Sequence record: OQ561750
Reading direction: 5' to 3' (one strand)
DNA: 64,000 nt
Source: Escherichia phage LHE83
In this document: in pieces, positions 1 to 64,000 of the stretch
Layout of the letters: each line of letters opens with the position of its first letter
Position numbering within the stretch: the stretch's first letter is position 1
Position numbers and translations under genes: made by a program
The notes under the pieces: generated by a model
Database searches by the model: none
What the model was told of the DNA's origin: nothing
The model's input: the letters and a program-made list of their open reading frames with translations, nothing else

Positions 1-16
1 CCTTTAAGGAATCCGT

Positions 17-613
17 ATGAAAACGTATAAAGAATTTATCGCCGAAGCTTCTGTAGGAAAGGTCCAAGGCATTAATAAAGATGAGTGGACTTACAAAGGA
101 AACGGCGTTGACAACCCAGGAAACGGTTTTGACGCTAAAACAGCTCCTATTGAACGGTATTTAGCTACAAAGGCTTCTGATTTTAAAGCTTTCGCCTGGG
201 AAGGACTTCGCTGGCGTAACGACCTAAATATTGAAGCTGATGGACTTAAATTTGCCCATATCCAAGATGTTGTTGCTAGTAACTTGGACGCAGCTTTTGT
301 TAAAGCTGACGGTGACCTTCGTCGCTGGAATTTAAAACTGTTCTCTAAACAGAAAGGTCCTGTATTTGTACCTAAAGCAGGTAAATGGACTATTGATAAT
401 AAATTGGCTAAGGCGGTCAACTTCGCCGGTCTTGAATTTGCCAAGCACAAATCAGCATGGAAAGGTCTCGATGCAATGACTTTCCGTAAAGAATTTGCCG
501 ATGTTATGGCTAAAGGCGGCTTTAAGGCAGAAATAGATACCTCTAAAGGTACGTTTAAAGACGCTAATATTCAGTACGCTTACGCCGTTGCTAATGCTGC
601 CCGTGGTAATTAA
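17..613 (+). CDS. ipIII: internal head protein IPIII-like
   Basis: ORF track; N-terminal MKTYKEFIAEA capsid-targeting motif shared by T4 internal proteins; length and sequence resemble T4 IPIII (memory). Confidence 0.8.
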   Translation: MKTYKEFIAEASVGKVQGINKDEWTYKGNGVDNPGNGFDAKTAPIERYLATKASDFKAFAWEGLRWRNDLNIEADGLKFAHIQDVVASNLDAAFVKADGDLRRWNLKLFSKQKGPVFVPKAGKWTIDNKLAKAVNFAGLEFAKHKSAWKGLDAMTFRKEFADVMAKGGFKAEIDTSKGTFKDANIQYAYAVANAARGN

Positions 614-654
614 TAAAGCGAATACTCGGACCTATTTACATTTAAAGGAAACAT

Positions 655-957
655 ATGAAAACCTATCAAGAATTTATCACCGAAGCGCGAGTAAGTGCGG
701 GTAAATTAGAAGCCGCCGTAAATAAAAAGGCCCATTCATTTCATGATTTGCCCGATAAAGACCGTAAGAAACTTGTAAGCCTTTATATTGACAAAGAGCG
801 TATTCTCGCTCTCCCAGGCGCTAATGAAGGTAAACAGGCCAAGCCTTTGAATTCTGTCGAAAAGAAAATTGATAACTTTGCTTCTAAGTTCGGTATGTCT
901 ATGGATGACCTTCAGCAAGCGGCTACCGAAGCAGCTAAAGCAATTAAAGGTAAATAA
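655..957 (+). CDS. ipII: internal head protein IPII-like
   Basis: ORF track; MKTYQEFITEA capsid-targeting N-terminus; about 100 aa. Confidence 0.75.
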   Translation: MKTYQEFITEARVSAGKLEAAVNKKAHSFHDLPDKDRKKLVSLYIDKERILALPGANEGKQAKPLNSVEKKIDNFASKFGMSMDDLQQAATEAAKAIKGK

Positions 958-959
958 CG

Positions 960-990
960 GTTTATTTTTACGATAGTTGTGATATAGTGT
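960..990 (+). promoter_or_regulatory. early-type promoter upstream of denV
   Basis: GTTTAT then about 17 nt then TATAGT; inverted repeat AGTGTTCTC/GAGAACACT places the Shine-Dalgarno in the 3' arm. Confidence 0.4.
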
Positions 991-1017
991 TCTCATACAA
1001 ACATGGAGAACACTAAA

Positions 1018-1425
1018 ATGACTCGTATCAACCTTACCTTAGTATCTGAATTGGCTGACCAACACTTAATGGCTGAATATCGTGAATTACCACGTGTTTT
1101 CGGTGCAGTTCGTGAACGTATTGCCAAAGGGCAAGGCTTCTCTGATATCCCTAAAGACTTCCGCCTTGGTTCAGGGCACGTCAAGTTCTTTTATGACAAA
1201 ATTGGTTTTTTGTTCTTGCGACAAAATGCAATAATTGAGGAACTTCTGAAGCGTGGTTACCAGATTCAAAATACCCATGTAGACGTAGCGGATATTCCAT
1301 TACGGCTTATGAACGATTTCACTCCAACCGAAGCTGATATAGCTTTAAGCCAAGCTCGTCTGGACGAAAAAATTGCACAGCGTCCTACCTGGTACAAACA
1401 TTATGGCAAGGCTATTTACGCTTAA
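1018..1425 (+). CDS. denV: endonuclease V (pyrimidine-dimer DNA glycosylase)
   Basis: Start moved to internal ATG ([29 protein letters not shown]); near-identical to T4 DenV N- and C-termini from memory; track start is an upstream in-frame ATG. Confidence 0.85.
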
Positions 1426-1468
1426 TTAAATCCGTGATAGAATACTTCTATCAACTTAAGGAATAACA

Positions 1469-1768
1469 ATGAAAACTTATCAAGAATTTATCACAGAAGC
1501 CAAAGCTCCTAAAGCATTTCAAATTGGAGTTCAAGGCAATTTAGACCAAGAATATGTTGATGCTATTGTAGCAAGCCTCGGTAAACAGGGCGTACAAGTC
1601 GATTTTGTTGATTTTACCAAAGGTAATACTTTTAATATTGTTACATCTAAAGGTTCTTTAGCTAAAGTTAAAAAGGCCTTTGGCGTAGCACAAGCATATG
1701 AAATCGACCACTCCGAATTAGAAAATAAAGGTCGCCAGAACACAATTAGAGGTTCTGGTTCTTTCTAA
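1469..1768 (+). CDS. ipI: internal protein IPI-like (T4 IPI inhibits GmrSD-type restriction)
   Basis: MKTYQEFITEA capsid-targeting motif; 99 aa; CTATCAAC/AAGGA cassette upstream. Confidence 0.7.
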   Translation: MKTYQEFITEAKAPKAFQIGVQGNLDQEYVDAIVASLGKQGVQVDFVDFTKGNTFNIVTSKGSLAKVKKAFGVAQAYEIDHSELENKGRQNTIRGSGSF

Positions 1769-1929
1769 TAAAGGCAAGCCGGCCCTCTCCTCATGAACGT
1801 CGCGTCCTCTGAGTGATGGACCTTTCCCTACCTGTAATAAGGTCGAGCCCAAGTGCGGTAAAGGGTTTACATACGGATACATGGATGAATTATGTGCCAA
1901 GGAACGGCCCCACCAACTAAGAGACAATT

Positions 1930-2457
1930 ATGAAATTTTTAACTCCCATTTATCTAACCTTAATGCACGCCTTCGCTGAACGCGCCATTGAACGTTTAGA
2001 CTCAGACCAATACACCTGGTATGAACCCGCTTCAAGAATGCAAGAGTTTGGTACTCTGAGACTTGACGGTGGGCGACAAACAGGTAAAACAAGTGCCATT
2101 GCGCAGTTTGCTGCGGATTGGGTTTCCAAGGGTAATGATGTGATTGTTATGTCGAGTTCTTCGCATCGCTCGCGAGAAATTTGTAATGTAATAAAACAGG
2201 TTTCTAAGGCACACCCACATCTCCAAGTCGAAGGTCCTGGTTTTGTTGTCTATGATACTGTGCGCAGTTTCCTTGATGAAGACAATTTCCATAAGTATCG
2301 TGGACTATCTGTTACTCGATTATTGATTATTATCGAAGAGCCAATGCGCCTTCCAGCGATGGATAAGTTCTATGAAGCTTACCAGGTAATGATTAATAAA
2401 TTTATGTGCCAAGGCGACAAGCCTTTGCCTCTGTTCTTTGTGATAGGAATGCAATGA
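1930..2457 (+). CDS. hypothetical protein with P-loop-like motif (GGRQTGKTS)
   Basis: ORF track; Walker-A-like motif; follows a GC-rich noncoding island. Confidence 0.55.
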   Translation: MKFLTPIYLTLMHAFAERAIERLDSDQYTWYEPASRMQEFGTLRLDGGRQTGKTSAIAQFAADWVSKGNDVIVMSSSSHRSREICNVIKQVSKAHPHLQVEGPGFVVYDTVRSFLDEDNFHKYRGLSVTRLLIIIEEPMRLPAMDKFYEAYQVMINKFMCQGDKPLPLFFVIGMQ

Positions 2458-2750
2458 TGACTGATGAAGAACTTTTTGAGTTCTGTTATTTCTCACGTAA
2501 GGTTCGAAGAGAGGACCTTACTGCAAATTTCGAGTATGCTTATTTCTATCCATTAGAATATGTATTCATGACAGGGCCCTTTAAGGGCTCTCGTTTTAGA
2601 TGTCATGCCCCAAGCATCCGATTAATGAAACAGGTTCCTTACTTCACCCTCGAGTTCATCTCAGGGCCTTGTAAGGGTATTATAACTCGTAGTCTCTTGA
2701 CATATGACCAAGAGATTCATATGATTTCTGACTGGAAAAAATATGTCTAA
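2454..2750 (+). CDS. hypothetical protein
   Basis: ATGA overlap with upstream stop; track start 2406 lies inside the upstream gene. Confidence 0.45.
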   Translation: MMTDEELFEFCYFSRKVRREDLTANFEYAYFYPLEYVFMTGPFKGSRFRCHAPSIRLMKQVPYFTLEFISGPCKGIITRSLLTYDQEIHMISDWKKYV

Positions 2751-2961
2751 ATTGTCAATTGAAGGCTCTGATGAAGCTCTGAAGATGTTTGTTGATTGGT
2801 TCCACGAACAGGGCGAACAAGGCTTTTTGGAATGTTGGAATGGTGGACAATGGAACGGTAAAGAAACCGTTTATCCGAGCACATATATCTCTGTTCGTGG
2901 CGGACCCAACGGCCTTCGTTTAGTGGAATACGATATCGCAACTGGTGAGGAAGTAAAATGA
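2743..2961 (+). CDS. hypothetical protein
   Basis: ORF track; ATG overlapping the preceding stop. Confidence 0.5.
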   Translation: MSKLSIEGSDEALKMFVDWFHEQGEQGFLECWNGGQWNGKETVYPSTYISVRGGPNGLRLVEYDIATGEEVK

Positions 2962-3236
2962 TTGAAGATATCAAGGGTTACAAACCACATACCGACGATA
3001 AAATCGGTAAAGTGAATGCTATTAAAGATGCCGAAATTCGGTTAGGGCTGATGTTTAAAGCTCTAGAAGAAGAACATGTTACCTATTATATGAACTTAGA
3101 TACCGAAGAGGTTTCTGAACAAGAACTAGACCAGGCTCATGAACGCATTACCCAGATTCGTAATGCAATTGACCGTCTTAAAGAAGCTAGTATGTGGGCT
3201 TGTCGCTCTGTGTTCCAACCAGAAGAAAAGTACTAA
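2958..3236 (+). CDS. hypothetical small helical protein (vs-region)
   Basis: ORF track; ATGA overlap with upstream stop. Confidence 0.5.
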   Translation: MIEDIKGYKPHTDDKIGKVNAIKDAEIRLGLMFKALEEEHVTYYMNLDTEEVSEQELDQAHERITQIRNAIDRLKEASMWACRSVFQPEEKY

Positions 3237-3240
3237 AGCA

Positions 3241-3270
3241 GTTTACATCTCCTGTAGGTATGATACTATA
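3241..3270 (+). promoter_or_regulatory. early promoter cassette upstream of regB
   Basis: GTTTAC then 17 nt then TGATACTAT then CCTATCAAC; inverted repeat CTCCTGTAG/CTACAGGAG flanks the -10 and includes the Shine-Dalgarno. Confidence 0.55.
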
Positions 3271-3297
3271 AACCTATCAACTACAGGAGATTACAAA

Positions 3298-3756
3298 ATG
3301 TCAGAAATTAATTCAGAAGTATTCATCCGCCGCAATAAATTACGTCGTCAGTTCGAAACCGAATTCCGCGAACTGAATGCGTCCATCAAAAAAGCCGCCA
3401 TTAAGAGCGGAGTCCCAGCCTTCTTTATTAAGTACTCTAATCACTTGTTGGACCGTGCTATCCAACGTGAAATCGACGAAAAATACGTTTTTGCTTTATT
3501 CAAGCAACTCCATAACCATGTTAAAGAAATTCATGAATTTTTAATCCAGGAACCTCTGCCTGATGTAGAAGCCGAAATCATTCCTGGTAAAGTGTATCGC
3601 CCATTGCGTCTCGAAATTACCGATAAAACCTTATGGCTAGGTATGACTGTAGATCGTAAACATCCTGATAAAGGATACTCGTTAAAATGTCGTATGGCAT
3701 TTGTTAACTCTAAACGTTTAGAAGGTAAAACCAGCACGAAAGTAATCTATCTTTAA
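3298..3756 (+). CDS. regB: RegB site-specific endoribonuclease
   Basis: Internal ATG after the promoter cassette; MSEINSEVFIRRNKLRR...LLDRAIQREIDE resembles T4 RegB; track start 3139 runs through the promoter. Confidence 0.85.
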   Translation: MSEINSEVFIRRNKLRRQFETEFRELNASIKKAAIKSGVPAFFIKYSNHLLDRAIQREIDEKYVFALFKQLHNHVKEIHEFLIQEPLPDVEAEIIPGKVYRPLRLEITDKTLWLGMTVDRKHPDKGYSLKCRMAFVNSKRLEGKTSTKVIYL

Positions 3757-3768
3757 TAATGAGGTCTC

Positions 3769-4308
3769 ATGAAAAAAGTATTAGCCACTTTACTATTGAC
3801 AGTTAGTATGTCTGCCCATAGCGTAGAGCCTACTTTCAGTAATGAACAACTCGATAATTTACATTATGCGTATGCTTTCGGTGAACAATACCAAAAGTCG
3901 GGAAAGTTCAAAGAAACCCCTAATCAAAAAGGATTAGGATATATCATGGCCGGATTACTATGGCAGGAATCATCCGCCGGAATTAATCAAGGTTTAAATA
4001 AAGATAAGCACCATGCTTATGGCATGTTCCAAAATTACTTGCCTACGTTAAGAAGTCGTGTTCAACAGGTAGGTTGGAAGATGTCTGACAAAGAAATAAT
4101 TCGTATGGTCCAAAAACGACAGAACAGTGCCTCTTGGGCCTACATTGAACTGTCTTATTGGATTGATGTTCACAAAGGTGACCTGAGAAAAGCGATTGCT
4201 TCTTATAATGCGGGCTGGAACGCCAAAGCAGGCAGTAAATATGCTTCTGAAGTTCTAGAAAAGGCCAATTACCTAAAATCTAAAAAGATGTTTGAGGCGG
4301 TGTATTAA
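3769..4308 (+). CDS. secreted lytic transglycosylase-like protein
   Basis: N-terminal signal peptide; motifs LWQESSAG, AYGMFQ and SYNAGWN resemble the SLT-domain catalytic Glu-Ser and AYNAG motifs. Confidence 0.55.
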   Translation: MKKVLATLLLTVSMSAHSVEPTFSNEQLDNLHYAYAFGEQYQKSGKFKETPNQKGLGYIMAGLLWQESSAGINQGLNKDKHHAYGMFQNYLPTLRSRVQQVGWKMSDKEIIRMVQKRQNSASWAYIELSYWIDVHKGDLRKAIASYNAGWNAKAGSKYASEVLEKANYLKSKKMFEAVY

Positions 4309-4665
4309 ATGATTAAGCAGATGACTATAGCGCTTATGTTGATTGCTCCGGGAGTATTAGCGTCACAAGTTGATGATAGTAATAATTCAATTGTCGAGTA
4401 TGCTACCCGTACAGCAAAAGATTATTGTCATCCGAGTAATACTGAATGCATTATCGAATTCAGTTCAAAAATCACAGCTGCTTTTAAAGATGGCCAGAAC
4501 GACGTAGAGCATCGCCGAATGAAAGAGAAAACTCTTTCTAAAAGATACGAGCAACGTCTAAACGTTACTGAATGTATTCCATCTGATAAAAAGTACAAAG
4601 AAATGTGCGCGTCTATGGTAGACAGACTCGTTGATTCATACAACCGAGGATTAAACTCTAAATGA
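4309..4665 (+). CDS. secreted or periplasmic hypothetical protein
   Basis: ORF track; hydrophobic N-terminus; several Cys. Confidence 0.5.
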   Translation: MIKQMTIALMLIAPGVLASQVDDSNNSIVEYATRTAKDYCHPSNTECIIEFSSKITAAFKDGQNDVEHRRMKEKTLSKRYEQRLNVTECIPSDKKYKEMCASMVDRLVDSYNRGLNSK

Positions 4666-5129
4666 TTATTGATTATATTAAGGGCGATATCGTCGCCCTG
4701 TTTCTTCAAGGTAATAATGTTGCACACGGGTGCAACTGTTTCCACACAATGGGTTCAGGTGTAGCTGGGCAATTGGCTAAGGCTTATCCGCCTATTCTCG
4801 CTATCGATAAAACTACTTATTTAGGCAATTTGGCAAAACTTGGCACGTTTACTCAAGCTACAGGTAATAATGGCCAAATTTGCTATAATTTATATACCCA
4901 ATACGAACCAGGCCCTAATCTTGATTATGGTGCTTTAGTAAACTGTATGATAGAATTAAACCGTACCGCAAAAGGTCTTTTGTTTAAACCAAGAATTTAT
5001 ATTCCTCGCATTGGTTGTGGTATTGCTGGTGGTGATTGGGACAAGGTTTACCAATTGATTAATTTGTTTACTCCTGATATTAATTTAGTGGTGGTAGATT
5101 ATGAAAGCCCATTACCCGCATCCGTTTGA
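4662..5129 (+). CDS. macrodomain-like protein (putative ADP-ribose binding or hydrolase)
   Basis: GDIV...VAHGCNC...MGSGVAGQLAKA...IGCGIAGG pattern resembles macro-domain glycine-rich loops; ATGA overlap with upstream. Confidence 0.45.
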   Translation: MIIDYIKGDIVALFLQGNNVAHGCNCFHTMGSGVAGQLAKAYPPILAIDKTTYLGNLAKLGTFTQATGNNGQICYNLYTQYEPGPNLDYGALVNCMIELNRTAKGLLFKPRIYIPRIGCGIAGGDWDKVYQLINLFTPDINLVVVDYESPLPASV

Positions 5130-5313
5130 CCCTAAAAACAAAGCGGAAATTATTCGACGCTGGACCGAAACACGAGTAACTAAATGCCCTATAAAAAGTC
5201 AACACAACACCGATAAATGGTATATTGGTGAATATGTTGAATATACTTTTATAGATAAAAATAAACGTAAACAGCATGTAGAAGAATATTGCTTAAAGGT
5301 GCAATGGTTATGA
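5101..5313 (+). CDS. hypothetical protein
   Basis: ORF track; overlaps the 3' end of the previous gene. Confidence 0.4.
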   Translation: MKAHYPHPFDPKNKAEIIRRWTETRVTKCPIKSQHNTDKWYIGEYVEYTFIDKNKRKQHVEEYCLKVQWL

Positions 5314-5483
5314 GTCTGAGTAAAGAACAGAAAGATAAATTGTTTGAGCTTATCCATGAGCTTATGGAACTCAACATAGAATGTGAATTTGATAACTCTC
5401 TGGATTGGGATTGGAGAGGTGGTGAAGAGGATGAGTTTTCTAAAAAGGAAAATGAATTAATTGCTTATGTAAATAGTCTTTAA
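5310..5483 (+). CDS. hypothetical acidic protein
   Basis: ATGA overlap start chosen instead of track start 5289. Confidence 0.4.
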   Translation: MSLSKEQKDKLFELIHELMELNIECEFDNSLDWDWRGGEEDEFSKKENELIAYVNSL

Positions 5484-5492
5484 GAAGGTAAT

Positions 5493-6065
5493 ATGGCTCA
5501 ACTTTATTTTCATTATGCGGCGATGAATTCCGGGAAAACCGCTTCATTGCTAACGGCAGCTCATAACTACAAAGAACGTGGTATGGGCGTACTCCTTTTA
5601 AAGCCTGCGATAGACAATAGAGAATCAAGCCATAGCATTTCGTCTCGTATAGGGATTAGTCAAGAGGCTAATGCCGTGACTCCGGATATGGACCTATACG
5701 AGTTCTATCGTTGGGCTGAATCTCAAAAAGATATCCACTGCGTATTTGTGGATGAAGCACAGTTCTTAGAACCTGCACAGATAAAACAACTGGCAAAGAT
5801 AGTAGACAATTATAATGTTCCGGTTATGTGCTATGGGCTAAGAACTGATTTTCAGGGTAAACTGTTTCCTGGCTCTGCTGAATTACTCGCTACGGCAGAT
5901 AAACTCGTTGAGTACAAAGGTGTGTGCCATTGCGGCCGTAAAGCTACTATGACGGCTCGTATCCAAGATGGTATCGCAATTAAGGACGGAGCCCAAGTTT
6001 CTATAGGTGGCAACGATTCTTACGTGTCATTGTGCAGGAAGCACTGGATAGAAATAACGAGTTGA
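5493..6065 (+). CDS. tk: thymidine kinase
   Basis: AAMNSGKT P-loop, VFVDEAQF, Zn-ribbon CHCG...LCRKHW; near-identical to T4 Tk from memory. Confidence 0.9.
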   Translation: MAQLYFHYAAMNSGKTASLLTAAHNYKERGMGVLLLKPAIDNRESSHSISSRIGISQEANAVTPDMDLYEFYRWAESQKDIHCVFVDEAQFLEPAQIKQLAKIVDNYNVPVMCYGLRTDFQGKLFPGSAELLATADKLVEYKGVCHCGRKATMTARIQDGIAIKDGAQVSIGGNDSYVSLCRKHWIEITS

Positions 6066-6072
6066 GGGTACT

Positions 6073-6351
6073 ATGGACCTAAATTCAAAGATTTTAATTC
6101 TAGCGTTCGCTGTGGCTATTTCTTATATTGTTCTTTCGCCTATCATGGATGATGTGGCTTACAAAAGAGAGATAGAGGTTGTAGCAGCGACGTATAATGC
6201 TAATAATAAAGAGTGTCCTAATAAAAATGGGATGGATTTAATTAAAGCGCATTATATGCTTTCCATTACCTCGCCTATACAGAGGAATTGGGTTGAATAT
6301 AATTTTAACGACGTGTTCTATTCTTATTGTCGTAAGCTTAAAAAGCTATAA
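6073..6351 (+). CDS. hypothetical membrane protein
   Basis: ORF track; N-terminal transmembrane segment. Confidence 0.5.
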   Translation: MDLNSKILILAFAVAISYIVLSPIMDDVAYKREIEVVAATYNANNKECPNKNGMDLIKAHYMLSITSPIQRNWVEYNFNDVFYSYCRKLKKL

Positions 6352-6354
6352 ATA
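6347..6354 (+). promoter_or_regulatory. late-promoter-like TATAAATA
   Basis: Exact match to the T4 late -10 consensus, about 90 nt upstream of rI. Confidence 0.35.
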
Positions 6355-6443
6355 ATAATACTAACCGTAGAGCTTTAGCTTTTGGTAATCGCTATCGGTT
6401 AAGGCCGAAAGGCAAATAGTATAAAACAACAAAGGACTTTTGT

Positions 6444-6737
6444 ATGGATATTTTCCGTACAGCGGCTTGTATCCTTATGGCGGGATGTTTAAGCCCTACA
6501 GTTTCACTAGCAAATGACACCAACGATAAATTGATGGATGCATTTGCTAGTAGTGCGATGCCTGTTTATGCGCAAATGAGTAGACCTAGCATAAAGGCCT
6601 CCGAAGACTATTGGGCCTACCTTAATGCTTCTTGGAAGGTATCAAGTTGTCAGACTATAGAAGCGTGCTCAATTGAAGGTCGTGCCATCGGAGAGCGTTA
6701 TGCAAAACTAATGAAGGTGGAAGATGAAGTTCAATGA
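6444..6737 (+). CDS. rI: lysis inhibition regulator rI-like
   Basis: 97 aa; signal-anchor N-terminus; Cys pattern and size as T4 RI; sits between tk and the nrdC-region genes. Confidence 0.6.
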   Translation: MDIFRTAACILMAGCLSPTVSLANDTNDKLMDAFASSAMPVYAQMSRPSIKASEDYWAYLNASWKVSSCQTIEACSIEGRAIGERYAKLMKVEDEVQ

Positions 6738-7107
6738 TTTCGTACCCGGTCGAGGGTCTGAAGTGGATTCTTATATTGGTTGGCTACTGGTTTCTTTAGC
6801 CTATTTTAAGTCAGCCCATTTAGAAACCAAAAGCTATGCAAGACACAAAGCATATGACTTCTATTATGTAGAAGTTCAAGGACCACTGGACCAATTTAGT
6901 GAGCAATATCTTGGATTCAGTGGCAAAGAATATAAAGCATCATTACCGTCTGCTTCAGACTTGCCTAAGGACCCGGTAGATTTTCTTGACGAGCTTCTTA
7001 AAGCATCTGATAAAATCTATGATACACTTCCTAAGGCCATCCAGTCGACTTTGGACGATATCACTGGTGTCTTTTACCAGACTAAGTATTTGTTGACGTT
7101 AGAATAA
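6724..7107 (+). CDS. hypothetical protein
   Basis: ORF track. Confidence 0.5.
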   Translation: MKFNDFVPGRGSEVDSYIGWLLVSLAYFKSAHLETKSYARHKAYDFYYVEVQGPLDQFSEQYLGFSGKEYKASLPSASDLPKDPVDFLDELLKASDKIYDTLPKAIQSTLDDITGVFYQTKYLLTLE

Positions 7108-7110
7108 TCA

Positions 7111-7138
7111 AAGGTCTCACTTCGGTGGGACCTTTTTT
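7111..7138 (+). terminator. rho-independent terminator (UUCG-loop hairpin plus U-run)
   Basis: AAGGTCTCAC-TTCG-GTGGGACCTTTTTT. Confidence 0.6.
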
Positions 7139-7147
7139 CGTTTAGGT

Positions 7148-7180
7148 GTTTACATCCTCTAGGAACATGATACTATAGAC
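7148..7180 (+). promoter_or_regulatory. early promoter cassette
   Basis: GTTTAC...TGATACTATAGACCTATCAACT, then GAGGAG Shine-Dalgarno. Confidence 0.55.
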
Positions 7181-7204
7181 CTATCAACTAATGAGGAGAA
7201 CAGT

Positions 7205-7441
7205 ATGAAACTTACAAGTACTACGGTTTCATTAGAATATGAAATCAACGGTCGTATCCTTGAGATTAAGATATTCGACGACCGAAGTATCTTCGCTGAT
7301 TATCGAGGATACAGAATTCGTCTAGAAAAGGACGAGCTCAAGGAACCGTGGCTCCTTAAAGACACATTAAAGGGTTGTGGATGTAAACTGAAGACTACCC
7401 AAGCCCAAGAATTAATTTCTACTATCAACAAATACTGGTGA
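7205..7441 (+). CDS. hypothetical protein
   Basis: ORF track; canonical cassette and Shine-Dalgarno upstream. Confidence 0.55.
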   Translation: MKLTSTTVSLEYEINGRILEIKIFDDRSIFADYRGYRIRLEKDELKEPWLLKDTLKGCGCKLKTTQAQELISTINKYW

Positions 7442-7445
7442 TATT

Positions 7446-7628
7446 ATGTTAACTACTGAACAGATTGAACAAATCCTTAAACTAGCTACTGCTATTGAAC
7501 GTGATTCTTATGATAGTGCAGTAGAACATTGCGAAGGCTATTCATATTCCGGAATAGAGCAGTGTAAACGAGATTTGGCTAATTCTAAAGCGGCCTTGGT
7601 TGAGTATCTTAATGAGTTGAAAGCATAA
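7446..7628 (+). CDS. hypothetical protein
   Basis: ORF track. Confidence 0.45.
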   Translation: MLTTEQIEQILKLATAIERDSYDSAVEHCEGYSYSGIEQCKRDLANSKAALVEYLNELKA

Positions 7629-7749
7629 TGGCTGATGGCACAGGAGCCTGAAGATGATTTATTACTTAGAACCCTGGGCTTGGTCAACAATGATTATAGG
7701 CCCTATTTTAATCGGTTTATTCTTTTCATGGTTAGCGAGGAAATTGTAA

Positions 7750-7947
7750 ATGTTATACGATCCAAATGGTTGTTCTGAAGATGGTGTGATTGCCCTTTTA
7801 GCAGATGTTGAAGAATCTGACGATGACGTCTTTGTTAAAGATTGGGAAGAAAAAGGTGGAATTACGCTCCAACAAGAAAATGATATGATTTGTCTGAATG
7901 CAGACCAAGTCGAAGAGCTTTATAGTATTTTAAAACATAACCGTTGA
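7750..7947 (+). CDS. hypothetical acidic protein
   Basis: ORF track. Confidence 0.45.
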   Translation: MLYDPNGCSEDGVIALLADVEESDDDVFVKDWEEKGGITLQQENDMICLNADQVEELYSILKHNR

Positions 7948-7957
7948 GGAATAGAAA

Positions 7958-8518
7958 ATGATTATTGAAACAACTGAATTGTTTGGCGAACTGTCCGCTG
8001 AAGTAGTTAATAACGCAATTGAGCTTTCACAAGAAGACGATAAAATCGTACTGACTATCGCTGATATTAAACCGCTTTATGATTTAATGGTTTTAGATAG
8101 ACACGATTATCTTAACGGTCGACATAGCGCTCCTATCGATATCAATGATGGTGTGTTTGCCTATATCTATAAAAATGAAACTGGGTTTAATCTGGAAAAT
8201 GGTATTGAATGTCTGAGCATCAGCGATTCTGATAAATTCTTTGATTGTATTTTCAAACTGTTCCAGGAAGAATGCAAGCCAGAAGTTGAATGGAAAGTCC
8301 CAGGTCAAGATGCACTGATTCGTTCTAGTGAAACGTTTGAAGGCGATGAAGAGGAATTAGATTATAATACTGAACTGACTGTGCTTCAACATCAGGGTCG
8401 TGATTTGCTATCCTTGACCCAAAGACACGATGGTGAAAGTGAAGTGGTATTTACTAAGGATGAGCTCAAAGCTTTAGTCTCTTATCTGAACTCTGTTATC
8501 CCAACTATGAACTCTTAA
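7958..8518 (+). CDS. hypothetical acidic protein
   Basis: ORF track; GGAATAGAAAATG RBS. Confidence 0.55.
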   Translation: MIIETTELFGELSAEVVNNAIELSQEDDKIVLTIADIKPLYDLMVLDRHDYLNGRHSAPIDINDGVFAYIYKNETGFNLENGIECLSISDSDKFFDCIFKLFQEECKPEVEWKVPGQDALIRSSETFEGDEEELDYNTELTVLQHQGRDLLSLTQRHDGESEVVFTKDELKALVSYLNSVIPTMNS

Positions 8519-8528
8519 GGAAAATATT

Positions 8529-8981
8529 ATGATTATCAATGCAAACTCTTGGCACGTTAAATTACACGACCGTTTTTATGACCGTCATTCTCGACCACAC
8601 TCTTTGTGTGCTTACTTCTGGAAAATGGTTTGGGCTTGTTTTGCTTGTGCTGTTGTTGCAGGTAGTACGCTTTTTGGATTAACTGTTGCAGGTGTTGGTG
8701 TATTAGAGCATTTCTTTGTATTAAGTACCCCTGTTCTGTTGAGTCTAGGGTTTGTTTTAGGATTGGTTGCAATAGCTCTTATTATTGCGCTATCCATTGG
8801 TTTGGCATTCGGTGTGATGAATTTACACTCATGGTATGATTTACGTAAAGAAGAAAAGGAATGGCAACTAATTAAAGCTAAACGTGAAGGAAAGGAAATT
8901 AAAGAAAACATTGTTATCCAATATATCAAAGCTCGTAAATCTAAGGTCTGTCCGGTAATCCACTTCGAGGACAAAGAATGA
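8529..8981 (+). CDS. hypothetical membrane protein
   Basis: ORF track; multiple hydrophobic segments. Confidence 0.55.
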   Translation: MIINANSWHVKLHDRFYDRHSRPHSLCAYFWKMVWACFACAVVAGSTLFGLTVAGVGVLEHFFVLSTPVLLSLGFVLGLVAIALIIALSIGLAFGVMNLHSWYDLRKEEKEWQLIKAKREGKEIKENIVIQYIKARKSKVCPVIHFEDKE

Positions 8982-9988
8982 GAACAGTTATGAAAGGCTA
9001 CTTCGGTAGCCACCTTTATGGAACAAGTACTCCAGAATCTGATGTCGATTTTAAAGAAATCTTTGTTCCACATCCGCGTGATATTCTGTTAGGTACGGCT
9101 ATGAACCATACCAACCTGAACACGAATAACACTGCTTCCAAAAACACCAAAGATGATGTAGACCATGAGCTTTACAGTCTGAAATATTTCTTTAAACTAG
9201 CGGCTGAAGGTGAAACCGTTGCTCTGGATATGCTTCACACTCCACCTGAACTAGTGGTTAAATCTGATTTACCTGATGTATGGAAATTTATCCAAGACAA
9301 CCGTTCTCGGTTCTATACAACCAACATGAAAGCCTATTTAGGGTACGTCCGTAAGCAAGCTTCTAAATATGGTGTTAAAGGTTCTCGTCTGGCTGCTCTG
9401 CGTGGTGTACTGGCAATCGTTAACCAGATTCCTGAACAGTGGATTGATTACCAAGAAGATGGTTCTACTAAACAACGTCGCACTAAGGTAGAAGATATCA
9501 AACATCGACTCCCTGAAAATGAGTTCTGTGAATGGGCATTCCATAACCATGAGAAAACAGGTCCTCAAACGTTCTATACTGTTCTCGGACGTAAATACCA
9601 AACCACTCTGTCATTAATCGAGCTCAAGCAATCTCTGAATAAGCTTGATGCCGAATATGGTGAACGTGCTCGTAAGGCTGAAGCTAACGAAGGTATTGAC
9701 TGGAAAGCTCTGAGCCATGCTTATCGTGCTGGTTATCAGTTGAAGGAAATCTATCAAACTGGTGACCTTCAATATCCTTTACGTACAGCGCCGTTTATCC
9801 TTGAAATCAAACAAGGGCTTCATGCTTTTAAAGATGTACAGGCCGAACTTGAAGCTATCGTTGATGAAGTCGAAACTAATGCTATCTGGGCCGCTAAGAA
9901 CGGTATGCCTGAGAAGGTAGACATGAAGTTCTGGGACAAGTTCGTTGAGCAGGTTTACCTAGAAAACCATAACTCGTATTATAAATGA
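8978..9988 (+). CDS. nucleotidyltransferase-fold protein (Pol-beta superfamily)
   Basis: N-terminal GSHLYGTSTPESDVDFKEIFV matches the G-S...D-x-D nucleotidyltransferase motif; ATGA overlap start. Confidence 0.55.
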   Translation: MRTVMKGYFGSHLYGTSTPESDVDFKEIFVPHPRDILLGTAMNHTNLNTNNTASKNTKDDVDHELYSLKYFFKLAAEGETVALDMLHTPPELVVKSDLPDVWKFIQDNRSRFYTTNMKAYLGYVRKQASKYGVKGSRLAALRGVLAIVNQIPEQWIDYQEDGSTKQRRTKVEDIKHRLPENEFCEWAFHNHEKTGPQTFYTVLGRKYQTTLSLIELKQSLNKLDAEYGERARKAEANEGIDWKALSHAYRAGYQLKEIYQTGDLQYPLRTAPFILEIKQGLHAFKDVQAELEAIVDEVETNAIWAAKNGMPEKVDMKFWDKFVEQVYLENHNSYYK

Positions 9989-9990
9989 TA

Positions 9991-10010
9991 AAGGCCTTCG
10001 GGCCTTTTTT
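9991..10010 (+). terminator. rho-independent terminator
   Basis: AAGGCC-TTCG-GGCC followed by TTTTTT. Confidence 0.6.
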
Positions 10011-10029
10011 GGGTTTAGTGCAAAAAAGA

Positions 10030-10060
10030 GTTTACACTCTCGTAGAGCATGTTATTATGG
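10030..10060 (+). promoter_or_regulatory. early promoter cassette
   Basis: GTTTAC then 17 nt then TGTTATTAT, then CCTATCAAA. Confidence 0.5.
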
Positions 10061-10095
10061 ACCTATCAAATCTACTGAGTGAAATGGAGAATATA

Positions 10096-11076
10096 ATGTT
10101 AACTATCAAAATCAACAAAGGTATCTATCGCGGTAATGTAATCTCTGGTACGTTCATGAGTTCAGGTAAAACCTGGTTCCCTAATAAAATTCATGAATCA
10201 GAAGCTCACCTCGGTGACGGCAAGGTATTCGTACAGATTGATGGTGTTGAACGTGGTGTATGGGTGTTCAAATGTGACGTTGAAATGGAAGGTGCTGAAG
10301 CTCCTGCAGTTGTTACTGAATCCGCTGAAGAAATGAAACATCGCATTAACAAACGTTTTAAAGTAATGAACATGATGACCAACGGAATCATCGATGGTAA
10401 AATTCGTTCCCTTATCATCTCTGGTGCCGCAGGTATTGGTAAAACGTATTCTTTGGATAAAGCATTACAAAATGCCCACGAAAATGAAACTATCGAATAT
10501 AAATCAATCAACGGAAAGATTAGTGGAATCGGTCTTTACGAGCAGCTTTGGAATAACCGCGGCCCTAATAGTGTTCTTCTTATTGATGATGTTGATGTAT
10601 TCTCTGATATGGATATCCTGAACCTGTTAAAAGCAGCATTGGATACCGGTGAAAAACGTAAGGTGTGCTGGAGCACTTCAAGTTCTTACCTCGATGATAA
10701 AAACATCGATAAAGAATTCGAATACGAAGGCACCATCGTGTTCATCACCAACGTTGATATCGACCGTGAATTAGAGCGTGGAACTAAACTTGCTCCACAC
10801 CTCCAGGCTTTAGTATCTCGTTCAGTTTACTTAGACCTCGGAGTTCACTCTAACGAAGAGATTATGGTCCGTGTTGAAGACGTTATCCTGTCCACTGATA
10901 TGATGCAAAACCGTGGTCTGACTGATGCCGAGACTTATCAAGCACTGTCCTGGATGAAGGCTAATGTATCTCGTCTTCGTAACGTATCATTACGTACAGC
11001 TCTTTATCTGGCGGACTTCATTGCCACCGATAAAAATGACTGGAGCGAAATCGCTGAAGTTACACTTCTGAAATAA
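10096..11076 (+). CDS. P-loop NTPase (Walker A GAAGIGKT, Walker B LLIDDVD)
   Basis: Start moved to the ATG after the terminator/promoter; track start 9985 reads through the terminator. Confidence 0.55.
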   Translation: MLTIKINKGIYRGNVISGTFMSSGKTWFPNKIHESEAHLGDGKVFVQIDGVERGVWVFKCDVEMEGAEAPAVVTESAEEMKHRINKRFKVMNMMTNGIIDGKIRSLIISGAAGIGKTYSLDKALQNAHENETIEYKSINGKISGIGLYEQLWNNRGPNSVLLIDDVDVFSDMDILNLLKAALDTGEKRKVCWSTSSSYLDDKNIDKEFEYEGTIVFITNVDIDRELERGTKLAPHLQALVSRSVYLDLGVHSNEEIMVRVEDVILSTDMMQNRGLTDAETYQALSWMKANVSRLRNVSLRTALYLADFIATDKNDWSEIAEVTLLK

Positions 11077-11086
11077 AGGTGAAATT

Positions 11087-11428
11087 ATGTTCGAACAATT
11101 TATTTACAATCTTTATAACGCAGGTCAGACTTTTTCCAAAGCCATGAAACAGTCTGTTGAAGACTATATTAATGAATGTAGTACTAAGTTTTCTGAGAAA
11201 TTCTATAAAAATCCGTGTAGTGGAGGAGACTTCAGGAGACTGCGCTTGGCCGTTAACACCCGGGCCTTAATAAATCTAGACCGCAAGCAGGTAAAGTTGG
11301 CAGGCGACTTCCGAGATGAACTCTGCGCCATCAGGAATGAATATCGCATTCGTATTGAACACCAACGGAAAGAGAACACTCAATCCGCATGGTTTAGTGG
11401 TCAAGCCGGTGAAAAAAGTTTCTATTAG
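11087..11428 (+). CDS. hypothetical protein
   Basis: ORF track. Confidence 0.5.
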   Translation: MFEQFIYNLYNAGQTFSKAMKQSVEDYINECSTKFSEKFYKNPCSGGDFRRLRLAVNTRALINLDRKQVKLAGDFRDELCAIRNEYRIRIEHQRKENTQSAWFSGQAGEKSFY

Positions 11429-11430
11429 TT

Positions 11431-11460
11431 GTTTACATCTCCAGTAGAAATGATACTATA
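11431..11460 (+). promoter_or_regulatory. early promoter cassette
   Basis: GTTTAC...TGATACTATAGACCTATCAACT; inverted repeat CTCCAGTAG/CTACTGGAG. Confidence 0.55.
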
Positions 11461-11485
11461 GACCTATCAACTACTGGAGGTTATC

Positions 11486-12010
11486 ATGAACGCTAAAGAT
11501 ATTTTTTCACTGATTAATTTCAACAACGGTAATTTCAAATCTGAAAAACAAAGCAAGTTCTTTAATGATGTTGCTTGTGGTAATGAGATTACCGTATCTG
11601 GAGGAGAGATTTACAAAAGCCGTTGGAACTGGATTGTTATCATCGATTCAGTTGGTATTGTAGAGCTCTATAAAAACACTAACAAAAAACGTACTCTTCA
11701 CTGGAGTCGTGAAACCAATCAAGCTTATCAAGCTGAACGTAACAAACGTTTAATGCCTACCGAATCCGACCTGGCAAACGTTAAATCTGATATCGCTTAT
11801 TTCGATAATCTGATTGCAGAGGAACAAGCGGTTATTGATAAGTTTGACGAAATCAAAGCTTGTAAAGAGATTCCTGAATTTATGCGGGAATCAGTAAATG
11901 AACAGTACGCCCTCACTTCAGGTCGTATCGAGCAGTACAAATCGCAACGAGCTGAACGCCAAGCTCTGCTTCAGAAATTTGAAGAGCGTTTAAAGACGGT
12001 TCTCGCATAA
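11486..12010 (+). CDS. hypothetical protein with C-terminal coiled-coil tail
   Basis: ORF track. Confidence 0.5.
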   Translation: MNAKDIFSLINFNNGNFKSEKQSKFFNDVACGNEITVSGGEIYKSRWNWIVIIDSVGIVELYKNTNKKRTLHWSRETNQAYQAERNKRLMPTESDLANVKSDIAYFDNLIAEEQAVIDKFDEIKACKEIPEFMRESVNEQYALTSGRIEQYKSQRAERQALLQKFEERLKTVLA

Positions 12011-12073
12011 ACGCTTTATACCAAGGATGGTATAATGGTTTTAGGTTCTTAATTACTTACTGAGGAAATTATT

Positions 12074-12916
12074 ATGTCACAGGCAATTAATCAAATTCGT
12101 TCTGAAGTTAAAAAAGTTGTTAAATTTGGTCGTATTCCGAGTTCTAAAGAAGTGGTTGAAAAGGTTCTATATATGATGTGGGACAAGTTCAATGTTTGTA
12201 CTGTTAAAGATGACTTCACTAAAATCTTTGATAAGACCAGGTCGTTTACCTTAGAAGACCGGGTCATGAAAACTCTTCGTAAAACAGGTATGTTGTCTCG
12301 TGCTAATGCCAAAATTATTCTTAAAAATTATAACAAAGGCTACGACCTCTATGGTCGTTTAATCCCGGCGATGTCATTTGACGAAGTGGTTCAAGACCTT
12401 CATGCCAACCAACGACGTCTACTAGCACTAGGTGCTCGCCTTGCAAAAGGTCAAGATAAACAAATGACCTTTAAGACTAATGGTTCAGGTGATTGGATTA
12501 TCTTTAGTATTGTTAACCACCCCAGAAATGAAAATGAGTATACCATTTCAACTTTTAGTGGTTGTCAATATGACAACTGGAAGTTCCATCTCCGATTAGC
12601 CTTGTCCGAATTAGAACAGCACGGTGTTCTTGGTTTTGGTGATGCCGAAACTGGGGTGGGTCAGCGTATTAAACTTTATAAAATTAAAGACCTGGCTGAA
12701 GAGCATTCAGAACAAGCTCCTAAACCGGAACCTGTGCCAGTGCGCAGCAATGAGAAGCATCAAGCCCAGATTGAGTATTTTAGCAATTTGCTTACTTGCT
12801 TGAATGTTACAATTCAACAACAAGATGATGAGATTTTCCGACTCTCTGGTCTGAATGCTAAAGCCAAGGCTGAACGTCAAAAATATATCGATATCCTAAA
12901 TCTTCTTAAGGATTAA
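12074..12916 (+). CDS. hypothetical protein with C-terminal coiled-coil tail
   Basis: ORF track; start cassette duplicated at 19250-19283. Confidence 0.55.
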   Translation: MSQAINQIRSEVKKVVKFGRIPSSKEVVEKVLYMMWDKFNVCTVKDDFTKIFDKTRSFTLEDRVMKTLRKTGMLSRANAKIILKNYNKGYDLYGRLIPAMSFDEVVQDLHANQRRLLALGARLAKGQDKQMTFKTNGSGDWIIFSIVNHPRNENEYTISTFSGCQYDNWKFHLRLALSELEQHGVLGFGDAETGVGQRIKLYKIKDLAEEHSEQAPKPEPVPVRSNEKHQAQIEYFSNLLTCLNVTIQQQDDEIFRLSGLNAKAKAERQKYIDILNLLKD

Positions 12917-12918
12917 TT

Positions 12919-13134
12919 ATGGAAATTATTGGTTTTATTCTTGCTTATCTTGTGATAGGATTTATTACTGCTTTGATTGCGCATAAAACAGGCGCGTGGA
13001 ACCCGGTTAAAATTGAATCAAGCTATGATGCGGTATTCATTACATTTGTATGGCCAGTATTTTGCTTTGCCTGGTTATGTATGCTAATTCTGTGGCCTAT
13101 CGCTAAACTCTATGAAAAATTATTTGGACTCTGA
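12919..13134 (+). CDS. hypothetical small membrane protein
   Basis: ORF track; two hydrophobic segments. Confidence 0.5.
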   Translation: MEIIGFILAYLVIGFITALIAHKTGAWNPVKIESSYDAVFITFVWPVFCFAWLCMLILWPIAKLYEKLFGL

Positions 13135-13135
13135 T

Positions 13136-14005
13136 ATGAACATTAAAACACGTAAAGAATATTCCATCTATGACCATGACACGACTCGTCGTATCGCTAT
13201 CGATCGGCTGGCAGACTTTGGCCATATTTGTAATGGTAATTATACTTATGGTGTAGGTCGTAAAGGGACTTATATTAGTTCTTTGAACGATTATTGCCGT
13301 TGCCCTGCTCATTTATTTGGTGCAACACTGCGAGCTAATATCAAAGACCTCTTGGCTACCGCAGGACGTATTTCTACGGTTCCTGTCAATATCAAGAATA
13401 TTAATTTTACGGCTCGTAACCTAGTCATTAATATTCTGCCTGACGGTATTCAAGTTCGTTTCCGTCCCACCTCAAAAGGCAATAAGGCTCTTCGTGAAGC
13501 ATTCGAAACCTTATTCAGGGAAGCAATGACTCGTATTAAGGCAGTAGAATCATATAAAGTTACAACCGATGAATATGCTGATTGTTTTGAGCGGGCTGAT
13601 GCAGTTTATTTTAATATTAAACTAACTCGTGAATATCTTTTGTCTTATGCCCCTTATCAATCCCAACAAAAGGAACCACAAATGGAACGTCGTATCTCTG
13701 CAGTATCATGTGACAGCGTAGGCCAGTATGCAGCCTATGACAAATTCAAAACCACTGCTGTACCAAGCCCATTCAATTCCGAACCGTATCATTGGAAAAT
13801 TAAACCTGATAATTCTTTGGTTATTACTAACCCTACGATGAAACCTATCGAGAAGTATCATGAGGACCACCTCCAGGAATCAATCCACCGTTTAAACGGC
13901 CAGATCGAAGATGAGAAAAAGAGTATTCAAGACGTATTGATTCGCATCAAGAACATGGAACTCCAGCGTGACAAGCTCCGCGCGGCAGTATTAGCTCTAA
14001 AATAA
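13136..14005 (+). CDS. hypothetical protein with C-terminal coiled-coil tail
   Basis: ATG immediately after the upstream stop chosen over track start 13112. Confidence 0.55.
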   Translation: MNIKTRKEYSIYDHDTTRRIAIDRLADFGHICNGNYTYGVGRKGTYISSLNDYCRCPAHLFGATLRANIKDLLATAGRISTVPVNIKNINFTARNLVINILPDGIQVRFRPTSKGNKALREAFETLFREAMTRIKAVESYKVTTDEYADCFERADAVYFNIKLTREYLLSYAPYQSQQKEPQMERRISAVSCDSVGQYAAYDKFKTTAVPSPFNSEPYHWKIKPDNSLVITNPTMKPIEKYHEDHLQESIHRLNGQIEDEKKSIQDVLIRIKNMELQRDKLRAAVLALK

Positions 14006-14006
14006 T

Positions 14007-14040
14007 GTTTACATCCAAGGACGGATGGAGTATAATCTTT
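14007..14040 (+). promoter_or_regulatory. early promoter
   Basis: GTTTAC then TATAAT with about 19 nt spacing, then CTACTGAGGAG Shine-Dalgarno. Confidence 0.5.
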
Positions 14041-14063
14041 TTAAATCTACTGAGGAGAATATC

Positions 14064-15074
14064 ATGACTCGTACTGAATACATTAATGCCTTTACTACGT
14101 ATATCACTGCCAACACCCCTCCGTTAACCCCATACGAGGTAATAGTTTCTAATATCAATAAATGGGTCGACCAAATTGATGATGCATTATCGCGCTGTTT
14201 CAAAGCTGAAATCGAAAAGATTGCAGGCCGTTTGTGCATTCATGATATCATTAAAACATTTAAAGGTTCTCGACTGCTTTCGCGCCTGGTCAATAAGGAC
14301 ATCCTTTCTGAGTTCGGTAAAGAGAAATATCCAGGTTCCAACCGTGTTGTTAGCTACAAATGGTTTGGTGATACCATAAAAGGTTATATCAAAATTAAAG
14401 GTATGGACCCTAATAGTTTATTTCCGCAACGTTGGGTTAGCGAATTCAAGGCTAACTCTGCATTAATTCTCAAAGCGGCCTCTAAAACTATAGTTTCCGG
14501 TGATTGTCGTACTATTCACCCGATGGCTAATTGCATGATTAAAACAAATAGTTATAAAGGAAAAGCTATTATTTCTGTTATTTGGTCACCTAATAGGAAA
14601 CCTAAAGATGATGCGGAAGTTGTAAAGTATCAAGATATTGCTTACGATACCTTGAATACTATCGAACAAGCTTTAGCTCTGATGGATACCGTAGAGAAAT
14701 ATGAGACCCAAGAAGTTAAACACCACTTAGGCTGGAAAGGATATGAGGTCTTAGTAACAGTCCGTGAAATCAAATGTACCGTTCCAAAAACTGATGCTGA
14801 AATTTACAAAGAAAAATGTGAGGAAATTGTGAACACTGATAAAGAGCCTGCTACATTAGAAGATTTGATTAACGACTTGAACAGCCCTATCATGGCCCCT
14901 ACACCAATTACTAAATCCAAGTTACCGGAAGTCGTTGCCTTGGAAAAAGCGTATAAAGACGCCCTTGCTATCAACAAAAAACTGACTGGCCAATATACTG
15001 CTGCCAAGAAACTTTGGGAAGAGTCTACCAATCGTTTAGACCGTCTTGAACAGGCTCTGGAGCTGCTGAAATGA
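14064..15074 (+). CDS. hypothetical protein with C-terminal coiled-coil tail
   Basis: ATG after GAGGAG Shine-Dalgarno; track start 14025 lies inside the promoter. Confidence 0.55.
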   Translation: MTRTEYINAFTTYITANTPPLTPYEVIVSNINKWVDQIDDALSRCFKAEIEKIAGRLCIHDIIKTFKGSRLLSRLVNKDILSEFGKEKYPGSNRVVSYKWFGDTIKGYIKIKGMDPNSLFPQRWVSEFKANSALILKAASKTIVSGDCRTIHPMANCMIKTNSYKGKAIISVIWSPNRKPKDDAEVVKYQDIAYDTLNTIEQALALMDTVEKYETQEVKHHLGWKGYEVLVTVREIKCTVPKTDAEIYKEKCEEIVNTDKEPATLEDLINDLNSPIMAPTPITKSKLPEVVALEKAYKDALAINKKLTGQYTAAKKLWEESTNRLDRLEQALELLK

Positions 15075-15382
15075 AACAACGTTTAGCTGAAGATATTGCT
15101 TCAGCATCTAATACTGGTTTATTGAAATTTATTAAAGCCGCGGATGTTGAAGTTGAATTGGTTGGTAAAATTCATGGTTGTGATGATTATGATGATGCCG
15201 TTAATTGGGATGCTGTAATGGCTATGGTCGCACGACGAGAACAAGCTTCTAAGAATGTTCCTAACTGTCCTAAGTGCGGCACAGAACAGGTTCAATTGGT
15301 CCATTGGCAGACTAGTAATCTTCGTTACAAATGCCGCCATTGTAAACATAAATTTGAGCGAGAAGAAAATGGCAAAGCGTAA
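15071..15382 (+). CDS. hypothetical Zn-ribbon protein (CPKCG...CRHCKHKF)
   Basis: ORF track; ATGA overlap. Confidence 0.5.
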
Positions 15383-15605
15383 AGAATATGTAGAGGCTGC
15401 CGATAAGGCAGTCCGCGAACTTACTTTAGCTTATTATAAAGAGCATGGTAAATTTCCGGACAGTTATTCAGTATTGAAATCTGCTTTAACTCGCTCGTAT
15501 AATAATATACTATCTGATGTGTATAATTTAAAATATGAGCACATGGAAAAATATGGAACAGAACTTGACCGTTCTGAAGCATTCAAACAAATATTAGGAA
15601 TTTAA
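15369..15605 (+). CDS. hypothetical protein
   Basis: Internal ATG ([10 protein letters not shown]) of track ORF 15255..15605. Confidence 0.45.
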
Positions 15606-15606
15606 A

Positions 15607-15870
15607 ATGTTTAAAGTTTATGGTTATGATTCAAATATTCACCGTTGTGTTTTCTGTGATAATGCCAAACGTCTGCTTGATGTTAAGAAACAACCTTACG
15701 AATTCATTAACGTGATGCCGGAAAAAGGCGTATTTGATGATGAGAAGATTGCTCAACTCCTGGCTGCGCTTGGTCGCGAATCTCAAATCGGTTTGACCAT
15801 GCCGCAAGTATTTGCCCCTGATGGAAGTCATATCGGTGGCTTTGACCAACTGCGAGCGTATTTCAAATGA
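15607..15870 (+). CDS. nrdC: glutaredoxin/thioredoxin NrdC
   Basis: 87 aa; VFCDNAKRLL...QVFAPDGSHIGGFDQL near-identical to T4 NrdC from memory. Confidence 0.85.
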   Translation: MFKVYGYDSNIHRCVFCDNAKRLLDVKKQPYEFINVMPEKGVFDDEKIAQLLAALGRESQIGLTMPQVFAPDGSHIGGFDQLRAYFK

Positions 15871-16028
15871 TTGAATTAATGTTGGTTGTTTTGTATCTTA
15901 TCATCGGTATTGGTTATGCTAAGACCCTAGCTAAATTAGATGATTCAGGTGACTTTTGTTGGTGGTTGACGTCTATGATTTGTTGGCCTTTATTTCTGGT
16001 TGGTGCTTCATTCTGGAACTTCAAATGA
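15867..16028 (+). CDS. hypothetical small membrane protein (53 aa)
   Basis: Read by eye; ATGA overlap with the nrdC stop; hydrophobic; below the track length cutoff. Confidence 0.35.
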   Translation: MIELMLVVLYLIIGIGYAKTLAKLDDSGDFCWWLTSMICWPLFLVGASFWNFK

Positions 16029-16333
16029 TTGAATTAAACGAACAAACCATTTTTCTAGGTGATGGTACCGAAGATGACCTGGAATATAAACTATACGAAT
16101 ATATGGTTTGGTTGGCTAAAGCAGAAGGTATAGACTTTGCTGTAGCCCATCCATATGGCGAGAACACTGTTGTAATCGGCGGCACCGCTTACGAAGTCCA
16201 ATGGCAATACGTTGGCCTTGAATCTGAAGAATTTGAAGAAGATGAACACGGTGATTGGCATCCAGTCGGTCCTTGGTACTGGGAACACGGTGAACCTGAT
16301 TTTGAAGTAAGTAGTTGGTGGTGTGACCGTTAA
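16025..16333 (+). CDS. hypothetical acidic protein
   Basis: Internal ATG (MIELNEQ) of track ORF 15956..16333; ATGA overlap. Confidence 0.5.
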   Translation: MIELNEQTIFLGDGTEDDLEYKLYEYMVWLAKAEGIDFAVAHPYGENTVVIGGTAYEVQWQYVGLESEEFEEDEHGDWHPVGPWYWEHGEPDFEVSSWWCDR

Positions 16334-16390
16334 GCCATGGTATGTCGCTCGGTGGGATACGATAGAACCTACCGAGCCAGAGGAACCCGT

Positions 16391-16420
16391 TTACAACGAT
16401 TCCGAAATAGAGTATAATGA
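16391..16420 (+). promoter_or_regulatory. early promoter
   Basis: GTTTAC then 16 nt then TATAAT. Confidence 0.45.
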
Positions 16421-16452
16421 ACCTTCAAACAATGATTTAATTGATATGGAAT

Positions 16453-16650
16453 ATGGGTTTTACTATGAAAACTGAACTGATTTATACTGAAAAGTTAAAT
16501 GGCGGTAAAGTCTGGAAACTTCTTATTAAAGGAAGTCCTACTGATCAGTTTATGGCCACTTGTGTAGGGTTATACACCCGTCCTACTAAAAAGATGATTC
16601 GTCAATTTAAACGGTTGCATCGCTCGTTTTATAGTACATTTGAAAAATAA
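16453..16650 (+). CDS. hypothetical basic protein
   Basis: Track ORF starts with TTG at 16441; first in-frame ATG used; start uncertain (16465 is an alternative). Confidence 0.4.
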   Translation: MGFTMKTELIYTEKLNGGKVWKLLIKGSPTDQFMATCVGLYTRPTKKMIRQFKRLHRSFYSTFEK

Positions 16651-16655
16651 TAAAT

Positions 16656-16685
16656 ACCCTTATCTAATAATGGTAAGGGTTTATT
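16656..16685 (+). terminator. hairpin, possible terminator
   Basis: ACCCTTA...TAAGGGT inverted repeat followed by TTATT. Confidence 0.3.
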
Positions 16686-17159
16686 ATGTTGTTGACCGGC
16701 AAATTATACAAAGAAGAAAAACAAAAACTTTATGATGCACAATGTGGTAAGTGTTTGATTTGTAAACGTGAATTAAACCCTGATGTTCAAAGTAACCACC
16801 TTGACCACGACCATGAATTGAACGGGCCAAAAGCCGGTAAGGTTCGTGGTTTACTATGTAATCTGTGCAATGCTGCAGAAGGACAAATGAAGCATAAGTT
16901 CAACCGTTCTGGTCTTAAAGGTCAAAACGTTGACTACCTCGAATGGTTAGAGAATTTGCTGGTCTATCTGAAAGCTGATTATACTGAAAACAATATCCAT
17001 CCTAATTTCGTTCCTGATAAAACCAAAGAGTTCAGCAGGTTAGGTAAGGAAGAAATGATTGCTGAAATGCTTTCACATGGAATGACTTATAATGAATCTG
17101 ACACTAAGAAACAAATGGTCGATTCATTTAAAAAACAACTGAGGAAATCGCTTAAATGA
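16686..17159 (+). CDS. 49: endonuclease VII (Holliday-junction resolvase)
   Basis: 157 aa; MLLTGKLYKEEKQK...HLDHDHELNGPKAGKVRGLLCNLCNAAEG near-identical to T4 gp49 from memory. Confidence 0.9.
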   Translation: MLLTGKLYKEEKQKLYDAQCGKCLICKRELNPDVQSNHLDHDHELNGPKAGKVRGLLCNLCNAAEGQMKHKFNRSGLKGQNVDYLEWLENLLVYLKADYTENNIHPNFVPDKTKEFSRLGKEEMIAEMLSHGMTYNESDTKKQMVDSFKKQLRKSLK

Positions 17160-17265
17160 TTAATTTTTATGCCTTAACCGAATCCATGAATGATATTATC
17201 CGGCGCATGGGTGTTGAGTATCCTGCTCAATGGTTATTTGTTGTAACTAATACGTGGACTATCGT

Positions 17266-17481
17266 ATGAACAAATTTCGTAATGCTGTCTCTGATATCCT
17301 GGCCAATATTACATTTGTCTTGTTTATCGTGTGCCTTTTAATCCTGGTCGTCCCATTTGGATTGCTGTTTATGATTATTGGTGCCCTGAGTACTGAAAAA
17401 GGTCTTGAAGGGTCTGAGTTCGAAAAACGAATCCAGTCTGTCCATGGTGTTATTTCTAAAATGATGAAGGTGAAAGAATGA
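17266..17481 (+). CDS. hypothetical small membrane protein
   Basis: First ATG of track ORF 17254 (which starts at GTG); hydrophobic core. Confidence 0.45.
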   Translation: MNKFRNAVSDILANITFVLFIVCLLILVVPFGLLFMIIGALSTEKGLEGSEFEKRIQSVHGVISKMMKVKE

Positions 17482-17774
17482 AACGTTTTGAAGAATATGT
17501 AGCTACTAATTGGACCGCATGGGACAAATTCGGTGATGATTGGTACTTCCATGACTGTGACCTGAACCCGGAATTCTTTAAAGATAAGGAAGAAGACCTT
17601 AAAGACATCTATGTCCTGTCAGAGATTCATGGTATTAAACCGACTGTCTACTTCTCTTTTGATGACACCGGGTTCCTTATCCAGATTTACGTCCCGTATG
17701 GAACTAATGAGGACGAAGTTCTAAAAACCTGGGACTACCAAGGAGTTATTTCCTGTGGACCAAAAGTTAACTAA
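17478..17774 (+). CDS. hypothetical protein
   Basis: ORF track; ATGA overlap. Confidence 0.5.
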   Translation: MKRFEEYVATNWTAWDKFGDDWYFHDCDLNPEFFKDKEEDLKDIYVLSEIHGIKPTVYFSFDDTGFLIQIYVPYGTNEDEVLKTWDYQGVISCGPKVN

Positions 17775-18072
17775 AATTGAGATTTACGGTATCCCTGAGA
17801 CAGTCATGCGCTGTCCAGGGTGCATTGCTGTTCTATCGCTCCTAAATTCCCTTTCTATCCCACATACTTTCTATCCTGTGATTAATCAGACGCCGTCAGG
17901 CGCAGTATATGACAAGCCTCTTATAGTATCATTGGCCAAACGTGCAGGCTTCAAGAGCTTAGCGATACGCTATCCTGTCATATTTGTCGATAATAAGAAA
18001 ATAGAAAATATTCCTGCCTTCAAATCGCTTTTGATTGAACTTGGTTATGACCGAGATTTAATTGAAGATTAG
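17755..18072 (+). CDS. thioredoxin/glutaredoxin-fold protein (CPGC)
   Basis: GTG start with AAGGAG Shine-Dalgarno 9 nt upstream; CxxC after the first beta-strand. Confidence 0.45.
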   Translation: MDQKLTKIEIYGIPETVMRCPGCIAVLSLLNSLSIPHTFYPVINQTPSGAVYDKPLIVSLAKRAGFKSLAIRYPVIFVDNKKIENIPAFKSLLIELGYDRDLIED

Positions 18073-18131
18073 TATTTACTTCCTCTCCTCACGTGTTATA
18101 GTCTATCCTATCAACACATGAGGAGAACATT

Positions 18132-18314
18132 ATGACTATCCAAGATAAAGAAATTAAAGCCGACCAGTATTATTCAGTAAATGGCTACCCTGTTCAAATA
18201 ACAAAGGTAACAAATCTCGATGTATGGTATCAACCTTTGACTCACCCTGATGCTCCATTGATGGTGTGCGACCGTCCTTTATTTTGTTCAGTAGCTAAGG
18301 AAATTAAATCATGA
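18132..18314 (+). CDS. hypothetical protein
   Basis: ORF track; cassette with GAGGAG Shine-Dalgarno upstream. Confidence 0.5.
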   Translation: MTIQDKEIKADQYYSVNGYPVQITKVTNLDVWYQPLTHPDAPLMVCDRPLFCSVAKEIKS

Positions 18315-18565
18315 GCCTGAAATTACATTCAATGAAAAATGTCGTCACCCTTAATCTGGATGATGAGCGCCTGATTTTTCTCACCGTCACTGATAAGAAT
18401 ATTGAAATCGCCAACGGCCCGAAAACTTATTGCTGTCCTGTTAAGAATTGGAAACGTGTATCATTTCTTACTCTGACCGAACGCCTGAAAGATATTAAGT
18501 TAGATTTGGATGTCAAAGATGTCCAATACATTAAAAATCTTATTGGATACAAACTGCTGAGGTAA
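18311..18565 (+). CDS. hypothetical protein
   Basis: ORF track; ATGA overlap. Confidence 0.5.
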   Translation: MSLKLHSMKNVVTLNLDDERLIFLTVTDKNIEIANGPKTYCCPVKNWKRVSFLTLTERLKDIKLDLDVKDVQYIKNLIGYKLLR

Positions 18566-18567
18566 CT

Positions 18568-18861
18568 ATGGGTAAAACTATTCGTCGTAAAGAATTGTCT
18601 GTAAAAGATTTTTATTATTCCGGACGTCGTAAAGCACCGGACGGCGTAAGTCAGGAACTGGTTGAAGAAAATATCTTCCGTTCTGACAAGTGGAAACGTA
18701 TGCGCGGTGTTGATTCTGAAGTTAAGAACGAAATGAACCGCCAGCTTCGTAAAGAAGTGAGAAAGCTGAAAAAAGATGTTTACAATGACGATGAACCTGA
18801 TTACAATACTTCTCATCGAGTTGCAAAACGTAAATCAAACGAATGTTATCGTTATAGCTGA
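18568..18861 (+). CDS. hypothetical basic protein
   Basis: ORF track. Confidence 0.5.
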   Translation: MGKTIRRKELSVKDFYYSGRRKAPDGVSQELVEENIFRSDKWKRMRGVDSEVKNEMNRQLRKEVRKLKKDVYNDDEPDYNTSHRVAKRKSNECYRYS

Positions 18862-18868
18862 GGAAAAT

Positions 18869-19000
18869 ATGAATATCAAACGAATGCTTTTTAAGCAAGG
18901 ACTATACACTTTAAATGTTAGTCCAAAGGGCGATACAACCACGTGGTCAGTAAATGACTGGATTAAATTCATTGATAAACACGGAAACTGGAAAATTTAA
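18869..19000 (+). CDS. hypothetical small protein
   Basis: Internal ATG after GAGGAAAAT Shine-Dalgarno; track start 18776 lies inside the upstream gene. Confidence 0.4.
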   Translation: MNIKRMLFKQGLYTLNVSPKGDTTTWSVNDWIKFIDKHGNWKI

Positions 19001-19201
19001 ATGAATCCTGAATCTAAATTATCACAGCGAATTGCTGAAGCTCGTCGTCAGTTCTTTGAAAATATGATAGCCCAAGGTATTGATGACGAAGTTTTTCTGA
19101 ACTGGTTTTGGAACCACAAATATTCAAGTTGTTCAGGCGCTTTATTAATTTCAGCTGCATCTATGTACGAAGGCTGGAAAGGTGCAATGAGTCAAAAATA
19201 G
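19001..19201 (+). CDS. hypothetical protein
   Basis: ORF track. Confidence 0.5.
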   Translation: MNPESKLSQRIAEARRQFFENMIAQGIDDEVFLNWFWNHKYSSCSGALLISAASMYEGWKGAMSQK

Positions 19202-19232
19202 TTTACAAACTCTTGGGACCAGAGTATAATGG
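19201..19232 (+). promoter_or_regulatory. early promoter
   Basis: GTTTAC then 18 nt then TATAAT; GGACC/GGTCC inverted repeat flanks the -10. Confidence 0.5.
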
Positions 19233-19268
19233 TCCTACGGATTATAAATTTTAACTGAGGAAATTATT

Positions 19269-19598
19269 ATGTCACAAGCTATTAAAAACGTACTGAACTC
19301 TTTCGCTTTCGATAAAGTAAACGAACTGATGAAAACTGGTTTTGTAACTCCTCAGGTTCTTGACCAATGGGTTGCTGAACTGTTACCTATCATGCACTCT
19401 AAAGACCAGAAAATTGGTAAGAATGGTATTCGTGAAATCCTGGTTCAATATATCCTTGATGAATTCGATGTCGCTGCCTTTGGTGTCGAATCCAAAGCTT
19501 GGCACCCAGGTGAAATCACGGATAAAACTATCCGTCGTATGAAAAACCAACGTAAGAAAAAATTCGTTGACCTGAAAATTGTTAAGGCAGCGAAATGA
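19269..19598 (+). CDS. hypothetical protein
   Basis: ORF track; start cassette about 30 nt near-identical to that of 12074. Confidence 0.55.
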   Translation: MSQAIKNVLNSFAFDKVNELMKTGFVTPQVLDQWVAELLPIMHSKDQKIGKNGIREILVQYILDEFDVAAFGVESKAWHPGEITDKTIRRMKNQRKKKFVDLKIVKAAK

Positions 19599-19861
19599 TT
19601 AAAATAAAACTCTCTAATTACGATAAAAACTTGGAAATGATTGCTATGAAAGAAGAACTCTTGAATGATGTCCGCTTTACAGGTTATGCAGTTCAATTTA
19701 ATGGTGATGGGACTCTCCAGATTGAGGGTGACCACTTTATCATCGAATACGAATTTAAACAGTATTGGCTGTATGCAAAAGATGAGGTTGGCGGTGTTGA
19801 TTACGTCGACGAGTTCGATAACCTAGATGACGCATTGGAAGGAGCTCGATTCCTACAATGA
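19595..19861 (+). CDS. hypothetical acidic protein
   Basis: ORF track; ATGA overlap. Confidence 0.5.
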   Translation: MIKIKLSNYDKNLEMIAMKEELLNDVRFTGYAVQFNGDGTLQIEGDHFIIEYEFKQYWLYAKDEVGGVDYVDEFDNLDDALEGARFLQ

Positions 19862-20121
19862 AACCCATATCCACCACCCTCGCCTACGAAGGTCTCGGAT
19901 TTTTCTTAATAGATAACCGTATGGATGTTGAGTTTGTTTGTGGTGAGACTTCTTTAGTATGGAAGTCTCATATTTCCAAATACAACCATCGCGAATATCC
20001 AGGTCTTTTTAAAGAATTTTGTGGATATATGTCTGAACATGGATGTACTGATACAATTTCTTATTCCGAGTTCACACAAATCCTTGAAACCGTATTTCAG
20101 GCTTATTGCTTACTCCGTTGA
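19858..20121 (+). CDS. hypothetical protein
   Basis: ORF track; ATGA overlap. Confidence 0.5.
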   Translation: MKPISTTLAYEGLGFFLIDNRMDVEFVCGETSLVWKSHISKYNHREYPGLFKEFCGYMSEHGCTDTISYSEFTQILETVFQAYCLLR

Positions 20122-20178
20122 TGCTTTAAGCCAATTGGTATATAATAGATTCATTATTTAAATTAAAGATTAATCATT

Positions 20179-20874
20179 ATGCACTATTGTTATATGACCA
20201 CTATAAAATCCGAAAATGATACTTATTACTATTTCGGTAAACACACCGGATTTATAGATGACGGGTATGTCGGTAGTGGCAAATTCGTAGAAGATGCTAA
20301 GGCCTCAGGGAAATGCTCTTTTAATATAGAGGCCTTATGTTATTTTGAGACAAGTGAGCTTGCTTTTGAATTTGAAGAGCTTTTGGTAGAAAATGCCATG
20401 TCCGAAATAACTAACTGCGTCAATATGAAACCTGGTGGTATAGGTGGTTATGCTCCTCCGACACCGGAAAGACTTGAAGAACAGTCTAAAGAAGTTACCG
20501 AACGCTGGCAGGACCCTGAATATAAAGAGCGGGTTTCCAACTCTATTAAAAAGTCTTGGGAAAATGAAGAGCATCGAGAAATGATGCGTCGAATCCATAA
20601 AGAGTATAATGCTAATCCTGAAGTTAGAGAGGCCAAAAGTAAAAAGAACAAAGAATATTACTCTATAGAGAATTATTCCAAGTTTGCTAAAAATCCAACA
20701 TATGTATTATATGATGAGTTCCATGAACTTTGGATTAAGGAAGGACGCCCTAGTTATTCTAAATTCTGGCGCAAATGCTGTGAACTATGTTATCCATATA
20801 CGATAAATAATTTTAGACCACTAGTTGATAGGTTTAAGAGGGCTTATGAATCAGGTGAAGTTAACAAAAAATAA
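20179..20874 (+). CDS. GIY-YIG homing-endonuclease-like protein (Seg/Mob-like)
   Basis: YYYFGKHTG...YVGSGK GIY-(10 to 11 aa)-YIG spacing; basic C-terminal half; 3' end overlaps the gene 55 start. Confidence 0.55.
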
Positions 20875-21403
20875 TTATGTAAATAACAAGGAGCTTCTTA
20901 AAGCTATTACAAGTTGGAAGCAGGAATTATATGCTAACACCGACCCTAATAAAATCATTAGACAAAATGATACTATAGGATTGGCTATTATGCTTATAGC
21001 AGAAGGCCTCAGCAAGCGTTTCAACTTCTCAGGATATACCCAATCTTGGCGGCAGGAAATGATAGCTGATGGAATCGAAGCTTCGATTAAAGGTCTTCAC
21101 AATTTCGACGAAACAAAATACGACAACCCACATGCATATATCACTATGGCTTGTTTTAATGCCTTCGTTCAGCGTATCAAAAAAGAACGTAAAGAAATGG
21201 CAAAGAAATATAGCTACTTCGTCCATAATGTCTATGACAGTAATGATGACGACATGGTAGGTATTGCAGATGAAACCTTTATCCAAGATATCTACGACAA
21301 AATGACTCAGTATGAAACCTCTTTAACTAAAGCACCAGGGTCTGATAAGAGTGCCGAACCTAAAGTTGGTGAACTGGATTTTTTATATGGAACATCAGAT
21401 TAA
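20846..21403 (+). CDS. 55: late-transcription sigma factor gp55
   Basis: Internal ATG gives 185 aa; NYVNNKELL...[28 protein letters not shown] near-identical to T4 gp55 from memory. Confidence 0.9.
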
Positions 21404-21617
21404 TATCACTCCACTTTTAGATGGAATGGAAGACTTCGAAGCACTCCCTTATTTTATTAAATTGATATTACGGGATGTTAAAGGTCTTCCTATTGATATT
21501 GACCCACTTAACGTCAGGAATATTGAATTCACTTCTCCTGACAATAACGTAGATTATCGTTATCATGTTGAGAACGCTAATTTCTACTTCACTATTGAAT
21601 TGACTCCAAAGGATTAA
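21387..21617 (+). CDS. hypothetical protein
   Basis: Internal ATG of track ORF 21351; overlaps the gp55 3' end. Confidence 0.4.
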
Positions 21618-21618
21618 T

Positions 21619-21930
21619 ATGCAAAGCCATGACATTTCTCAATTGACTGATGAGCAAATTGAAGAAGCCCAGCAACGTTTAGAAGAGCACAATATTAAAG
21701 AAGCTAATTCTCAAGCGGCTAAGATTCTTAAGAAAAATGCTCGTGAAATCCGTCGTTTAAATCTCCATGCCCAAGGCGCTGTACTTGAAAACAACTTTGA
21801 AGCATATAAGTACGCTTTAATTAAATTACGTGGTATTTACCGTCAACCTGTTACTGATGAACTTGTTCAATTGATGTGGAAATCTACCCGCAAACAAATT
21901 TGGGAAATCGTCAATGGCCCTAGTAAATAA
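21619..21930 (+). CDS. hypothetical protein
   Basis: ORF track. Confidence 0.5.
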   Translation: MQSHDISQLTDEQIEEAQQRLEEHNIKEANSQAAKILKKNAREIRRLNLHAQGAVLENNFEAYKYALIKLRGIYRQPVTDELVQLMWKSTRKQIWEIVNGPSK

Positions 21931-22114
21931 ACCCTTTAAACGGCTTCTTATTGGAGCCGCCTTTAGACTTCGCTCATACGGTAATATCTGTATTAAGCAG
22001 TCCGAAACCGAATATAAAATGGTCGGCCAGTATTCCGATGGAATTTTTCGGATTGAGCCCGTAGCCAAGGTTTGGGTAGATTCTCATCAACTTAAGAAAT
22101 GGTGGCAACGATGA
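21914..22114 (+). CDS. hypothetical protein
   Basis: ORF track; weak RBS. Confidence 0.35.
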   Translation: MALVNKPFKRLLIGAAFRLRSYGNICIKQSETEYKMVGQYSDGIFRIEPVAKVWVDSHQLKKWWQR

Positions 22115-22172
22115 TAACGTGGACAGGCGGCTAATGAAAGACGAATACGAAAAAGTTTAAGAGGTTGTATGA

Positions 22173-22346
22173 ATGACGAATTCGATGGATTTTGATAAGA
22201 TTAAATCTGACAAAAATGAGATGATACTTCAATTTGAAGCCGCTCGTATTAAAGCAGAAAATGAAGGTACTATTACCTATAAGCCTATCAAGTTCAGGTC
22301 TTCTCACGAACCTCTGTACGGTGTATTGGTTGGTAAAGGAGCTTAG
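22173..22346 (+). CDS. hypothetical small protein (57 aa)
   Basis: Read by eye; AGAGG Shine-Dalgarno; stop codon sits in the terminator hairpin loop. Confidence 0.3.
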   Translation: MTNSMDFDKIKSDKNEMILQFEAARIKAENEGTITYKPIKFRSSHEPLYGVLVGKGA

Positions 22347-22358
22347 GCTCCTTTTTTG
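22336..22358 (+). terminator. rho-independent terminator
   Basis: AGGAGC-TTAG-GCTCCT followed by TTTTTT. Confidence 0.6.
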
Positions 22359-22400
22359 CTTTATATTTGGATGATAAAATGAACCAACTGAGGAGAACAT

Positions 22401-22544
22401 ATGGAACTACTTTTAGGATATGTCGTGTTATTCATGGCATTCTACACATTCACACGAGCTTGTTGGATAGGATTCTTTTCCACTCCTGACGGGTTCATTT
22501 CAATAATTTTATTTTGCATTGCAATAACGGCGCTTGGCTTATGA
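22401..22544 (+). CDS. hypothetical small membrane protein (47 aa)
   Basis: Read by eye; CTGAGGAGAACATATG Shine-Dalgarno; hydrophobic; ATGA overlap with the gene 47 start. Confidence 0.4.
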   Translation: MELLLGYVVLFMAFYTFTRACWIGFFSTPDGFISIILFCIAITALGL

Positions 22545-23563
22545 AAATATTAAACACAGGTGACTGGCACCTTGGAGTGAAGGCCGATGATGTGTGGGTA
22601 CAAAATATCCAACGTCAAGGTATCCAAGACGCTATTAATTATTCTAAAGCAAATGGCATTACTGTATGGATTCAATACGGTGATATCTTTGACGTTCGTA
22701 AAGCAATTACCCATAAGTGTATGGAATTCGCTCGCGAAATCTCCGATTTGCTTAAAGCCAACGGCATTACCATGTATACGGTCGTTGGTAACCATGATAT
22801 GCACTACAAAAACACATTGACTCCGAACGCTGCTTCTGAAGTTCTGGGTAAATACGACCATATCAAGGTTATTGAGAAACCTACTACGGTTAATTTTGAT
22901 GGTACAGAAATTGATTTGATTCCATGGATGTGTGAAGAAAACACGACCGATATCATGGACCATATCAAAAATACTACTGCCGATTTCTGTATTGGCCACT
23001 GGGAATTAAATGGTTTCTATTTCTATAAAGGAATGAAATCACATGGTTTAGAACCTGATTTCCTTAAGAAGTATAAGCAAGTATGGTCTGGTCACTTCCA
23101 CACCATTTCTGATGCAGCAAACGTCAAGTATATTGGTACGCCATGGACCCTGACTGCAGGTGATGAGAACGACCCTCGCGGCTTCTGGATTTTCGATACA
23201 GAAACCCATAAGATGGATTTCATCATCAATGAAACCTGTTGGCACCGTAAGATTCATTATCCAAATGCGACTATCGATTACAAAGATTTTACAAATATCG
23301 CAGTTCGTGTTATAGTCGATAAAATTGATGACGGCCTTACTAAGTTTGAATCAGAGCTTGAAAAGGTCGTCCATTCTTTACGTATTGTGTCTAAGGTAGA
23401 TAACAGTGTTGATATCGATGATTCTGAAGAGGAAGATGAAGTCAAGTCCCTCTTGGATATGATGTATGATTATATCGATGCTCTTCCTGATGGCCACACT
23501 GAAGACGATGTTAAAGCCCTTAAGACTATGGCTGCACAACTTTATAATGAGGTTACACGATGA
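22541..23563 (+). CDS. 47: recombination endonuclease subunit gp47 (Mre11-like)
   Basis: MKILNTGDWHLG phosphoesterase motif; internal ATG chosen; track start 22514 is TTG. Confidence 0.9.
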   Translation: MKILNTGDWHLGVKADDVWVQNIQRQGIQDAINYSKANGITVWIQYGDIFDVRKAITHKCMEFAREISDLLKANGITMYTVVGNHDMHYKNTLTPNAASEVLGKYDHIKVIEKPTTVNFDGTEIDLIPWMCEENTTDIMDHIKNTTADFCIGHWELNGFYFYKGMKSHGLEPDFLKKYKQVWSGHFHTISDAANVKYIGTPWTLTAGDENDPRGFWIFDTETHKMDFIINETCWHRKIHYPNATIDYKDFTNIAVRVIVDKIDDGLTKFESELEKVVHSLRIVSKVDNSVDIDDSEEEDEVKSLLDMMYDYIDALPDGHTEDDVKALKTMAAQLYNEVTR

Positions 23564-23823
23564 CTTTAGATGAATTCAAAAAATCAGGACTTGAACTGGA
23601 GCATGACTGCACAGTTATTGATGACGATAACCAAACGAATATCATTAAGTTCTGGTTTGAAGCCGTGAGCACTCGCGATACCAACGAGCTTATTAAAGTT
23701 TATGTTGCTACTGATTGGGCTGTGGAATTTAGCTTTAATGTAATGGTAGATGATACTCCAGAAACATTAATTCATATGGCTGAATCATGCATCAAGGATG
23801 CTTATAACGATGAAGACTTTTAA
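23560..23823 (+). CDS. hypothetical acidic protein
   Basis: ORF track; ATGA overlap. Confidence 0.5.
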   Translation: MTLDEFKKSGLELEHDCTVIDDDNQTNIIKFWFEAVSTRDTNELIKVYVATDWAVEFSFNVMVDDTPETLIHMAESCIKDAYNDEDF

Positions 23824-25492
23824 GTTAAAGAAAGTAACGTATAAAAATATTATGTCGGTAGGCCAGCAACCTATTACAATCCAACTTGACAAGGTCCAAA
23901 AGACCTTAGTCACCGGTAAAAATGGTGCTGGGAAATCTACGTTCCTTGAAGCCGTTACATTTGCTCTGTTCGGTAAGCCTTTTCGTGATGTTAAGAAAGG
24001 GCAGTTGATTAACTCAAGTAATAAGAAAGACCTTTTGGTCGAACTGTGGATGGAATATGATGGCAAAGAATACTATATCAAGCGCGGGCAAAAACCCAAT
24101 ATTTTTGAAATCTCTTGTGGCGGTGAACGTCTTGATGAATCTGCCAGCAGTAAAGACTTCCAAGCAGAATTTGAACAGCTTATCGGAATGTCATATACCA
24201 GTTTCAAACAGATTGTCGTACTTGGTACAGCAGGGTATACCCCTTTCATGGGTTTGTCGACCCCTGCGCGCCGAAAGCTTGTGGAAGACCTCTTAGAGGT
24301 TTCTGTATTAGCGGATATGGACAAGTTGAACAAATCTTTGATTCGTGAGACTAATAGCCAAATCCAAGTAATCGACGTTAAACAGGATTCTATTATCCAG
24401 CAAATTAAAATTTATAATGACAACGAAGAACGTCAGCGTAAATTATCAGGTGAGAACGCAGCACGTCTACAAACAATGTACGATGAGCTCGTTAAAGAAG
24501 CCAGGACTGCGAAGGGCAATATAGAAAAACTGACTGATGAATTACTCAATGTCATCGTCGATGATGACCCTAGCAACTCTATGAGTGACCTGAGCAATAA
24601 AGGATTTGCAATCAAGAATGATATGGCAACCTTTACTAAGGTCGTGAAATTATACGAAACAGGCGGCAGCTGTCCTACGTGTATGCAAGGATTGGAAGAG
24701 CATGGAAACATCCTTACTAAAATTAAGGATAAGAACTTTGAGCTTCAAAAATCTTTGGATAAGATTAATGAGCAGTACCAAGAACTCAAGCTCATTAAGG
24801 ACCAAGTAACCGAACAACGTAATAAAGCGCTGGCTATTAAATCTCAGATAGCTACTCATAAGCAACAGGCCATTACTGCTGTAGAGAAAGCTAAAAAAGT
24901 TAAAGTATTAATTGACCAAGCAGCTGCTGAGTTCGTAAGTAATGCCGAAGAGATTGCCGCGCTTCAAGCAGAGCTTGATAAAATCGTCTCTACCAAATCG
25001 TCCTTGGTAATGGAAAAATACCATCGTGGAATTCTGACAGAAATGTTGAAGGATACAGGTATTAAAGGTTCCATTATTAAGAAATACATTCCTATCTTTA
25101 ATAAGCAGATAAATTCTTATTTGAAGATTATGGAAGCCGACTACGTCTTTACCCTAGACGAAGAATTCAATGAGACGATTAAATCACGTGGACGTGAAGA
25201 CTTTAGTTATGCTTCATTTTCACAGGGTGAGAAAGCACGTATTGATATCGCACTACTTTTTACATGGCGCGATATTGCTTCTAAGGTATCAGGTGTTAAT
25301 ATCAGCACGTTAATTCTTGATGAGGTATTTGACAGTGCTACTGACGCTGAAGGCGTTAAGACCATTGCAACCATCTTGAATAGCCTTGAGGATACGAACG
25401 TGTTCATTATCTCTCACCGAGACCATGACCCACAAGCTTATGGCCAACATCTTCAAATGAAGAAAGTTGGACGATTCACGGTGATGGAATGA
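23810..25492 (+). CDS. 46: recombination endonuclease subunit gp46 (Rad50/SbcC-like ATPase)
   Basis: Walker A GKNGAGKST, coiled-coil middle, CPTC zinc hook, signature SFSQGEKAR, Walker B LILDEVFD; start at MKTFKLKKV by T4 alignment. Confidence 0.9.
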   Translation: MKTFKLKKVTYKNIMSVGQQPITIQLDKVQKTLVTGKNGAGKSTFLEAVTFALFGKPFRDVKKGQLINSSNKKDLLVELWMEYDGKEYYIKRGQKPNIFEISCGGERLDESASSKDFQAEFEQLIGMSYTSFKQIVVLGTAGYTPFMGLSTPARRKLVEDLLEVSVLADMDKLNKSLIRETNSQIQVIDVKQDSIIQQIKIYNDNEERQRKLSGENAARLQTMYDELVKEARTAKGNIEKLTDELLNVIVDDDPSNSMSDLSNKGFAIKNDMATFTKVVKLYETGGSCPTCMQGLEEHGNILTKIKDKNFELQKSLDKINEQYQELKLIKDQVTEQRNKALAIKSQIATHKQQAITAVEKAKKVKVLIDQAAAEFVSNAEEIAALQAELDKIVSTKSSLVMEKYHRGILTEMLKDTGIKGSIIKKYIPIFNKQINSYLKIMEADYVFTLDEEFNETIKSRGREDFSYASFSQGEKARIDIALLFTWRDIASKVSGVNISTLILDEVFDSATDAEGVKTIATILNSLEDTNVFIISHRDHDPQAYGQHLQMKKVGRFTVME

Positions 25493-25680
25493 GTGATTTT
25501 ATAACAGGCCAGCATTTGTTGGCCGTTCCTGAACTAAAGCGGTATGTTTTAGTTAATAACTTCTCTGGAGACGAACATCTTGTTACTGAAGATTATCTCC
25601 GAAATGCTTTTAAGTCGGAGTATGATAGAATCATGTCGAACAGGAATCCTGCCTGGTTCGTTTATGAATACTTTGATTAA
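25489..25680 (+). CDS. hypothetical protein
   Basis: ORF track; ATGA overlap. Confidence 0.5.
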   Translation: MSDFITGQHLLAVPELKRYVLVNNFSGDEHLVTEDYLRNAFKSEYDRIMSNRNPAWFVYEYFD

Positions 25681-25740
25681 ATTAAGTGCTTTAAAATATT
25701 GATTTATAATACATCTACCAACCAAATGAGAGAAAATATT

Positions 25741-26154
25741 ATGTTTGCTAACGCTATTACTGTTAAAGATATCCAAGTTAAAACCATTCGTACTGATTCC
25801 AACCCACATAATCAAAACCGTATCCGTAAATCATGGGTACTGAATATTGATACCGACTCTGCACGTCGTCTGCAGTCTCTTCCACAAGAAACTAAGTTCA
25901 TGCTCTACGGTATCATTGATAACGACGTATCCGATAAGTGGGTAGAAATTATGCGTCGCCACTATAATGATTCACTGGCCGCAGGTGCTAAACTGGTTAT
26001 CGACCGTGATGGTTCTGAACGTCTCGAAGATGATTATTGTGTAGATTTTGACGAACAACTGCTTGAAGCTGGTGCTATTGTTGCTTCCCAGATTCCAGAG
26101 TATATTGAATCTCTGCCTGAATCCATTCGTAAACAAATGATCGTTATTGCTTAA
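25741..26154 (+). CDS. rpbA: RpbA-like protein (by position between 46 and 45)
   Basis: Internal ATG after GAGAGAAAAT Shine-Dalgarno; syntenic with T4 rpbA; sequence not independently recognised. Confidence 0.45.
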   Translation: MFANAITVKDIQVKTIRTDSNPHNQNRIRKSWVLNIDTDSARRLQSLPQETKFMLYGIIDNDVSDKWVEIMRRHYNDSLAAGAKLVIDRDGSERLEDDYCVDFDEQLLEAGAIVASQIPEYIESLPESIRKQMIVIA

Positions 26155-26182
26155 TTAATTTTTGACTTGATAAGGAAACATT

Positions 26183-26881
26183 ATGAAATTCTCTAAAGAA
26201 ACTCTGAACATTCTGAAAAACTTCTCCAGTATTAACCCAGGTATCATGCTTAAGCCTGGTAACACTATTCTAACTCGTTCAGTAACGGGTGCAAGTTATG
26301 GTGAAGCTACTGTAAATGACACCTTTGATATCGAAGCCGCAATCTACGACCTGAACGGCTTCTTAAGTATTCTGTCATTGGTATCTGAAAGTGCTGAAGT
26401 TTCGGTAAGTGAAGACCAAACCACTCTAATTATTAAAGACCAACGTTCAACTATTAAGTGGCCTATTGCCGACCCAAGCACAATTGCATTCCCAAGCAAA
26501 GCTATTCCATTCCCGGTGGCTGAAGTTATTTTTGACCTTAAAGCCGAAGATTACCAGCAGTTGATGCGTGTGTCCTCTGGACTGAGTATTGATACATTTG
26601 CTATTACTGTAGACAATGGTAAAATTGTAATCAATGGCTACAAACAAGTTGATGATAAGGACCTGGCCCGTCCATTGTATTCCTTAGTGGTTGCAGACCA
26701 TGATGGCCCTGAATTCAAATTCATTATCAACAAAACTAATATGAAAATGATGCCTGCCGATTACCATGTATTGTTATGGGCCCGTGGTGAAGGCCAGGAC
26801 GCTCGTTTCGCAGCCAAGTTTGAAGGTTCACAAGCTTCTTATGTATTGGCTATGGAAGCAGGCTCAAGCCACTCGTTCTAA
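26183..26881 (+). CDS. 45: sliding clamp gp45
   Basis: About 230 aa; ILKNFSSINPGIMLKPG...PFPVA resembles T4 gp45 throughout. Confidence 0.9.
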   Translation: MKFSKETLNILKNFSSINPGIMLKPGNTILTRSVTGASYGEATVNDTFDIEAAIYDLNGFLSILSLVSESAEVSVSEDQTTLIIKDQRSTIKWPIADPSTIAFPSKAIPFPVAEVIFDLKAEDYQQLMRVSSGLSIDTFAITVDNGKIVINGYKQVDDKDLARPLYSLVVADHDGPEFKFIINKTNMKMMPADYHVLLWARGEGQDARFAAKFEGSQASYVLAMEAGSSHSF

Positions 26882-26887
26882 AGCATA

Positions 26888-26916
26888 GGGAGGAAATTCC
26901 TCCCTTGGAGTATAAT
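26888..26916 (+). promoter_or_regulatory. promoter region with perfect palindrome
   Basis: GGGAGGAAATTCCTCCC palindrome then TATAAT, upstream of gene 44. Confidence 0.4.
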
Positions 26917-26942
26917 GTAAAAACAAACCTGAGGAAATTAAT

Positions 26943-27902
26943 ATGCTTACAGTAAACAATAATGAATTCATGTGGGAACAGAAATATCGTCCAGGTACTT
27001 TATCTGAGTGTATTCTGCCTGCGCATGATAAAGAAACCCTCCAAGCCATTGTTAATAAGGGCCTAATCCCTAACATTATCCTAGTCTCTGCTTCACCAGG
27101 CACAGGTAAAACTACCGTAGCTAAAGCATTGTGTGCTGATACAAATTCAGACATGTTGTTTGTTAACGGTTCTGACTGCCGTATTGATTTCGTTCGTAAT
27201 GAACTTACTCGTTTTGCATCTTCCAAATCTATCGAAGGTAAGCGTAAGGTAATTGTTATCGACGAATTCGACCGCGCCGGTGTTGCTGAAGCTCAACGTC
27301 ACCTTCGTTCGTTCTTAGAAGCCTATTCCTCAAACTGTTCTGTAATTATTACAGCAAACAATATTGATGGTATTATCGGCCCACTTCAATCCCGTTGTCG
27401 TGTTATTAAATTTGGTGAAGCCACTCCAGCTGACCAAACATCCATGATGAAAGAAATGATTCATCGTGCTGTAGCGATCTGTAAAAACGAAAATATCGAA
27501 GTCGAAGACCTTAAAGTTATTGCTGCTTTAGTTAAACAAAACTTTCCTGACTTCCGTAAAACAGTTAACCAACTGGACCGTTACTCATCCAGTGGTAAAA
27601 TCGATACAGGCATTTTGAGTATTGTAATGAATACCAATTCGCCTATCGATGAAGTAGTGGCTGCACTTAAAGATAAAAACTTTAAAGAACTCCGTGCATT
27701 AGCTCCACGTCATGTCAACGATTATTCCAACTTTATTATGTCGCTGGCTAACGAACTCTATGGTAAATTGCCTGGGCCAAGCATTGTTAGAATGTACGAA
27801 ATTGTCGGTGAAAATAACCAATACCACGGTATTGCGGCTAACCCAGAAATTCACATGACTTATCTGTTCATCCAACTTGCTCTGGAGCTCCAATGGCTAT
27901 AA
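26943..27902 (+). CDS. 44: clamp-loader ATPase gp44
   Basis: 319 aa; SPGTGKTT Walker A, VIDEFDR, SRC motif; near-identical to T4 gp44 from memory. Confidence 0.9.
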   Translation: MLTVNNNEFMWEQKYRPGTLSECILPAHDKETLQAIVNKGLIPNIILVSASPGTGKTTVAKALCADTNSDMLFVNGSDCRIDFVRNELTRFASSKSIEGKRKVIVIDEFDRAGVAEAQRHLRSFLEAYSSNCSVIITANNIDGIIGPLQSRCRVIKFGEATPADQTSMMKEMIHRAVAICKNENIEVEDLKVIAALVKQNFPDFRKTVNQLDRYSSSGKIDTGILSIVMNTNSPIDEVVAALKDKNFKELRALAPRHVNDYSNFIMSLANELYGKLPGPSIVRMYEIVGENNQYHGIAANPEIHMTYLFIQLALELQWL

Positions 27903-28465
27903 GTCTTTTTGATGATGACGTTGAACTGAACGAACATGAAGTTGCTTGGAAATCACGTAACGACGCTGCAATTCAAGCCTTGGCCGATTCATTTAAAGAA
28001 AAGGCTGAAAACGAACTGTTCGCCATTATGAACGATATCACATATGGTAAGAACCAACGTAACTTGGCTCAGTCGGAAAACTACAATCAATTTTGGCTCG
28101 ATAATAGTTTGAGCCAACATGTGGATTGTATTATGCAGGCTGCAATGGTTAACTGTCTGAAACTTGATGACCAAAGTCATTTCAACTATCTTTTACACGC
28201 TGTTCCTAAGGGTAAGAGGTTTGGTAAATGGGCTAAGGCCCATGATGATGAAGTTAGTGTAGTTTTTATTACTCGTTTATTGATGAAATACCATTCAATT
28301 AATAATGATGACGCTTATCGTTATCTCGAGACTTATAAAATTAAAGGCCATCTTCCGGCAGTGCTTAAGAAGATGAAAGGGTTGGTTACGGACGAATTCC
28401 TGAAATCCGTAACTAAAAATGTTAAAGAACAAAAAGACTTGAAAAAGAAAGCATTGGAATGGTAA
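27893..28465 (+). CDS. 62: clamp-loader subunit gp62
   Basis: About 190 aa; overlaps the gp44 stop; C-terminal KNVKEQKDLKKKALEW as in T4 gp62. Confidence 0.85.
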   Translation: MAISLFDDDVELNEHEVAWKSRNDAAIQALADSFKEKAENELFAIMNDITYGKNQRNLAQSENYNQFWLDNSLSQHVDCIMQAAMVNCLKLDDQSHFNYLLHAVPKGKRFGKWAKAHDDEVSVVFITRLLMKYHSINNDDAYRYLETYKIKGHLPAVLKKMKGLVTDEFLKSVTKNVKEQKDLKKKALEW

Positions 28466-28471
28466 ATTAAA

Positions 28472-28834
28472 ATGATTGAAATTACTCTGAAACAACCTGA
28501 AGACTTCTTGAAAGTTAAAGAGACCCTAACTCGTATGGGTATCGCTAATAATAAAGAAAAGAAACTATATCAATCCTGTCACATTCTGCAAAAGCAAGGG
28601 CTATACTATATCGTCCACTTTAAAGAGATGTTGCGTATGGATGGCCGCCAAGTTGATATCGATGGTGAAGACTATCAACGTCGAGATTCAATTGCCCAGC
28701 TTCTTAAGGAGTGGGGACTGATTGATATCGTAGACGACTCTGAGCTGTTCGAAATCACTAATAATTTCCGTGTCATTTCCTTTAAGCAGAAAAATGACTG
28801 GGAACTACTGTCTAAGTATACCATCGGTAATTAA
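28472..28834 (+). CDS. regA: translational repressor RegA
   Basis: MIEITLKQPEDFLKVKETLTRMGIANNKEKKLYQSCHILQK near-identical to T4 RegA. Confidence 0.85.
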   Translation: MIEITLKQPEDFLKVKETLTRMGIANNKEKKLYQSCHILQKQGLYYIVHFKEMLRMDGRQVDIDGEDYQRRDSIAQLLKEWGLIDIVDDSELFEITNNFRVISFKQKNDWELLSKYTIGN

Positions 28835-28835
28835 T

Positions 28836-29051
28836 ATGATTCTTGAAATTGAAATGTGTGAACGTCTTAAAGAGGTATACGGACTTTCCCCAACTCAAAC
28901 TGTTTTTGACCTTTCCGAAGAGCTCCAAATAGAATTTCAAAAAGAACTCCATAAGTTGCTACATCCGGGTCAGAAAGTCTTCCAGGCTATGATTAAAACT
29001 AAAGACGAAGATGGTAATTCAACCATTAAACGTCAAACAATAGAAATTTAA
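28836..29051 (+). CDS. hypothetical protein
   Basis: ATG one nt after the regA stop; track start 28770 lies inside regA. Confidence 0.45.
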   Translation: MILEIEMCERLKEVYGLSPTQTVFDLSEELQIEFQKELHKLLHPGQKVFQAMIKTKDEDGNSTIKRQTIEI

Positions 29052-29054
29052 GCA

Positions 29055-29075
29055 AAGGGACTTCGGTCCCTTTTT
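29055..29075 (+). terminator. rho-independent terminator
   Basis: GGGAC-TTCG-GTCCC followed by TTTTT. Confidence 0.6.
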
Positions 29076-29133
29076 GGAGTATAATGATTCATCAACAAAC
29101 AAAAGACAATCACTCGTCTATAAAGGAAATGAA

Positions 29134-31845
29134 ATGCAAGAATTCTATTTGACAGTCGAACAAATCGGTGATAATATTCTCGAACGTTACATCGATAAAA
29201 ATGGTAACGAACGTAGTCGTGAAGTTCCATACAAGCCTACAATGTTTATGCATGCTAATCCAGAGCAAGCCGTAAAATACATTGATATCTATGGTAAGGG
29301 TTGTGTTAAGAAAGAATTCGATTCTATGCGTGATGCATCCCAATGGATGAAACGTATGGATGATATGGGTCTCGAAGCCCTGGGTATGGACGACTATAAA
29401 TTAGCCTATTTGTCTGATACCTATCGTAAAGAAATCAAATATGATTCTTCTAAGATTCGTATTGCTAACTTCGACATCGAGGTAACATCTCCTGATGGAT
29501 TCCCTGAACCAGCTCAGGCTAAACATCCTATCGATGCCATTACCCACTACGACTCGATTGACGATAAATTCTATGTATTCGACCTTTTAGTTTCGCCTTA
29601 TGGTACTGTCGAAGAGTGGTCGATTAAAATCGCTGAGAAACTCCAAGACGAAGGCGGTGACGAAGTTCCACAAGAAATCATTGACAAAATCGTTTATCTT
29701 CCGTTTAATTCTGAAGAAGAAATGATGCTTGAGTACTTGAATTTCTGGCAACAGAAAACTCCTGTGATTTTGACTGGATGGAACGTTGAGTCGTTTGACG
29801 TACCATACGTTTATAACCGTCTGAAAAATCTGTTCGGTGAGAACACTGCTAAGCGATTAAGCCCACATCGTAAAACTCGTGTTAAAGTTATCGAGAACAT
29901 GTACGGTGCTCGTGAAATCATTACATTGTTCGGTATCTCTGTTCTGGATTATATCGACCTGTATAAAAAATTCAGCTTTACCAACCAGCCTTCTTATTCT
30001 CTGGATTATGTTTCTGAATATGAATTGAAAGTAGGTAAGTTGAAATATGATGGCCCAATCTCCAAGTTACGTGAGACGAACCACCAACGATATATTTCCT
30101 ATAACATTATCGACGTATATCGTGTAGTGCAGATTGATATGAAGCGTCAGTTCATTCTTCTGAGTTTGGACATGGGTTATTATGCCAAGATGCAGATTCA
30201 GTCGGTGTTCAGCCCAATTAAGACTTGGGACGCTATTATCTTTAATAGCCTTAAAGAACAAGGCAAGGTAATTCCACAAGCTCGCTCACACGTGGTCCAA
30301 CCTTATCCTGGTGCTTTCGTTAAGGAACCGATTCCTAACGCTTACAAATATGTAATGAGTTTCGACCTTACATCTCTGTACCCGAGTATCATTCGACAAG
30401 TGAATATAAGCCCAGAGACCATCGCAGGGACATTCGCTAACGCACCGATACATGAATATATTGCCGGAACTGCTCAGCGTCCTAGCGACACCTACAGTTG
30501 CTCTCCTAACGGCATGATGTACTATAAAGACCGTGAAGGTGTGATTCCGACAGAAATCACCAAGGTATTCTTGCAGCGTAAAGAACATAAAGGTTACATG
30601 CTTGCAGCTCAACGTAATGGTGAGTTAATTAAAGAAGCATTGGAAAATCCTAATCTCTCAGTTGATAGTCCACTGGATATCGATTATCGTTTTGACTTCT
30701 CTGACGAAATCAAAGCCCAGATTAAAGCACTGTCAGCGCCTTCTTTAAGAGAAATGTTGAAGAAAGCCGAGCTCACTGAAGTTGCAGGTAACACTGCTCA
30801 GATTAACCGTAAGTTGCTTATCAACTCCCTTTATGGTGCACTTGGTAACGTATGGTTCCGTTACTATGACCTCAGGAACGCAACTGCAATCACATTGTTT
30901 GGTCAAATGGCCCTCCAATGGATTGAACGTAAGGTTAACGAATATCTGAATAGCGTGTGTAAGACTGAAAACCAGAAGTTCGTGCTCTACGGTGATACTG
31001 ACTCCATTTATGTTAAGGCAGATGCAATCATCAATAAAGTAGGCGAAGATAAATTCCGTGATACTAACCACTGGGTCGACTTCTTAGATAAATTTGCACG
31101 TGAACGTATGGAACCAGCTATTGATGCAGGCTTCCGTGAGATGTGCGAATACATGAACAACAAACAACACTTGATGTTCATGGACCGAGAAGCTATCGCA
31201 GGTCCTCCACTTGGTTCTAAAGGCCTTGGTGGATTCTGGACAGGCAAGAAACGTTATGCACTTAACGTTTGGGACATGGAAGGTACTCGTTATGCTGAAC
31301 CACACTTGAAAATCATGGGTCTCGAAACTCAGAAATCAAGTACACCTAAAGCAGTTCAGAAAGCTCTGAAGGAATGTATCCGTCGTATGCTTCAGGAAGG
31401 CGAGGCATCTTTGCAAGAATATTTCAAACAGTTTAATAAGGAATTTAACGAACTCGATTATGTAAGCATTGCAGCAGTATCCAGTGCTAACAACATCGAG
31501 AAATATAATGAAGGTGGATTCCCGGGTTCTAAATGTCCATACCACATCAAAGGTTGCTTAGCTTACATGCGTGCTTCTGCAGGTGATTTGACTATGCCTC
31601 GTATCGTTGATGGTGAAAAGGTATATGTACTGCCACTTAAAGAAGGCAACCCGTTTGGTGAAGCTTGTATGGCATGGCCGTCAGGTATTGAACTTCCGGT
31701 TCAGATTCGTGACCAAGTCCTCCGTTGGATGGACTACAACGTACTGTTCCAAAAGACCTTTATCAAACCTCTGACCGGTTTTACTGAGTCTGCTAAAATC
31801 GACTACGAGAAAAAAGCAACATTATTTGATATGTTCGACTTTTAA
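29134..31845 (+). CDS. 43: DNA polymerase gp43 (family B)
   Basis: Start at internal ATG (MQEFYLTVEQIGDN) after AAAGGAAATGAA RBS, giving 903 aa; exo motifs FDIEV and YNIIDV; pol motifs SLYPSI, KILINSLYGALG, YGDTDS; track start 29074 is TTG. Confidence 0.95.
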   Translation: MQEFYLTVEQIGDNILERYIDKNGNERSREVPYKPTMFMHANPEQAVKYIDIYGKGCVKKEFDSMRDASQWMKRMDDMGLEALGMDDYKLAYLSDTYRKEIKYDSSKIRIANFDIEVTSPDGFPEPAQAKHPIDAITHYDSIDDKFYVFDLLVSPYGTVEEWSIKIAEKLQDEGGDEVPQEIIDKIVYLPFNSEEEMMLEYLNFWQQKTPVILTGWNVESFDVPYVYNRLKNLFGENTAKRLSPHRKTRVKVIENMYGAREIITLFGISVLDYIDLYKKFSFTNQPSYSLDYVSEYELKVGKLKYDGPISKLRETNHQRYISYNIIDVYRVVQIDMKRQFILLSLDMGYYAKMQIQSVFSPIKTWDAIIFNSLKEQGKVIPQARSHVVQPYPGAFVKEPIPNAYKYVMSFDLTSLYPSIIRQVNISPETIAGTFANAPIHEYIAGTAQRPSDTYSCSPNGMMYYKDREGVIPTEITKVFLQRKEHKGYMLAAQRNGELIKEALENPNLSVDSPLDIDYRFDFSDEIKAQIKALSAPSLREMLKKAELTEVAGNTAQINRKLLINSLYGALGNVWFRYYDLRNATAITLFGQMALQWIERKVNEYLNSVCKTENQKFVLYGDTDSIYVKADAIINKVGEDKFRDTNHWVDFLDKFARERMEPAIDAGFREMCEYMNNKQHLMFMDREAIAGPPLGSKGLGGFWTGKKRYALNVWDMEGTRYAEPHLKIMGLETQKSSTPKAVQKALKECIRRMLQEGEASLQEYFKQFNKEFNELDYVSIAAVSSANNIEKYNEGGFPGSKCPYHIKGCLAYMRASAGDLTMPRIVDGEKVYVLPLKEGNPFGEACMAWPSGIELPVQIRDQVLRWMDYNVLFQKTFIKPLTGFTESAKIDYEKKATLFDMFDF

Positions 31846-31847
31846 GT

Positions 31848-31880
31848 GTTTACATACCACAAGGAACGTGGTAGTATCCT
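31848..31880 (+). promoter_or_regulatory. early promoter cassette
   Basis: GTTTAC...GTAGTATCC...CCTATCAAC; TACCAC/GTGGTA inverted repeat. Confidence 0.5.
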
Positions 31881-31907
31881 TCCTATCAACTACATGAGGA
31901 AATTACA

Positions 31908-32144
31908 ATGGAAGCTTTAATCGTTAGTGCTGGTGTTTTAGGATTCGGTTCTCTGGTTATTATGTTCATCGGTTACTTTTTACCATGGATTCTGGCTCTT
32001 CTGCGAGGCACTCGTAGTAATGTCGGAATTTTCTTCCTTAATCTCCTGTTAGGCTGGACGATGATTGGTTGGGTAGTGGCTTTAATCTGGGCTATCGTCG
32101 CTGAACGTAAATCAAACGCACAAATCATTATTGTTAAGCAATGA
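31908..32144 (+). CDS. imm: superinfection immunity protein Imm-like
   Basis: 78 aa, two transmembrane segments; FFLNLLLGWTMIGWVVALIWA resembles the Imm family signature; syntenic with T4 imm downstream of 43. Confidence 0.65.
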   Translation: MEALIVSAGVLGFGSLVIMFIGYFLPWILALLRGTRSNVGIFFLNLLLGWTMIGWVVALIWAIVAERKSNAQIIIVKQ

Positions 32145-32285
32145 AAATAATTATTTTATTTCTTATAATGACTGCCTTTACCATTTATTGGGCAGTGGCA
32201 ATTCCGCCAATGATTCCGACACTCATCATTGGATGGATTATTCTTATAGCACAAATTAAGTATAACTGTTTTAATTGAGGATATT

Positions 32286-32786
32286 ATGAAAAAGTTAATT
32301 ATCGCAATGAGTATGCTCCTATCAGGTTGCGCGGTCCAATATGGTGATACAGTTTCGGCTGATGAAGTTGGTAAAGCTCGTATCGCAGCTGAACAGAAAC
32401 AATTCGATGGCGAAATGAAATTCCGTGCAGGTTCTGGACTTGTGTACACCCGAGCTAATAATCAATGCGGTAATAACTGTGCAAAATATGCTCAACAAGA
32501 AATCGAATTCCAACGTGAACAAGAGTCCAAGCGTGAAGCGGTACTAGCCAAACACCAGGCAGAAATGAAGCGTCAAGATGATTTGTACAAAAAGCAGAAA
32601 CTGTATGCGATGTGCGTAAACCATATCAATCTACAGATTTCCATCCACGAGGCTCGTTATTACGAAATGCTCGAAACCGAGAGCTTCGGTAAAGCTCGTG
32701 ATTATAAGAAACAAATCGATAAGCTCAAGACCAAAGCACCGGCGGCAATAGAACAGTGTATTGAAATCGGTAAAGATAAGATTTAA
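32286..32786 (+). CDS. hypothetical lipoprotein
   Basis: Signal peptide with LSGC lipobox; charged helical remainder. Confidence 0.55.
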   Translation: MKKLIIAMSMLLSGCAVQYGDTVSADEVGKARIAAEQKQFDGEMKFRAGSGLVYTRANNQCGNNCAKYAQQEIEFQREQESKREAVLAKHQAEMKRQDDLYKKQKLYAMCVNHINLQISIHEARYYEMLETESFGKARDYKKQIDKLKTKAPAAIEQCIEIGKDKI

Positions 32787-32846
32787 GCAATACCAATTTA
32801 TTAAAAATAGTGTATAATGTACCTACATTCACTTGAGGAACAGATA

Positions 32847-34520
32847 ATGAAAAAGGTTGTTATTTTAGGCGCGGGTCTTGGCTCACGGTTGTATCCAATT
32901 ACCAACGAAATCCCGAAGGTACTGGTTAACTACAAACAACATACTGTATTAAAACATTTGTATGATTTGTATAGTAATCAATCAGATGAAATTATTCTGG
33001 TTATTCACAGCAAATTTAACGACCTCGTTAAAGGCTATATTAAATCCATTAACATGATTAATAGTGATAAGCCTAAATTCACTATTCGTAACGTTGATGT
33101 TGCCAATGGTTCGGCTCATGCTATCGATTGCATTGCCGAAGATATCATTGGGCACAATGTCTTGTTTAACTGGTGTGATATTATTCCTGAAGGTCATAAA
33201 GTTGAGTGGGATAACGACTACTGTTATACCTATGGGACCGACTGTCGTTTTACATTTGAAGAACCGTACTTGCGTGAAATTGGTACCGGTGGTGGCGTAG
33301 TTGGCTTGTATCAGGTGGCTAATTGGACAGGTTTCGACCGTTCTAATTATGGTGAAGACCTTGCTGACAACCTGGATTCAATGGTCCATTTGACTGAACG
33401 TAAGTTAGACTTTGTAGTTGATGTTGGTGACAAACTGAAACTGGCTAAGGCCCATGAAGATTCTGAAATTAACCGTGAATTTAATAAATTAGAGTTCACT
33501 GAGAATCTAGCTATTAAAGTACCTACAAACGAATTAGGTAAAGAAATCCAATCTAAAGAAATCAATTGGTACAATTCTATTGATTCTGAATTCGTTCCTA
33601 GCATTGTAGACTTTGCTCCAGGTGAATTCATTAAAATGGAACGTATCTTTGGTCGAACCATGGCAGATGCCTACCGGTTTATGTCTAAAGAAACTAAAGT
33701 CCTAATGGTTTATAAGGTTATTAGTGCATTACGTTCGTTCGGTGGAACTATCGATAATCCGTCCGATGAGCAATGGTATTCTGATGTTAAGAAAGAAGTA
33801 TTGGACAAGGTCCTTATTCGTAATGCTTCTATTGCCGGATTGATTGAAGGCTTTGCTCCACAGGGTATTACCCATGTTAACGACTTCAAGGTAGGCGACC
33901 CAGAAAAACTTCTTCGTCACGCCTTAGAAATTCTGTCTGAACATAAAGAACCGTACCAACTTATTCATGGCGACCCGCACTACAGTAATATTATGTTGTC
34001 GGACGAAGGTAATATTAAAATCATCGACCCACGTGGTTATTTTGGTAATAGTTCTAAAGGCCCTGCGATTTATGATGAAGCTAAGGTGCTTTATTCTATC
34101 GATGGTTATGACAAATTTAACTCTGACCCTCTATGGGGTGGCTTAACTCGTAACGGAACTCGTGTATTCGTTGATATTGAAAAGGTTATGCCTTTAGATG
34201 ATATTCCGATGTGTACATTTAAGCACAAGCTCTGGATTGCCGTTATTTGGATGGCATTGGCAGGTTACTTTAAAAATAACCCTCTGAAAGCTCTGGGCGC
34301 TTATTACAATGGGCTATATCAACTGAGTGTGCTGCTGAAGCGGCATCCTCGTAAGCGTAAGCTTATCACAGGTGAATTCGTTGATGAAGTTCGCGACCCT
34401 ATCACGGCTCAAATTATCACTCGTTGTCCTGATAAGTGGGTTTTGCTTGACCAGGAAACTGGTGTAAAATATAAACCTACAGGTTCTACCGAACTCCACA
34501 AACAATGGAAGAAAATTTAA
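32847..34520 (+). CDS. bifunctional nucleotidyltransferase / kinase (LicC- or MurU-like N-terminus, APH/choline-kinase-like C-terminus)
   Basis: ATG after GAGGA Shine-Dalgarno; N-terminal KVVILGAGLGSRLYPIT sugar-phosphate nucleotidyltransferase motif; C-terminal IHGDPHYSNIML...IIDPRGY kinase catalytic-loop pattern. Confidence 0.7.
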   Translation: MKKVVILGAGLGSRLYPITNEIPKVLVNYKQHTVLKHLYDLYSNQSDEIILVIHSKFNDLVKGYIKSINMINSDKPKFTIRNVDVANGSAHAIDCIAEDIIGHNVLFNWCDIIPEGHKVEWDNDYCYTYGTDCRFTFEEPYLREIGTGGGVVGLYQVANWTGFDRSNYGEDLADNLDSMVHLTERKLDFVVDVGDKLKLAKAHEDSEINREFNKLEFTENLAIKVPTNELGKEIQSKEINWYNSIDSEFVPSIVDFAPGEFIKMERIFGRTMADAYRFMSKETKVLMVYKVISALRSFGGTIDNPSDEQWYSDVKKEVLDKVLIRNASIAGLIEGFAPQGITHVNDFKVGDPEKLLRHALEILSEHKEPYQLIHGDPHYSNIMLSDEGNIKIIDPRGYFGNSSKGPAIYDEAKVLYSIDGYDKFNSDPLWGGLTRNGTRVFVDIEKVMPLDDIPMCTFKHKLWIAVIWMALAGYFKNNPLKALGAYYNGLYQLSVLLKRHPRKRKLITGEFVDEVRDPITAQIITRCPDKWVLLDQETGVKYKPTGSTELHKQWKKI

Positions 34521-34879
34521 TGCATCTGTGTTTTGATATCGATAATACCATTACTCACTGGCAAGATGACCGTGATTACGAAAACTTTAAACCGGACACC
34601 GAAATGGTGTCCATGATTAATAAGCTTTATGATGAAGGGTACGAGATTACCTTGTTCACTGCCCGTGGTATGACTTCATGCGGCCCGGGTCGAATCTTGG
34701 TTGAAGTAGTTCCTGCATTAGTTAAGAACCTTGAAAAGATTGGATTGAAATATCACAATCTGCTTACACATAAGCCGAGTTATACTTTTATCATCGATGA
34801 CCGAGCAATCCGTCCTGACCACTTTAAAGAAATGGTTCGTGAAGGAACTCTTGAAACCTATAAGGCATATCATCCGTGA
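34520..34879 (+). CDS. HAD-superfamily phosphatase
   Basis: TAATG coupling to the upstream gene; motif I FDIDNTIT (DxDxT) near the N-terminus; LFTARG motif II-like. Confidence 0.6.
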   Translation: MHLCFDIDNTITHWQDDRDYENFKPDTEMVSMINKLYDEGYEITLFTARGMTSCGPGRILVEVVPALVKNLEKIGLKYHNLLTHKPSYTFIIDDRAIRPDHFKEMVREGTLETYKAYHP

Positions 34880-35412
34880 AACCAAAAATCATTGTTATCG
34901 ACGGCCCGGATAATTCCGGGAAGTCTACTTTAATTGAATCACTTTTATCTGATAAGAAATATCGTCTTATTGATTTCCCTAAAAAGATTAATGGCAAATG
35001 CATTTCATTAGGGACCGATAATGACAAGGCTTTAGTCGAGACGTTGTATAAGTTTTTAGACCCTAATTTCGTTTACATCCTTGACCGTGGTTATCCAAGT
35101 AATATTGTTTACTCGGGATTCCTTCGCGGTGAAATGGACCCTTATGTAGAACTGGAAGATTGGAAAAGGTTTAAATCTGAATTCAATATTATTGAGGTTA
35201 TTTTAACCCGTAATCCACTGGATAAAGACTTTGAAGATGACCTTATTAAATTAACCAAAGATGAGTTCAACCTAACTATCCGGCAATATGAAACATGTTT
35301 TGAAAACGTGTTTAAAATCTTAAATCACGACGGCCATAATAACTTGCTTAACGTCGATATGGTAGAATTAAAACGTCTGAATGAATATATTGAAAATAAG
35401 GTGAATAAATGA
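34876..35412 (+). CDS. P-loop kinase (nucleoside/nucleotide-kinase-like)
   Basis: GTG start overlapping the upstream stop; KIIVIDGPDNSGKSTL Walker A resembles dNMP or small-molecule P-loop kinases. Confidence 0.55.
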   Translation: MKPKIIVIDGPDNSGKSTLIESLLSDKKYRLIDFPKKINGKCISLGTDNDKALVETLYKFLDPNFVYILDRGYPSNIVYSGFLRGEMDPYVELEDWKRFKSEFNIIEVILTRNPLDKDFEDDLIKLTKDEFNLTIRQYETCFENVFKILNHDGHNNLLNVDMVELKRLNEYIENKVNK

Positions 35413-36107
35413 AACACATTACCGCTGTTAGTTTTGAAAACGCGTTTAAGCAAATGAACGAAGAAATCCTGGAAGCTCCACAGTTTGCAGTTGATTCTCG
35501 TATCGGCCGTTGTTATGAAATTGGTTCTGCTTCGGTAGAAGTACTGGATGCAAGCACCTATAAATTCACCGACCCTCGTATTAATCGTATCAACTATGAT
35601 TATGCCGAATCTTTCTGGAAGTTTATGATTTCTGGTGGTACTGACGCCGCCGAAGCATTTAAGGAATACCCTAATGTTGCTAAGTTCATTGATAAGCCGA
35701 AAAGTGACGTATTGCCTGCAAACTTCAACACTTTCTATGGACCTAGAATTGTGGCCCAACTCCCAGCCTTACTTAAAGAGCTTAAAGAGAAGCCTAACTC
35801 AAGACGAGTTGTGTTCCAAATTCTCCAAGAACAAGACCAAGCCCTCCTTGATTCTGACGAATCCTTAGAATATCCATGTACTGATTCAGTGACATATTAT
35901 ATTCGTGATGGACGTCTTTATGCACATACCCATATGCGTTCACAGAACTGTGCTATTGTTATGCAGCTGGATTTCTATCTGCAGGGTAAACTGATGGCCT
36001 TTATTGCTGAACAGTGTGGTGTTGGTCTGGGTACGTATTCCCATACTATGGTTAGTGCACACGTATTTGAACGTGATTTTGACTACGTTCGAGGATTCCT
36101 GAAATGA
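35409..36107 (+). CDS. 42: dCMP hydroxymethylase (thymidylate-synthase fold)
   Basis: KPNSRRVVF, YPCTDSVTYYIRDG...HMRSQN and VSAHVFER align with T4 gp42 active-site segments from memory; syntenic position. Confidence 0.75.
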   Translation: MKHITAVSFENAFKQMNEEILEAPQFAVDSRIGRCYEIGSASVEVLDASTYKFTDPRINRINYDYAESFWKFMISGGTDAAEAFKEYPNVAKFIDKPKSDVLPANFNTFYGPRIVAQLPALLKELKEKPNSRRVVFQILQEQDQALLDSDESLEYPCTDSVTYYIRDGRLYAHTHMRSQNCAIVMQLDFYLQGKLMAFIAEQCGVGLGTYSHTMVSAHVFERDFDYVRGFLK

Positions 36108-36997
36108 GTTTGTTTATCGTTCCTATTTTCAGTATGCGTAGTTACGAAACAGGTGAATATGCCGTCCTTAAGGACGGTAATTTTCAACTCCATTTAAACC
36201 GTGCTTGCCCAGGTGATTATCTGGCTTATCCTAGAAATTCGAGCGATATCAAAGAATGCATTGAATTATTTCCTGAACTGAATTTTGTACCTCTTTGGTA
36301 TAAAGAAAATGCTTATGAAACTCGTAAACATTTTTGGTCTGAAAATGAGTTCGTTGTTGATTCGTTAATCGAATACTATGACTGCTCAGGATTGGTAACC
36401 GATATCACAGGTTATGATGGTGCTCATACCGTACAATTCAACTTTAACATTACAATGGACCCTGAAGTTCCTCGTTATTACATCGATGAGTTTATTGATA
36501 CCGACGTGGGTTCAGTTGAACGTTCGATTTATACCACAGTCCTGAATCAATGCCAGAAAGACGTCCTGGTGTCACGAGGTGCGTCCTCTGATAAGATTTT
36601 TGTAGACCAAAAGGTAATTAATCCGGCAGTAATTGAGCGTTACTCTGAAGGCCTAGCGCCTATTAAAATTGATGGTATTTTCCATCCATTCCGTATCTCT
36701 GATAAATGTTATCAATTCGAAAGAGTTGTAGACCAAGCTGCGGCTGAAGGTTCTCGCCTTTATATCACCGATCCGAATGATTCATTTAAGCGTGAAGACT
36801 ATCGTCCTGATGTAGAGATTATTAAATTCAAACCGAGTAAGGTTGAATATTATCAGATTCTGAAATCAAGACCTCATATCATTTATCATGAGAATCCCAG
36901 TTTAGTATTTCATCCTGGTCTAGCTGAATTCATTTATTTCGGTGCCCATATCCATTCTGAGCACGAAATGCCAAGTTATGAGGACGTGGTCCTTTAA
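36104..36997 (+). CDS. hypothetical protein in the beta-glucosyltransferase slot (putative DNA glycosyltransferase)
   Basis: ATGA-coupled to gene 42 and directly upstream of uvsX, where T4 carries beta-gt; no recognisable similarity to T4 beta-gt. Confidence 0.45.
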   Translation: MSLFIVPIFSMRSYETGEYAVLKDGNFQLHLNRACPGDYLAYPRNSSDIKECIELFPELNFVPLWYKENAYETRKHFWSENEFVVDSLIEYYDCSGLVTDITGYDGAHTVQFNFNITMDPEVPRYYIDEFIDTDVGSVERSIYTTVLNQCQKDVLVSRGASSDKIFVDQKVINPAVIERYSEGLAPIKIDGIFHPFRISDKCYQFERVVDQAAAEGSRLYITDPNDSFKREDYRPDVEIIKFKPSKVEYYQILKSRPHIIYHENPSLVFHPGLAEFIYFGAHIHSEHEMPSYEDVVL

Positions 36998-37074
36998 CGC
37001 TGTAAATGTGAAGTGATATAATTACCCTATCTTAAAACGTGAGTAAAATATAATGATGCCTATGGAAAAATATA

Positions 37075-38247
37075 ATGTCTGATTTAAAATCCCGTTTGAT
37101 TAAAGCTTCTACTTCTAAAATGACTGCCGACCTGACCAAATCTAAATTGTTTAATGGTCGTGACGAAGTTCCTACTCGTATCCCTATGCTGAATATTGCA
37201 TTAGGCGGTGCGTTGAATGCAGGCTTACAATCAGGTTTGACAATCTTTGCTGCTCCATCTAAACACTTTAAAACGTTGTTTGGACTTACCATGGTTGCGG
37301 CATATATGAAGAAATATCCAGACGCAATTTGTTTGTTCTACGACTCTGAGTTTGGTGCTTCAGAATCTTATTTCCGTTCGATGGGTGTTGATTTAGAACG
37401 TGTGGTTCATACACCAATCCAGTCAGTCGAACAGCTTAAAGTTGATATGACCAACCAATTAGAAGAAATTACTCGTGGCGAAAAGGTTATTATCTTTATC
37501 GACTCCATCGGTAACACTGCTTCTAAGAAAGAAACCGAAGATGCTTTGAACGAGAAAGTTGTAGGTGATATGACTCGTGCTAAATCACTGAAATCTCTGT
37601 TCCGTATCGTAACACCTTATCTGACCATCAAGGATATCCCTTGTGTAGCAATTAACCACACGGCTATGGAAATTGGTGGAATGTACCCTAAAGAGATTAT
37701 GGGTGGTGGTACTGGTATTCTGTACTCTGCTTCTACCGTGTTCTTTATCTCTAAACGTCAGGTTAAAGATGGTACTGAGCTCACTGGTTATGACTTCACA
37801 CTGAAGGCCGAGAAATCTCGTACGGTTAAAGAGAAATCAACGTTCCCGATTACAGTGAACTTCGAAGGTGGTATCGACCCATTCAGTGGATTGCTTGAAA
37901 TGGCTACTGATATTGGCTTTGTCGTGAAACCTAAAGCTGGCTGGTATAATCGTGCATTCCTTGACGAAACCACAGGCGAAATGGTTCAAGAAGAAAAAGC
38001 ATGGCGTGCTAAAGCTACTGATTGTGTTGAGTTCTGGGGACCACTGTTTAAACATGCTCCGTTCCGTGAAGCAATCGAGAATAAGTATAAGCTTGGTGCA
38101 ATTAATTCTATTAAAGAAGTTGACGATGCGGTTAATGACCTTATTAACTCTCGTGTCTCTAAGAACGTTGCTGTTAAATTAGGTGGTAATGCCCAAAGCG
38201 CCGCTGATATCGAAAACGATTTGGAAGAGATGGATTTAGATGACTGA
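37075..38247 (+). CDS. uvsX: RecA-like recombinase UvsX
   Basis: 390 aa; MSDLKSRLIKASTS...; Walker A APSKHFKT region; near-identical to T4 UvsX from memory. Confidence 0.9.
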   Translation: MSDLKSRLIKASTSKMTADLTKSKLFNGRDEVPTRIPMLNIALGGALNAGLQSGLTIFAAPSKHFKTLFGLTMVAAYMKKYPDAICLFYDSEFGASESYFRSMGVDLERVVHTPIQSVEQLKVDMTNQLEEITRGEKVIIFIDSIGNTASKKETEDALNEKVVGDMTRAKSLKSLFRIVTPYLTIKDIPCVAINHTAMEIGGMYPKEIMGGGTGILYSASTVFFISKRQVKDGTELTGYDFTLKAEKSRTVKEKSTFPITVNFEGGIDPFSGLLEMATDIGFVVKPKAGWYNRAFLDETTGEMVQEEKAWRAKATDCVEFWGPLFKHAPFREAIENKYKLGAINSIKEVDDAVNDLINSRVSKNVAVKLGGNAQSAADIENDLEEMDLDD

Positions 38248-38569
38248 TTTATCTGATTTAGATAATTTCGTTAAAGATACCGAAGAGGGTCCTAGTGACC
38301 CTCGTTATTATGAGAAATCGTTAGATATAATCCGTAAGTCAATGGGGTCTGTTAAGCAGGAAATTATGCTTACTTTACCCGATGGCACTGCTCACATCGT
38401 TTATGTGATGAATATTGTTATTGAGAAAGATGGAAAAGTGTCGGTTGATTTCGGAACACCTTCCGAAGACCGAAAAGAAGAGCTAGCGCTTCATGTAGAA
38501 AAATGTGTTACAATGCAAATACAAGAAGAACTGGATAAAATTAAATCTAAGAGGTGGTGGAAGTGGTAG
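38240..38569 (+). CDS. 40: gp40-like head vertex assembly chaperone (by position)
   Basis: ORF track; syntenic between uvsX and 41; size as T4 gp40. Confidence 0.55.
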   Translation: MTDLSDLDNFVKDTEEGPSDPRYYEKSLDIIRKSMGSVKQEIMLTLPDGTAHIVYVMNIVIEKDGKVSVDFGTPSEDRKEELALHVEKCVTMQIQEELDKIKSKRWWKW

Positions 38570-39993
38570 AAACTATTTTGGCTCAACTGCTAGGCAATAG
38601 TGATTATTTCACTAAGGTCTGGCCTTATATGAATGATTCTTATTTTGACCAGGGTCCTGCAAAGACCCTTTTCAAAGAAATTAAAAAACACGTCAATGAA
38701 TATAATGCAGTGCCTTCTAAGAACGCGCTGAGCATTGCATTAGATAACAGCACGCTTTCAGAAGTTGAACACCAAGGCGCTAAAGAGCTTTTAAGTTCAC
38801 TGAATGCCGGACCTGAAGACCAAGAATGGTTGGTTAAAGAGACGGAGAAATACGTTCAGAAAGCAGCGATGTATAATGCAACTTCAAAAATCATTGAAAT
38901 CCAAACTAATGCAGACCTTCCGGTTGAGCAACAAAATAGAAAACTTCCAGGTATTGGTGCTATTCCAGATATCATGCGTGATGCATTATCGATTTGTTTC
39001 GATTCTGAATTAGGTCATGACTGGATGGATGACTATGAAGAACGTTTCAAAAGTTATTCTGATAAAGCACGTAAGGTTCCGTTCCGTCTTAATATTCTGA
39101 ATAAGATTACCAAAGGTGGTGCCGAGTTTGGTACTGAAAACGTATTGTTGGCAGGAACAAACGTAGGTAAGTCTCTTGGTCTTTGTTCATTGGCTGCTGA
39201 TTATCTTCAATCTGGTTACGATGTTCTTTATATCTCCATGGAGATGGCAGAGGAAGTATGTGCTAAGCGTATCGATGCCAACCTTCTGGATGTGTCACTG
39301 GATGATATCGATGACGGCCATGTCTCTTGGCCTGAATATAAAGCTAAGATGGATAAATGGCGTTCAACTGCTACTTTAGGTCGTTTAAAGATTAAACAGT
39401 ACCCTACCGGTGGCGCTAATGCCGATACATTCCGTGCATTATTAAACGAATACAAACTCAAACAAAACTTTGTTCCACAGGTCGTTATCGTCGACTACTT
39501 GGCCATCTGTGCATCATCTCGTACGAAAGTTTTCTCTGAAAACAGTTACGGATTGATTAAGATGGTAGCCGAAGAACTACGTGGACTTGCAGTAGAAAAG
39601 AAATTATTGTTGTGGACTGCAGCCCAGACTACTCGTGGTGCGAACGTTGCAGCCGAAATCGATATGGCTGATATTGCTGAATCCTTTGGTATTGCACATA
39701 CTGCAGACTTCATGTTAGGTGTGGTCGAGACAGAAGAGTTTGCTCAGATGGGTATGCAGATGGTTAAGCAGCTTAAATCTCGTTATGGTGATAAGAGCTA
39801 CTACAACAAATTTAAGATTGGTGTTAAGAAAGGAAATCAACGTTGGTACGAAGTTGAAGACGATTCCAACCCAGGCCAGGTGAACACCGTTCGTGAGGCT
39901 ACAGGTGAGATGAATCGTCAAGCCGAGGTCAATCGACAGACGCTTGTTAATAGAAGTGATTTGGACGATTTAGCAGCATCTATCAAATTTTAA
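38563..39993 (+). CDS. 41: replicative DNA helicase gp41 (DnaB-like)
   Basis: GTG start chosen by alignment to the T4 gp41 N-terminus (MVE.IL); AAGAGGTGG Shine-Dalgarno; Walker A GTNVGKS; C-terminus as T4. Confidence 0.9.
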   Translation: MVETILAQLLGNSDYFTKVWPYMNDSYFDQGPAKTLFKEIKKHVNEYNAVPSKNALSIALDNSTLSEVEHQGAKELLSSLNAGPEDQEWLVKETEKYVQKAAMYNATSKIIEIQTNADLPVEQQNRKLPGIGAIPDIMRDALSICFDSELGHDWMDDYEERFKSYSDKARKVPFRLNILNKITKGGAEFGTENVLLAGTNVGKSLGLCSLAADYLQSGYDVLYISMEMAEEVCAKRIDANLLDVSLDDIDDGHVSWPEYKAKMDKWRSTATLGRLKIKQYPTGGANADTFRALLNEYKLKQNFVPQVVIVDYLAICASSRTKVFSENSYGLIKMVAEELRGLAVEKKLLLWTAAQTTRGANVAAEIDMADIAESFGIAHTADFMLGVVETEEFAQMGMQMVKQLKSRYGDKSYYNKFKIGVKKGNQRWYEVEDDSNPGQVNTVREATGEMNRQAEVNRQTLVNRSDLDDLAASIKF

Positions 39994-40013
39994 GGAGCTT
40001 CGGCTCCTTTTTT
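39992..40013 (+). terminator. rho-independent terminator
   Basis: AGGAGC-TTCG-GCTCCT followed by TTTTTT. Confidence 0.6.
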
Positions 40014-40022
40014 GTTTTAAGG

Positions 40023-40052
40023 GTTTACATCTCCTGTAGGCGTGATACTATA
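40023..40052 (+). promoter_or_regulatory. early promoter cassette
   Basis: GTTTAC...GTGATACTATAGACCTATCAACT. Confidence 0.55.
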
Positions 40053-40075
40053 GACCTATCAACTTGGAGAACAAA

Positions 40076-40393
40076 ATGAAAACCATCGACTGTAAAGCAG
40101 AATATAAAGTGTATTATCATGGAAGTTGTAGTGTCGCTAATATCGGTAATATGCTTTGTCCTCCTGAGGAAACAGGAGTTTTGTCTGAAACCGGTCGTAA
40201 GAAAAACCTAAATCGTGTGTTCTTTACTGAAGATATCGGTTTGGCTAAGATTTATGCTGGACGTGCAGCCCGTTCAGTGGGAGGAGAACCTCGTCTTTAT
40301 CGTGTAATTGCTCCGGTGGATGTGGTTTGTTTAAATGATACTAAAGGCGCTACGGTTTATCATGCTGAATGGGCCTTCTGTGAGGAAATCTAA
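40076..40393 (+). CDS. hypothetical protein
   Basis: First ATG of track ORF 40064 (TTG). Confidence 0.5.
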   Translation: MKTIDCKAEYKVYYHGSCSVANIGNMLCPPEETGVLSETGRKKNLNRVFFTEDIGLAKIYAGRAARSVGGEPRLYRVIAPVDVVCLNDTKGATVYHAEWAFCEEI

Positions 40394-40597
40394 ATGCCTA
40401 AATTAGAGAAAGTAGTGTTTATTGGTTGGTTTGAAAATGGTAATATGTTTACCAAAGAAACCGTTCTGGATGTTAGTGACCAAAATATGATTGAATGGGT
40501 TACAGTGCAGTATGCAGAAGTGAATAATGCGCTGGTGAAAGCCTTTGTTGATGACAATAAAGTTTTTGAGTGTGATTACCGTTCTAACGAAAAATAA
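40394..40597 (+). CDS. dmd: Dmd (antitoxin against RnlA/LsoA-type RNases)
   Basis: KVVFIGWFENGNMFTKE...QYAEVNNALVKAFVDDNKVFECD resembles T4 Dmd from memory. Confidence 0.75.
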   Translation: MPKLEKVVFIGWFENGNMFTKETVLDVSDQNMIEWVTVQYAEVNNALVKAFVDDNKVFECDYRSNEK

Positions 40598-40599
40598 CA

Positions 40600-40635
40600 G
40601 TTTACATCAAAGGGATAATGCAGTATATTATCCCT
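40600..40635 (+). promoter_or_regulatory. early promoter cassette
   Basis: GTTTAC...GCAGTATATTATCCCTATCAACT; GGGATAAT/ATTATCCC inverted repeat. Confidence 0.5.
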
Positions 40636-40657
40636 ATCAACTACCGAGGAGAACATT

Positions 40658-40951
40658 ATGAAAAAGTTATTAATCGCAGCAATTCTTGCCGTAGCATCAT
40701 GTGGTACAGCTCCAGTTACTGCTGGACTTGATAAAGACCTTTGTGAATGGTCTATGACTGCAGACCAAGAATCGGTCGAACATCAGATTTATGCTGATAT
40801 CATGAACATCACTAAACGTGACCGCCCTGATATGGTTAAAGAAGTGTCAGACCAATTGGCTTCAAGCGGCGTTATGCAGTATAACTATGTTCTGTATTGT
40901 GACGCTAATTTCGATAACAAAAACATCGTTAAAGAGGTGACAGGTGAATAA
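40658..40951 (+). CDS. sp: Spackle (periplasmic superinfection-exclusion protein)
   Basis: 97 aa; signal peptide; DKDLCEWSMTADQ...GVMQYNYVLYCD near-identical to T4 Sp from memory. Confidence 0.75.
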   Translation: MKKLLIAAILAVASCGTAPVTAGLDKDLCEWSMTADQESVEHQIYADIMNITKRDRPDMVKEVSDQLASSGVMQYNYVLYCDANFDNKNIVKEVTGE

Positions 40952-41384
40952 GATTAACAGAAATTTGGTTATCAAAAAACTTCGTTGTAAAAATCCAAAT
41001 GCACAAGCATACAGGATGTTTTGGAGCGACGACCACCAATACCTAGGTTATTTTCTTGTTGATAGCGATGATCGAATTACAATGGCTCATAAACTTCTTA
41101 ACAGAGAATTAAACCATTGGCAAGAACTTATTGCGGTGAGGTCTAAATTATTTTCATGCAATACAATGCACCAATTGGTTTATTTTTTCGCCGATGGTAT
41201 TCCTGACAAGGTTGAGTTTGATGGGTTTGAATTTAAAGATATCCACCCGGACAACGAATTGAACGACCGCGTTAATATAGATATCCCTAGCAAGTATATC
41301 AAAAACAGTCTGTTGAAAATTCTGGAAGCTCCGGTTTATTCAATTGACGACCAGATTTTTAATGCCTTTATGAATCGAGGTTAA
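40944..41384 (+). CDS. hypothetical protein
   Basis: ORF track (GTG start); start uncertain. Confidence 0.45.
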   Translation: MNKINRNLVIKKLRCKNPNAQAYRMFWSDDHQYLGYFLVDSDDRITMAHKLLNRELNHWQELIAVRSKLFSCNTMHQLVYFFADGIPDKVEFDGFEFKDIHPDNELNDRVNIDIPSKYIKNSLLKILEAPVYSIDDQIFNAFMNRG

Positions 41385-41385
41385 T

Positions 41386-41607
41386 ATGTTTGTTTTAACT
41401 CAATTCTCTAAAGCGGTATATGGTTACTCCTGCCAGTGGGAAGTCTTTATCGATTCTCCTTCACCTAAGTACGGTGTTTTTGGACGAGTAACTACTCAAG
41501 CTTATGTTGCACGGCCTACTAAGCGCCAGCTTCGTAAACTTAAAAAGGCCCATCGCCAACTGATTGAAAGAAGGGAACAATATGAGTGCAATGTGTACGG
41601 GCTCTAA
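41386..41607 (+). CDS. hypothetical basic protein
   Basis: ORF track. Confidence 0.5.
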   Translation: MFVLTQFSKAVYGYSCQWEVFIDSPSPKYGVFGRVTTQAYVARPTKRQLRKLKKAHRQLIERREQYECNVYGL

Positions 41608-41773
41608 GATTTCTGTATTCGAGTTATTCGAAGAATATGAAATCATATCAAAAGACCAAGAAGCTATCCATATTATTGCTGATGATGGTGTGACTTGGAT
41701 TATTCCACTTTACCACGAAGATACCTATGAAGTCACTGATGCAAATGGTGATAAAGCTATTTTCGTAATATAA
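41582..41773 (+). CDS. hypothetical protein
   Basis: Internal ATG after AGGGAA Shine-Dalgarno of track ORF 41564. Confidence 0.4.
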   Translation: MSAMCTGSKISVFELFEEYEIISKDQEAIHIIADDGVTWIIPLYHEDTYEVTDANGDKAIFVI

Positions 41774-41776
41774 ATA
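41769..41776 (+). promoter_or_regulatory. late promoter TATAAATA
   Basis: Exact T4 late consensus, 14 nt upstream of AGGAG and a small ORF. Confidence 0.4.
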
Positions 41777-41789
41777 AGGCCAGGAGCCT

Positions 41790-41951
41790 ATGAAATCTTT
41801 TAAAGAAGTTATGAACGAAGATATGGTCGCAGGCGATGCAGGTGGTAATCCTACTGCTATTGCCTCCGGAACTACCTCAGGCGCAGTCGTCAATAAAGGG
41901 CCTGAACAAATCCCATCTAAAAAGCGTAAAGAAAAATCCGAAAACGAATGA
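41790..41951 (+). CDS. hypothetical small Gly/Ala-rich protein (53 aa)
   Basis: Read by eye; AGGAG Shine-Dalgarno; below the track length cutoff. Confidence 0.4.
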   Translation: MKSFKEVMNEDMVAGDAGGNPTAIASGTTSGAVVNKGPEQIPSKKRKEKSENE

Positions 41952-41989
41952 TATAATGGCTCTATTAATTTAGAGCCTAAGGAAAAATA

Positions 41990-43018
41990 ATGTCATATGT
42001 CGATAGAGAATTTGCTGTACGTGCCTTGAATTACCAACCTAAATTCAGACAAGTAACTGGTAGTGATTTTAAATTAAACTGTCGTTGTCGTGTATGTGGC
42101 GACTCCCAAAAAGATGAGAACAAAGCTCGTTTTTGGGCCTATCCGGCTAATGACGGCTCCGTAATGCTGCACTGTTTTAACTGTGACTATTCAGCAGGAA
42201 TTAAGAAGTATCTATACGAATATGAGCCTGATTTATATCGCGAATATATTCTTGAGAAACATAAAGAGCAATCGTTCGGGAGACAAGCGGCACCTAAGGT
42301 GGAGATATCAGAAAAGATTAAAGCCAAGATGCCTGTCATCGAAAAGCTTAATTTCTGTGAACGTCTGGATAGAATGCCAAACGACCATCCTATTATCAAA
42401 TATGTAACACTACGTTGCATTCCTGAAAACAAATGGAATCGGCTGTGGTTTACTAAAGAATGGCCTGCATTAGTTAACTCTGTCAATCCAGGGACCTATT
42501 CTAAAGAAATGCCTGAGCCTCGTTTGGTTATTCCTATTTTCAATAAGGATAAACAAATAGAAAGTTTTCAAGGTCGAGCCTTGCGTAAAGATGCTCCACA
42601 AAAATATATTACAATAAAGGCTCATGACCAAGCTACAAAAATATATGGAATGGATACAGTTGACGAACGTCAGTTGGTGTGGGTAATGGAAGGTCCTATT
42701 GATTCATTATTCGTACCGAATGCAATAGCAATTACTGGCGGGTCGTTGGACTTGGCTATGGTTCCATGTAAAGAAACTCGTGCCTGGGTAATGGACAATG
42801 AACCCCGCCATCCCGACACAATTAAGCGTATGCAACGATTAGTTGATGCTGGCGAAAGGGTTCTATTCTGGGACAAGGCTCCATGGCCTTCTAAAGATAT
42901 AAATGATATGATTATGAAAGATAAAGCTGATATAAATGATGTACTGGCATATATGAAAGCTAATATAGCCCAAGGTCTAATGGCTAAAATGAGACTTTCA
43001 AAATATTCTAAAATTTAG
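41990..43018 (+). CDS. 61: DNA primase gp61
   Basis: 342 aa; Zn-ribbon CRCRVCGDS...CFNCDY; TOPRIM; C-terminal QGLMAKMRLSKYSKI as T4 gp61. Confidence 0.9.
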   Translation: MSYVDREFAVRALNYQPKFRQVTGSDFKLNCRCRVCGDSQKDENKARFWAYPANDGSVMLHCFNCDYSAGIKKYLYEYEPDLYREYILEKHKEQSFGRQAAPKVEISEKIKAKMPVIEKLNFCERLDRMPNDHPIIKYVTLRCIPENKWNRLWFTKEWPALVNSVNPGTYSKEMPEPRLVIPIFNKDKQIESFQGRALRKDAPQKYITIKAHDQATKIYGMDTVDERQLVWVMEGPIDSLFVPNAIAITGGSLDLAMVPCKETRAWVMDNEPRHPDTIKRMQRLVDAGERVLFWDKAPWPSKDINDMIMKDKADINDVLAYMKANIAQGLMAKMRLSKYSKI

Positions 43019-43215
43019 GCAGGAACTCCGCTAAAGAATCCAATTATGCTTAATACGTGTTCCATTGTAACCGCTGGTAAAATTATCCCTTGGCTAGCGG
43101 CTACAGGGACTACTAGAAGATTCCAAAGGAATACGTCTAGCGCAAGAAAACCTAACATCATTTTCTTGTCTTTCTTTTCGGCCAATTTCCAGATTTGGTA
43201 AAAAATACTGCCCAT
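43015..43215 (-). CDS. hypothetical small membrane protein (antisense to the early-gene direction)
   Basis: ATG preceded by AGGAGG with a 5-nt spacer on the minus strand; lies in a 288-bp + strand coding gap between 61 and 56; hydrophobic. Confidence 0.4.
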   Translation of the reverse strand: MGSIFYQIWKLAEKKDKKMMLGFLALDVFLWNLLVVPVAASQGIILPAVTMEHVLSIIGFFSGVPA

Positions 43216-43306
43216 GTTATCCTCCTGTTAAATTAATATTTATTCGCTTTAATCTAACAGTTTATAATTATCTAACTTACTAATGAATTGAAAAGGAAAA
43301 AATATA

Positions 43307-43828
43307 ATGGCACACTTTAACGAATGCTCACAACTTATTGCTGGTGTTGATAAAGCTGAGGAAGCTTATTTTAATGCTCTGATTCACGAAGATAAAGACC
43401 CTCTGCAGGTTATGCTTGATATGCAGAAATCATTACAGGTCCGTTTGGCTAAAGATAAACCTGAATATAACCGTCATCCTGATGACTTGGCTACTGCAGG
43501 TGAAGTTGTTGATTGGTTGCGCAATCAGAAAGATTATATTGATGATGAATTCCGCGAACTTCTGACTTCTCTTGGTGGCATGAGCAATGGCGAAAAAGAT
43601 GCGAGCGCTGTATGGAAGCCTTGGAAAGCTCAACATGCTGAACGTCGTGAAACCCTGATTAACGATTTGTCTCCTGAAGACCAGCTCGAAATTAAATTCG
43701 AAATGATTGATATTCTGCACTTTGTTCTGAATATGTTCCAAGGTCTTGGACTGACTGCTGAAGAAATCTTTAAACTGTATTACCTGAAAAATGCCGAGAA
43801 CTTTGCTCGCCAGGACCGAGGTTATTAA
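43307..43828 (+). CDS. 56: dCTPase/dUTPase gp56
   Basis: MAHFNECSQLIAGVDKAEE...DPLQVMLDMQ...EIFKLYYLKNAENFARQDRGY near-identical to T4 gp56 from memory. Confidence 0.9.
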   Translation: MAHFNECSQLIAGVDKAEEAYFNALIHEDKDPLQVMLDMQKSLQVRLAKDKPEYNRHPDDLATAGEVVDWLRNQKDYIDDEFRELLTSLGGMSNGEKDASAVWKPWKAQHAERRETLINDLSPEDQLEIKFEMIDILHFVLNMFQGLGLTAEEIFKLYYLKNAENFARQDRGY

Positions 43829-43830
43829 GT

Positions 43831-43838
43831 TATAAATA
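43831..43838 (+). promoter_or_regulatory. late promoter TATAAATA upstream of soc
   Basis: Exact late consensus about 30 nt upstream of the soc ATG. Confidence 0.55.
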
Positions 43839-43869
43839 CACCTGTAATTAAACAACAAAGGAGTTAATT

Positions 43870-44103
43870 ATGGGTGGTTTCGTTAATATTAAAACCTTTA
43901 CGCATCCGGCTGGTGAAGGTAAAGAAGTTAAAGGTGTTGAAGTATCTGTCCCGTTTGAAATCTATTCAAACGAGCATCGTATTGCGAATGCACACTATCA
44001 GACATTTCCTTCTGAAAAGGCGGCATACACTACTGTAGTAACTGATGCAGCCGATTGGCGAACTAAGAACGCGGCGATGTTTACGCCTACCCCAGTAGTT
44101 TAA
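43870..44103 (+). CDS. soc: small outer capsid protein Soc
   Basis: 77 aa; VNIKTF...AHYQTFPSEKAAY as T4 Soc; late promoter upstream. Confidence 0.85.
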   Translation: MGGFVNIKTFTHPAGEGKEVKGVEVSVPFEIYSNEHRIANAHYQTFPSEKAAYTTVVTDAADWRTKNAAMFTPTPVV

Positions 44104-44107
44104 TTAT

Positions 44108-44131
44108 AAGGAACCTTCGGGTTCCTTTTTT
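44108..44131 (+). terminator. rho-independent terminator
   Basis: AAGGAACC-TTCG-GGTTCCTT followed by TTTT. Confidence 0.6.
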
Positions 44132-44141
44132 GGTTTTAAGG

Positions 44142-44175
44142 GTTTACTTTCTAAGAAGGTTATGTTAAGATGGTC
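44142..44175 (+). promoter_or_regulatory. early promoter
   Basis: GTTTAC then downstream -10-like TATGTTAAGAT. Confidence 0.4.
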
Positions 44176-44197
44176 TTATCTTATAGAGGAGAATGCT

Positions 44198-44407
44198 ATG
44201 TTAAATCGTTGGATTAAACCAAATAAAACTTTAGATGAAATTATCGCTAACCACGTATTGAAAAAGTACTTTTATACGCCTTGGTATACCGAAGTTATTG
44301 TCCATTCATTTATGATGCATGAAGACGGTTCTATCGAATTTAATGCCGAAATCCGTCACGAGACTGATGATATTGATAAAGTTGAATTTAAACGAGGTTT
44401 CCTATGA
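44198..44407 (+). CDS. hypothetical protein
   Basis: Internal ATG after GAGGAGAATGCT Shine-Dalgarno of track ORF 44162. Confidence 0.45.
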   Translation: MLNRWIKPNKTLDEIIANHVLKKYFYTPWYTEVIVHSFMMHEDGSIEFNAEIRHETDDIDKVEFKRGFL

Positions 44408-44727
44408 TTCGTTGGCTTAAGAATTTTTTCAAGACCAAACCTGGTGAAGGGGTGGTTCCTATCTCAGGTCTGAAGGAATATGTTTATGTGGGCGATGGTA
44501 TGATGGAAGAAGTTATCCGTCAACCTGAAAAAGCCGGTAATGTAGGCCCGGGTGCCCTTCCTTTGAATTCTAAAAAGTTTAAAGAGCATCTAGAAGCTCG
44601 TCGCACAAGCCATATTGATACTACTCCTATTATGGTTGCGGCTGCTGTCAGTTCTTGGACTGGTGATTCTTCTTATTCGTCTTATGACTCAGGAAGCTGT
44701 GACTCATCGTCCGGCTCGTGTGATTAA
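44404..44727 (+). CDS. hypothetical protein with Ser/Cys-rich C-terminal tail
   Basis: ORF track; ATGA overlap. Confidence 0.5.
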   Translation: MIRWLKNFFKTKPGEGVVPISGLKEYVYVGDGMMEEVIRQPEKAGNVGPGALPLNSKKFKEHLEARRTSHIDTTPIMVAAAVSSWTGDSSYSSYDSGSCDSSSGSCD

Positions 44728-44927
44728 TGAAACCTTTATCATGGCTTAAAGATTGGCTGGACCGTCCTGGTGATTATCTTGATGACGGGTGGTTGGACCA
44801 AGCTAATGCAGAAATGAAACGCGAGTCCGAAGAATGGATTCTTAAAGGTATCCGTGAAGAACGCGAAAAGAAATTAGAACGCGAAGCTCTTAGAATTATG
44901 CGTGACATCTATGGGGATAAATCATGA
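44727..44927 (+). CDS. hypothetical protein
   Basis: ORF track; TAATG coupling. Confidence 0.5.
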
Positions 44928-45091
44928 CTACTGAAGAGGCCGAAAAACAAGCTAAAGAGGCACTGGATTTGCTTCTTAAAATTGGTAGTAAAATGATGAA
45001 AGAAAACGAGAAATACATCCAAGAAAATAAAATTCCGGATGGTCCTTTAGTAGGTAAACTAAGAAGAGGAAATCATAATGAAAGTTTATGA
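44924..45091 (+). CDS. hypothetical small protein (55 aa)
   Basis: Read by eye; ATGA overlap with the upstream stop. Confidence 0.35.
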
Positions 45092-45566
45092 ACTAGAATT
45101 CCATGTACGTGATTCATCTGGACAGACACGTCCTTATGATGCTACAGTGTGTCTTATCTTTGTCGACAATGGTACGAATTCTATAACCCAGTTAGAAACA
45201 CGATTAAAAGATATTAAGCTTCCAGAAAATATTATGATGAAGGCTTACCATAACAAAAATGTTGATGTTGCTGAAGATTGTCCTTTTAGCCTGGCTGAAG
45301 CATTACATATCAAGGGTTATCGCCATCCGGACCCGTATGGCGAAGGAACAATGGACATTTTCTATAAAGATACCGATAGAATGTCCAACGAACGTCTTAA
45401 AGGTCGTACTTATCTTATTTCCGCTACCGAAGACCTTATTGAAGTTGAACGTCAGATTTGGAAGCACTTTGATATTGGATTGCGCTTTACCATGACTGAA
45501 GACGCTATTCGTGATGCTAAGGTACGAGCTCGTATGTACGAGTACGGTCCTATCGGTGGTTACTAA
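45078..45566 (+). CDS. hypothetical protein (Mrh-like by position)
   Basis: ORF track; 162 aa, between soc and the ADP-ribosyltransferase pair as T4 mrh; sequence not independently recognised. Confidence 0.5.
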
Positions 45567-45754
45567 TGGACTTATTTGATATGTTTGTCATTCCGGACCC
45601 TGAGCCTGAAACAACTCAGGAGCCGCCTGTTGACCTTGTCAACGAACTTGATATGATTATACAGAAGCATGGTTTTAAGTTGCCTAAAGATGTTCTTAGT
45701 GACCTAGCTTCTTATTACTTAGACCCTCCACCCTGGGCTCCTTGGGTAAAATAA
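45566..45754 (+). CDS. hypothetical Pro-rich acidic protein
   Basis: ORF track. Confidence 0.5.
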   Translation: MDLFDMFVIPDPEPETTQEPPVDLVNELDMIIQKHGFKLPKDVLSDLASYYLDPPPWAPWVK

Positions 45755-45809
45755 AGTTTTACACCTCCTCCCTTCATGTTATAATGACCTCTAAATCACT
45801 GGAGGTCAT

Positions 45810-46379
45810 ATGAACATCGAACAAAAATGTCTTTATCAAGACCGAATCAATTCCAAATTCTCAAAACACGAACAGAATCTTTTAGAAAAATGTCTAGATG
45901 CTAAAAAGGACCCTAACTTCCATTACGACCTTGATAAGCTAGTTCGTAAGCATGTTACTTCAGCGGTTCCGGTAGAGCTTTATCGTGGGATTACCGCTAT
46001 GGAACTTGAGCAACTTGAAGTTCTTTCTGTTGGGTGCCAGTGGTCTCCTGGCCGGGTTACTTCTTTTAGTACACAATACTCACAGGCTCGTCAGTTCGCA
46101 GGGGCATGGGAATATGGAACCAGAACCATTTTAAGTCTCAGGAATGCACCGTTCATTTTCGACTACTATAACCATGCTATCGACCTTGTTCTTGCAGGGA
46201 ATGTAGATGAGCTTGAAATAGATGAAACCCGTATAGACCTCTACGATATGGTCGAAACTGAATGTGAGTTCATGGTCTCCAGCCAATCACGATTTGAGAT
46301 TGTGGAAATCGAAACTATCAAAAGGGACCCGTACGAAATCGAGTACAAAACAATTCATTTAAAAATGTTGGATTTTTAG
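45810..46379 (+). CDS. ModA/ModB-family ADP-ribosyltransferase
   Basis: R-S-E signature: YRG, SFS(T), acidic catalytic segment; syntenic with T4 modA/modB. Confidence 0.6.
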   Translation: MNIEQKCLYQDRINSKFSKHEQNLLEKCLDAKKDPNFHYDLDKLVRKHVTSAVPVELYRGITAMELEQLEVLSVGCQWSPGRVTSFSTQYSQARQFAGAWEYGTRTILSLRNAPFIFDYYNHAIDLVLAGNVDELEIDETRIDLYDMVETECEFMVSSQSRFEIVEIETIKRDPYEIEYKTIHLKMLDF

Positions 46380-46410
46380 TTTACAGGCAAGGAAGCTTGT
46401 GGTACTATCT
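46379..46410 (+). promoter_or_regulatory. early promoter cassette
   Basis: GTTTAC...GTGGTACTATCTTTCTATCAACT. Confidence 0.5.
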
Positions 46411-46433
46411 TTCTATCAACTGAGGAGAATAAT

Positions 46434-47048
46434 ATGTTATATCCAAGCCATAAATTAGCAGAATTTATCAACAACGCCAAATGCGATGATTTCCGTGAGA
46501 ATACTCAGATAGAAATTGATGAGGTGTATTCTGATTTAGAACAGAGCACGCTCTGGCAGTGTATGGAAAATAAACCAGATACTATCCAGGAAACTCTGAA
46601 CAAAATTATTCGTAAGAACCTGACTTCTGCAGTGCCTGATAAGTTGTATCGCGGAATTTCTAAGAAGACTATGGCATATCTTGAATCTACGATGTGCGTA
46701 GGTGCTGTAATTGAATTCGACCGTGTGATGAGCTTCTCAAAAGATTTCAATGTAGCTCGTAACTTCGCATCTTATAACTTCTACGGCACATTTAATATCT
46801 TTTGTATTAATGATGCACCATTTGTGTACAATTATCAGGAAGAAATCTTTAAAATGTTATGTGCCGCGCCCCCTGAAGAGTTCCCAGGTGCATTTCCTGA
46901 ATCTACCCGTGTAGCAAACTTACAATTAATCAATGATGAAGATGAGATGATGTTCCCTGCGGGAACTACGCTGAGCGTAGACTCTATTGAGAGAAATCCT
47001 AAATGGAATAATTACACCATTTGGAATCTTTCCGTTCTTTCTTACTGA
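46434..47048 (+). CDS. ModA/ModB-family ADP-ribosyltransferase (paralog)
   Basis: YRG, SFSK and EDEMMF (E-x-E-like) motifs; paralog of 45810. Confidence 0.6.
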   Translation: MLYPSHKLAEFINNAKCDDFRENTQIEIDEVYSDLEQSTLWQCMENKPDTIQETLNKIIRKNLTSAVPDKLYRGISKKTMAYLESTMCVGAVIEFDRVMSFSKDFNVARNFASYNFYGTFNIFCINDAPFVYNYQEEIFKMLCAAPPEEFPGAFPESTRVANLQLINDEDEMMFPAGTTLSVDSIERNPKWNNYTIWNLSVLSY

Positions 47049-47116
47049 ACCACCCGGTTTAATTGAAAGGCAAAGTCCTTGATTCATTATACCGTCGAAA
47101 ATTTAAAGCAAAAAAG

Positions 47117-47148
47117 TGTTTACTTTACCGAGCAACATGATACTATAG
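47117..47148 (+). promoter_or_regulatory. early promoter cassette
   Basis: GTTTAC...CATGATACTATAGACCTATCAGCT. Confidence 0.55.
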
Positions 47149-47186
47149 ACCTATCAGCTAATCGTCCGTAAGATGAGAAAAATATT

Positions 47187-47936
47187 ATGCCTACTATTAA
47201 AACTAACGATGAATTTGAGTTAAAGGTTTACAAACGTCGCGAACACACTAAAGCCTCTGCCAAAAAACGTGGTAAGGACTTTAACCTGTCTAGTAAGTAC
47301 GTTCGTAGACTTCTTGAACAAAAAGTGTGTGCATATTCAGGCGAGCGCTTTGATGAGAATTCAGATAAAGATAAGATTTCGTTTGAACGCTTTAACAACG
47401 ATATAGGTTATATCGAAGGTAATGTAATCCCGGTTAAAGTTAAGTACAACGGGTTGCGAGCTGATTTGTCTTTAGATGAATTGAAACGTGCACAGACTCG
47501 TTTAGCGTCCCGTATTTCAGGTGGTTCTAAAATGCCTAATAGTTTTAAAGTTACCCCAGATAATTATTATAAAATTCGTAAAATAGTTAAAAATATTAAA
47601 GATACCCAAAGAGGTCTTAAAAAGCGTGAAAAACGTCTTAAGGACCTTATTAAATCAGGAGCCACTGATAATACCCCTTCTGTCATCGCGGTTAAGGCCC
47701 GTATCCATGGTTCTAACGCTTCAATAGGTACTATGGAAAAGGGTCTTAAATCTTTAATTGGTGGGCCTGATTGGCGTGTCAAGTTTAAATTGTCTGAAGC
47801 AGAAACGCGTTACGATATGTATGATAAAATTATTCAAGGTCTGGAGCGTTTAGAACACCTTTCTTTTATTGACAAAATGAAGTTGAAAAAAGGTCTTCCG
47901 CTGAATGCTTCAATTTTTTCACTGATTAGAGGTTAA
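47187..47936 (+). CDS. srd: Srd-like protein (by position and size)
   Basis: 249 aa, basic; sits between the ADP-ribosyltransferases and dda as T4 srd. Confidence 0.5.
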   Translation: MPTIKTNDEFELKVYKRREHTKASAKKRGKDFNLSSKYVRRLLEQKVCAYSGERFDENSDKDKISFERFNNDIGYIEGNVIPVKVKYNGLRADLSLDELKRAQTRLASRISGGSKMPNSFKVTPDNYYKIRKIVKNIKDTQRGLKKREKRLKDLIKSGATDNTPSVIAVKARIHGSNASIGTMEKGLKSLIGGPDWRVKFKLSEAETRYDMYDKIIQGLERLEHLSFIDKMKLKKGLPLNASIFSLIRG

Positions 47937-47940
47937 CGTG

Positions 47941-48237
47941 ATGTACTATGCATACGTATTAGTTCACAAGGACAAAGACGGGTACGAAATTCCATTAGAA
48001 GAGGCCGGTGAAGTGACTTTGTATTCGACAAAGATTGGAGCCGATACCGCTCTATCCGTTTATGAAATGTCAACAAAAAGATATCTTCGGCTTGGACGCC
48101 TTGAAACGGTGTGCACACCTAGAAAATGGTGGTTTGATAAGTGGGAAACTAAAACAGTATATCCTACCGAAGAACGAGCCCGAGAACTTAAATTAGTTTT
48201 AGACACTTTATATGTTAAGCGAGTAAAATTGGCATGA
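47941..48237 (+). CDS. hypothetical protein
   Basis: ATG after AGAGG Shine-Dalgarno (track start 47938 is GTG). Confidence 0.5.
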   Translation: MYYAYVLVHKDKDGYEIPLEEAGEVTLYSTKIGADTALSVYEMSTKRYLRLGRLETVCTPRKWWFDKWETKTVYPTEERARELKLVLDTLYVKRVKLA

Positions 48238-49565
48238 TTACATTTGAAGACTTGAACAACGGCCAGAGGACGGCCTTTAAAGAAATCATTGAAGCTATTA
48301 AACGACGTAAGGGTGAATGGATTACATTGAACGGTCCTGCTGGTACAGGTAAAACAACCCTTACCAAATTTATTCTTGACCATCTAGTCAAGAATGGTGA
48401 ACTCGGAGTTATTTTGACTGCGCCTACTCATGCGGCCAAAAAGGTATTGTCGAAACTCGCAGGTCAAGAAGCATCAACAATTCATAGAATTCTAAAAATT
48501 AACCCTACTACGTACGAAGACCAGGACATCTTTGAACAACGCGAAGCTCCTGACTTGAGCAAATGTAATGTTCTAGTTGTTGACGAAGGCTCGATGATTG
48601 ACGGTAAGCTGTTTAAGATTATTGAATCCTCCGTGCCACCATGGTGTACTGTATTAGGGATTGGCGACAGAGCTCAGCTACAGCCAGTGGAACCTGGAAG
48701 TGATGGTAGCCCTCAGTTGTCTCCATTCTTTACACATCCAAAAATCAAACAATTACATTTGACTGAAGTGATGCGTAGTAATGCTCCTATCATTGAGGTG
48801 GCTACTGAAATCCGTAATGGTGGGTGGTTTAGAGATTGTGTATTCGAAGGACATGGTGTCCATGGTTTTAAATCCCAAACAGCATTAAAAGATTTTATGA
48901 TGAATTATTTTTCCATTGTAAAAGATGCTGATGCCCTGTTTGAGAATAGGATGTTTGCTTATACCAATAAATCGGTTGAAAAGCTGAATAGCATTATTCG
49001 TAAAAAGCTTTATGAAACCGATGCACCTTATATCAAGGGCGAAATCCTAGTGATGCAAGAGCCTTTTATGAAGGAACTTGAATACGATGGTAAGAAATTC
49101 TCTGAAACCATTTTTAATAACGGACAAATGGTTCGTATTCTGGATGTGAACCATACCTCGTTGTTTTTGTCTGCTAAGGATGTAGGCACTCGTCAAATGA
49201 TTAATTACTGGGACCTGCAAGTAGAATCTGTTGATGAAGACGACGAGTACTATGTAGAGCATTTAAAGGTTATCGATGAGGCTTCAGTTGAGAAGTTCCA
49301 TTATTTCTTGGCTAAGGTTGCTACAGAGTACAAAGCCATGCGTGGTAGTGGTAAGAAACCTAAGTGGGCTGATTTCTGGAAAGCCAAGCGAATGTTCAGT
49401 AAGGTTCGAGCTCTTCCTGTGAGCACTGTTCATAAATCCCAAGGACTTACAGTCCAAAACAGTTTCATCTATACTCCATGCATGCATATGGCTGATGCGA
49501 ATTTAGCTTCACAGCTGGCTTATGTTAGTATTACTCGTGCTCGTACTGACGCCTACTACGTTTGA
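48234..49565 (+). CDS. dda: Dda DNA helicase (SF1B)
   Basis: 443 aa; Walker A GPAGTGKTT, VDEGSM; C-terminal VSITRAR; syntenic. Confidence 0.9.
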   Translation: MITFEDLNNGQRTAFKEIIEAIKRRKGEWITLNGPAGTGKTTLTKFILDHLVKNGELGVILTAPTHAAKKVLSKLAGQEASTIHRILKINPTTYEDQDIFEQREAPDLSKCNVLVVDEGSMIDGKLFKIIESSVPPWCTVLGIGDRAQLQPVEPGSDGSPQLSPFFTHPKIKQLHLTEVMRSNAPIIEVATEIRNGGWFRDCVFEGHGVHGFKSQTALKDFMMNYFSIVKDADALFENRMFAYTNKSVEKLNSIIRKKLYETDAPYIKGEILVMQEPFMKELEYDGKKFSETIFNNGQMVRILDVNHTSLFLSAKDVGTRQMINYWDLQVESVDEDDEYYVEHLKVIDEASVEKFHYFLAKVATEYKAMRGSGKKPKWADFWKAKRMFSKVRALPVSTVHKSQGLTVQNSFIYTPCMHMADANLASQLAYVSITRARTDAYYV

Positions 49566-49572
49566 GGAAAAT

Positions 49573-49812
49573 ATGATTAAAGTAACTAAAGACCAATTTT
49601 ATAAGTTGAAATTCGAAACCGAACATATTATTAAAGTCAACCAAAATAATATCAGCATTAGGCAAAAGGCCCATACTGTCCTGAACTCTCTTAAAGAGAT
49701 TGAAAGTGATTTTATTGCAGTACAAAATCTGATGGACGACAATATCTCTTCGGTTTATATTGAAGACTACACCGTTGGCCAAATCCGAGACCTTATGAGG
49801 TACGTTAAATGA
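49573..49812 (+). CDS. hypothetical protein
   Basis: Internal ATG after GAGGAAAAT Shine-Dalgarno of track ORF 49522. Confidence 0.45.
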   Translation: MIKVTKDQFYKLKFETEHIIKVNQNNISIRQKAHTVLNSLKEIESDFIAVQNLMDDNISSVYIEDYTVGQIRDLMRYVK

Positions 49813-50483
49813 AAGATATAATTATTGACTTTGAAACCTTTGCCACTACTCAAAATGCAGCGGTTATCGACCTAGCCGTAATTGCTTACGACCCTAATCC
49901 AGAGGTTGTAGAAACGTTTGAAGAGCTTACTAAACGAGGCCTTCGTATTAAATTTGACCTCGCTTCTCAACGTGATAAACGACTGTTTTCTAAAAGCACG
50001 TTGCAGTGGTGGAAAGAGCAAGGGCCTGAAGCGCGTAAAAACCTGGCTCCATCTGAAATTGATGTGTCCACTTCTATTGGTCTCGGTAATTTCCTGGAAT
50101 ACTGTCGTAAAAACGAAGTAGACCAATGGAAATCCCAGATGTGGTGTCGTGGAATGTCCTTTGACTTTCCTATCTTAGTCGACCTTATTCGTGATGCTTA
50201 TCGTTCTGAAGGGGTTCCTGAGAATGAAATCGATACCAGTAAATTAGAACCGGTTAAATTCTGGAACCAACGTGACATCCGTACAGCTATTGAAGCATAT
50301 TCACTAACTCGTGGATTGAGCATGTGTCCTCTGCCTAACGGAACATTGAACGGCTTTGTTGCTCATGACTCCATCCATGACTGTGCTAAGGATATCTTGA
50401 TGCTGAAATATGCCCAACGTTATGCCTTAGGCCTGGAAGATGTCCCTGAGAATCCGGACCCATTAAGTATAAAAAATCGATAA
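49809..50483 (+). CDS. dexA: exonuclease A (DexA)
   Basis: 224 aa; N-terminal IIDFETF DEDD-type exonuclease motif; syntenic. Confidence 0.8.
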   Translation: MKDIIIDFETFATTQNAAVIDLAVIAYDPNPEVVETFEELTKRGLRIKFDLASQRDKRLFSKSTLQWWKEQGPEARKNLAPSEIDVSTSIGLGNFLEYCRKNEVDQWKSQMWCRGMSFDFPILVDLIRDAYRSEGVPENEIDTSKLEPVKFWNQRDIRTAIEAYSLTRGLSMCPLPNGTLNGFVAHDSIHDCAKDILMLKYAQRYALGLEDVPENPDPLSIKNR

Positions 50484-50487
50484 AAGT

Positions 50488-50520
50488 GTTTACTTCTCCT
50501 CATGACATGTTATTATCTAC
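50488..50520 (+). promoter_or_regulatory. early promoter cassette
   Basis: GTTTAC...TGTTATTATCTACCCTATCAAC; CTCCTCATG/CATGAGGAG inverted repeat includes the Shine-Dalgarno. Confidence 0.55.
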
Positions 50521-50543
50521 CCTATCAACATGAGGAGAACAAA

Positions 50544-51053
50544 ATGAAAATTTATCGAGTCGAGTCATCGTTCAGTATCTTAGATAACAGCGATGTTATA
50601 GCAATCACTCACCAACAGTGCCGCCAATTAACACCGTATAGAGGCTCGTTTGATGAATGGAGCGAAGGTTGGTTATTAGAAGTAGGTTTCGACAGACCCA
50701 ATTTTAGGCACCACCATACCAATAATAAAAATATTCCGCTACCAGGTCAAGACAAGTTGTTGGTGGAAAATTCTAATAAAAGCATTAGAACTAAGTGGAA
50801 CCAGCCTGATTATGAAGGCTGTGATGATTATATTCCAGGTTGGTTTGTTAATCTCTACCATTTTGCTTTTGCCAGTGAGTATGATATGATGCGCTGGTTC
50901 ACTCGTGAAGAGCGTGAAGAATTATCTTCTAAAGGATTCTATCTTGCCGTTTACGAAATCCCTGAAGATGAGGTTGTCATTGGTGGCCGCCAAGTAATGT
51001 TCCGCAAATCCCATGCTGAACTCGTAGATTTTATTGAATTGAGAACAATATGA
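50544..51053 (+). CDS. hypothetical protein
   Basis: ATG after GAGGAGAAC Shine-Dalgarno; track start 50502 lies inside the promoter. Confidence 0.5.
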   Translation: MKIYRVESSFSILDNSDVIAITHQQCRQLTPYRGSFDEWSEGWLLEVGFDRPNFRHHHTNNKNIPLPGQDKLLVENSNKSIRTKWNQPDYEGCDDYIPGWFVNLYHFAFASEYDMMRWFTREEREELSSKGFYLAVYEIPEDEVVIGGRQVMFRKSHAELVDFIELRTI

Positions 51054-51598
51054 AATTTAATTACAACCCTAAATACACCCCGAATCCGGCAGCTAAACTG
51101 ATTGATTTTGATGTTTTAAGCACTTATGTATGCCCTGTTAAACCACTGGAAATTAAGGAACCTGCTATGAATACTCAGACTATCGAAATCGGCAAAACCT
51201 ACAAACTGGTTGAACCTGAAATTAAAACTAAGGCCTTGATTTCCGGCCATAAAACCCTGACTGATGTTTTTGGTGAAGGCGAATTTATTGTTGAAGAATT
51301 TGCCAAAAGTGAGTGGTTCTCTAAAGCCTATATTCTCCACGGCCGTCGTTTAGACAATAACAAAATTGAGCAAACCCTGGTTTATGAAGATGAGTTCATC
51401 CTGTTCCAAGAAGTTGAAGAACAAGACCCTACCGACCTTCTAACTCGTGCTGTGTCTATCCGTCGTCCTTTTGATAATCCTATCTGTGGATGGGTAACAG
51501 ACCAGTGGGTTGAAGACGGTGTTGAGCTGCTGAACGTTGTACATGCTGGTGATTTTAGCGTAGTACCTCGTAGTGCAGTGGTTAATGTATTGAATTAG
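51050..51598 (+). CDS. hypothetical protein (tandem paralog A)
   Basis: ORF track; C-terminal TDQWVEDGVELLNVV shared with the next gene. Confidence 0.55.
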   Translation: MKFNYNPKYTPNPAAKLIDFDVLSTYVCPVKPLEIKEPAMNTQTIEIGKTYKLVEPEIKTKALISGHKTLTDVFGEGEFIVEEFAKSEWFSKAYILHGRRLDNNKIEQTLVYEDEFILFQEVEEQDPTDLLTRAVSIRRPFDNPICGWVTDQWVEDGVELLNVVHAGDFSVVPRSAVVNVLN

Positions 51599-51600
51599 TA

Positions 51601-51630
51601 GTTTACTTTATCGAGAGCCATGTTATAATG
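51601..51630 (+). promoter_or_regulatory. early promoter
   Basis: GTTTAC then 17 nt then TATAAT; GAGAGCCAT/ATGGCTCTC inverted repeat. Confidence 0.55.
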
Positions 51631-51671
51631 GCTCTCATGGAGAATAAACTTATTAACCAAGAGAGAAAATT

Positions 51672-52223
51672 ATGATTACTATCGGTGAAATTGTTCGTGT
51701 ATCCAAAGAATCTCGCTCAAAAGCCGCAGGTCGTTTTGTTGAAGTTGCAGGTATTCGTACTAATTTAGTAGGCGGAATTAAAGAAGTTAAAGTGCGTATT
51801 ATTCCTAAAAATGGCCATACCGAAACCGAATTTGCCTATGTGCATCCTAAATTCTTGGAATCGACTGAATTTACTGGACACATCGCTCCTGTAGTTGAAG
51901 AAGTTGAATCCCATGATGGGTATGTATGTGAAAGCAATGATATCCGTGGCGTAGTAGCTCAAGACGTTGAAACTATTGACCAATCTCATGTTGGTGTTGA
52001 TTTCAAATGGAAATTAGGTAAAGGTGTCTTTTTCGTTTCACCTAAACCGTTTGAATACAATTGCAAGTATGGCCCGACTTATGAAACCACTAGTATGTCC
52101 GGTTACATCACAGACCAATGGGTTGAAGAAGGTGTTAAGCTGTATAACATCGTGTTCCTTGGCACCTTTAAAGTAGTTCCTGAAAGTTTTATTGTTGAGT
52201 ACGCTGATATTCATTTTGCATAA
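51672..52223 (+). CDS. hypothetical protein (tandem paralog B)
   Basis: ORF track; C-terminal TDQWVEEGVKLYNIV. Confidence 0.55.
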   Translation: MITIGEIVRVSKESRSKAAGRFVEVAGIRTNLVGGIKEVKVRIIPKNGHTETEFAYVHPKFLESTEFTGHIAPVVEEVESHDGYVCESNDIRGVVAQDVETIDQSHVGVDFKWKLGKGVFFVSPKPFEYNCKYGPTYETTSMSGYITDQWVEEGVKLYNIVFLGTFKVVPESFIVEYADIHFA

Positions 52224-52295
52224 AGTTTAAAAACAGTATACACTATGGTAGGGTAGTGATACTATTACCCTATCAACAAATGAGAGGAAAATAAA

Positions 52296-52514
52296 ATGGC
52301 TAAAGTTACTGTGAACTCGACTCGTGAAGAATTTGAAGATGTTCTGTTCAACCCTGATTTAATCGTGGTTCAAAAGGAACATTCTGATACGTTTTCTCAT
52401 TTATCGTCGGTTTATGTATACGAAAACCAAGGTGACAAAAATCCTATCTATGCAGTGTTCCGTGAAATCACTGCTGAAGGCATTGACTACTGGAAGGAGA
52501 CTTATAATGTCTAA
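52296..52514 (+). CDS. hypothetical protein
   Basis: ORF track. Confidence 0.5.
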   Translation: MAKVTVNSTREEFEDVLFNPDLIVVQKEHSDTFSHLSSVYVYENQGDKNPIYAVFREITAEGIDYWKETYNV

Positions 52515-52911
52515 TGAAGCTAAATTTGAAGCCGGTAAATGGTACTATTTTAAAGATGAGGCGGCCGAAGCTGAATTCCGTCGTAGAGATATCAATAATA
52601 TTGTAGCCGATGTTATTATTGAAGGTGAAGGTTTTTCCCCGGTTAAAATTTCAAATGGATGTGTAATCAACTTCGACCTGGTTTACGGCGATAATAAAGA
52701 TATGGTTATATACGCTAGTGAGAGGAAATTTTTTACCGAAATGGTTGAAGTTGAGTGCGACGAAGAATTGGATGAAGACCGTGATTATGGCTACGATGAT
52801 AGTGATGATCTGTCCGAACTAAGTGATTTCCCTTTGACTAAAATCACTATCTCTAATAATTCTGAAGCCTGGTCAGTTTACCAGATGTTGAAAGCTCACT
52901 TTAAGGAATAA
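52507..52911 (+). CDS. hypothetical acidic protein
   Basis: Internal ATG after AGGAGA Shine-Dalgarno of track ORF 52414. Confidence 0.5.
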   Translation: MSNEAKFEAGKWYYFKDEAAEAEFRRRDINNIVADVIIEGEGFSPVKISNGCVINFDLVYGDNKDMVIYASERKFFTEMVEVECDEELDEDRDYGYDDSDDLSELSDFPLTKITISNNSEAWSVYQMLKAHFKE

Positions 52912-52912
52912 T

Positions 52913-53089
52913 ATGCCACTTTATGATTACAAATGCCAATCTGAAGACTGTGCAAAAGAATACGAAAAAATCAAGAAAATCTCTGAAAGAGATAATGATG
53001 TTTGTCCTGATTGCCATCGGCTGGCTGTTCGGTTAGTCTCGGCTCCTAAACATGTTAATGGCGGTTTTTACGACCTGCTGACTAAGTGA
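52913..53089 (+). CDS. FmdB-type zinc-ribbon protein (58 aa)
   Basis: Read by eye; MPLYDYKCQSEDC...CPDCH pattern; AAGGAA Shine-Dalgarno. Confidence 0.5.
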   Translation: MPLYDYKCQSEDCAKEYEKIKKISERDNDVCPDCHRLAVRLVSAPKHVNGGFYDLLTK

Positions 53090-53095
53090 GAAATT

Positions 53096-53356
53096 ATGAA
53101 ATATATTAATCGTTCTATTGCAGCTCTCGTATTAGCAGTTTCTTTGGTTGGATGTACTGATGCCGATAATGCTACCCGTGTATTGGATGCAAATGGCTAC
53201 GAACAAATCCAAATCACAGGATACAACCTATTTGGCTGCTCTGAAGATGATTTCCAACGTACAGGCTTTATTGCTGTGGGTCCGACAGGTAAAAGGGTTG
53301 AAGGAACTGTTTGTTCTGGATTATTCTTTAAAAAGTCGACCATTCGATTTGATTAA
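53096..53356 (+). CDS. hypothetical lipoprotein
   Basis: Signal peptide plus LVGC lipobox. Confidence 0.55.
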   Translation: MKYINRSIAALVLAVSLVGCTDADNATRVLDANGYEQIQITGYNLFGCSEDDFQRTGFIAVGPTGKRVEGTVCSGLFFKKSTIRFD

Positions 53357-53373
53357 GGGCTTCGGCCCTTTTA
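53355..53373 (+). terminator. rho-independent terminator
   Basis: GGGC-TTCG-GCCC followed by TTTTAT. Confidence 0.5.
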
Positions 53374-53422
53374 TGCTTTAAGTGAAATGGGATAATATTC
53401 TCCTACTACATGAGGAAATAAC

Positions 53423-55240
53423 ATGATTAAGAATGAAATTAAAGTACTGTCCGACATTGAACATATCAAAAAACGTAGTGGGATGTATATTGGCTCAAGT
53501 GCTAATGAAGCTCACGGTCGATTCCTGTTTGGTAATTTTACACAGGTAAACTATGTTCCTGGACTGGTTAAATTAATTGATGAAATCATTGATAACTCTG
53601 TCGATGAAGCTATTCGTACCAATTTTAAATTCGCAAATAAAATTGATGTTCAAATTAAGAATAACCAGGTTTCAGTTTCTGATAATGGTCGTGGTATTCC
53701 ACAAGCAATGGTCACCGACCAAAATGGTGAACAGATTCCAGGTCCTGTAGCTGCATGGACTATTCCAAAGGCAGGTGGTAACTTTGGAGATGACGCTGAG
53801 CGTAAGACAGGCGGCATGAATGGTGTCGGTAGTAGTTTAACTAATATCTTCTCTGTTTTGTTCACCGGCATCACCTCTGATGGTGAGAATGAGATTACTG
53901 TTAACTGTTCAAACGGAATGGAAAACAAAGGTTGGTCTACTAAGAAATCTAAAGGTAAGGGTACTTCGGTTATATTCACCCCAGACTTTAATCATTTCGA
54001 AGAAAATAGCCTGTCACAAATTTATCTGGATATTACATTAGACCGATTGCAAACTCTGGCCGTAGTTTATCCTGATATTCAATTTACTTTTAATGGTAAA
54101 AAAGTAGATGGCAACTTTAAAAAGTATGCTAAGCAATTTGGTGAAGACTTTGTAATCCAAGAAACCGATAATGTTTCGATGGCATTTACTCCTTCTCCGG
54201 ATGGATTCCGTCAACTGACTTATGTAAACAATATCCACACCAAGAATGGTGGCCACCACGTTGAATGTGTATTCGATGATATTTGTGAACACCTTCTGCC
54301 AGGCATTAAAAAGAAATACCGTGGAATTGAAGTAACTAAAGCTCGTGTTAAAGAATGCCTTACGATGGTGATGTTCATTCGTGATATGAGCAACATGCGT
54401 TTTGATTCACAGACTAAAGAACGTTTGACCTCTCCTTTTGGTGAGATTCGCAATCATATCCAAATTGATGCTAAGAAAATTGCTCAAGCCATTCTTAAAG
54501 TTGATGGGTTGATTATGCCTATCGTTGAAGCTGCTTTAGCACGTAAATTAGCAGCTGAAAAGGCTGCCGAAACTAAAGCCGCTAAGAAAGCTTCTAAAGC
54601 CAAGGTCCATAAGCATATTAAAGCTAACCTATACGGCAAAGATGCTGATACAACCCTGTTCCTAACCGAAGGTGATTCCGCTATGGGTCCTTTCATTGAA
54701 GTTCGTAATAAAGACCTTCAAGGTGGTTACCCATTGCGTGGTAAGGTTATGAATACCTGGGGAATGACAGCAACAGATATCATGAAGAACAAGGAACTAT
54801 TTGATATCTGTGCAATCACTGGATTGGTTATTGGTGAACCCGCAGATAAAACCAACTATCGTAATATTGCTATTATGACCGATGCCGATGTGGATGGTAC
54901 TGGTTCGATTTATCCATCATTGCTAGCCTTCTTTAGTCAATGGCCCGAATTGTTCGAACAAGGCCGAGTACGGTTCTGTAAAACTCCGGTGATTATTGCT
55001 CAGGTTGGTAAAGAACAGGAATGGTTCTATGATGTGCCTAGTTATACCAAAGCTAAGGACTCTCTACCAAAACACTCCATTCGTTATATCAAAGGACTGG
55101 GTTCTCTTGAGAAGGCTGAATACCGTCGAATGATTCAAGACCCTAAATTTGATGTGGTTCAATTACCTGAAGATTGGAAAGAACAGTTCGAAATGCTCCT
55201 TGGTAATGACCCACAACTCCGTAAGGCCTGGATGTCGTAA
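53423..55240 (+). CDS. 39: DNA topoisomerase II large subunit gp39, full length (GyrB-like; unsplit 39+60)
   Basis: 605 aa continuous ORF; GHKL ATPase motifs (IDNSVDEA, GMNGVGSS) and TOPRIM (EGDSA); C-terminal part corresponds to T4 gp60. Confidence 0.9.
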   Translation: MIKNEIKVLSDIEHIKKRSGMYIGSSANEAHGRFLFGNFTQVNYVPGLVKLIDEIIDNSVDEAIRTNFKFANKIDVQIKNNQVSVSDNGRGIPQAMVTDQNGEQIPGPVAAWTIPKAGGNFGDDAERKTGGMNGVGSSLTNIFSVLFTGITSDGENEITVNCSNGMENKGWSTKKSKGKGTSVIFTPDFNHFEENSLSQIYLDITLDRLQTLAVVYPDIQFTFNGKKVDGNFKKYAKQFGEDFVIQETDNVSMAFTPSPDGFRQLTYVNNIHTKNGGHHVECVFDDICEHLLPGIKKKYRGIEVTKARVKECLTMVMFIRDMSNMRFDSQTKERLTSPFGEIRNHIQIDAKKIAQAILKVDGLIMPIVEAALARKLAAEKAAETKAAKKASKAKVHKHIKANLYGKDADTTLFLTEGDSAMGPFIEVRNKDLQGGYPLRGKVMNTWGMTATDIMKNKELFDICAITGLVIGEPADKTNYRNIAIMTDADVDGTGSIYPSLLAFFSQWPELFEQGRVRFCKTPVIIAQVGKEQEWFYDVPSYTKAKDSLPKHSIRYIKGLGSLEKAEYRRMIQDPKFDVVQLPEDWKEQFEMLLGNDPQLRKAWMS

Positions 55241-55284
55241 TAAATATGTATGGTACTAATTGGTGCCATACAAAAGGAGACTTT

Positions 55285-55446
55285 ATGAGAAAGTACTGGG
55301 TTACGCTCGTCACCGGTGAATACGGTTATATCTGGACTGATACTAGACCTCAGTTTGCAGAATACGTGACTATTACAGTCGAGACATGGGACGGCGAAGT
55401 TTACCAAACCCGCGGACAAGTCTATAAGGTCGATTCAAGTAACTAA
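55285..55446 (+). CDS. hypothetical small protein
   Basis: Internal ATG after AAGGAG Shine-Dalgarno of track ORF 55246. Confidence 0.45.
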   Translation: MRKYWVTLVTGEYGYIWTDTRPQFAEYVTITVETWDGEVYQTRGQVYKVDSSN

Positions 55447-55447
55447 T

Positions 55448-55467
55448 AAGGGCCTTCGGGCCCTTTT
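55448..55467 (+). terminator. rho-independent terminator
   Basis: AAGGGCC-TTCG-GGCCCTT followed by TT. Confidence 0.55.
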
Positions 55468-55471
55468 CGGG

Positions 55472-55500
55472 GTTTACAACTGATTAAAAGTATGATACGA
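55472..55500 (+). promoter_or_regulatory. early promoter
   Basis: GTTTAC then downstream TATGATACGAT. Confidence 0.45.
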
Positions 55501-55519
55501 TTCTCTAAGAGGTGAGAAT

Positions 55520-55843
55520 ATGATTATGCAAGATAACAGTATAGTGAACACTGACAACCTGGCTCTATCCTTTATGGAAGCAGCCATTCGTAACTGTAAG
55601 GACGAAGGAGTAGTGACTACAAGCGGTAAGGGACTTGAATACCTTAAGGCTGTAAAATCTATTGCCTTAAAGATTAAAGATAACCAGGCGCTCTCTCCTG
55701 TTGTCCAGGAAAAGGTTTTAGAGATAATGTATCGCCACAGAGAGCACAAAAGTACAATAGGTTCTATGAGAAGAATTCTGGCTGAACTAGGTTCTACCAG
55801 AGAATATGTTCAACATGAGGTAGTTAAAAATGACAAACTTTAA
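55520..55843 (+). CDS. hypothetical protein
   Basis: ORF track. Confidence 0.5.
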   Translation: MIMQDNSIVNTDNLALSFMEAAIRNCKDEGVVTTSGKGLEYLKAVKSIALKIKDNQALSPVVQEKVLEIMYRHREHKSTIGSMRRILAELGSTREYVQHEVVKNDKL

Positions 55844-56033
55844 AGTGAATATTGATTTGTTTGATAAAGCTGTTCATAAAGAATTCCGGTTAATCCAGCG
55901 ATTTTTTGATATCAATGCAGCTGAGGATTTTAAAGAACGCTTTAAAGAAATCAGATATAAAATACTCAACGACATCGCTACTAAGGACGAGCTCCTTGAA
56001 GTGGCAAATATTTTCAAACGTAACCTGAATTGA
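55830..56033 (+). CDS. hypothetical protein
   Basis: ORF track; overlaps the upstream 3' end. Confidence 0.5.
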   Translation: MTNFKVNIDLFDKAVHKEFRLIQRFFDINAAEDFKERFKEIRYKILNDIATKDELLEVANIFKRNLN

Positions 56034-56040
56034 GAAAAAT

Positions 56041-58251
56041 ATGATTATTGAAACCGAAAAAGAACAAATCATTGGTAATGGTGCTAAGTCCACAGGCTTT
56101 ACTATCCAGGCATCGCCTAAGGTCTTTAAAATTTTGTCATCAGACCTTTATAGTAATAAAGTACGTGCTGTAGTACGTGAACTAATTACCAACATGATTG
56201 ATGCCCATATTCTGAATGGTAATAAAGAACGTTGGAAAGTACAGGTCCCTGGTAAACTGGACCCTCGTTTCGTGTGTCGTGATTTCGGTCCGGGTATGAG
56301 TGATTTCCAAATTCGTGGTGATGAAAACGAAACAGGTTTGTACAACTCTTATTTCGCATCATCCAAAACGGCTTCTAATGATTTCATCGGCGGCTTTGGC
56401 CTTGGTTCAAAATCTCCGTTCAGTTATACCGAAACGTTTAATATCACCTCATGGCACAATGGCGAAGTTCGCGGTTATGTAGCATATATGGATGGTGATG
56501 GCCCGCAGATTAAACCTACTTTCGTAGAACCTATGCAGCCAGGTGATAAAACAGGTATCGAAATCACGGTTCCTGTTGATGAAGAAGATTTCCGTAAGTT
56601 TGAAACTGAAGTTCGTTATATCATGCGGCCTTTCATTGGTCTTGGTGATGTAGACGGTGTTGAAGTTGATTATTTCCCTGAATTTGACGATTACCATCCT
56701 GTAACCACTACAAATTATGGCAGCTTCGAACGTTCAGGACTTTATGCAGTTTATGGTGGTATTGTTTATCCATTGGATTCCGCCTATAATAAAGGCACGT
56801 GGATGCGTACTCGCCATGATGTAGTTTATATTAAGTTCCCTATGGGTTCACTGGATATTGCTCCTTCTCGTGAAGTGTTGTCTCTTGATAAACGTACGAT
56901 GGAAAATATTGCAACCCGTATCGAAGCACTGGACGCAGTGGTCTTTAAAAACGATACACAGGAATGGGTTGAATCTGATAATCCACGCCATGTTTATCGT
57001 GACCTTTCTAACCTTGGTTACAGTGCTCGTGACTATCTTACCAAAAAAGGTGGAACTAGCCTGTTTACTACAGAAAAATTGACATATGAGAAATTATACC
57101 AGCGTTATACCCTTCAAAACGACCTTATTAATTTAGGTGTGGTTTACGAAGTCGTTTCAGACCCACGTTTGAAACGAATTAAGTCAAGTGGTAATACTTC
57201 TTCGGTAGCAGGACTTAGTAATTTATTAGGCATTAATAAGAAAGAAATCCATGTTGTTTATGATGATGAAAAAGGTCGTGTGCCATTAGTTCGAGGTCTT
57301 TGGGCTCTGGCAATGGACAACAGTGCTTCGGCTAAGAAAATTGTTAAAGAGAACAATATTCCTAAATACGGAACTGACCTTATTTTTGTCGACCCAAATT
57401 CAATGTTGCAAATGCAACAACTTGAAAAGGTTAAAGAACTTTTTAAAGGTGACACAATTCATTTTTATAAAGTCTCTGAACTGAATAAAATTGTTAAGCC
57501 ATGGATTCCGGTTACTGTCCGTTCATCAGAACCGCGTCCTAAAACACCGAGTGCTTATCGTTGGTTCATTAAAGACGGGCGCTGGCAACAAGAGACCATG
57601 TATTTGACTGCTGCCGAAGCAGAAGAAATTACAGGTTATGTTCTGTTTGGCAGTCGTTCTGATATTATGGGAATGGATGAAGCTTATGGTATCTTTGACA
57701 TCAATACCATTACCATGTGTCGTATGGCTAATTTGATTGGTGCTACCGAATTCCATATCATTCGCCCTCAGATTGCCAAAAAGATTAAAAAGTTAGGCCA
57801 ATGCGAATGCTTGATGGAAGCTACATTAGAAGCTTATGCTGAAGCCTTAGACGCGGTAGATGTTGATGACTACCTTGGTAGCAATACTCGAGCTCGGTAT
57901 TACCTTGAAATCATTGCTAAGTTCCCTCAGCTTAATTTCATGACCAAGTATTTCAGTGATAAGCCGGTAACTGAAGCATATACTCGTCTGAGTAATTTCT
58001 ATGATATATTCCGTTATATGAATTTCCATGGTTATATCACTGATGATAAGCTTTCCGTTATCAAGAAAATTTGTAACAATACTTTTTTTAAGTTGACTGA
58101 TAATGCTTCAAGCAACAATGATAAAATGACTGTACAGTTTGAATCTGATTACCATTTAGTTTCGGACTACATGTATCGTCGTGGAACATCCATTACCGAG
58201 GCTTCTGTAGCTCAAATTGTTAAATTCATGAAAGCCGTGGAAGCGGCTTAA
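56041..58251 (+). CDS. rIIA: rIIA protein (GHKL-ATPase-like membrane-associated protein)
   Basis: 736 aa; MIIETEKE...VRELITNMIDAH, FVCRDFGPGMSDF, GGFGLGSKSPFSY as T4 rIIA. Confidence 0.9.
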   Translation: MIIETEKEQIIGNGAKSTGFTIQASPKVFKILSSDLYSNKVRAVVRELITNMIDAHILNGNKERWKVQVPGKLDPRFVCRDFGPGMSDFQIRGDENETGLYNSYFASSKTASNDFIGGFGLGSKSPFSYTETFNITSWHNGEVRGYVAYMDGDGPQIKPTFVEPMQPGDKTGIEITVPVDEEDFRKFETEVRYIMRPFIGLGDVDGVEVDYFPEFDDYHPVTTTNYGSFERSGLYAVYGGIVYPLDSAYNKGTWMRTRHDVVYIKFPMGSLDIAPSREVLSLDKRTMENIATRIEALDAVVFKNDTQEWVESDNPRHVYRDLSNLGYSARDYLTKKGGTSLFTTEKLTYEKLYQRYTLQNDLINLGVVYEVVSDPRLKRIKSSGNTSSVAGLSNLLGINKKEIHVVYDDEKGRVPLVRGLWALAMDNSASAKKIVKENNIPKYGTDLIFVDPNSMLQMQQLEKVKELFKGDTIHFYKVSELNKIVKPWIPVTVRSSEPRPKTPSAYRWFIKDGRWQQETMYLTAAEAEEITGYVLFGSRSDIMGMDEAYGIFDINTITMCRMANLIGATEFHIIRPQIAKKIKKLGQCECLMEATLEAYAEALDAVDVDDYLGSNTRARYYLEIIAKFPQLNFMTKYFSDKPVTEAYTRLSNFYDIFRYMNFHGYITDDKLSVIKKICNNTFFKLTDNASSNNDKMTVQFESDYHLVSDYMYRRGTSITEASVAQIVKFMKAVEAA

Positions 58252-58265
58252 TCTAAGGAAATATT

Positions 58266-59231
58266 ATGTACAATATTAAGTGTTTGACCTCCGCTGAGCA
58301 AGTTGAAATCGTTAAGTTATATATTTCTGGTAATTATACTCAGAATGAGTTGGCTGACTGGTACAGTGTATCAGTTGATACAATCCGTAAAGTCCTGAAA
58401 AATGCTAAAGGAGCTGGACAGGCCCAGGTAGTTATTACCGGAAATATCAAAGTAACAGTTCCTAACGAGCCTCGTGAAGTTCCCGTTGAAGTTACTATTG
58501 GCGGCTCTCGCCCTGAAATTATCTGGAACGCGAGTTCTAAATTCGTATCCATCACTGAAGGTCGTACAGTATGGAACACCACTAATAAGAACAAACATTT
58601 TGATGCCATCGTACAGGCCCTTAAAGAATCCCGTTTTGACGACGCGATTAAACTGATTTCCATTAAAGAAGCTGTTAAGGCCTTCGTCAAAGGTAACGTT
58701 CGTATTGAAGGTGGTCGTCTGGTTTACCAAGGCATCGAATTGCGTTCAGGGTTGATTGACCGTATTATTACTTCAATGGAAAATGGTGAAGACTTCGAAT
58801 TCTACCTGCCTTTCCTTGAAAACCTGTTAGAAAACCCAAGCGAAAAAGCTGTACAACGTTTGTTCGACTTCCTGGTTGCAAACGACATCAAAATTACTGA
58901 AGATGGCCACTTTATTACGTGGAAGGTAGTTAACTCCGATTACACCGACTGCCGTACTGGTACGTTTGATAACTCACCAGGCAAACCGGTTAAAATGCCT
59001 CGTTCACGTGTAAACGATGACGATACAGTAACTTGTTCAAGAGGTCTGCACGTTTGCTCTCGTAGCTATATCGGTGCATTCGGTAATTCAAACAACCGTG
59101 TAGTTTCATGTAAAGTTAACCCACGTGATGTTGTTAGTATTCCTGTTGATTATGGTGATGCTAAAATGCGCGTATGTTATTATGAAGTTCTGGAAGACGT
59201 TACCGATCAGTTTAAATCAGATTTACGTTAA
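58266..59231 (+). CDS. rIIB: rIIB protein
   Basis: 321 aa directly downstream of rIIA; syntenic; MYNIKCLTSAEQVEIVKLY N-terminus. Confidence 0.85.
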   Translation: MYNIKCLTSAEQVEIVKLYISGNYTQNELADWYSVSVDTIRKVLKNAKGAGQAQVVITGNIKVTVPNEPREVPVEVTIGGSRPEIIWNASSKFVSITEGRTVWNTTNKNKHFDAIVQALKESRFDDAIKLISIKEAVKAFVKGNVRIEGGRLVYQGIELRSGLIDRIITSMENGEDFEFYLPFLENLLENPSEKAVQRLFDFLVANDIKITEDGHFITWKVVNSDYTDCRTGTFDNSPGKPVKMPRSRVNDDDTVTCSRGLHVCSRSYIGAFGNSNNRVVSCKVNPRDVVSIPVDYGDAKMRVCYYEVLEDVTDQFKSDLR

Positions 59232-59267
59232 AATTAAACGGAGGCTTCGGCCTCCTAAGAGGAAATT

Positions 59268-59465
59268 ATGTTAGATTACCAAGCACGTGTAGTTGAAGAA
59301 TACGACCAGTTGGTTCTTAAAATTAATGCTCTCGAAGAGTTTATTAAAGGCGGTGTTTTTGAAACTCTTGATATCCGTCAACAAGGGTTACTGATTTCAC
59401 AACTGGATGCGATGGGTGCTTATGCTCATTGTTTAGAGGTTCGTATTTCTTATTTCGGTGAGTAA
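59268..59465 (+). CDS. hypothetical protein
   Basis: ORF track; GAGGAAATTATG RBS. Confidence 0.5.
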   Translation: MLDYQARVVEEYDQLVLKINALEEFIKGGVFETLDIRQQGLLISQLDAMGAYAHCLEVRISYFGE

Positions 59466-59466
59466 A

Positions 59467-59766
59467 ATGATTAATTACCTGAATGTCGGTGAACGTGATA
59501 TCAAGATTTCCAATTTGCGTGGGTTCCATCGTGCAGGTACTGTTTATTGTGCTAAGCTCGTTAAACACCCTGGTGATGTTCATTACGCTTTTCTAGAATG
59601 CGATGAGGTGGTTGAAGGCGAGTTTCCTTTAGTAGATTCTGATACTTTAGAACCCGACGACCGAATTTATTACGGTGAACTTCATATTCGAGGCATTTAT
59701 GGTGAAGACGAACCCGGGACTACTCCGATTGGCAGCGATGCCGACATTTACCCTGAAGACATCTGA
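59467..59766 (+). CDS. hypothetical acidic protein
   Basis: First ATG of track ORF 59458 (GTG). Confidence 0.5.
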   Translation: MINYLNVGERDIKISNLRGFHRAGTVYCAKLVKHPGDVHYAFLECDEVVEGEFPLVDSDTLEPDDRIYYGELHIRGIYGEDEPGTTPIGSDADIYPEDI

Positions 59767-59779
59767 TTTAACAGGCGAA

Positions 59780-60256
59780 ATGAAGGTCAAGATTAAGGAT
59801 ACCGTATTGTATTCCTTAAGTCAAGACCCGTCCCAAGATAAGAAAGAAGTATTGACTCGGTGTGTCATTGCAACGTACGCCGAGTACATGGTTGCAGATT
59901 GGTTGAAAGGATATGTTAACAGTGGTCTGGAAGACCATGACGACCCTTATACCTATGCATGGGATGTTTTAGCTCATCCTATGTACTGTGGACTACGCGT
60001 AGAGGTCAAGACCCATCAGTCGGATTCTAAGTGGATTTCCTGCACTACAGGATACTCCGGTGACTTCCCTTATGGAACAGGGATTAACCTGGGCCCGCTC
60101 TTGAATCATAAAGTTGCAGACTGTATAATTATATTCGACACTTCAGTAAATGAGGCAGGCGACGTCCTGTTCACTCCTAAGTTCTCTGGCGACAGAGAAG
60201 CCATCAAAAAACTAGTCCGTAAGAGTAATTTCAACGGCTGGTATCTCGCCTTATAA
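59780..60256 (+). CDS. hypothetical protein
   Basis: Internal ATG after the upstream stop; track start 59675 lies inside the upstream gene. Confidence 0.5.
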   Translation: MKVKIKDTVLYSLSQDPSQDKKEVLTRCVIATYAEYMVADWLKGYVNSGLEDHDDPYTYAWDVLAHPMYCGLRVEVKTHQSDSKWISCTTGYSGDFPYGTGINLGPLLNHKVADCIIIFDTSVNEAGDVLFTPKFSGDREAIKKLVRKSNFNGWYLAL

Positions 60257-60271
60257 ATTTTTTAAATAAGT

Positions 60272-60305
60272 GTTTACATACACCAAGGATGGTGTTACTA
60301 TCTTC
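60272..60305 (+). promoter_or_regulatory. early promoter cassette
   Basis: GTTTAC...GTGTTACTATCTTCCTATCAACT; CACCA/TGGTG inverted repeat. Confidence 0.5.
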
Positions 60306-60329
60306 CTATCAACTTGAGAGGAAAACAAA

Positions 60330-60587
60330 ATGAAATTCTATTACGCCAAACATAAAATTACCCGTGAGTTTGTATCGTTTTCAACCTTTTCAGATGAAGA
60401 AGACTTTTGCATCACTGGTCTGGATTTATCTAAATATGAAACCGACCAGCCTTATTTGACCACTCATGACGAGATTCAACGTTTGGTGAACGGTGAGCTA
60501 AATAATTCTTACTGCACTCAAATTTACCCTGCTTTGAAAAAAGCTATCAATGCTAATCAGATTGAAATCATTGAGGTGGAATTGTGA
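60330..60587 (+). CDS. hypothetical protein (tandem paralog)
   Basis: ORF track; KFYYAKHK N-terminus shared with the next gene. Confidence 0.5.
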   Translation: MKFYYAKHKITREFVSFSTFSDEEDFCITGLDLSKYETDQPYLTTHDEIQRLVNGELNNSYCTQIYPALKKAINANQIEIIEVEL

Positions 60588-60850
60588 ATATCAAATTATA
60601 TTACGCTAAACACAAAGTTACGGGTACGGTTGTTGCCGCCATGTATGACGCGTCAGGTGATGGTGACGATATTACTACAGAGTTATCTCTTTCTGAATGT
60701 AAATTTCTCCGTCCTTTAATCGCATCAAAGGAAGATTTACAAAAACTTATCGATGGAAAACTGGATAATGTTGATGGCATAGATATTCTTTATGACCTTC
60801 GCACTGCATTGTACAGAGGATTGATTGAAATTAAAGAGGTAGTATTTTGA
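60584..60850 (+). CDS. hypothetical protein (tandem paralog)
   Basis: GTG start with GAGGTGG Shine-Dalgarno; KLYYAKHK N-terminus. Confidence 0.5.
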   Translation: MNIKLYYAKHKVTGTVVAAMYDASGDGDDITTELSLSECKFLRPLIASKEDLQKLIDGKLDNVDGIDILYDLRTALYRGLIEIKEVVF

Positions 60851-60995
60851 GTAGCAAAATGTGGTGCCTTATTTGGTTGACCTGTATCCCAGTGATTTGC
60901 GTATGTTTTAGTTTATTGTTGTGAAAATTGGCATAAAACAGTGTACATCTCCATTAATCATGATATTATAGACCTATCAACTAATGGAGATGATT

Positions 60996-61106
60996 ATGAA
61001 AAACTTACTTAAAGCAATTTGGAACATGTTTGTGTTGTTAATGGTATTGAGCATTTTCCCAATCGTTTTTATGATTGACCATGTACGTGTATTCTTTAAT
61101 TTCTGA
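60996..61106 (+). CDS. hypothetical small membrane peptide (36 aa)
   Basis: Read by eye; follows the promoter cassette at 60941-60990. Confidence 0.35.
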   Translation: MKNLLKAIWNMFVLLMVLSIFPIVFMIDHVRVFFNF

Positions 61107-61116
61107 GGAAAATATT

Positions 61117-61329
61117 ATGAAACTTTTTAAAGATGTCGCAGTTGGTGAGAGCTTTGTATTACATAACGGCCAACAACTGATTCGCATTTCTCCTTTGCAA
61201 GTTGGTACTGAATTACAACCTGTTAATGCCACAGACCTTTATGATTCAACTAAGCGTTTTTGTGTAGGCCCTAGTGTGCAATGCCTTACTGTTGATGAAC
61301 TGATGGCTATTTCTGTTGACGCTGAATAA
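61117..61329 (+). CDS. hypothetical protein
   Basis: Internal ATG after GAGGAAAAT Shine-Dalgarno of track ORF 61075. Confidence 0.5.
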   Translation: MKLFKDVAVGESFVLHNGQQLIRISPLQVGTELQPVNATDLYDSTKRFCVGPSVQCLTVDELMAISVDAE

Positions 61330-61339
61330 GGAAAATATT

Positions 61340-61684
61340 ATGTCTAAATTATTTTTTGGTAATCGCAACATTATGTTCTTTAAACAACTCAGCCTCCAAG
61401 ATGCATCGGTGGCATTCAATCAAAGTATGATTCCCGGTGTAGATTCAAAAATTATGACGAGTGCTGATTTCGTTTTCGTTCAAGACCCAGAAACAGGCTT
61501 TTATCGGTTCATTAAATTTCGTATGAGTATGGACCCAGGTTATCATAGTGCTTACTACGTGAGTTATGAAAACGTTATCAAAGAATTACGTGATACCTAT
61601 GGACGCGCTTTGAACCCGCTGAACAAGGTTTATAATGCTTCTTTTTATACGAGCGGATTTATTTTAGAACAGCTACAAAAATAG
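61340..61684 (+). CDS. hypothetical protein
   Basis: Internal ATG after AAGGAAAAT Shine-Dalgarno of track ORF 61316. Confidence 0.5.
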   Translation: MSKLFFGNRNIMFFKQLSLQDASVAFNQSMIPGVDSKIMTSADFVFVQDPETGFYRFIKFRMSMDPGYHSAYYVSYENVIKELRDTYGRALNPLNKVYNASFYTSGFILEQLQK

Positions 61685-61712
61685 TTTACAACCTCGAGAA
61701 TCGTGTTATAAT
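61684..61712 (+). promoter_or_regulatory. early promoter
   Basis: GTTTAC then 17 nt then GTTATAAT; inverted repeat around the -10. Confidence 0.5.
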
Positions 61713-61761
61713 GGTTCTCGTTGACTGGATAACAAAACATTAATCTACTGAGGAAATTGAT

Positions 61762-62211
61762 ATGAATACTTATATGACTCGCCGTAACGTTCTGTCTGCT
61801 GGTGCTACTACTGTTGCTTATGTTAAGAACGGTGAATACCAAAATGGTAAACCTTCTAAAGAAATCTCTGCTCAGCCAGGCTTCTACTTCTTTGTTAAAG
61901 GTGGTGCTGATTCTCGTGTCGTAGCGGCTCGTTTTTATGTCGGTAATCAACGTTCGGCCCAAGGGCTCGACGGTATCGTGGCTAACATTCGTAAGAAACG
62001 TTCTCAATCAGCTCGCACTATGGCAGTGAACGGTGTTGTGTATGAAGTTCTTTATGTACCGGCTTCTAAGATGAAACCCCTGACTACAGGTTTTGGTAAG
62101 GGTCAAATTGCAATGGCTTTCACTCGTAATCATAGTTCCGACCTCCAGACACTGGAAGAAATGAACCGTATGTTGGCTGATAACTTTAAATTCATCCTGC
62201 AGGCTTACTAA
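61762..62211 (+). CDS. ndd: Ndd-like nucleoid disruption protein (tentative)
   Basis: 149 aa; position upstream of stp; FYVGNQRS...[12 protein letters not shown]...MLADNFKF recalled as Ndd-like; unverified. Confidence 0.5.
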
Positions 62212-62288
62212 TGAGTAATTTCCATAACGAGCATGTGATGCAGTTCTATCGTAACAATCTTAAAACTAAAGGCGTCTTCGGACGCTAA
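62211..62288 (+). CDS. stp: Stp peptide (activator of host PrrC anticodon nuclease)
   Basis: 25-aa [28 protein letters not shown] matches the T4 Stp sequence as recalled; TAATG coupled. Confidence 0.7.
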
Positions 62289-62298
62289 TGAGGAAAAT

Positions 62299-62460
62299 AT
62301 GGTTATCCTAGTTTTTATTGAACTTATTATGGCTATAGTCTGTTCAGTTTGCTTCTTTTTAGGTGTGTGGGCCCCTCGTCCGATATTCTTAAGTTTTCTG
62401 CTTATTGGTTGGGTTCTTTCTACTTTTGTCGGTTTACTTAAGACGATTAAAAATGATTAA
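62299..62460 (+). CDS. hypothetical small membrane protein (Ac-like by position and size)
   Basis: Read by eye; 53 aa, hydrophobic; GAGGAAAAT Shine-Dalgarno. Confidence 0.4.
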   Translation: MVILVFIELIMAIVCSVCFFLGVWAPRPIFLSFLLIGWVLSTFVGLLKTIKND

Positions 62461-62593
62461 TAAAATCCTGGGCTACTCGTTAGCCCTTGCTGCTTTATTA
62501 GTAGCGCTGTATTACGGAGTAATGTTCGGACTTATCCAAGTTGTGCTTTTTATTTCCGATGTTATTATGGCTATTCATTCACTAGTATGGTAA
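62453..62593 (+). CDS. hypothetical small membrane protein
   Basis: Internal ATG of track ORF 62405; ATGA overlap. Confidence 0.4.
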   Translation: MINKILGYSLALAALLVALYYGVMFGLIQVVLFISDVIMAIHSLVW

Positions 62594-62597
62594 AATT

Positions 62598-63977
62598 ATG
62601 GCTGATGTAATTGATACCCTTTTTAAACAGGCTTTAGATGTTTACGATGATTCTTTCACTCGTCGTGACTTAAAAAGTATTATCGACAACGAAGCATTGG
62701 CTTATGCAATGTATACTGTCGAAAACCGAGCCATTCCAAATATGATTGATGGCTTTAAACCTGTACAACGTTTTGTAGTGGCTCGTTGTCTTGATATGGC
62801 TCGTGGTAATAAAGAAAAATTCCACAAACTGGCTTCTATCGCTGGTGGTGTAGCCGACCTCGGATATCACCACGGTGAAGGTTCTGCTCAGGAAGCAGGG
62901 GCTTTGATGGCTAACACATGGAACAACAACTATCCATTGTTAGACGGTCAAGGTAACTTCGGTTCTCGATTGGTTCAAAAGGCTGCAGCCTCTCGTTATA
63001 TTTTTGCTCGTATCGGAAGTAACTTTGCAAAAGTTTATAAGGACACAGAATATGCTCCGGTTCATGCGGATGTCGAACATAAGCCACCGGCTTTTTATCT
63101 GCCTATTATTCCTACTGTTCTTCTTAATGGCGTTTCCGGTATTGCAACTGGTTATGCAACTAATATTCTTCCTCATAGTTTTGATTCTGTTAAGAAAGCT
63201 GTACTGCAAGTTCTTCAGGAAAAACGAGTAACCAAACCCAAAGTGGCTTATCCTGAATTCCGTGGTGAAGTTGTTGAGATTGAACCTGGTAGTTATGAGA
63301 TTCGTGGAACGTATAAGTTCACATCCCGAACCCAAATGCATATCACGGAAATCCCATACAAATACGACCGTGAAACATATGTGGCTAAGGTATTAGACCC
63401 TCTGGAAGACAAAGGGTATATCACATATGATGATGACTGTGACGAGAACGGTTTTGGCTTCAAGGTTAAGATTCGTAAAGAATACGAATTGCCTACCGAA
63501 GAAAACAAGAAGCATGAAAAAATCATGAAGGACTTCGGGTTAATCGAACGTCGTTCACAAAACCTGACCGTCATTAATGAAAAAGGTAAACTTAAGGTTT
63601 ACGAAGATGCAGTTGAACTGATTCGTGATTTCGTTGAGGTCCGTAAGACCTTTGTACAAAAACGTATTGATGGTAAAATCATCGAAACCGAAGAAGCTTT
63701 TAAACTAGCATTGGCTAAAGCCACATTCATCAAAGATGTTATTGACGGGACTGTAGTTATCCAAGGTAAGACTCGTAAGGTTTTAACTGAGGAATTGGCT
63801 GGTAATAAAGTCTACGGCGAATACGCTGATAAACTGGTTGCAATGAACATTTTCCATATCACATCCGATGAAGCCAAGAAACTGGCCCTCGAAGCCAAGG
63901 CTAAGAAAGAAGAGCATCAATACTGGAAATCTACTGATGTGGTAACTGAGTATGTTAAAGATTTGGAGGCTCTATGA
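62598..63977 (+). CDS. 52: DNA topoisomerase II medium subunit gp52 (GyrA-like)
   Basis: 459 aa; N-terminus YAMYTVENRAIPNMIDGFKPVQRF (GyrA signature); active-site region SRYIFARI. Confidence 0.9.
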   Translation: MADVIDTLFKQALDVYDDSFTRRDLKSIIDNEALAYAMYTVENRAIPNMIDGFKPVQRFVVARCLDMARGNKEKFHKLASIAGGVADLGYHHGEGSAQEAGALMANTWNNNYPLLDGQGNFGSRLVQKAAASRYIFARIGSNFAKVYKDTEYAPVHADVEHKPPAFYLPIIPTVLLNGVSGIATGYATNILPHSFDSVKKAVLQVLQEKRVTKPKVAYPEFRGEVVEIEPGSYEIRGTYKFTSRTQMHITEIPYKYDRETYVAKVLDPLEDKGYITYDDDCDENGFGFKVKIRKEYELPTEENKKHEKIMKDFGLIERRSQNLTVINEKGKLKVYEDAVELIRDFVEVRKTFVQKRIDGKIIETEEAFKLALAKATFIKDVIDGTVVIQGKTRKVLTEELAGNKVYGEYADKLVAMNIFHITSDEAKKLALEAKAKKEEHQYWKSTDVVTEYVKDLEAL

Positions 63978-64000
63978 GCCTTGGAGTCGAGTTCTTGTTA

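Follow-up and report, generated by a model that had tools for sequence, protein, structure and literature searches.

A probable Seg-type GIY-YIG homing endonuclease gene adjoining the late sigma factor gene 55 of a Dhakavirus

Directly upstream of gene 55 in Escherichia phage LHE83 lies an open reading frame (ORF) whose 3′ end runs into this essential gene, which raises the question of whether the ORF encodes a homing endonuclease and, if so, what such an enzyme would do to its neighbor. The window analyzed here is a stretch of 64,000 nucleotides (nt) of that phage (sequence record OQ561750). It belongs to a T4-type phage of the genus Dhakavirus that is nearly identical to phage vB_EcoM_FB (FB); between positions 19200 and 22600, the identity is 99.0% to Escherichia phage FB and 98.6% to Salmonella phage vB_SalD_ABTNLS3 (ABTNLS3). 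Upstream of the ORF are homologs of T4 55.2 and 55.1 and an RB69 orf072c-like gene (DUF7200). The original prediction, made from the letters of the window, was that the ORF is a GIY-YIG homing endonuclease-like gene inserted next to gene 55. The ORF is genuine and not a chance reading frame, since it has intact homologs under purifying selection and 15,546 family representatives (E ≤ 1e-3). The features of the locus are listed in Table 1.

Table 1. Positions in the window of the endonuclease gene, its protein domains, and the neighboring features
Feature	Position	Strand	Description or evidence
DUF7200 gene, RB69 orf072c-like	19858-20121	+	Pfam PF23830, E = 1.8e-31; left homology flank of the insertion site
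Promoter-like site	20118-20146	+	TTGATG (20118-20123), 17-nt spacer, TATAAT (20141-20146)
Insert-specific DNA, 737 bp	20130-20866	+	Alignments with FB, WG01, JS98, and MX01
Endonuclease ORF, probable Seg-type (SegF-like) GIY-YIG homing endonuclease gene	20179-20874	+	ATG start, 231 amino acids
Catalytic GIY-YIG domain, residues 1-92	20179-20454	+	Y5, Y18/G20, E66, N82, Seg-family loop
Linker and stack of ~15-residue helices, residues 93-162	20455-20664	+	Predicted model
C-terminal helical domain, residues 163-231, helix-turn-helix-like	20665-20871	+	Putative DNA-binding module
Gene 55 Shine-Dalgarno sequence GAGG	20838-20841	+	Inside the 3′ end of the endonuclease ORF, 4 nt before ATG 20846
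Overlap of endonuclease ORF and gene 55, 29 nt	20846-20874	+	Read from sequence and alignment
Gene 55, late sigma factor gp55, 185 amino acids	20846-21403	+	PHROG 234, E = 8.2e-68; gp55 alignment
Divergent 5′ tract of gene 55, codons 8-86, 237 nt	20867-21103	+	46 mismatches to WG01, pS 0.59

No Pfam or NCBIfam model matched the protein even at E ≤ 1, and a single-sequence search of PDB sequences returned only a chance match. Its ortholog P0002 (see below) and T4 SegF had no Pfam family at E ≤ 1 either, and SegF had one weak and unrelated NCBIfam match (E = 0.031), far below the cutoff. A word-indexed protein search retrieved three relatives only, and the family was reached by an exhaustive profile search, which yielded the 15,546 representatives as cluster representatives. 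The protein is matched by the PHROG 314 family "homing endonuclease" (E = 7.5e-20) and, over residues 2 to 92, by the PADLOC HEase model (E = 1.9e-12), and its top structural neighbors in BFVD are Seg-like endonucleases. T4 SegF is collinear with it, with 25% identity over 228 residues in a pairwise BLASTP comparison (E = 5e-16); the SegF alignment covers query residues 4 to 221, with a tblastn E value of 1e-6 against all phage records. At E ≤ 0.01, 47 of 67 profile relatives match PF19835 (SegE_GIY-YIG) and 46 of 67 match PF01541 (GIY-YIG), a link that is transitive, as the query itself is below threshold and is connected to both models through its profile relatives.

[quoted passage not shown] The two segments to which the motif had originally been assigned, YYYFGKHTG (residues 16 to 24) and YVGSGK (residues 30 to 35), are present, but the assignment was one element off. 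The alignment to I-TevI and the strands of the predicted model place GIY at C4-Y5-M6 in strand 1 and YIG at Y18-F19-G20 in strand 2, and YVGSG is a loop specific to the Seg family, not YIG. Y5 is found in 98 of 100 relatives and Y18 and G20 in all 100, in which E66, the equivalent of the catalytic Glu of I-TevI, and N82 are also invariant. The protein retains all ten strictly invariant positions of the family.

There is no Arg in residues 1 to 97, the first being R98, and R27 of I-TevI has no counterpart; in place of the segment around it stands H22-T23...D28-G-Y30-x-G32-S33-G34-K35, a stretch with little or no variation among the Seg-type relatives. Decay of the active site was rejected as the reason, since the whole Seg-type family lacks an R27 equivalent, including SegF, which shows the same replacement and is experimentally active (PMC2988022). 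The replacement is thus a subfamily trait. K42, a position at which 95% of the family has Lys, is Ala in the window copy and Ser in the ortholog P0004, and K41 is conserved in all three gene 55-associated orthologs.

Behind the catalytic domain, helices are predicted at residues 96 to 111, 113 to 128, 130 to 145, and 147 to 160. By eye, residues 93 to 162 contain three degenerate repeats of the form (D/N)(P/E)E-x-(K/R)E...K..(W/Y), which may be NUMOD3-like DNA-contacting helices; NUMOD3 is matched by 28 of 67 relatives and not by the query. The C-terminal domain is presumed to be a sequence-specific DNA-binding module. The C-terminal half had been described as basic, and residues 93 to 231 are indeed mildly so (pI 8.9), whereas the N-terminal domain is acidic (pI 4.5). 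Cys204 (TGT at 20788), which falls within the helix-turn-helix-like domain, is private to the window copy, and the residue is Gly in FB, in all eight metagenomic copies, and in both orthologs.

The protein and SegF are of similar length (231 and 224 amino acids) and, besides their collinearity over 228 residues and the lack of a Pfam match in both, share the N-terminal motif set Y..Y.GKH...D.Y.GSGK...E...C.N..PGG.GG and a C-terminal HELW..G.P...Y..T block. Both genes are free-standing, have an essential conserved gene as their neighbor, and are missing in close relatives. T4 segF, however, is inserted between soc and gene 56, the latter being its target (PMC2988022, citing Belle et al. 2002), whereas the window gene separates the start codon of gene 55 from its presumed promoter, so that the presumed target differs. 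In addition, the two proteins are only 25% identical, the window protein has Ala in place of K42, and the window ORF ends inside the neighboring gene and carries that gene's Shine-Dalgarno sequence. With I-TevI (structures 1LN0 and 1MK0), the protein shares the equivalent Tyr, Tyr-Gly, Glu, and Asn residues and, if its C-terminal module binds DNA as presumed, the two-domain order of N-terminal nuclease, linker, and C-terminal DNA-binding region. Unlike I-TevI, to which it is 14% identical, it is not intron encoded, has the Seg-type loop H-T...D-G-Y-x-G-S-G-K in place of the R27 helix, and lacks a zinc finger and any detectable NUMOD motif. It belongs to the same superfamily branch as the other Seg-type enzymes (SegA to SegE, SegG, and SegH; PF19835), to which its 47 matching relatives connect it. 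Like their genes, the window gene is intergenic, sporadic, and entangled with the expression signals of its neighbor, as described for segG, segA, and segE, in which promoters or translation signals of the neighboring gene are entangled with the endonuclease gene (PMC2988022). It differs from them in forming a distinct clade with an insertion site of its own and in falling below all Pfam thresholds.

Seg-like paralogs that are 26 to 31% identical occur at other sites in Dhakavirus genomes, several of them unannotated or labeled hypothetical, namely, in IME08 (115920-116534), KIT01 (115372-115896), IME281 (58978-59592), and MX01 (32397-32939, beside gene 45). Such paralogs, for example, the "putative endonuclease" of IME281, reach 29 to 31% identity by tblastn and lie at another locus than the gene 55-associated gene. 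FB has a second weak tblastn match to the endonuclease protein. Within the window, no second protein match was found at E ≤ 1, the remaining ones being weak (E = 3.9 to 9.7), and a family-profile search of the window ORFs of at least 50 amino acids gave no second match. On contig L012 (Logan DRR827119), from a metagenomic relative that carries the endonuclease gene, an extra ORF of 269 amino acids (2751-3560) lies between the homolog of a-gt.2 and gene 47; the window is without it and shows alignment gaps around 22124-22168. In T4, alpha-gt/alpha-gt.2 is the site of mobB, an HNH endonuclease gene and the one nearest to gene 55 in that phage (PMC2988022); given that site, the 269-amino-acid ORF could be another mobile endonuclease gene.

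The gene is not universal at this position, as had been anticipated. Among 50,697 phage records, the protein is encoded in two only, FB and ABTNLS3, all other tblastn matches being less than 60% identical and at a different locus. The insert is likewise present in 2 of 700 matching records, and in the next 38 relatives among the matches listed, the flanks align in two or more pieces without the endonuclease gene. In total, 737 bp of insert-specific DNA stand in place of about 87 bp in WG01, JS98, and MX01, which comprise the native spacer, the 5′ untranslated region, and the first seven codons of gene 55. The empty site is clean in these three phages and in vB_EcoM_005 (005). The insert has a GC content of 35.7%, versus 38.3 to 38.4% in the flanks. 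The gene thus shows a presence/absence polymorphism among very close relatives, which points to recent movement.

Outside the window type, two diverged orthologs were found at this site, in two other lineages of Tevenvirinae. P0002 is 68% identical to the window protein and is encoded on contigs with flanks that match Gaprivervirus VR20 at 95% identity. The gene caller truncated P0002; on contig L006, the correct start is the ATG at position 57, further upstream, from which the protein begins MERHYCYMTT. P0004 is 51% identical and is encoded on a contig (L008) with about 77% identity to Kanagawavirus PEi20 and T4-like phages of Enterobacter and Klebsiella. VR20 and PEi20 are both without the endonuclease gene, and both orthologs sit between gene 55 and the -10 box upstream of it. 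Two scans of IMG/VR and a search of JGI metagenome contigs gave no further members of this gene 55-associated clade, which is rare, with only three lineages found. The ratios of nonsynonymous to synonymous divergence (pN/pS) between orthologs are 0.21/0.75 and 0.32/0.70, and the catalytic domain is the most constrained part (78% amino acid identity, pN/pS 0.16). Compared with copy L011, the window gene has synonymous differences in 13 codons and two nonsynonymous differences. All nine copies compared with that of the window are intact. The protein, and the nuclease domain in particular, is by these measures maintained.

The position of the gene relative to gene 55 depends on the start codon of the latter. 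The mechanical ORF of gene 55 opens at TTG 20825, and the public FB record (L001 3157) instead starts the gene at GTG 20855, giving 182 amino acids. The gp55 alignment with WG01, MX01, and JS98, together with the GAGG located 4 nt upstream, places the start at ATG 20846, from which the protein has the same length as in the relatives; the versions of L006 and L008 were aligned as well. With this start, the overlap of 29 nt noted in the original prediction is upheld, and it is kept in the orthologs (29 nt in L006 and 26 nt in L008). Instead of ending at its own stop codon, the endonuclease ORF reads into gene 55, where its TAA lies out of frame within the conserved codons 8 to 10. The last ten endonuclease codons are the start of gene 55 read out of frame, and the residues that they encode are not conserved among the orthologs. 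In L006, the same AAGAGGGCTTATG is present as the Shine-Dalgarno sequence of gene 55.

The insertion may also affect the upstream signals. In a consensus scan, a promoter-like site matching the consensus at 10 of 12 positions was found across the left junction, with its -35/MotA half in DNA shared with WG01 and its -10 box in insert-specific DNA. The arrangement of TGCTTTA (20122-20128), 12 nt, and TATAAT resembles a T4 MotA-type middle promoter, of which this spacing is typical. In WG01 and MX01, which have the empty site, the same TGCTTTA box is 22 nt from TATAAT, versus 12 nt in the window, and the insertion may thus have altered when, or how strongly, gene 55 is transcribed. Since the scan revealed no promoter-like site on the plus strand within the endonuclease ORF, gene 55 is probably cotranscribed with the endonuclease gene, and the site at the junction probably drives both. 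No exact T4 late-promoter TATAAATA is visible by inspection of positions 19900 to 21500. Control of translation by hairpins was considered and rejected, as the RNA folds at both starts are no more stable than those of shuffled sequences (z = +0.89 for 20147-20215 and -0.79 for 20810-20880).

The window and WG01 are 100% identical from 19838 to 20129 and nearly identical again beyond 21103, with pS 0 and a single nonsynonymous site differing in gene 55 codons 87 to 185, and the 46 mismatches lie in between, in the 5′ tract of gene 55. This tract is an exact match to that of MX01 and differs at two sites (20938 and 21103) from that of 005, both of which carry it without the endonuclease gene, and all other Dhakaviruses are at most 84% identical across it. 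Two patches upstream, in the 55.x cluster (18400-18500 and 19750-19850), are 80 to 88% identical to WG01 in 50-nt bins amid about 100% identity; these short stretches add to the mosaic and have no relation to the endonuclease gene.

Metagenomic copies extend the pattern. The protein P0001, which differs from the window protein by N79K and C204G, is encoded by sixteen metagenomic contigs, eight of which were examined. Contigs L012 to L018 have 5 to 6 mismatches to the window in the 737-nt insert and 1 to 3 in the 237-nt tract, whereas their left flank (19838-20129) is only about 77% identical, with 66 to 68 mismatches in 292 nt, the last of them at 20091. The same nearly unchanged cassette is thus found in at least two left contexts, which suggests that it has moved between phage genomes. 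Every endonuclease-positive contig or genome of the window type that was seen bears the same gene 55 allele. In an independent lineage, the pattern is repeated, since L006 and VR20 differ at 44 positions over 918 nt, 40 of them within the first 255 nt of gene 55. The insert and gene 55 codons 8 to 86 go together as a block in different backbones, a footprint consistent with co-conversion, and the tract also occurs without the gene. The tract looks like a co-conversion tract. It is not proof of endonuclease-driven conversion, because MX01 and 005 have it without the gene, and ordinary recombination could give the same mosaic. These two phages may be ancestral carriers of this allele with an empty site, products of incomplete repair that stopped short of the insert, or cases of later loss. 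Comparing the tract boundaries in MX01 and 005, which both hold essentially the whole tract, did not narrow down the cleavage site, and across the three lineages, no position separates all endonuclease-positive from all endonuclease-negative alleles. At the end of the tract begins a block that is conserved in all lineages compared, and this shared end-point may reflect where recombination can resolve, not the cut site.

Taken together, the ORF is likely to be the gene of a free-standing GIY-YIG homing endonuclease of the Seg type, with SegF as its nearest characterized relative. The enzyme is probably active, and the 5′ part of gene 55 probably holds its target. SegE, SegF, and SegG cut the genome that lacks the endonuclease gene, often away from the insertion site, the target of SegF being the neighboring gene 56 and that of SegG being gene 32; Seg genes are then copied in by double-strand-break repair, and the flanks are co-converted, which results in localized marker exclusion (PMC2988022, PMC2330249). 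Modeled on SegF, SegG, and SegE, the enzyme would break both strands in or near the 5′ part of the empty-site gene 55 of the recipient in a mixed infection. Recombinational repair from the carrier genome would copy the 737-bp insert and, along with it, roughly the first 260 nt of the donor gene 55, and the gene 55 allele of the recipient would be replaced, giving localized marker exclusion. The carrier's own allele, with the M-type tract, is presumed to be resistant to cleavage, and the target would be in W-type alleles. Nuclease activity, the cut position, and self-resistance are inferences. Marker exclusion of the neighboring essential gene had been proposed originally, and the divergent tract that accompanies the gene is consistent with it.

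Two other explanations have to be weighed against an active homing endonuclease. The gene might be a domesticated or inactivated remnant that neither cuts nor moves and is kept for the ribosome-binding site and probably the transcription of gene 55, and DNA binding may be all that its protein does, for example, in a regulatory role like that of I-TevI as an autorepressor. The location of the gene 55 Shine-Dalgarno sequence within an ORF in which the scan revealed no plus-strand promoter-like site would fit such a role, as would Ala at position 42 in place of the Lys found in 95% of the family, the missing Pfam match, and the rarity of the clade in databases. If DNA binding or mere presence sufficed, however, the catalytic domain would not be expected to be the most constrained part of the protein (pN/pS 0.16). 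The ten strictly invariant positions, including the catalytic Glu and Asn, are also kept, nearly identical cassettes occur in different backbones, and the polymorphism among very close relatives favors recent movement, so that we consider a remnant of this kind unlikely.

Ordinary homologous recombination among coinfecting T4-like phages could also have assembled the locus, with the GIY-YIG protein as passive cargo that has another role, for example, degrading the DNA of the host or of competitors or acting against host defenses; T4 EndoII is a GIY-YIG enzyme that degrades DNA. T4-like genomes are highly mosaic, the identity of the window to JS98 and MX01 is variable, MX01 and 005 have the gene 55 tract without the ORF, and at the tract ends lie highly conserved blocks, in which recombination of any kind would be resolved. 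Chance exchange of this sort would nevertheless have to account for three diverged orthologs that all occupy precisely one site and share the overlap, which is the signature of a site-specific element, and for the strict linkage of ORF and tract in every endonuclease-positive sequence seen. The tract pattern recurs in a second lineage, and the protein is homologous not to EndoII but to Seg proteins, over its full length and thus also in the presumed DNA-binding half. The constraint on the catalytic domain, the site specificity of the three orthologs, and the linkage of gene and tract speak against both rivals, and we likewise rate passive cargo as unlikely.

Beyond the favored reading of a SegF-like enzyme homing at gene 55, a broader scenario is possible, although we hold it only tentatively. 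The SegF-like lineage would have stayed at the start of gene 55 in at least three lineages of Tevenvirinae, repeatedly sweeping a foreign allele of about the first 86 codons of gp55 through phage populations, with MX01 and 005 as resistant escapees and with deletion made costly through the ribosome-binding site and the promoter position. If this is true, a selfish gene would both target an essential transcription factor and hold it hostage.

The gene is a "hypothetical protein" in both public genomes that carry it, and standard domain libraries miss it; naming it mends the annotation, and the start of gene 55 is mended as well. The insertion sites and target genes that have been tabulated for T4 do not include gene 55 (PMC2988022), and no endonuclease gene at gene 55 was found described in the reviews and literature searches consulted. 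The understanding of how such elements work is unchanged by this locus, which is unlikely to surprise a specialist. It would add gene 55 to the essential T4-type genes that are adjoined by a free-standing homing endonuclease gene. In addition, it offers a natural data set for intronless homing, comprising an empty site, a bounded tract, two backbones, tract-only recombinants, and orthologs at the same site. For phage therapy cocktails that contain Dhakaviruses, biased inheritance of the gene 55 region would be predicted in coinfections.

Follow-up and report, generated by a model that had tools for sequence, protein, structure and literature searches.

The alpha-glucosyltransferase gene (a-gt) is absent from its T4 position in Escherichia phage LHE83, which most probably belongs to a lineage with a pathway placing arabinose on 5-hydroxycytosine in place of the hmC/glucose chemistry; we give this reading a probability of about 0.85. 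In this explanation the alpha-gt cassette, which occupies the same point in Tequatrovirus and Jiaodavirus, is absent because the lineage does not use hmC/glucose chemistry. The interval between genes 55 and 47 is otherwise a normal conserved block, consisting of a-gt.5, a-gt.4, a-gt.3, a-gt.2, a terminator with a putative middle promoter, and 47.1. We analysed a stretch of 64,000 nucleotides of the phage (sequence record OQ561750), referred to below as the window, in which the features under discussion are located as listed in Table 1.

Table 1 Features of the a-gt slot, the modification genes and the dam site in the window
Feature	Position	Strand	Evidence
Gene 55, late sigma factor, upstream border of the slot	20846..21403	+	tblastn with T4 gp55, 79% identity, E = 6e-95; start codon per JS98 annotation
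a-gt.5 homologue, 76 aa	21387..21617	+	41% to T4 a-gt.5 (tblastn); Pfam DUF5491, E = 1.8e-14
a-gt.4 homologue, 103 aa	21619..21930	+	44% to T4 a-gt.4, E = 4e-21; Pfam DUF2654, E = 4e-23
a-gt.3 homologue, 66 aa	21914..22114	+	46% to T4 a-gt.3, E = 7e-15; 97% to JS98 copy
a-gt.2 homologue, 57 aa	22173..22346	+	58% to T4 a-gt.2, E = 4e-18; Pfam DUF5486, E = 2.5e-20
Intrinsic-terminator-like hairpin and T-run	22335..22364	+	Terminator scan; folding energy -13.3 kcal/mol, z = -2.1
Putative MotA-box-like middle promoter: TGCTTTA, 11 nt, TAAAAT	22357..22380	+	Upstream of 47.1 and 47; intergenic
47.1 homologue, 47 aa, hydrophobic	22401..22544	+	78% to T4 gp47.1, E = 1e-20
Gene 47, SbcD-like nuclease subunit, downstream border of the slot	22541..23563	+	71% to T4 gp47, E = 6e-163
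Bifunctional sugar-1-phosphate nucleotidyltransferase (N-terminal) and sugar kinase (C-terminal), RB69 gp52:53 / HY126 AfhE counterpart	32817..34520	+	Pfam NTP_transferase, E = 2.5e-8, and APH, E = 9e-6; 41-44% to RB69 gp52 and gp53
HAD-type sugar phosphatase, RB69 gp51 / HY126 AfhF counterpart	34505..34879	+	62% to RB69 gp51; PDB 9iqw, E = 2.8e-53
P-loop thymidylate-kinase-like nucleotide kinase, RB69 gp45 counterpart	34876..35412	+	37% to RB69 gp45, E = 4e-31; PHROG 761 (thymidylate kinase)
Thymidylate-synthase-family enzyme, gene 42 position	35409..36107	+	79% to RB69 gp48; 25% to T4 gp42
GT-B glycosyltransferase in the beta-gt slot, 297 aa, RB69 gp46:47 counterpart (proposed first arabinosyltransferase)	36104..36997	+	64-70% to RB69 gp46:47
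61-56 gap, dam site in T4	43019..43306		288 bp; 66-aa ORF (-) and 51-aa ORF (+) only; no Dam
Gene 56, dCTPase/dUTPase	43307..43828	+	69% to T4 gp56, 92% to RB69 gp28

A sequence-only reading of this DNA had described the slot as holding only small ORFs (76, 103, 66, 57 and 47 aa) and a terminator, none of them alpha-gt. The ORF list and a terminator scan bear out this inventory of positions 21387-22544; the ORFs are not fillers, however, but a-gt.2 to a-gt.5 and 47.1, the genes that flank a-gt in T4. All five have T4 homologues by tblastn (41-78% identity, E from 1e-14 to 1e-21) in the T4 gene order, and three of the five match Pfam families above the curated cut-off (DUF5491, DUF2654 and DUF5486), so they are real genes rather than chance frames. 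The length of a-gt.5 is counted from an ATG, the mechanical ORF opening at a GTG at 21351; its first 17 nt lie within the end of gene 55, an overlap also present in T4. Against this allele, QL01 has a copy of 100% identity and JS98 one of only 38%. A literature search found no function for a-gt.2 to a-gt.5 or 47.1; the T4 homologue of 47.1 is annotated as a predicted membrane protein. Only a-gt and mobB are therefore absent relative to T4, with a clean gap between a-gt.2 and 47.1, which lie 54 bp apart.

The 3′ end of a-gt.2 runs into the hairpin AAAGGAGC-TTAG-GCTCCTTT (22335-22354), followed by TTTGCTTT, with the a-gt.2 stop codon inside the overlap. The same hairpin stands 3′ of a-gt.2 in T4, RB69 and JS98. 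Its site is exactly the point at which a-gt starts in the Klebsiella phage Mineola, and in T4 it is the point after which mobB and a-gt come. The MotA-box-like element beside it is likewise kept in T4, RB69 and JS98. As a T4-type middle promoter we counted an intergenic TGCTTtA box followed after 11-13 nt by a TAnnnT -10 element, in a phage encoding MotA and AsiA. The 22357-22380 element has this arrangement, with the motA and asiA homologues found in the genome of the relative vB_EcoM_FB, and may act as a middle promoter; the MotA-box pattern occurs eight times in the window against 1.7 expected. An Rfam scan of the whole window gave no match.

Dhakavirus genomes provide the best DNA matches of the region 20800-23600 (99.1% identity for vB_EcoM_FB, 91.6% for JS98), and on these matches phage LHE83 is a Dhakavirus, a JS98-type T4-like coliphage. 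Over the individual aligned blocks, the complete genome of vB_EcoM_FB (171.6 kb) shares 75-100% identity with the window, and 92-98% in most of them; the whole-genome check for gt and Dam genes was run on this relative, phage LHE83 itself being covered for 64 kb. Altogether 201 phage records match 20800-23600, 77 of them over at least 80% of the region, and in the best matches listed, JS98-type phages from several host genera, the space between 55 and 47 is annotated with hypothetical small ORFs or a-gt.2 to a-gt.5 only. With 64 kb of the LHE83 genome inspected, the missing a-gt might be put down to a laboratory deletion, a misassembly or relocation within the genome. We give this practically no weight: the intervals of the best-matching JS98-type records listed are equally small-ORF, JS98 has nearly the same junction sequence and RB69 a similar one, and a gt homologue occurs nowhere in the complete vB_EcoM_FB genome.

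The tblastn check for glucosyltransferase and Dam genes that had earlier been proposed was negative in both the 64-kb window and that genome. T4 alpha-gt found no significant match in either, and between a-gt.2 and 47(.1) there is no protein of about 400 aa homologous to T4 a-gt, the definition of a-gt adopted here. A 36-aa match to residues 3-38 of T4 a-gt (E = 0.019) is spurious and falls inside the HAD phosphatase gene. With T4 beta-gt (351 aa), no window match went below E = 2 and vB_EcoM_FB gave none at E <= 1; with T4 Dam, no window match went below E = 0.8 and vB_EcoM_FB again gave none at E <= 1. RB27 beta-alpha-gt (280 aa), of the T2/T6 type, had just weak matches inside genes 52 and 43, in the window as in vB_EcoM_FB. 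We also considered the ORFs of 124 and 178 aa at 34505-35412 as a split glycosyltransferase and rejected them; they are the HAD phosphatase and the P-loop kinase, homologous to RB69 gp51 and gp45. The earlier reading was thus right that no alpha-gt lies between 55 and 47, that the 61-56 gap has no Dam-sized ORF, and that beta-gt is replaced, the ORF of 297 aa that separates the gene 42 homologue from uvsX being a different GT-B glycosyltransferase. It had also counted the missing Dam towards a lack of T4-type glucosylation, an argument that falls away, as a missing Dam says nothing about glycosylation.

The nature of the modified base is suggested by the protein at the gene 42 position. This 232-aa protein belongs to the thymidylate synthase family (Pfam Thymidylat_synt, E = 4.8e-14), with the catalytic cysteine, C146, in an invariant column. 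It carries D169N, N177D and L143E, numbered after E. coli ThyA, with the criterion taken from PMC13326640, in which RB69 gp48 is a 5hodCMP synthase by experiment and D169N is diagnostic; T4 gp42 keeps D169. The window synthase reads HMRSQNCAIVMQLDF and SLEYPCT where RB69 gp48 reads HMRSQNCAVVMQLDF and TLEYPCT, the two being the same at 3/3 signature positions. It also matches PDB entries 9iqu/9iqc (E = 1.5e-125), which fit the HY126 enzyme described as crystallised by Lee et al. We therefore predict that the enzyme is a 5-hydroxy-dCMP synthase and not a dCMP hydroxymethylase. Many database records still name the synthase 'dCMP hydroxymethylase' or 'thymidylate synthase'; for the phosphatase they give 'phosphoheptose isomerase'.

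The sequence-only reading had suggested that hmC is not glucosylated in this phage as it is in T4. The lack of gt genes in the window and vB_EcoM_FB supports this as regards glucose, but the base itself is probably not hmC, because the gene 42 homologue bears the 5-hydroxy-dCMP synthase signature. Petrov et al. raised in 2010, for JS98 and RB69, the option of T4-like hmC DNA that is left unglycosylated and is protected by anti-restriction proteins. The dCMP-specifying N177D of the synthase, the presence of gp56 and denB, and the failure to find T4-type gt genes in the window and vB_EcoM_FB are all compatible with that option, which we nevertheless consider very improbable. The synthase is 79% identical to a verified 5hodCMP synthase and shares the D169N that T4 gp42 does not have, next to it lie a GT-B transferase, which is conserved, and the genes of an NDP-sugar pathway, and vB_EcoM_FB has no detectable homologue of arn, whose product inhibits McrBC, an enzyme that cleaves hmC DNA carrying no glucose.

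An arabosyl-5-hydroxycytosine cluster as in RB69 and HY126 lies in the window from imm to uvsX, with homologues of RB69 gp45, gp46:47, gp48, gp51 and gp52:53 at 32817-36997; hmC is therefore probably not produced by this phage at all. The 297-aa transferase has a GT-B fold and, as a gp46:47-type transferase, adjoins the synthase, and by homology both an AfhE-type kinase/pyrophosphorylase and an AfhF-type HAD phosphatase are present. The cluster is kept in 51 phage records. Three components of the RB69 system had no match in the window or in vB_EcoM_FB: the arabinose-5-phosphate isomerase gp55, the U32-like gp50, and the second transferase of the gp3 type, for di- and tri-arabinose. At the gp3 position, from gene 39 to rIIA.1, there is just a 107-aa ORF. 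The missing gp3-type transferase predicts at most one sugar per base. A 166-aa ORF (32286-32786) at the RB69 isomerase position was rejected as a substitute sugar isomerase; its signal peptide, MKKLIIAMSMLLSGC, is that of a lipoprotein, it matches no Pfam domain, and its homologues number only 11, all uncharacterised. E. coli KdsD and GutQ make arabinose 5-phosphate in the established Kdo pathway, so a phage isomerase is probably not essential.

These differences from RB69 bear on the identity of the sugar. With just 41-44% identity between the AfhE-like enzyme and RB69 gp52:53, the sugar could differ, and the phage may carry glycosylated 5-hydroxycytosine with a sugar or chain other than RB69-type arabinose, such as a different pentose or a hexose. 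We think this unlikely. The missing isomerase, gp50 and gp3 homologues (window and vB_EcoM_FB) would fit it, as would the use of 5hoC as a platform for differing sugars, for example in phage RL38J1 (Lee et al.); set against these are the close relationship of the transferase (64-70%) and phosphatase (62%) to the RB69 proteins, the precedent of Thanatos, a known mono-arabinosylated phage with a single syntenic transferase, and a host source of arabinose 5-phosphate.

Under the arabinose reading, the gene 42-position homologue would convert dCMP to 5-hydroxy-dCMP, by the flavin- and O2-dependent hydroxylation expected of a 5hodCMP synthase, and gp56 would clear dCTP so that only the modified dCTP enters DNA. 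The kinase/nucleotidyltransferase and the HAD phosphatase would turn arabinose 5-phosphate, probably supplied by host KdsD/GutQ, into UDP-arabinofuranose, and the sole GT-B transferase, in the beta-gt slot, would add arabinose to the cytosine 5-hydroxyl. HY126 AfhE and AfhF take arabinose 5-phosphate to UDP-arabinose (PMC13326640). Individual transferases were inactive on 5hoC DNA in published in vitro work, which leaves the role given to the gp46:47 family a proposal. For phage LHE83 we observed directly the gene content, the homologies, the signature residues and the fold, and from these we infer the enzyme activities, the sugar and its number, and the DNA chemistry. We found no chemical analysis of Dhakavirus DNA in the accessible literature. 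A wider reading, which we advance tentatively and with rather little confidence, is that the Dhakavirus system is minimal (one transferase, no phage isomerase, no gp50) and yields either mono-arabinosyl-5-hydroxycytosine made wholly from host arabinose 5-phosphate or a sugar unlike that of RB69; the chemistry, so far predicted from synteny in the accessible literature, might then be unlike that of any case characterised to date.

Both the missing gt genes and the replacement pathway were already known, having been published in 2010 and 2018-2026 respectively, and are not a discovery: the lack of gt genes in JS98 was reported in 2010 (PMC2993671), and Dhakaviruses are listed as syntenic carriers of the cluster in a 2026 paper (PMC13326640). 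DNA modification in T4-like phages decides which restriction, CRISPR and glycosylase defences are evaded and which type IV systems can strike, and also whether standard enzymes will serve to cut, sequence or engineer the phage DNA. Placing a JS98-type phage by sequence in the arabinosyl-5-hydroxycytosine group, and not the glucosyl-hmC group, helps annotation and the choice of therapeutic phages.

Among known systems, JS98 and the Dhakavirus genomes vB_EcoM_FB, QL01, WG01 and IME08 have, like the window, the order 55, a-gt.5, a-gt.4, a-gt.3, a-gt.2, 47.1, 47 together with the imm-uvsX cluster, at 91-99% DNA identity. Immediately before gene 55, the window and vB_EcoM_FB have a GIY-YIG seg-like ORF that is missing from JS98, and QL01 has an HNH endonuclease at the place of the window's 47.1; this endonuclease was considered as a mobB relative and shows no significant similarity (E = 0.34). 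The T4 locus (47, 47.1, a-gt, mobB, a-gt.2 to a-gt.5, 55) has the same flanking genes and order and the same hairpin and MotA-box module after a-gt.2. Unlike the window, with its single module, T4 then has mobB and a-gt and, ahead of 47.1, a further hairpin/promoter module resembling the first; its chemistry, hmC plus glucose, differs from that predicted here. In Klebsiella phage Mineola, a-gt lies between a-gt.2 and the terminator, a site corresponding to the window gap.

RB69 (Mosigvirus) resembles the window in its empty alpha-gt slot and retained a-gt.2 to a-gt.5, and it has no annotated 47.1, which the window possesses. The RB69 system and the homologous Afh genes of HY126 share with the window the 5hodCMP synthase, the gp46:47-type transferase, the HAD phosphatase, the kinase/nucleotidyltransferase, the TMP-kinase-like protein and gp56. 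Compared with RB69, the window is without gp55, gp50 and gp3, and its kinase gene lies between those for the phosphatase and synthase rather than beside uvsX. For the one-sugar product predicted here, Shewanella phage Thanatos is the closest model, with mono-arabinosylated cytosine and a single syntenic ara-glycosyltransferase (PMC13326640); it is a distant relative with a different host, compared here from its published description.

The reading that this phage does not glucosylate hmC in the T4 manner is supported, glucosyltransferase genes being unfound both in the window and in the relative vB_EcoM_FB (FB, a Dhakavirus). The cluster homologies allow this interpretation to be sharpened: the phage very probably modifies a base other than hmC, with a predicted sugar system of the RB69 type.

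FB matched window 20800-23600 over its full length at 99.1%, with JS98, JS10, QL01, WG01, IME08 and others at 91–97%. Against the whole window, blastn aligned the FB genome in collinear blocks of 75–100% identity, mostly 92–98%. Relative to the usual T4 map the window is reverse-complemented, with the order nrd/55.x region, 55, 47, 46, 45, 44, 62, regA, 43, imm, uvsX, 41, 61, 56, dda, 39, rIIA, rIIB, denB, ndd and 52, with G+C at ~39% throughout.

Searches by tblastn with T4 alpha-gt, T4 beta-gt, RB27 beta-alpha-gt and T4 Dam returned no credible match in the 64-kb window or in the complete FB genome; a homologue of alpha-gt or beta-gt elsewhere, which the sequence-only reading had named as its refutation, was therefore not found in either. 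The best alpha-gt match, 36 residues (E = 0.019-0.05) inside a phosphatase gene, was spurious. Within the phage collection, alpha-gt was detected in 657 records: the examples listed comprise Tequatrovirus-like coliphages, phages of Shigella and Yersinia, and Jiaodavirus phages of Klebsiella, to which the organism counts add a few cyanophages. The gap between 61 and 56, where T4 has dam, spans 288 bp and indeed has no Dam-sized ORF. A 66-aa hydrophobic ORF lies there, weakly similar (E = 0.003) to RB69 ORF029w, which is alike in position and orientation. No homologue of T4 arn (McrBC inhibitor) was detected in the whole FB genome, though motA, asiA, denB and ndd are present.

T4 carries only imm.1, 42, beta-gt and segA between imm and uvsX, whereas the window has six ORFs there. 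The beta-gt slot had been described as replaced, and it does encode a GT-B glycosyltransferase related to RB69 gp46 and gp47.

Features of the window and of two relatives (window positions unless stated)
Feature	Position	Strand	Similarity or other evidence
SegF/SegA-like ORF, 231 aa	20179-20874	+	T4 SegF (E = 2e-13), SegA (E = 3e-8)
a-gt.5 homologue	21387-21617	+	T4 a-gt.5, 41% identity
Terminator hairpin	22335-22354		-13.3 kcal/mol, z = -2.1
imm	31908-32141		
Lipoprotein, 166 aa, beside imm	32286-32786	+	lipobox signal peptide MKKLIIAMSMLLSGC; no Pfam domain
Nucleotidyltransferase + APH-type kinase, 567 aa, AfhE equivalent	32817-34520		41-44% identity to RB69 gp52:53
HAD phosphatase, 124 aa, AfhF equivalent	34505-34879		62% identity to RB69 gp51; PDB 9iqw, E = 2.8e-53
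Thymidylate-kinase-like protein, 178 aa	34876-35412		37% identity to RB69 gp45
Predicted 5hodCMP synthase, 232 aa, gene 42 position	35409-36107		25% identity to T4 gp42, 79% to RB69 gp48
GT-B glycosyltransferase, 297 aa, beta-gt slot	36104-36997		64-70% identity to RB69 gp46 and gp47
uvsX	37075-38247		
Hydrophobic ORF, 66 aa, 61-56 gap	43015-43215	-	RB69 ORF029w
QL01 HNH endonuclease, 205 aa	L009 (QL01 sequence) 1721-2338 = window ~22360-22545		
FB MobB-like ORF, 238 aa	within FB 33208-34144	reverse	T4 MobB N-terminus, 48% identity

The synthase matches PDB 9iqu/9iqc at E = 1.5e-125. RB69 gp48 converts dCMP to 5-hydroxy-dCMP, as shown by experiment, and D169N (E. coli ThyA numbering), with N177D and L143E, is the predictive signature (Lee et al., PMC13326640). 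All three substitutions are present in the aligned window synthase, while T4 gp42 keeps D169 and the phage's own td keeps D169, N177 and L143. The reference used for numbering is a sequence taken to be E. coli ThyA. Since gp56 dCTPase (92% identical to that of RB69) and denB (71% identical to that of T4) are both present, and the roles of the T4 homologues are established, the phage would have the means to keep unmodified cytosine out of its DNA.

The sixth ORF, the 166-aa lipoprotein, was ruled out as a sugar enzyme by its signal peptide and the absence of a Pfam domain. It has only 11 homologues in a large protein database, none annotated; its position is taken in T4 by the lipoprotein-like imm.1 and in RB69 by arabinose-5-phosphate isomerase. 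The whole cluster is conserved at 91–99.5% in about 50 phage records, mainly coliphages with a few Salmonella/Shigella isolates. Public annotations of the Dhakavirus cluster are inconsistent and partly misleading, its genes carrying labels such as ‘dCMP hydroxymethylase’, ‘thymidylate synthase’, ‘phosphoheptose isomerase’, ‘capsule biosynthesis protein’, ‘RNA polymerase binding protein’ or ‘capsid and scaffold protein’.

The a-gt slot between 55 and 47 (79% and 71% identical to T4 gp55 and gp47) had been read as five small ORFs and a terminator. The ORF listing returned the same coordinates and sizes, the hairpin with a T-run behind it was located, and no ORF is large enough for alpha-gt or resembles it. 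Judged by homology and order, these ORFs are conserved T4-type genes and not fillers: tblastn paired them with T4 a-gt.5 (41%), a-gt.4 (44%), a-gt.3 (46%), a-gt.2 (58%) and 47.1 (78%), and Pfam matches were DUF5491, DUF2654 and DUF5486. T4 has the identical order and short overlaps, JS98 is annotated exactly as the window, and RB69 has a-gt.5 to a-gt.2 with 47.1 unannotated. Of the T4 genes at this locus, only a-gt and mobB, which encodes an HNH homing endonuclease, are absent; in T4 the two are located between a-gt.2 and 47.1. The a-gt.5 homologue exists as two very different alleles in one genus, the window copy being 100% identical to that of QL01 but only 38% to that of JS98; the other four genes are 83–98% identical to the JS98 copies.

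Directly 3′ of a-gt.2 lies the hairpin AAAGGAGC-TTAG-GCTCCTTT, followed by TTTGCTTTA, 11 nt and TAAAAT, and after these by the Shine-Dalgarno sequence and start codon of 47.1. In T4 transcription, TGCTTYA-N11-13-TANNNT is the MotA-box middle-promoter consensus. The window contains eight matches where 1.7 would be expected. Six are on the + strand, which encodes the identified genes (for example at 20122, 22357, 25687 and 53374), and several copies lie just upstream of genes. This enrichment and placement point to conservation of T4-style middle promoters in Dhakavirus; FB encodes motA and asiA homologues. We infer that the junction combines a terminator with a predicted middle promoter for 47.1 and 47. 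This hairpin with a TTGCTTTA...TAAAAT module recurs right behind a-gt.2 in T4, RB69 and JS98. In T4, mobB and a-gt come next, and ahead of 47.1 stands another hairpin/GCTTTATA...TATAAT module resembling the first; the T4 cassette therefore has a related terminator/promoter module on either side, against a single module in the window. Cassette gain or loss by recombination between the repeated modules is plausible, and would resemble the promoter/stem-loop cassettes reportedly found in T4-type phages by Arbiol et al. 2010.

The a-gt position varies in other lineages, and insertions seem to have occurred there repeatedly. Klebsiella phage Mineola (Jiaodavirus) carries an a-gt 66% identical to that of T4 between a-gt.2 and the terminator, and in QL01 an HNH endonuclease replaces 47.1 between a-gt.2 and gene 47. 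That endonuclease is unrelated to T4 mobB; from their match spans, IME08 and IME540 probably carry it as well. Directly upstream of gene 55, overlapping its start, is an ORF resembling the GIY-YIG homing endonucleases SegF and SegA. It is present in FB, absent from JS98 and probably missing from most other Dhakavirus genomes, because their DNA matches start only at window ~20865. FB has a MobB-like ORF between 46 and 45.2 that is missing at window 25332-25496 (~160 bp versus ~940 bp in FB). The window and FB, though near-identical, differ in homing endonuclease gene content.

The phenomenon has already been described for this phage group. Petrov et al. 2010 (PMC2993671) found RB69 and JS98 to have 42 and 56 homologues without glucosyltransferase genes, and asked whether they use another modification. 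Arabinosylation was then found in RB69 (Thomas et al. 2018). The acceptor base, 5-hydroxycytosine, and the genes were established by Lee et al. 2026 (PMC13326640) together with work by Mahler et al. and by He et al. that is cited there; Lee et al. named Dhakaviruses among the genera with the syntenic cluster. Chemical analysis of Dhakavirus DNA was not found in the searchable literature.

The system is not identical to that of RB69, whose gp55 (arabinose-5-phosphate isomerase), U32-like gp50 and gp3 (second transferase) have no homologue in the window or FB; where gp3 would be expected, from gene 39 to rIIA.1, the window has only a 107-aa ORF. E. coli makes arabinose 5-phosphate via KdsD/GutQ for Kdo synthesis. 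As this compound is also the starting point for HY126 AfhE (PMC13326640), the phage probably does not need an isomerase of its own. Having one transferase, it is predicted to add one arabinose per base, as in phage Thanatos (PMC13326640).

Follow-up and report, generated by a model that had tools for sequence, protein, structure and literature searches.

A minimal gene cluster of Escherichia phage LHE83 orthologous to the arabinosyl-5-hydroxycytosine genes of phages RB69 and HY126

Described systems of cytosine glycosylation

The closest described relatives of the gene cluster analyzed here are the Afh genes of phage HY126 and their counterparts in phage RB69 (gp45-gp55 and gp3), which lie between the DNA polymerase/imm genes and uvsX and yield a mixture of mono- and di-arabinosyl products. 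The arabinosyl-5-hydroxycytosine pathway was biochemically defined in 2025-2026 for these two phages and is consequently not new, and PMC13326640 names the Dhakaviruses as one group of phages with the syntenic cluster; an earlier note on the DNA investigated here could not tell whether such a definition existed. In the account of He et al. 2026 given in PMC13326640, the sugar donor is made by a route leading from arabinose-5-P through arabinose-1,5-bisphosphate and arabinose-1-P to UDP-arabinofuranose without a free sugar; the kinase acts first, giving the 1,5-bisphosphate, and the HAD enzyme then strips the 5-phosphate.

Two other phages have related gene sets. The Shewanella phage Thanatos (TH1_060 to TH1_065) carries its genes in the polymerase-uvsX interval in the same order as RB69, with one GT-B transferase, no isomerase and a U32-like gene (79% identity to RB69 gp50). 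Its DNA contains a single O-linked pentose per cytosine (PMC12838424) and has been called mono-arabinosylated (PMC13326640). The Rhizobium phage RL38J1, which has hexosyl-5-hydroxycytosine, can be likened to these systems by its description in Table 1 of PMC13326640, namely three adjacent genes for a nucleotide kinase, the first glycosyltransferase and a 5hodCMP synthase (a trio that was also seen in a 383-kb phage contig), but its sugars are hexoses (galactose and glucose) and a UDP-galactopyranose mutase provides the donor.

The five-gene cluster and its relatives

The window, that is, the whole analyzed stretch of 64,000 nucleotides of phage LHE83 (record OQ561750), contains five ORFs on the + strand within positions 32847-36997 of the imm-to-uvsX interval (Table 1), in a region 99.6-95% identical to genomes of Dhakaviruses, which are relatives of T4. 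Genes 1 and 2 meet in TAATG (34518-34522) and genes 2 and 3 in GTGA (34876-34879), while genes 3 and 4 and genes 4 and 5 overlap by ATGA (35409-35412 and 36104-36107, respectively). The coordinates and all four junctions match the five co-directional, coupled genes described in the earlier note, and the HAD protein and the P-loop kinase do contain the motifs quoted there, FDIDNTIT and VIDGPDNSGKST, respectively. The five ORFs are not chance occurrences because each has a full-length homologue in both RB69 and HY126. Pfam analysis of the five proteins supported genes 1 and 4, gave weak HAD and P-loop matches for genes 2 and 3, and yielded no match for gene 5.

Table 1. Positions of the cluster genes and associated features in the window
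Feature	Position	Strand	Length or description
Gene 1 (AfhE-type fusion)	32847-34520	+	557 aa
Gene 2 (HAD)	34520-34879	+	119 aa
Gene 3 (P-loop kinase)	34876-35412	+	178 aa
Gene 4 (thymidylate-synthase homologue)	35409-36107	+	232 aa
Gene 5 (putative transferase)	36104-36997	+	297 aa
Shine-Dalgarno GAGGA	32835-32839	+	read from sequence, ahead of gene 1 ATG at 32847
Extended -10-like TGTATAAT	32811-32818	+	read from sequence
gp56-type dCTPase/dUTPase	43307-43828	+	173-aa ORF, Pfam dUTPase_2, corresponds to QL01 gp027 ('gp56 dCTPase')

The longest form of gene 1 in the mechanical ORF list starts at 32817, but the start given in Table 1 is favored by the GAGGA element, the RefSeq annotation of phage QL01 and the alignment with HY126 AfhE. 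The HAD gene has two possible starts, 34505 (124 aa) and 34520 (119 aa); the alignment with RB69 gp51 begins at 34511 and the RefSeq start is 34520. The -10-like element upstream of gene 1 is only suggestive of a promoter, because a scan of the region for the sigma-70 consensus found 18 sites compared to 17.7 expected from a shuffled control, which is not above control.

Orthologues of all five genes are found in HY126 and RB69 (37-79% identity), in the same genomic slot, and the shared components comprise the 5hodCMP synthase signature, an AfhE-type fusion, an AfhF-type HAD protein, a GT-B transferase and a thymidylate-kinase-like kinase. This orthology bears out the proposal of the earlier note that the locus is a cytosine hypermodification module with its own NDP-sugar supply. 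The orthology, the active-site signature and two protein folds were observed directly, and the enzyme activities mentioned below are carried over from the literature on the orthologues. In the window, the kinase gene is flanked by the HAD and synthase genes, whereas it follows the transferase gene in HY126 and RB69. Furthermore, RB69 has an arabinose-5-P isomerase (gp55), a U32-like protein (gp50), gp49 and a second transferase (gp3), and searches of the window and of the complete 170-kb genome of QL01 detected no homologue of any of the four. With neither an isomerase nor a U32-like gene nor a second transferase, the cluster is a minimal form. Thanatos has the five core genes in common with the window (44-71% identity) and resembles it in its single GT-B transferase, its lack of an isomerase and its genomic location, but differs in its additional U32-like gene and in gene order.

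The comparison with T4 (gp42, alpha-gt, beta-gt, gp56 and gp1) reveals an identical genomic slot and a common logic, in which a thymidylate-synthase-fold enzyme acts on dCMP, a dCTPase is present and a sugar is added by GT-B enzymes. In contrast, the base chemistry expected for the window is a flavin- and O2-dependent 5-hydroxylation rather than folate-dependent hydroxymethylation, the sugar would differ, and its donor would be made by the phage rather than taken from host UDP-glucose. Unlike T4, the window contains no homologue of alpha-gt or beta-gt, and none was found in the whole 170-kb QL01 genome.

The modified base and the P-loop kinase

The product of gene 4 belongs to the Pfam family Thymidylat_synt and is 79% identical to RB69 gp48 and to the protein of PDB entries 9IQU, 9IQC and 9IR2 (E 1.5e-125), which is identical in sequence to HY126 XAN60475, compared to only 25% identity (E 1.8e-9) with T4 gp42. 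Its signature residues are N180 (D169N), D188 (N177D), E154 (L143E) and C157 (Cys146); T4 gp42 shares the N177D and L143E changes but retains D169. RB69 gp48 was shown experimentally to make 5hodCMP with 18O taken up from O2, and D169N is diagnostic for 5hodCMP synthases, as validated with nine further homologues (PMC13326640). Judged by its sequence, gene 4 encodes a 5-hydroxy-dCMP synthase, i.e., a thymidylate-synthase-fold, flavin- and O2-dependent dCMP C5-hydroxylase. The acceptor is expected to be 5-hydroxycytosine with an ether-linked sugar, given the high identity to 5hodCMP synthases combined with D169N and the low identity to gp42.

The earlier note had assigned gene 4 to the gp42 family of dCMP hydroxymethylases and proposed that the resulting hmC is arabinosylated by way of a free sugar (sugar-5-P to free sugar to sugar-1-P to NDP-sugar). 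It is true that gene 4 lies between imm and uvsX, in the slot of gene 42, and belongs to the thymidylate synthase superfamily, with two of the changes common to gp42, that RB69 was first reported to contain arabinosyl-hmC (PMC6024577), and that the free-sugar wording persists in Table 1 of PMC13326640. However, PMC13326640 and PMC13390438 explicitly correct the hmC assignment in RB69, so that the link to RB69 arabinosylation was right but the arabinosyl-hmC wording has been superseded. The text of PMC13326640, following He et al., has the kinase acting on arabinose-5-P and the phosphatase on the 1,5-bisphosphate, and gene 4 is far closer to proven 5hodCMP makers than to gp42, which keeps D169. 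We give hardly any credence to the hmC version, and the synthase signature points to 5-hydroxycytosine as the acceptor instead.

The P-loop kinase, 37% identical to its orthologue in the RB69/HY126 cluster, is thymidylate-kinase-like and a constant member of such clusters. The earlier note rightly left its role unsettled, and a 5-modified dCMP is our best guess for its substrate. Some distant relatives carry a fused HhH-GPD or UDG-like DNA-glycosylase-fold domain, which would fit a kinase that acts on DNA and phosphorylates a group of the modified base, as 5-hmU DNA kinases do in thymidine hypermodification, and which recalls the association of 5-HMUDK with aGPT-Pplase (PMC8989533). Several observations make action on DNA improbable: the closest structures are thymidylate kinases with bound dTMP, the family retains the thymidylate-kinase-type P-loop Asp and the DR motif, O-glycosylation requires no phosphorylated intermediate, and the fusion of one distant relative to a dCMP-type thymidylate-synthase homologue indicates a mononucleotide substrate.

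Sugar activation, transfer and the expected product

The gene 1 protein combines an N-terminal sugar-1-phosphate nucleotidyltransferase domain (about aa 1-215; Pfam NTP_transferase, 2.5e-8) with a C-terminal APH-type kinase domain (APH, 9e-6) that has the motifs HGDPHYSN and IDPRG. The protein aligns end to end with HY126 XAN60479 (AfhE; 43% identity, E 7e-144), is 41-44% identical to RB69 gp52:53 and belongs to phrog_4098 with a full-length match. By analogy with AfhE, it is predicted to act as a D-arabinose-5-P 1-kinase and UDP-arabinofuranose pyrophosphorylase. The HAD protein, with motif I DIDNT, is 62% identical to HY126 XAN60478 and to PDB 9IQW (E 1.6e-51), which has the sequence of the HY126 protein, and also matches 1XPJ (3.5e-12) and an NCBIfam capsule biosynthesis phosphatase subfamily (1.9e-14). 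As an AfhF-type enzyme, it is predicted to convert arabinose-1,5-bisphosphate to arabinose-1-phosphate. The same protein is mislabelled 'phosphoheptose isomerase' in public records. The enzymes named in the earlier note (kinase, HAD phosphatase and nucleotidyltransferase, with arabinose-5-phosphate) were correct, but the order of steps and the free sugar disagree with the route as reported in PMC13326640.

Two E. coli enzymes, KdsD and GutQ, are arabinose-5-P isomerases. Since the phage lacks an isomerase of its own, arabinose-5-P would be drawn from the host through one of these enzymes. Arabinose is the probable sugar, although the fusion is only 43% identical to AfhE and the isomerase, the first pointer to arabinose, is absent. 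The same two facts, the absence extending to a whole Dhakavirus genome, would agree with activation of another host pentose phosphate, e.g., ribose-5-P, and its placement on 5-hydroxycytosine by otherwise identical base chemistry. Moreover, by a rough estimate, modification of all cytosines in a burst needs far more arabinose-5-P than the usual host output, and the stereochemistry of the Thanatos pentose was left unassigned by its discoverers (PMC12838424). Nevertheless, we consider another pentose unlikely: the arabinose-pathway orthologues share 62% identity with the HAD enzyme and 67% with the transferase, the host has its two isomerases, and Thanatos, with a single transferase and no isomerase, is treated as mono-arabinosylated in PMC13326640.

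Public data contain 117 homologues of the 297-aa protein, which is orthologous to RB69 gp46:47 and HY126 XAN60474 ('arabinosyltransferase 1'). Its sequence does not detectably resemble T4 beta-gt or alpha-gt, as the earlier note had claimed for beta-gt, and its reading as a glycosyltransferase agrees with the GT-B fold and the orthology. The enzyme is predicted to put the base-proximal arabinofuranose on the 5-hydroxyl. Single transferases showed no activity in PMC13326640, where the acceptor, DNA or mononucleotide, is left undecided. A simple transferase role fits poorly with the activity of purified TH1_063, 52% identical to the 297-aa protein, which makes UDP-xylose from UTP and xylose-1-P (PMC12838424), and transferase activity of the family on DNA was not found reconstituted in the literature searched. 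The 297-aa protein could accordingly be a UDP-pentose pyrophosphorylase, in which case transfer would fall to a different protein, e.g., the N-terminal fusion domain, but we regard this as quite improbable.

With arabinose as the sugar and the 297-aa protein as the transferase, the pathway would consist of two branches. In the base branch, the thymidylate-synthase homologue would hydroxylate dCMP at C5 with flavin and O2, a gp1-type dNMP kinase encoded outside the window would carry the product towards the triphosphate, possibly helped by the thymidylate-kinase-like kinase of the cluster, and the polymerase would insert the modified nucleotide in place of dC. The gp56-type enzyme, encoded outside the cluster, would supply dCMP and clear dCTP, a role taken from the T4 paradigm (PMC2993671). 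In the sugar branch, the fusion kinase domain would phosphorylate host arabinose-5-phosphate at C1, the HAD phosphatase would take off the 5-phosphate, the nucleotidyltransferase domain would combine arabinose-1-P with UTP into UDP-arabinofuranose, and the GT-B enzyme would move the arabinofuranose to the 5-hydroxyl. Because a single transferase is present, mono-arabinosyl-5-hydroxycytosine is expected, compared to the mixture in HY126 and RB69; no nucleoside chemistry of any Dhakavirus was found in the literature searched. We conclude that the cluster is most probably the Dhakavirus version of the arabinosyl-5-hydroxycytosine pathway, which would be fed with arabinose-5-P by the host and would lead to a mono-arabinosyl product.

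Gene cluster and its orthologues

The five genes between imm and uvsX (see the table below) correspond to the published arabinosyl-5-hydroxycytosine pathway, and the system is already known: Dhakaviruses are listed among the genera with a syntenic cluster (PMC13326640). The window is part of a T4-like phage genome, and across 32700-37100 it shares 99.6% identity with Salmonella phage vB_SalD_ABTNLS3 and 95-99% with Escherichia phages QL01 (classified as a Dhakavirus), WG01, Bp7, MX01 and IME08. All five genes have full-length orthologues in RB69 and HY126, the phages in which the Afh pathway has been characterised. The synthase homologue matches PDB entries 9IQU/9IQC/9IR2 (E 1.5e-125) and the HAD protein matches 9IQW (62% identity, E 1.6e-51), all of which are sequences of HY126 proteins. 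The cluster contains a nucleotidyltransferase-kinase fusion of the AfhE type, an AfhF-type HAD phosphatase with the DxDxT motif, and a GT-B transferase orthologous to RB69 gp46:47.

Features of the cluster, its flanks and related loci
Feature	Location	Strand	Product	HY126 / RB69 orthologue	Identity	Remark
DNA polymerase and imm genes	29074-32144					left flank of cluster
Peptide-coding segment	32168-32275			RB69 gp54	58%	directly upstream of 166-aa ORF
166-aa ORF	32286-32786	+	166 aa			between imm and cluster
Fusion protein gene	32847-34520	+	557 aa	XAN60479 / gp52:53	43%	aligned end to end with XAN60479
HAD protein gene	34520-34879	+	119 aa	XAN60478 / gp51	62%	start at 34505 or 34520
P-loop kinase gene	34876-35412	+	178 aa	XAN60473 / gp45	37%	
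Thymidylate-synthase homologue gene	35409-36107	+	232 aa	XAN60475 / gp48	79%	
297-aa protein gene	36104-36997	+	297 aa	XAN60474 / gp46:47	67%	
uvsX	37075-38247					right flank of cluster
231-aa ORF	20179-20874	+	231 aa			directly upstream of gene 55
TH1_063	L015 (Shewanella phage Thanatos) 8093-8995					orthologue of 297-aa protein
Flavodoxin_2-family protein gene	L012 (383-kb phage contig) 6426-6932					beside 5hodCMP synthase cluster
Flavodoxin_2-family protein gene	L013 (356-kb contig) 1-523					beside 5hodCMP synthase cluster
U32-peptidase-like protein gene	L001 (RB69) 4493-5662		gp50			
U32-peptidase-like protein gene	L014 (26-kb contig) 9049-10125					
U32-peptidase-like protein gene	L015 (Thanatos) 9560-10693					

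Profiles from Pfam, NCBIfam and PHROGs gave generic or misleading labels and never named the pathway. Pfam finds both an NTP_transferase and an APH kinase domain in the fusion protein, the HAD and P-loop matches of the second and third genes are weak, the fourth gene matches Thymidylat_synt, and the 297-aa protein has no match in these libraries; 'unknown function' is the label of most PHROG families that were matched. In RefSeq records (QL01, RB69, Bp7) and PHROGs the AfhF-type phosphatase is labelled 'phosphoheptose isomerase', and in public annotations the 5-hydroxy-dCMP (5hodCMP) synthase appears as 'thymidylate synthase', the kinase as 'thymidylate kinase' and both the transferase and the AfhE-type fusion as 'hypothetical'. 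Such labels are carried across dozens of genomes. A weak HAD-like tblastn match at 43400-43621 (E 0.007) falls within the gp56 dCTPase gene, in the same reading frame, and was dismissed as chance.

The earlier note described five coupled open reading frames in this interval, and the junctions are exactly as it claimed: a TAATG, a GTGA and two ATGA overlaps. The claim of an operon extends no further than these overlapping stops and starts; a scan of the region for sigma-70 promoters and terminators performed no better than on shuffled sequence. The ATG at 32847 has a Shine-Dalgarno sequence (GAGGA) in front of it, as well as a TGTATAAT box. A longer fusion ORF from 32817 would start within this box, and neither RefSeq nor the alignment with the HY126 protein supports it. 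The N-terminus of the 166-aa ORF in front of the cluster resembles that of a lipoprotein (MKKLIIAMSMLLSGC); the ORF belongs to PHROG 1754 (unknown function) and is without a counterpart in RB69.

Elsewhere in the window, the megablast alignment to QL01 is interrupted at 22383-22541, 626-1015, 1113-1357 and 40403-40633. At the first of these locations the HNH endonuclease gene of QL01 (gp060, between gene 47 and a-gt.2) is missing. Segment 20129-20867 is without a QL01 counterpart and consequently looks like a mobile insertion; Pfam gives no match for the 231-aa ORF located there, which falls into phrog_314 (E 7.5e-20), a homing-endonuclease family. No tRNA genes were found in the window.

The modified base and the activated sugar

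RB69 was first described as carrying arabinosyl-hydroxymethylcytosine, with gp52:53 and gp55 proposed to make UDP-arabinose (PMC6024577). The assignment has since been revised: in RB69 and Acinetobacter phage DLP3 the arabinose is attached to C5 via an ether oxygen from 5-hydroxycytosine (PMC13326640), and independent work on a Mosigvirus bears out the revision (PMC13390438). The thymidylate-synthase homologues RB69 gp48 and DLP3 gp80 bind flavin, make 5hodCMP and take 18O from O2, and an Asn in place of Asp169 of E. coli ThyA has been proposed as diagnostic for 5hodCMP synthases, with validation on nine further homologues (PMC13326640). A review from 2010 had noted that RB69 and JS98 have homologues of genes 42 and 56 and no glucosyltransferases, and asked which modification they carry (PMC2993671).

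We aligned the window synthase homologue with E. coli ThyA, T4 gp42, the HY126 protein and RB69 gp48; the local alignment reads RSCDVFLGLPFN in ThyA, RSNDVVFGFRND in T4 gp42 and RSQNCAIVMQLD in the window protein. In ThyA numbering, N180 represents D169N, D188 represents N177D, which is the dCMP-specificity change, and E154 represents L143E, while the catalytic cysteine is kept (C157, equivalent to Cys146). T4 gp42, in contrast, has Asp at the D169 position, and its identity to the window protein is 25% (E 1.8e-9), compared with 79% for 9IQU. There is no second thymidylate-synthase homologue in the window, and the sole other superfamily member in the complete QL01 genome is an ordinary thymidylate synthase. 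Because of the D169N signature, the low identity to gp42 and the absence of a second homologue, the label of gp42-family dCMP hydroxymethylase, as well as hydroxymethylcytosine as the acceptor of the sugar, both put forward in the earlier note, are unsupported; by the synthase signature and the revised RB69 literature, the base is predicted to be 5-hydroxycytosine. The cluster also differs from the T4 glucosylation system in that the window is without both a gp42-type hydroxymethylase and the alpha-gt and beta-gt enzymes, homologues of which gave no tblastn match in the window or in QL01.

The remainder of the pathway proposed from sequence holds in large part, in that the cluster is real and the reconstruction largely sound; besides the base, it is the order of the sugar steps that does not stand. 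The proposal had the phosphatase release a free sugar for the kinase, and the published HY126 route, as far as it is summarised in PMC13326640 from He et al. 2026, is different. According to that summary, AfhE is bifunctional, acting as an arabinose-5-P kinase and as a UDP-arabinose pyrophosphorylase, and AfhF, a phosphatase that needs Mg, makes arabinose-1-phosphate from arabinose-1,5-bisphosphate. The 5-hydroxylation, 1-kinase, 5-phosphatase, pyrophosphorylase and arabinosyl transfer activities of the window enzymes are predicted from these and other orthologues. Our literature searches found no nucleoside analysis of any Dhakavirus.

In two unrelated jumbo-phage contigs the 5hodCMP synthase cluster adjoins a gene for a Flavodoxin_2-family protein (NAD(P)H:flavin oxidoreductase type), which could plausibly provide the hydroxylase with reduced flavin. 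The window is without such a gene, so that reduced flavin would have to come from the host.

A five-gene core

RB69 and HY126 have additional components, namely the isomerase gp55, the U32-peptidase-like gp50, gp49 and a second transferase, gp3. Searches with tblastn detected no homologue of gp55 (an arabinose-5-P isomerase with a SIS domain), gp50, gp49 or gp3 in the window, which covers the interval between rIIA and gene 39 where gp3 is located in RB69 and HY126, and none was found anywhere in the 170-kb QL01 genome. The window therefore has a minimal five-gene core. We infer that arabinose-5-P is supplied by the host isomerases KdsD and GutQ, that one arabinose is added per cytosine, and that hydroxylation is dependent on O2.

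The isomerase is treated here as an accessory component rather than a defining one, since other carriers also appear without it, including the Thanatos interval. In the phage collection the kinase is found in 344 records compared to 276 for the isomerase, and Klebsiella phages account for 25 kinase records, yet they are outside the ten commonest names among the isomerase matches. Transferases of the gp3 type are confined in this collection to Mosigvirus-like, Acinetobacter and one Tegunavirus record. Thanatos is a partial precedent: it has the five core genes in common with the window, among them a single transferase, lacks an isomerase in the interval, and differs in having a U32-like gene. 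In its DNA each cytosine bears a single O-linked pentose, and the phage hardly grows once the AfhE orthologue is lost (PMC12838424).

In RB69, Thanatos (79% identity) and the 26-kb metagenomic contig the U32-like gene shows tight linkage to the transferase gene. In the contig, the protein encoded after the transferase shares 50% identity with RB69 gp50, and no synthase homologue is in view. RB69 gp50 has a weak NCBIfam match to UbiU. The U32 family includes O2-independent hydroxylation factors (UbiU/UbiV, TrhP and RlhA), and the U32-like protein could provide an anaerobic route to 5-hydroxycytosine. With this gene missing from the window phage, one has to ask how dCMP hydroxylation would proceed in a gut phage when O2 is absent.

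Two further metagenomic contigs bear on how the genes are combined. The 383-kb contig has an adjoining D169N synthase homologue (53% identity), transferase (39%) and kinase (36%), with no sugar-activation genes within 8 kb of the trio. The 356-kb contig has a full set consisting of isomerase, AfhE-like protein, D169N synthase homologue, transferase, kinase and a HAD enzyme, which is of the KdsC type and thus different from AfhF. Occurrence of the trio without adjacent sugar genes indicates that synthase, transferase and kinase form a base module separable from the sugar module.

The kinase, the first sugar and the meaning of the cluster

The 178-aa protein has a P-loop NMP-kinase fold with the P-loop Asp of the thymidylate-kinase type and a DR motif. 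Its family profile hits thymidylate kinases as well as YorR of SPbeta (E 1e-6), and the residues that never vary in the family comprise a D-R pair and, in the P-loop, G-x-D-x-x-G-K. We take the Asp to be the one with which thymidylate kinases contact the deoxyribose, and D-R to be the monophosphate-binding DR(Y) motif. We conclude that the protein is a predicted nucleotide kinase tied to the modified pyrimidine and not to the sugar. A role as a 5-HMUDK-type DNA kinase was ranked low given the thymidylate-kinase-like fold and motifs. The cluster has no aGPT-Pplase-like gene, and phages M6, ViI, SP10 and phiW-14 are absent among the 60 kinase matches listed (tblastn, phage collection, E up to 0.001); with the exception of one weak match in a Pseudoalteromonas phage, the matches listed are T4-type (Straboviridae) phages of cluster-carrying groups.

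A word-indexed protein search returned only 9 relatives of the kinase, and an exhaustive search was used instead; with E limited to 1e-10 it gave only 46 cluster representatives. Some distant relatives are fusions, with HhH-GPD (P0158, P0161), with a UDG-like domain (P0189) or, in P0182, with a dCMP-type thymidylate-synthase homologue that keeps D169. These domain arrangements point to a broader range of pyrimidine-modification systems, as yet uncharacterised, that centre on the kinase.

RB69 gp159, a gp1-type kinase, phosphorylates 5hodCMP (PMC13326640), and the cluster kinase is consequently either redundant or has another job. Such a job would exist if the first sugar were added before replication: the GT-B enzyme would arabinosylate 5hodCMP, the dedicated cluster kinase, whose gene invariably neighbours that of the transferase, would phosphorylate the bulky arabinosyl-5hodCMP, a substrate beyond the general dNMP kinase, and the polymerase would incorporate the glycosylated nucleotide. 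Single transferases showed no arabinosylation of 5-hydroxycytosine DNA, and whether the acceptor of the first sugar is DNA or the mononucleotide was left undecided (PMC13326640). The transferase is strongly acidic, with a pI of 4.9 versus 9.05 for T4 beta-gt, which is at best a weak hint as to the acceptor. We regard sugar addition before replication as improbable, and it keeps a small probability on account of the conserved synthase-transferase-kinase trio, the P0182 fusion, the published result with single transferases and the acidic pI. The Thanatos orthologue of the transferase, TH1_063, forms UDP-xylose from UTP and xylose-1-P in vitro (PMC12838424), an activity that sits badly with a GT-B transferase fold.

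The main value of this analysis is a correction, in that public annotations hide a complete DNA hypermodification pathway, and the description of JS98-type phages as hydroxymethylcytosine phages lacking glucosyltransferases should become 'arabinosyl-5-hydroxycytosine phage'. Residual interest lies in the isomerase-less form with a single transferase, the acceptor of the first sugar and the role of the conserved kinase, for which the cluster is a compact system. The five-gene form predicts dependence of the phage on host arabinose-5-phosphate and, for hydroxylation, on O2. Dhakaviruses are used therapeutically, or have been suggested for such use, against E. coli, Shigella and Salmonella, and the modification governs their response to restriction enzymes, Type IV systems, CRISPR-Cas and nanopore sequencing.
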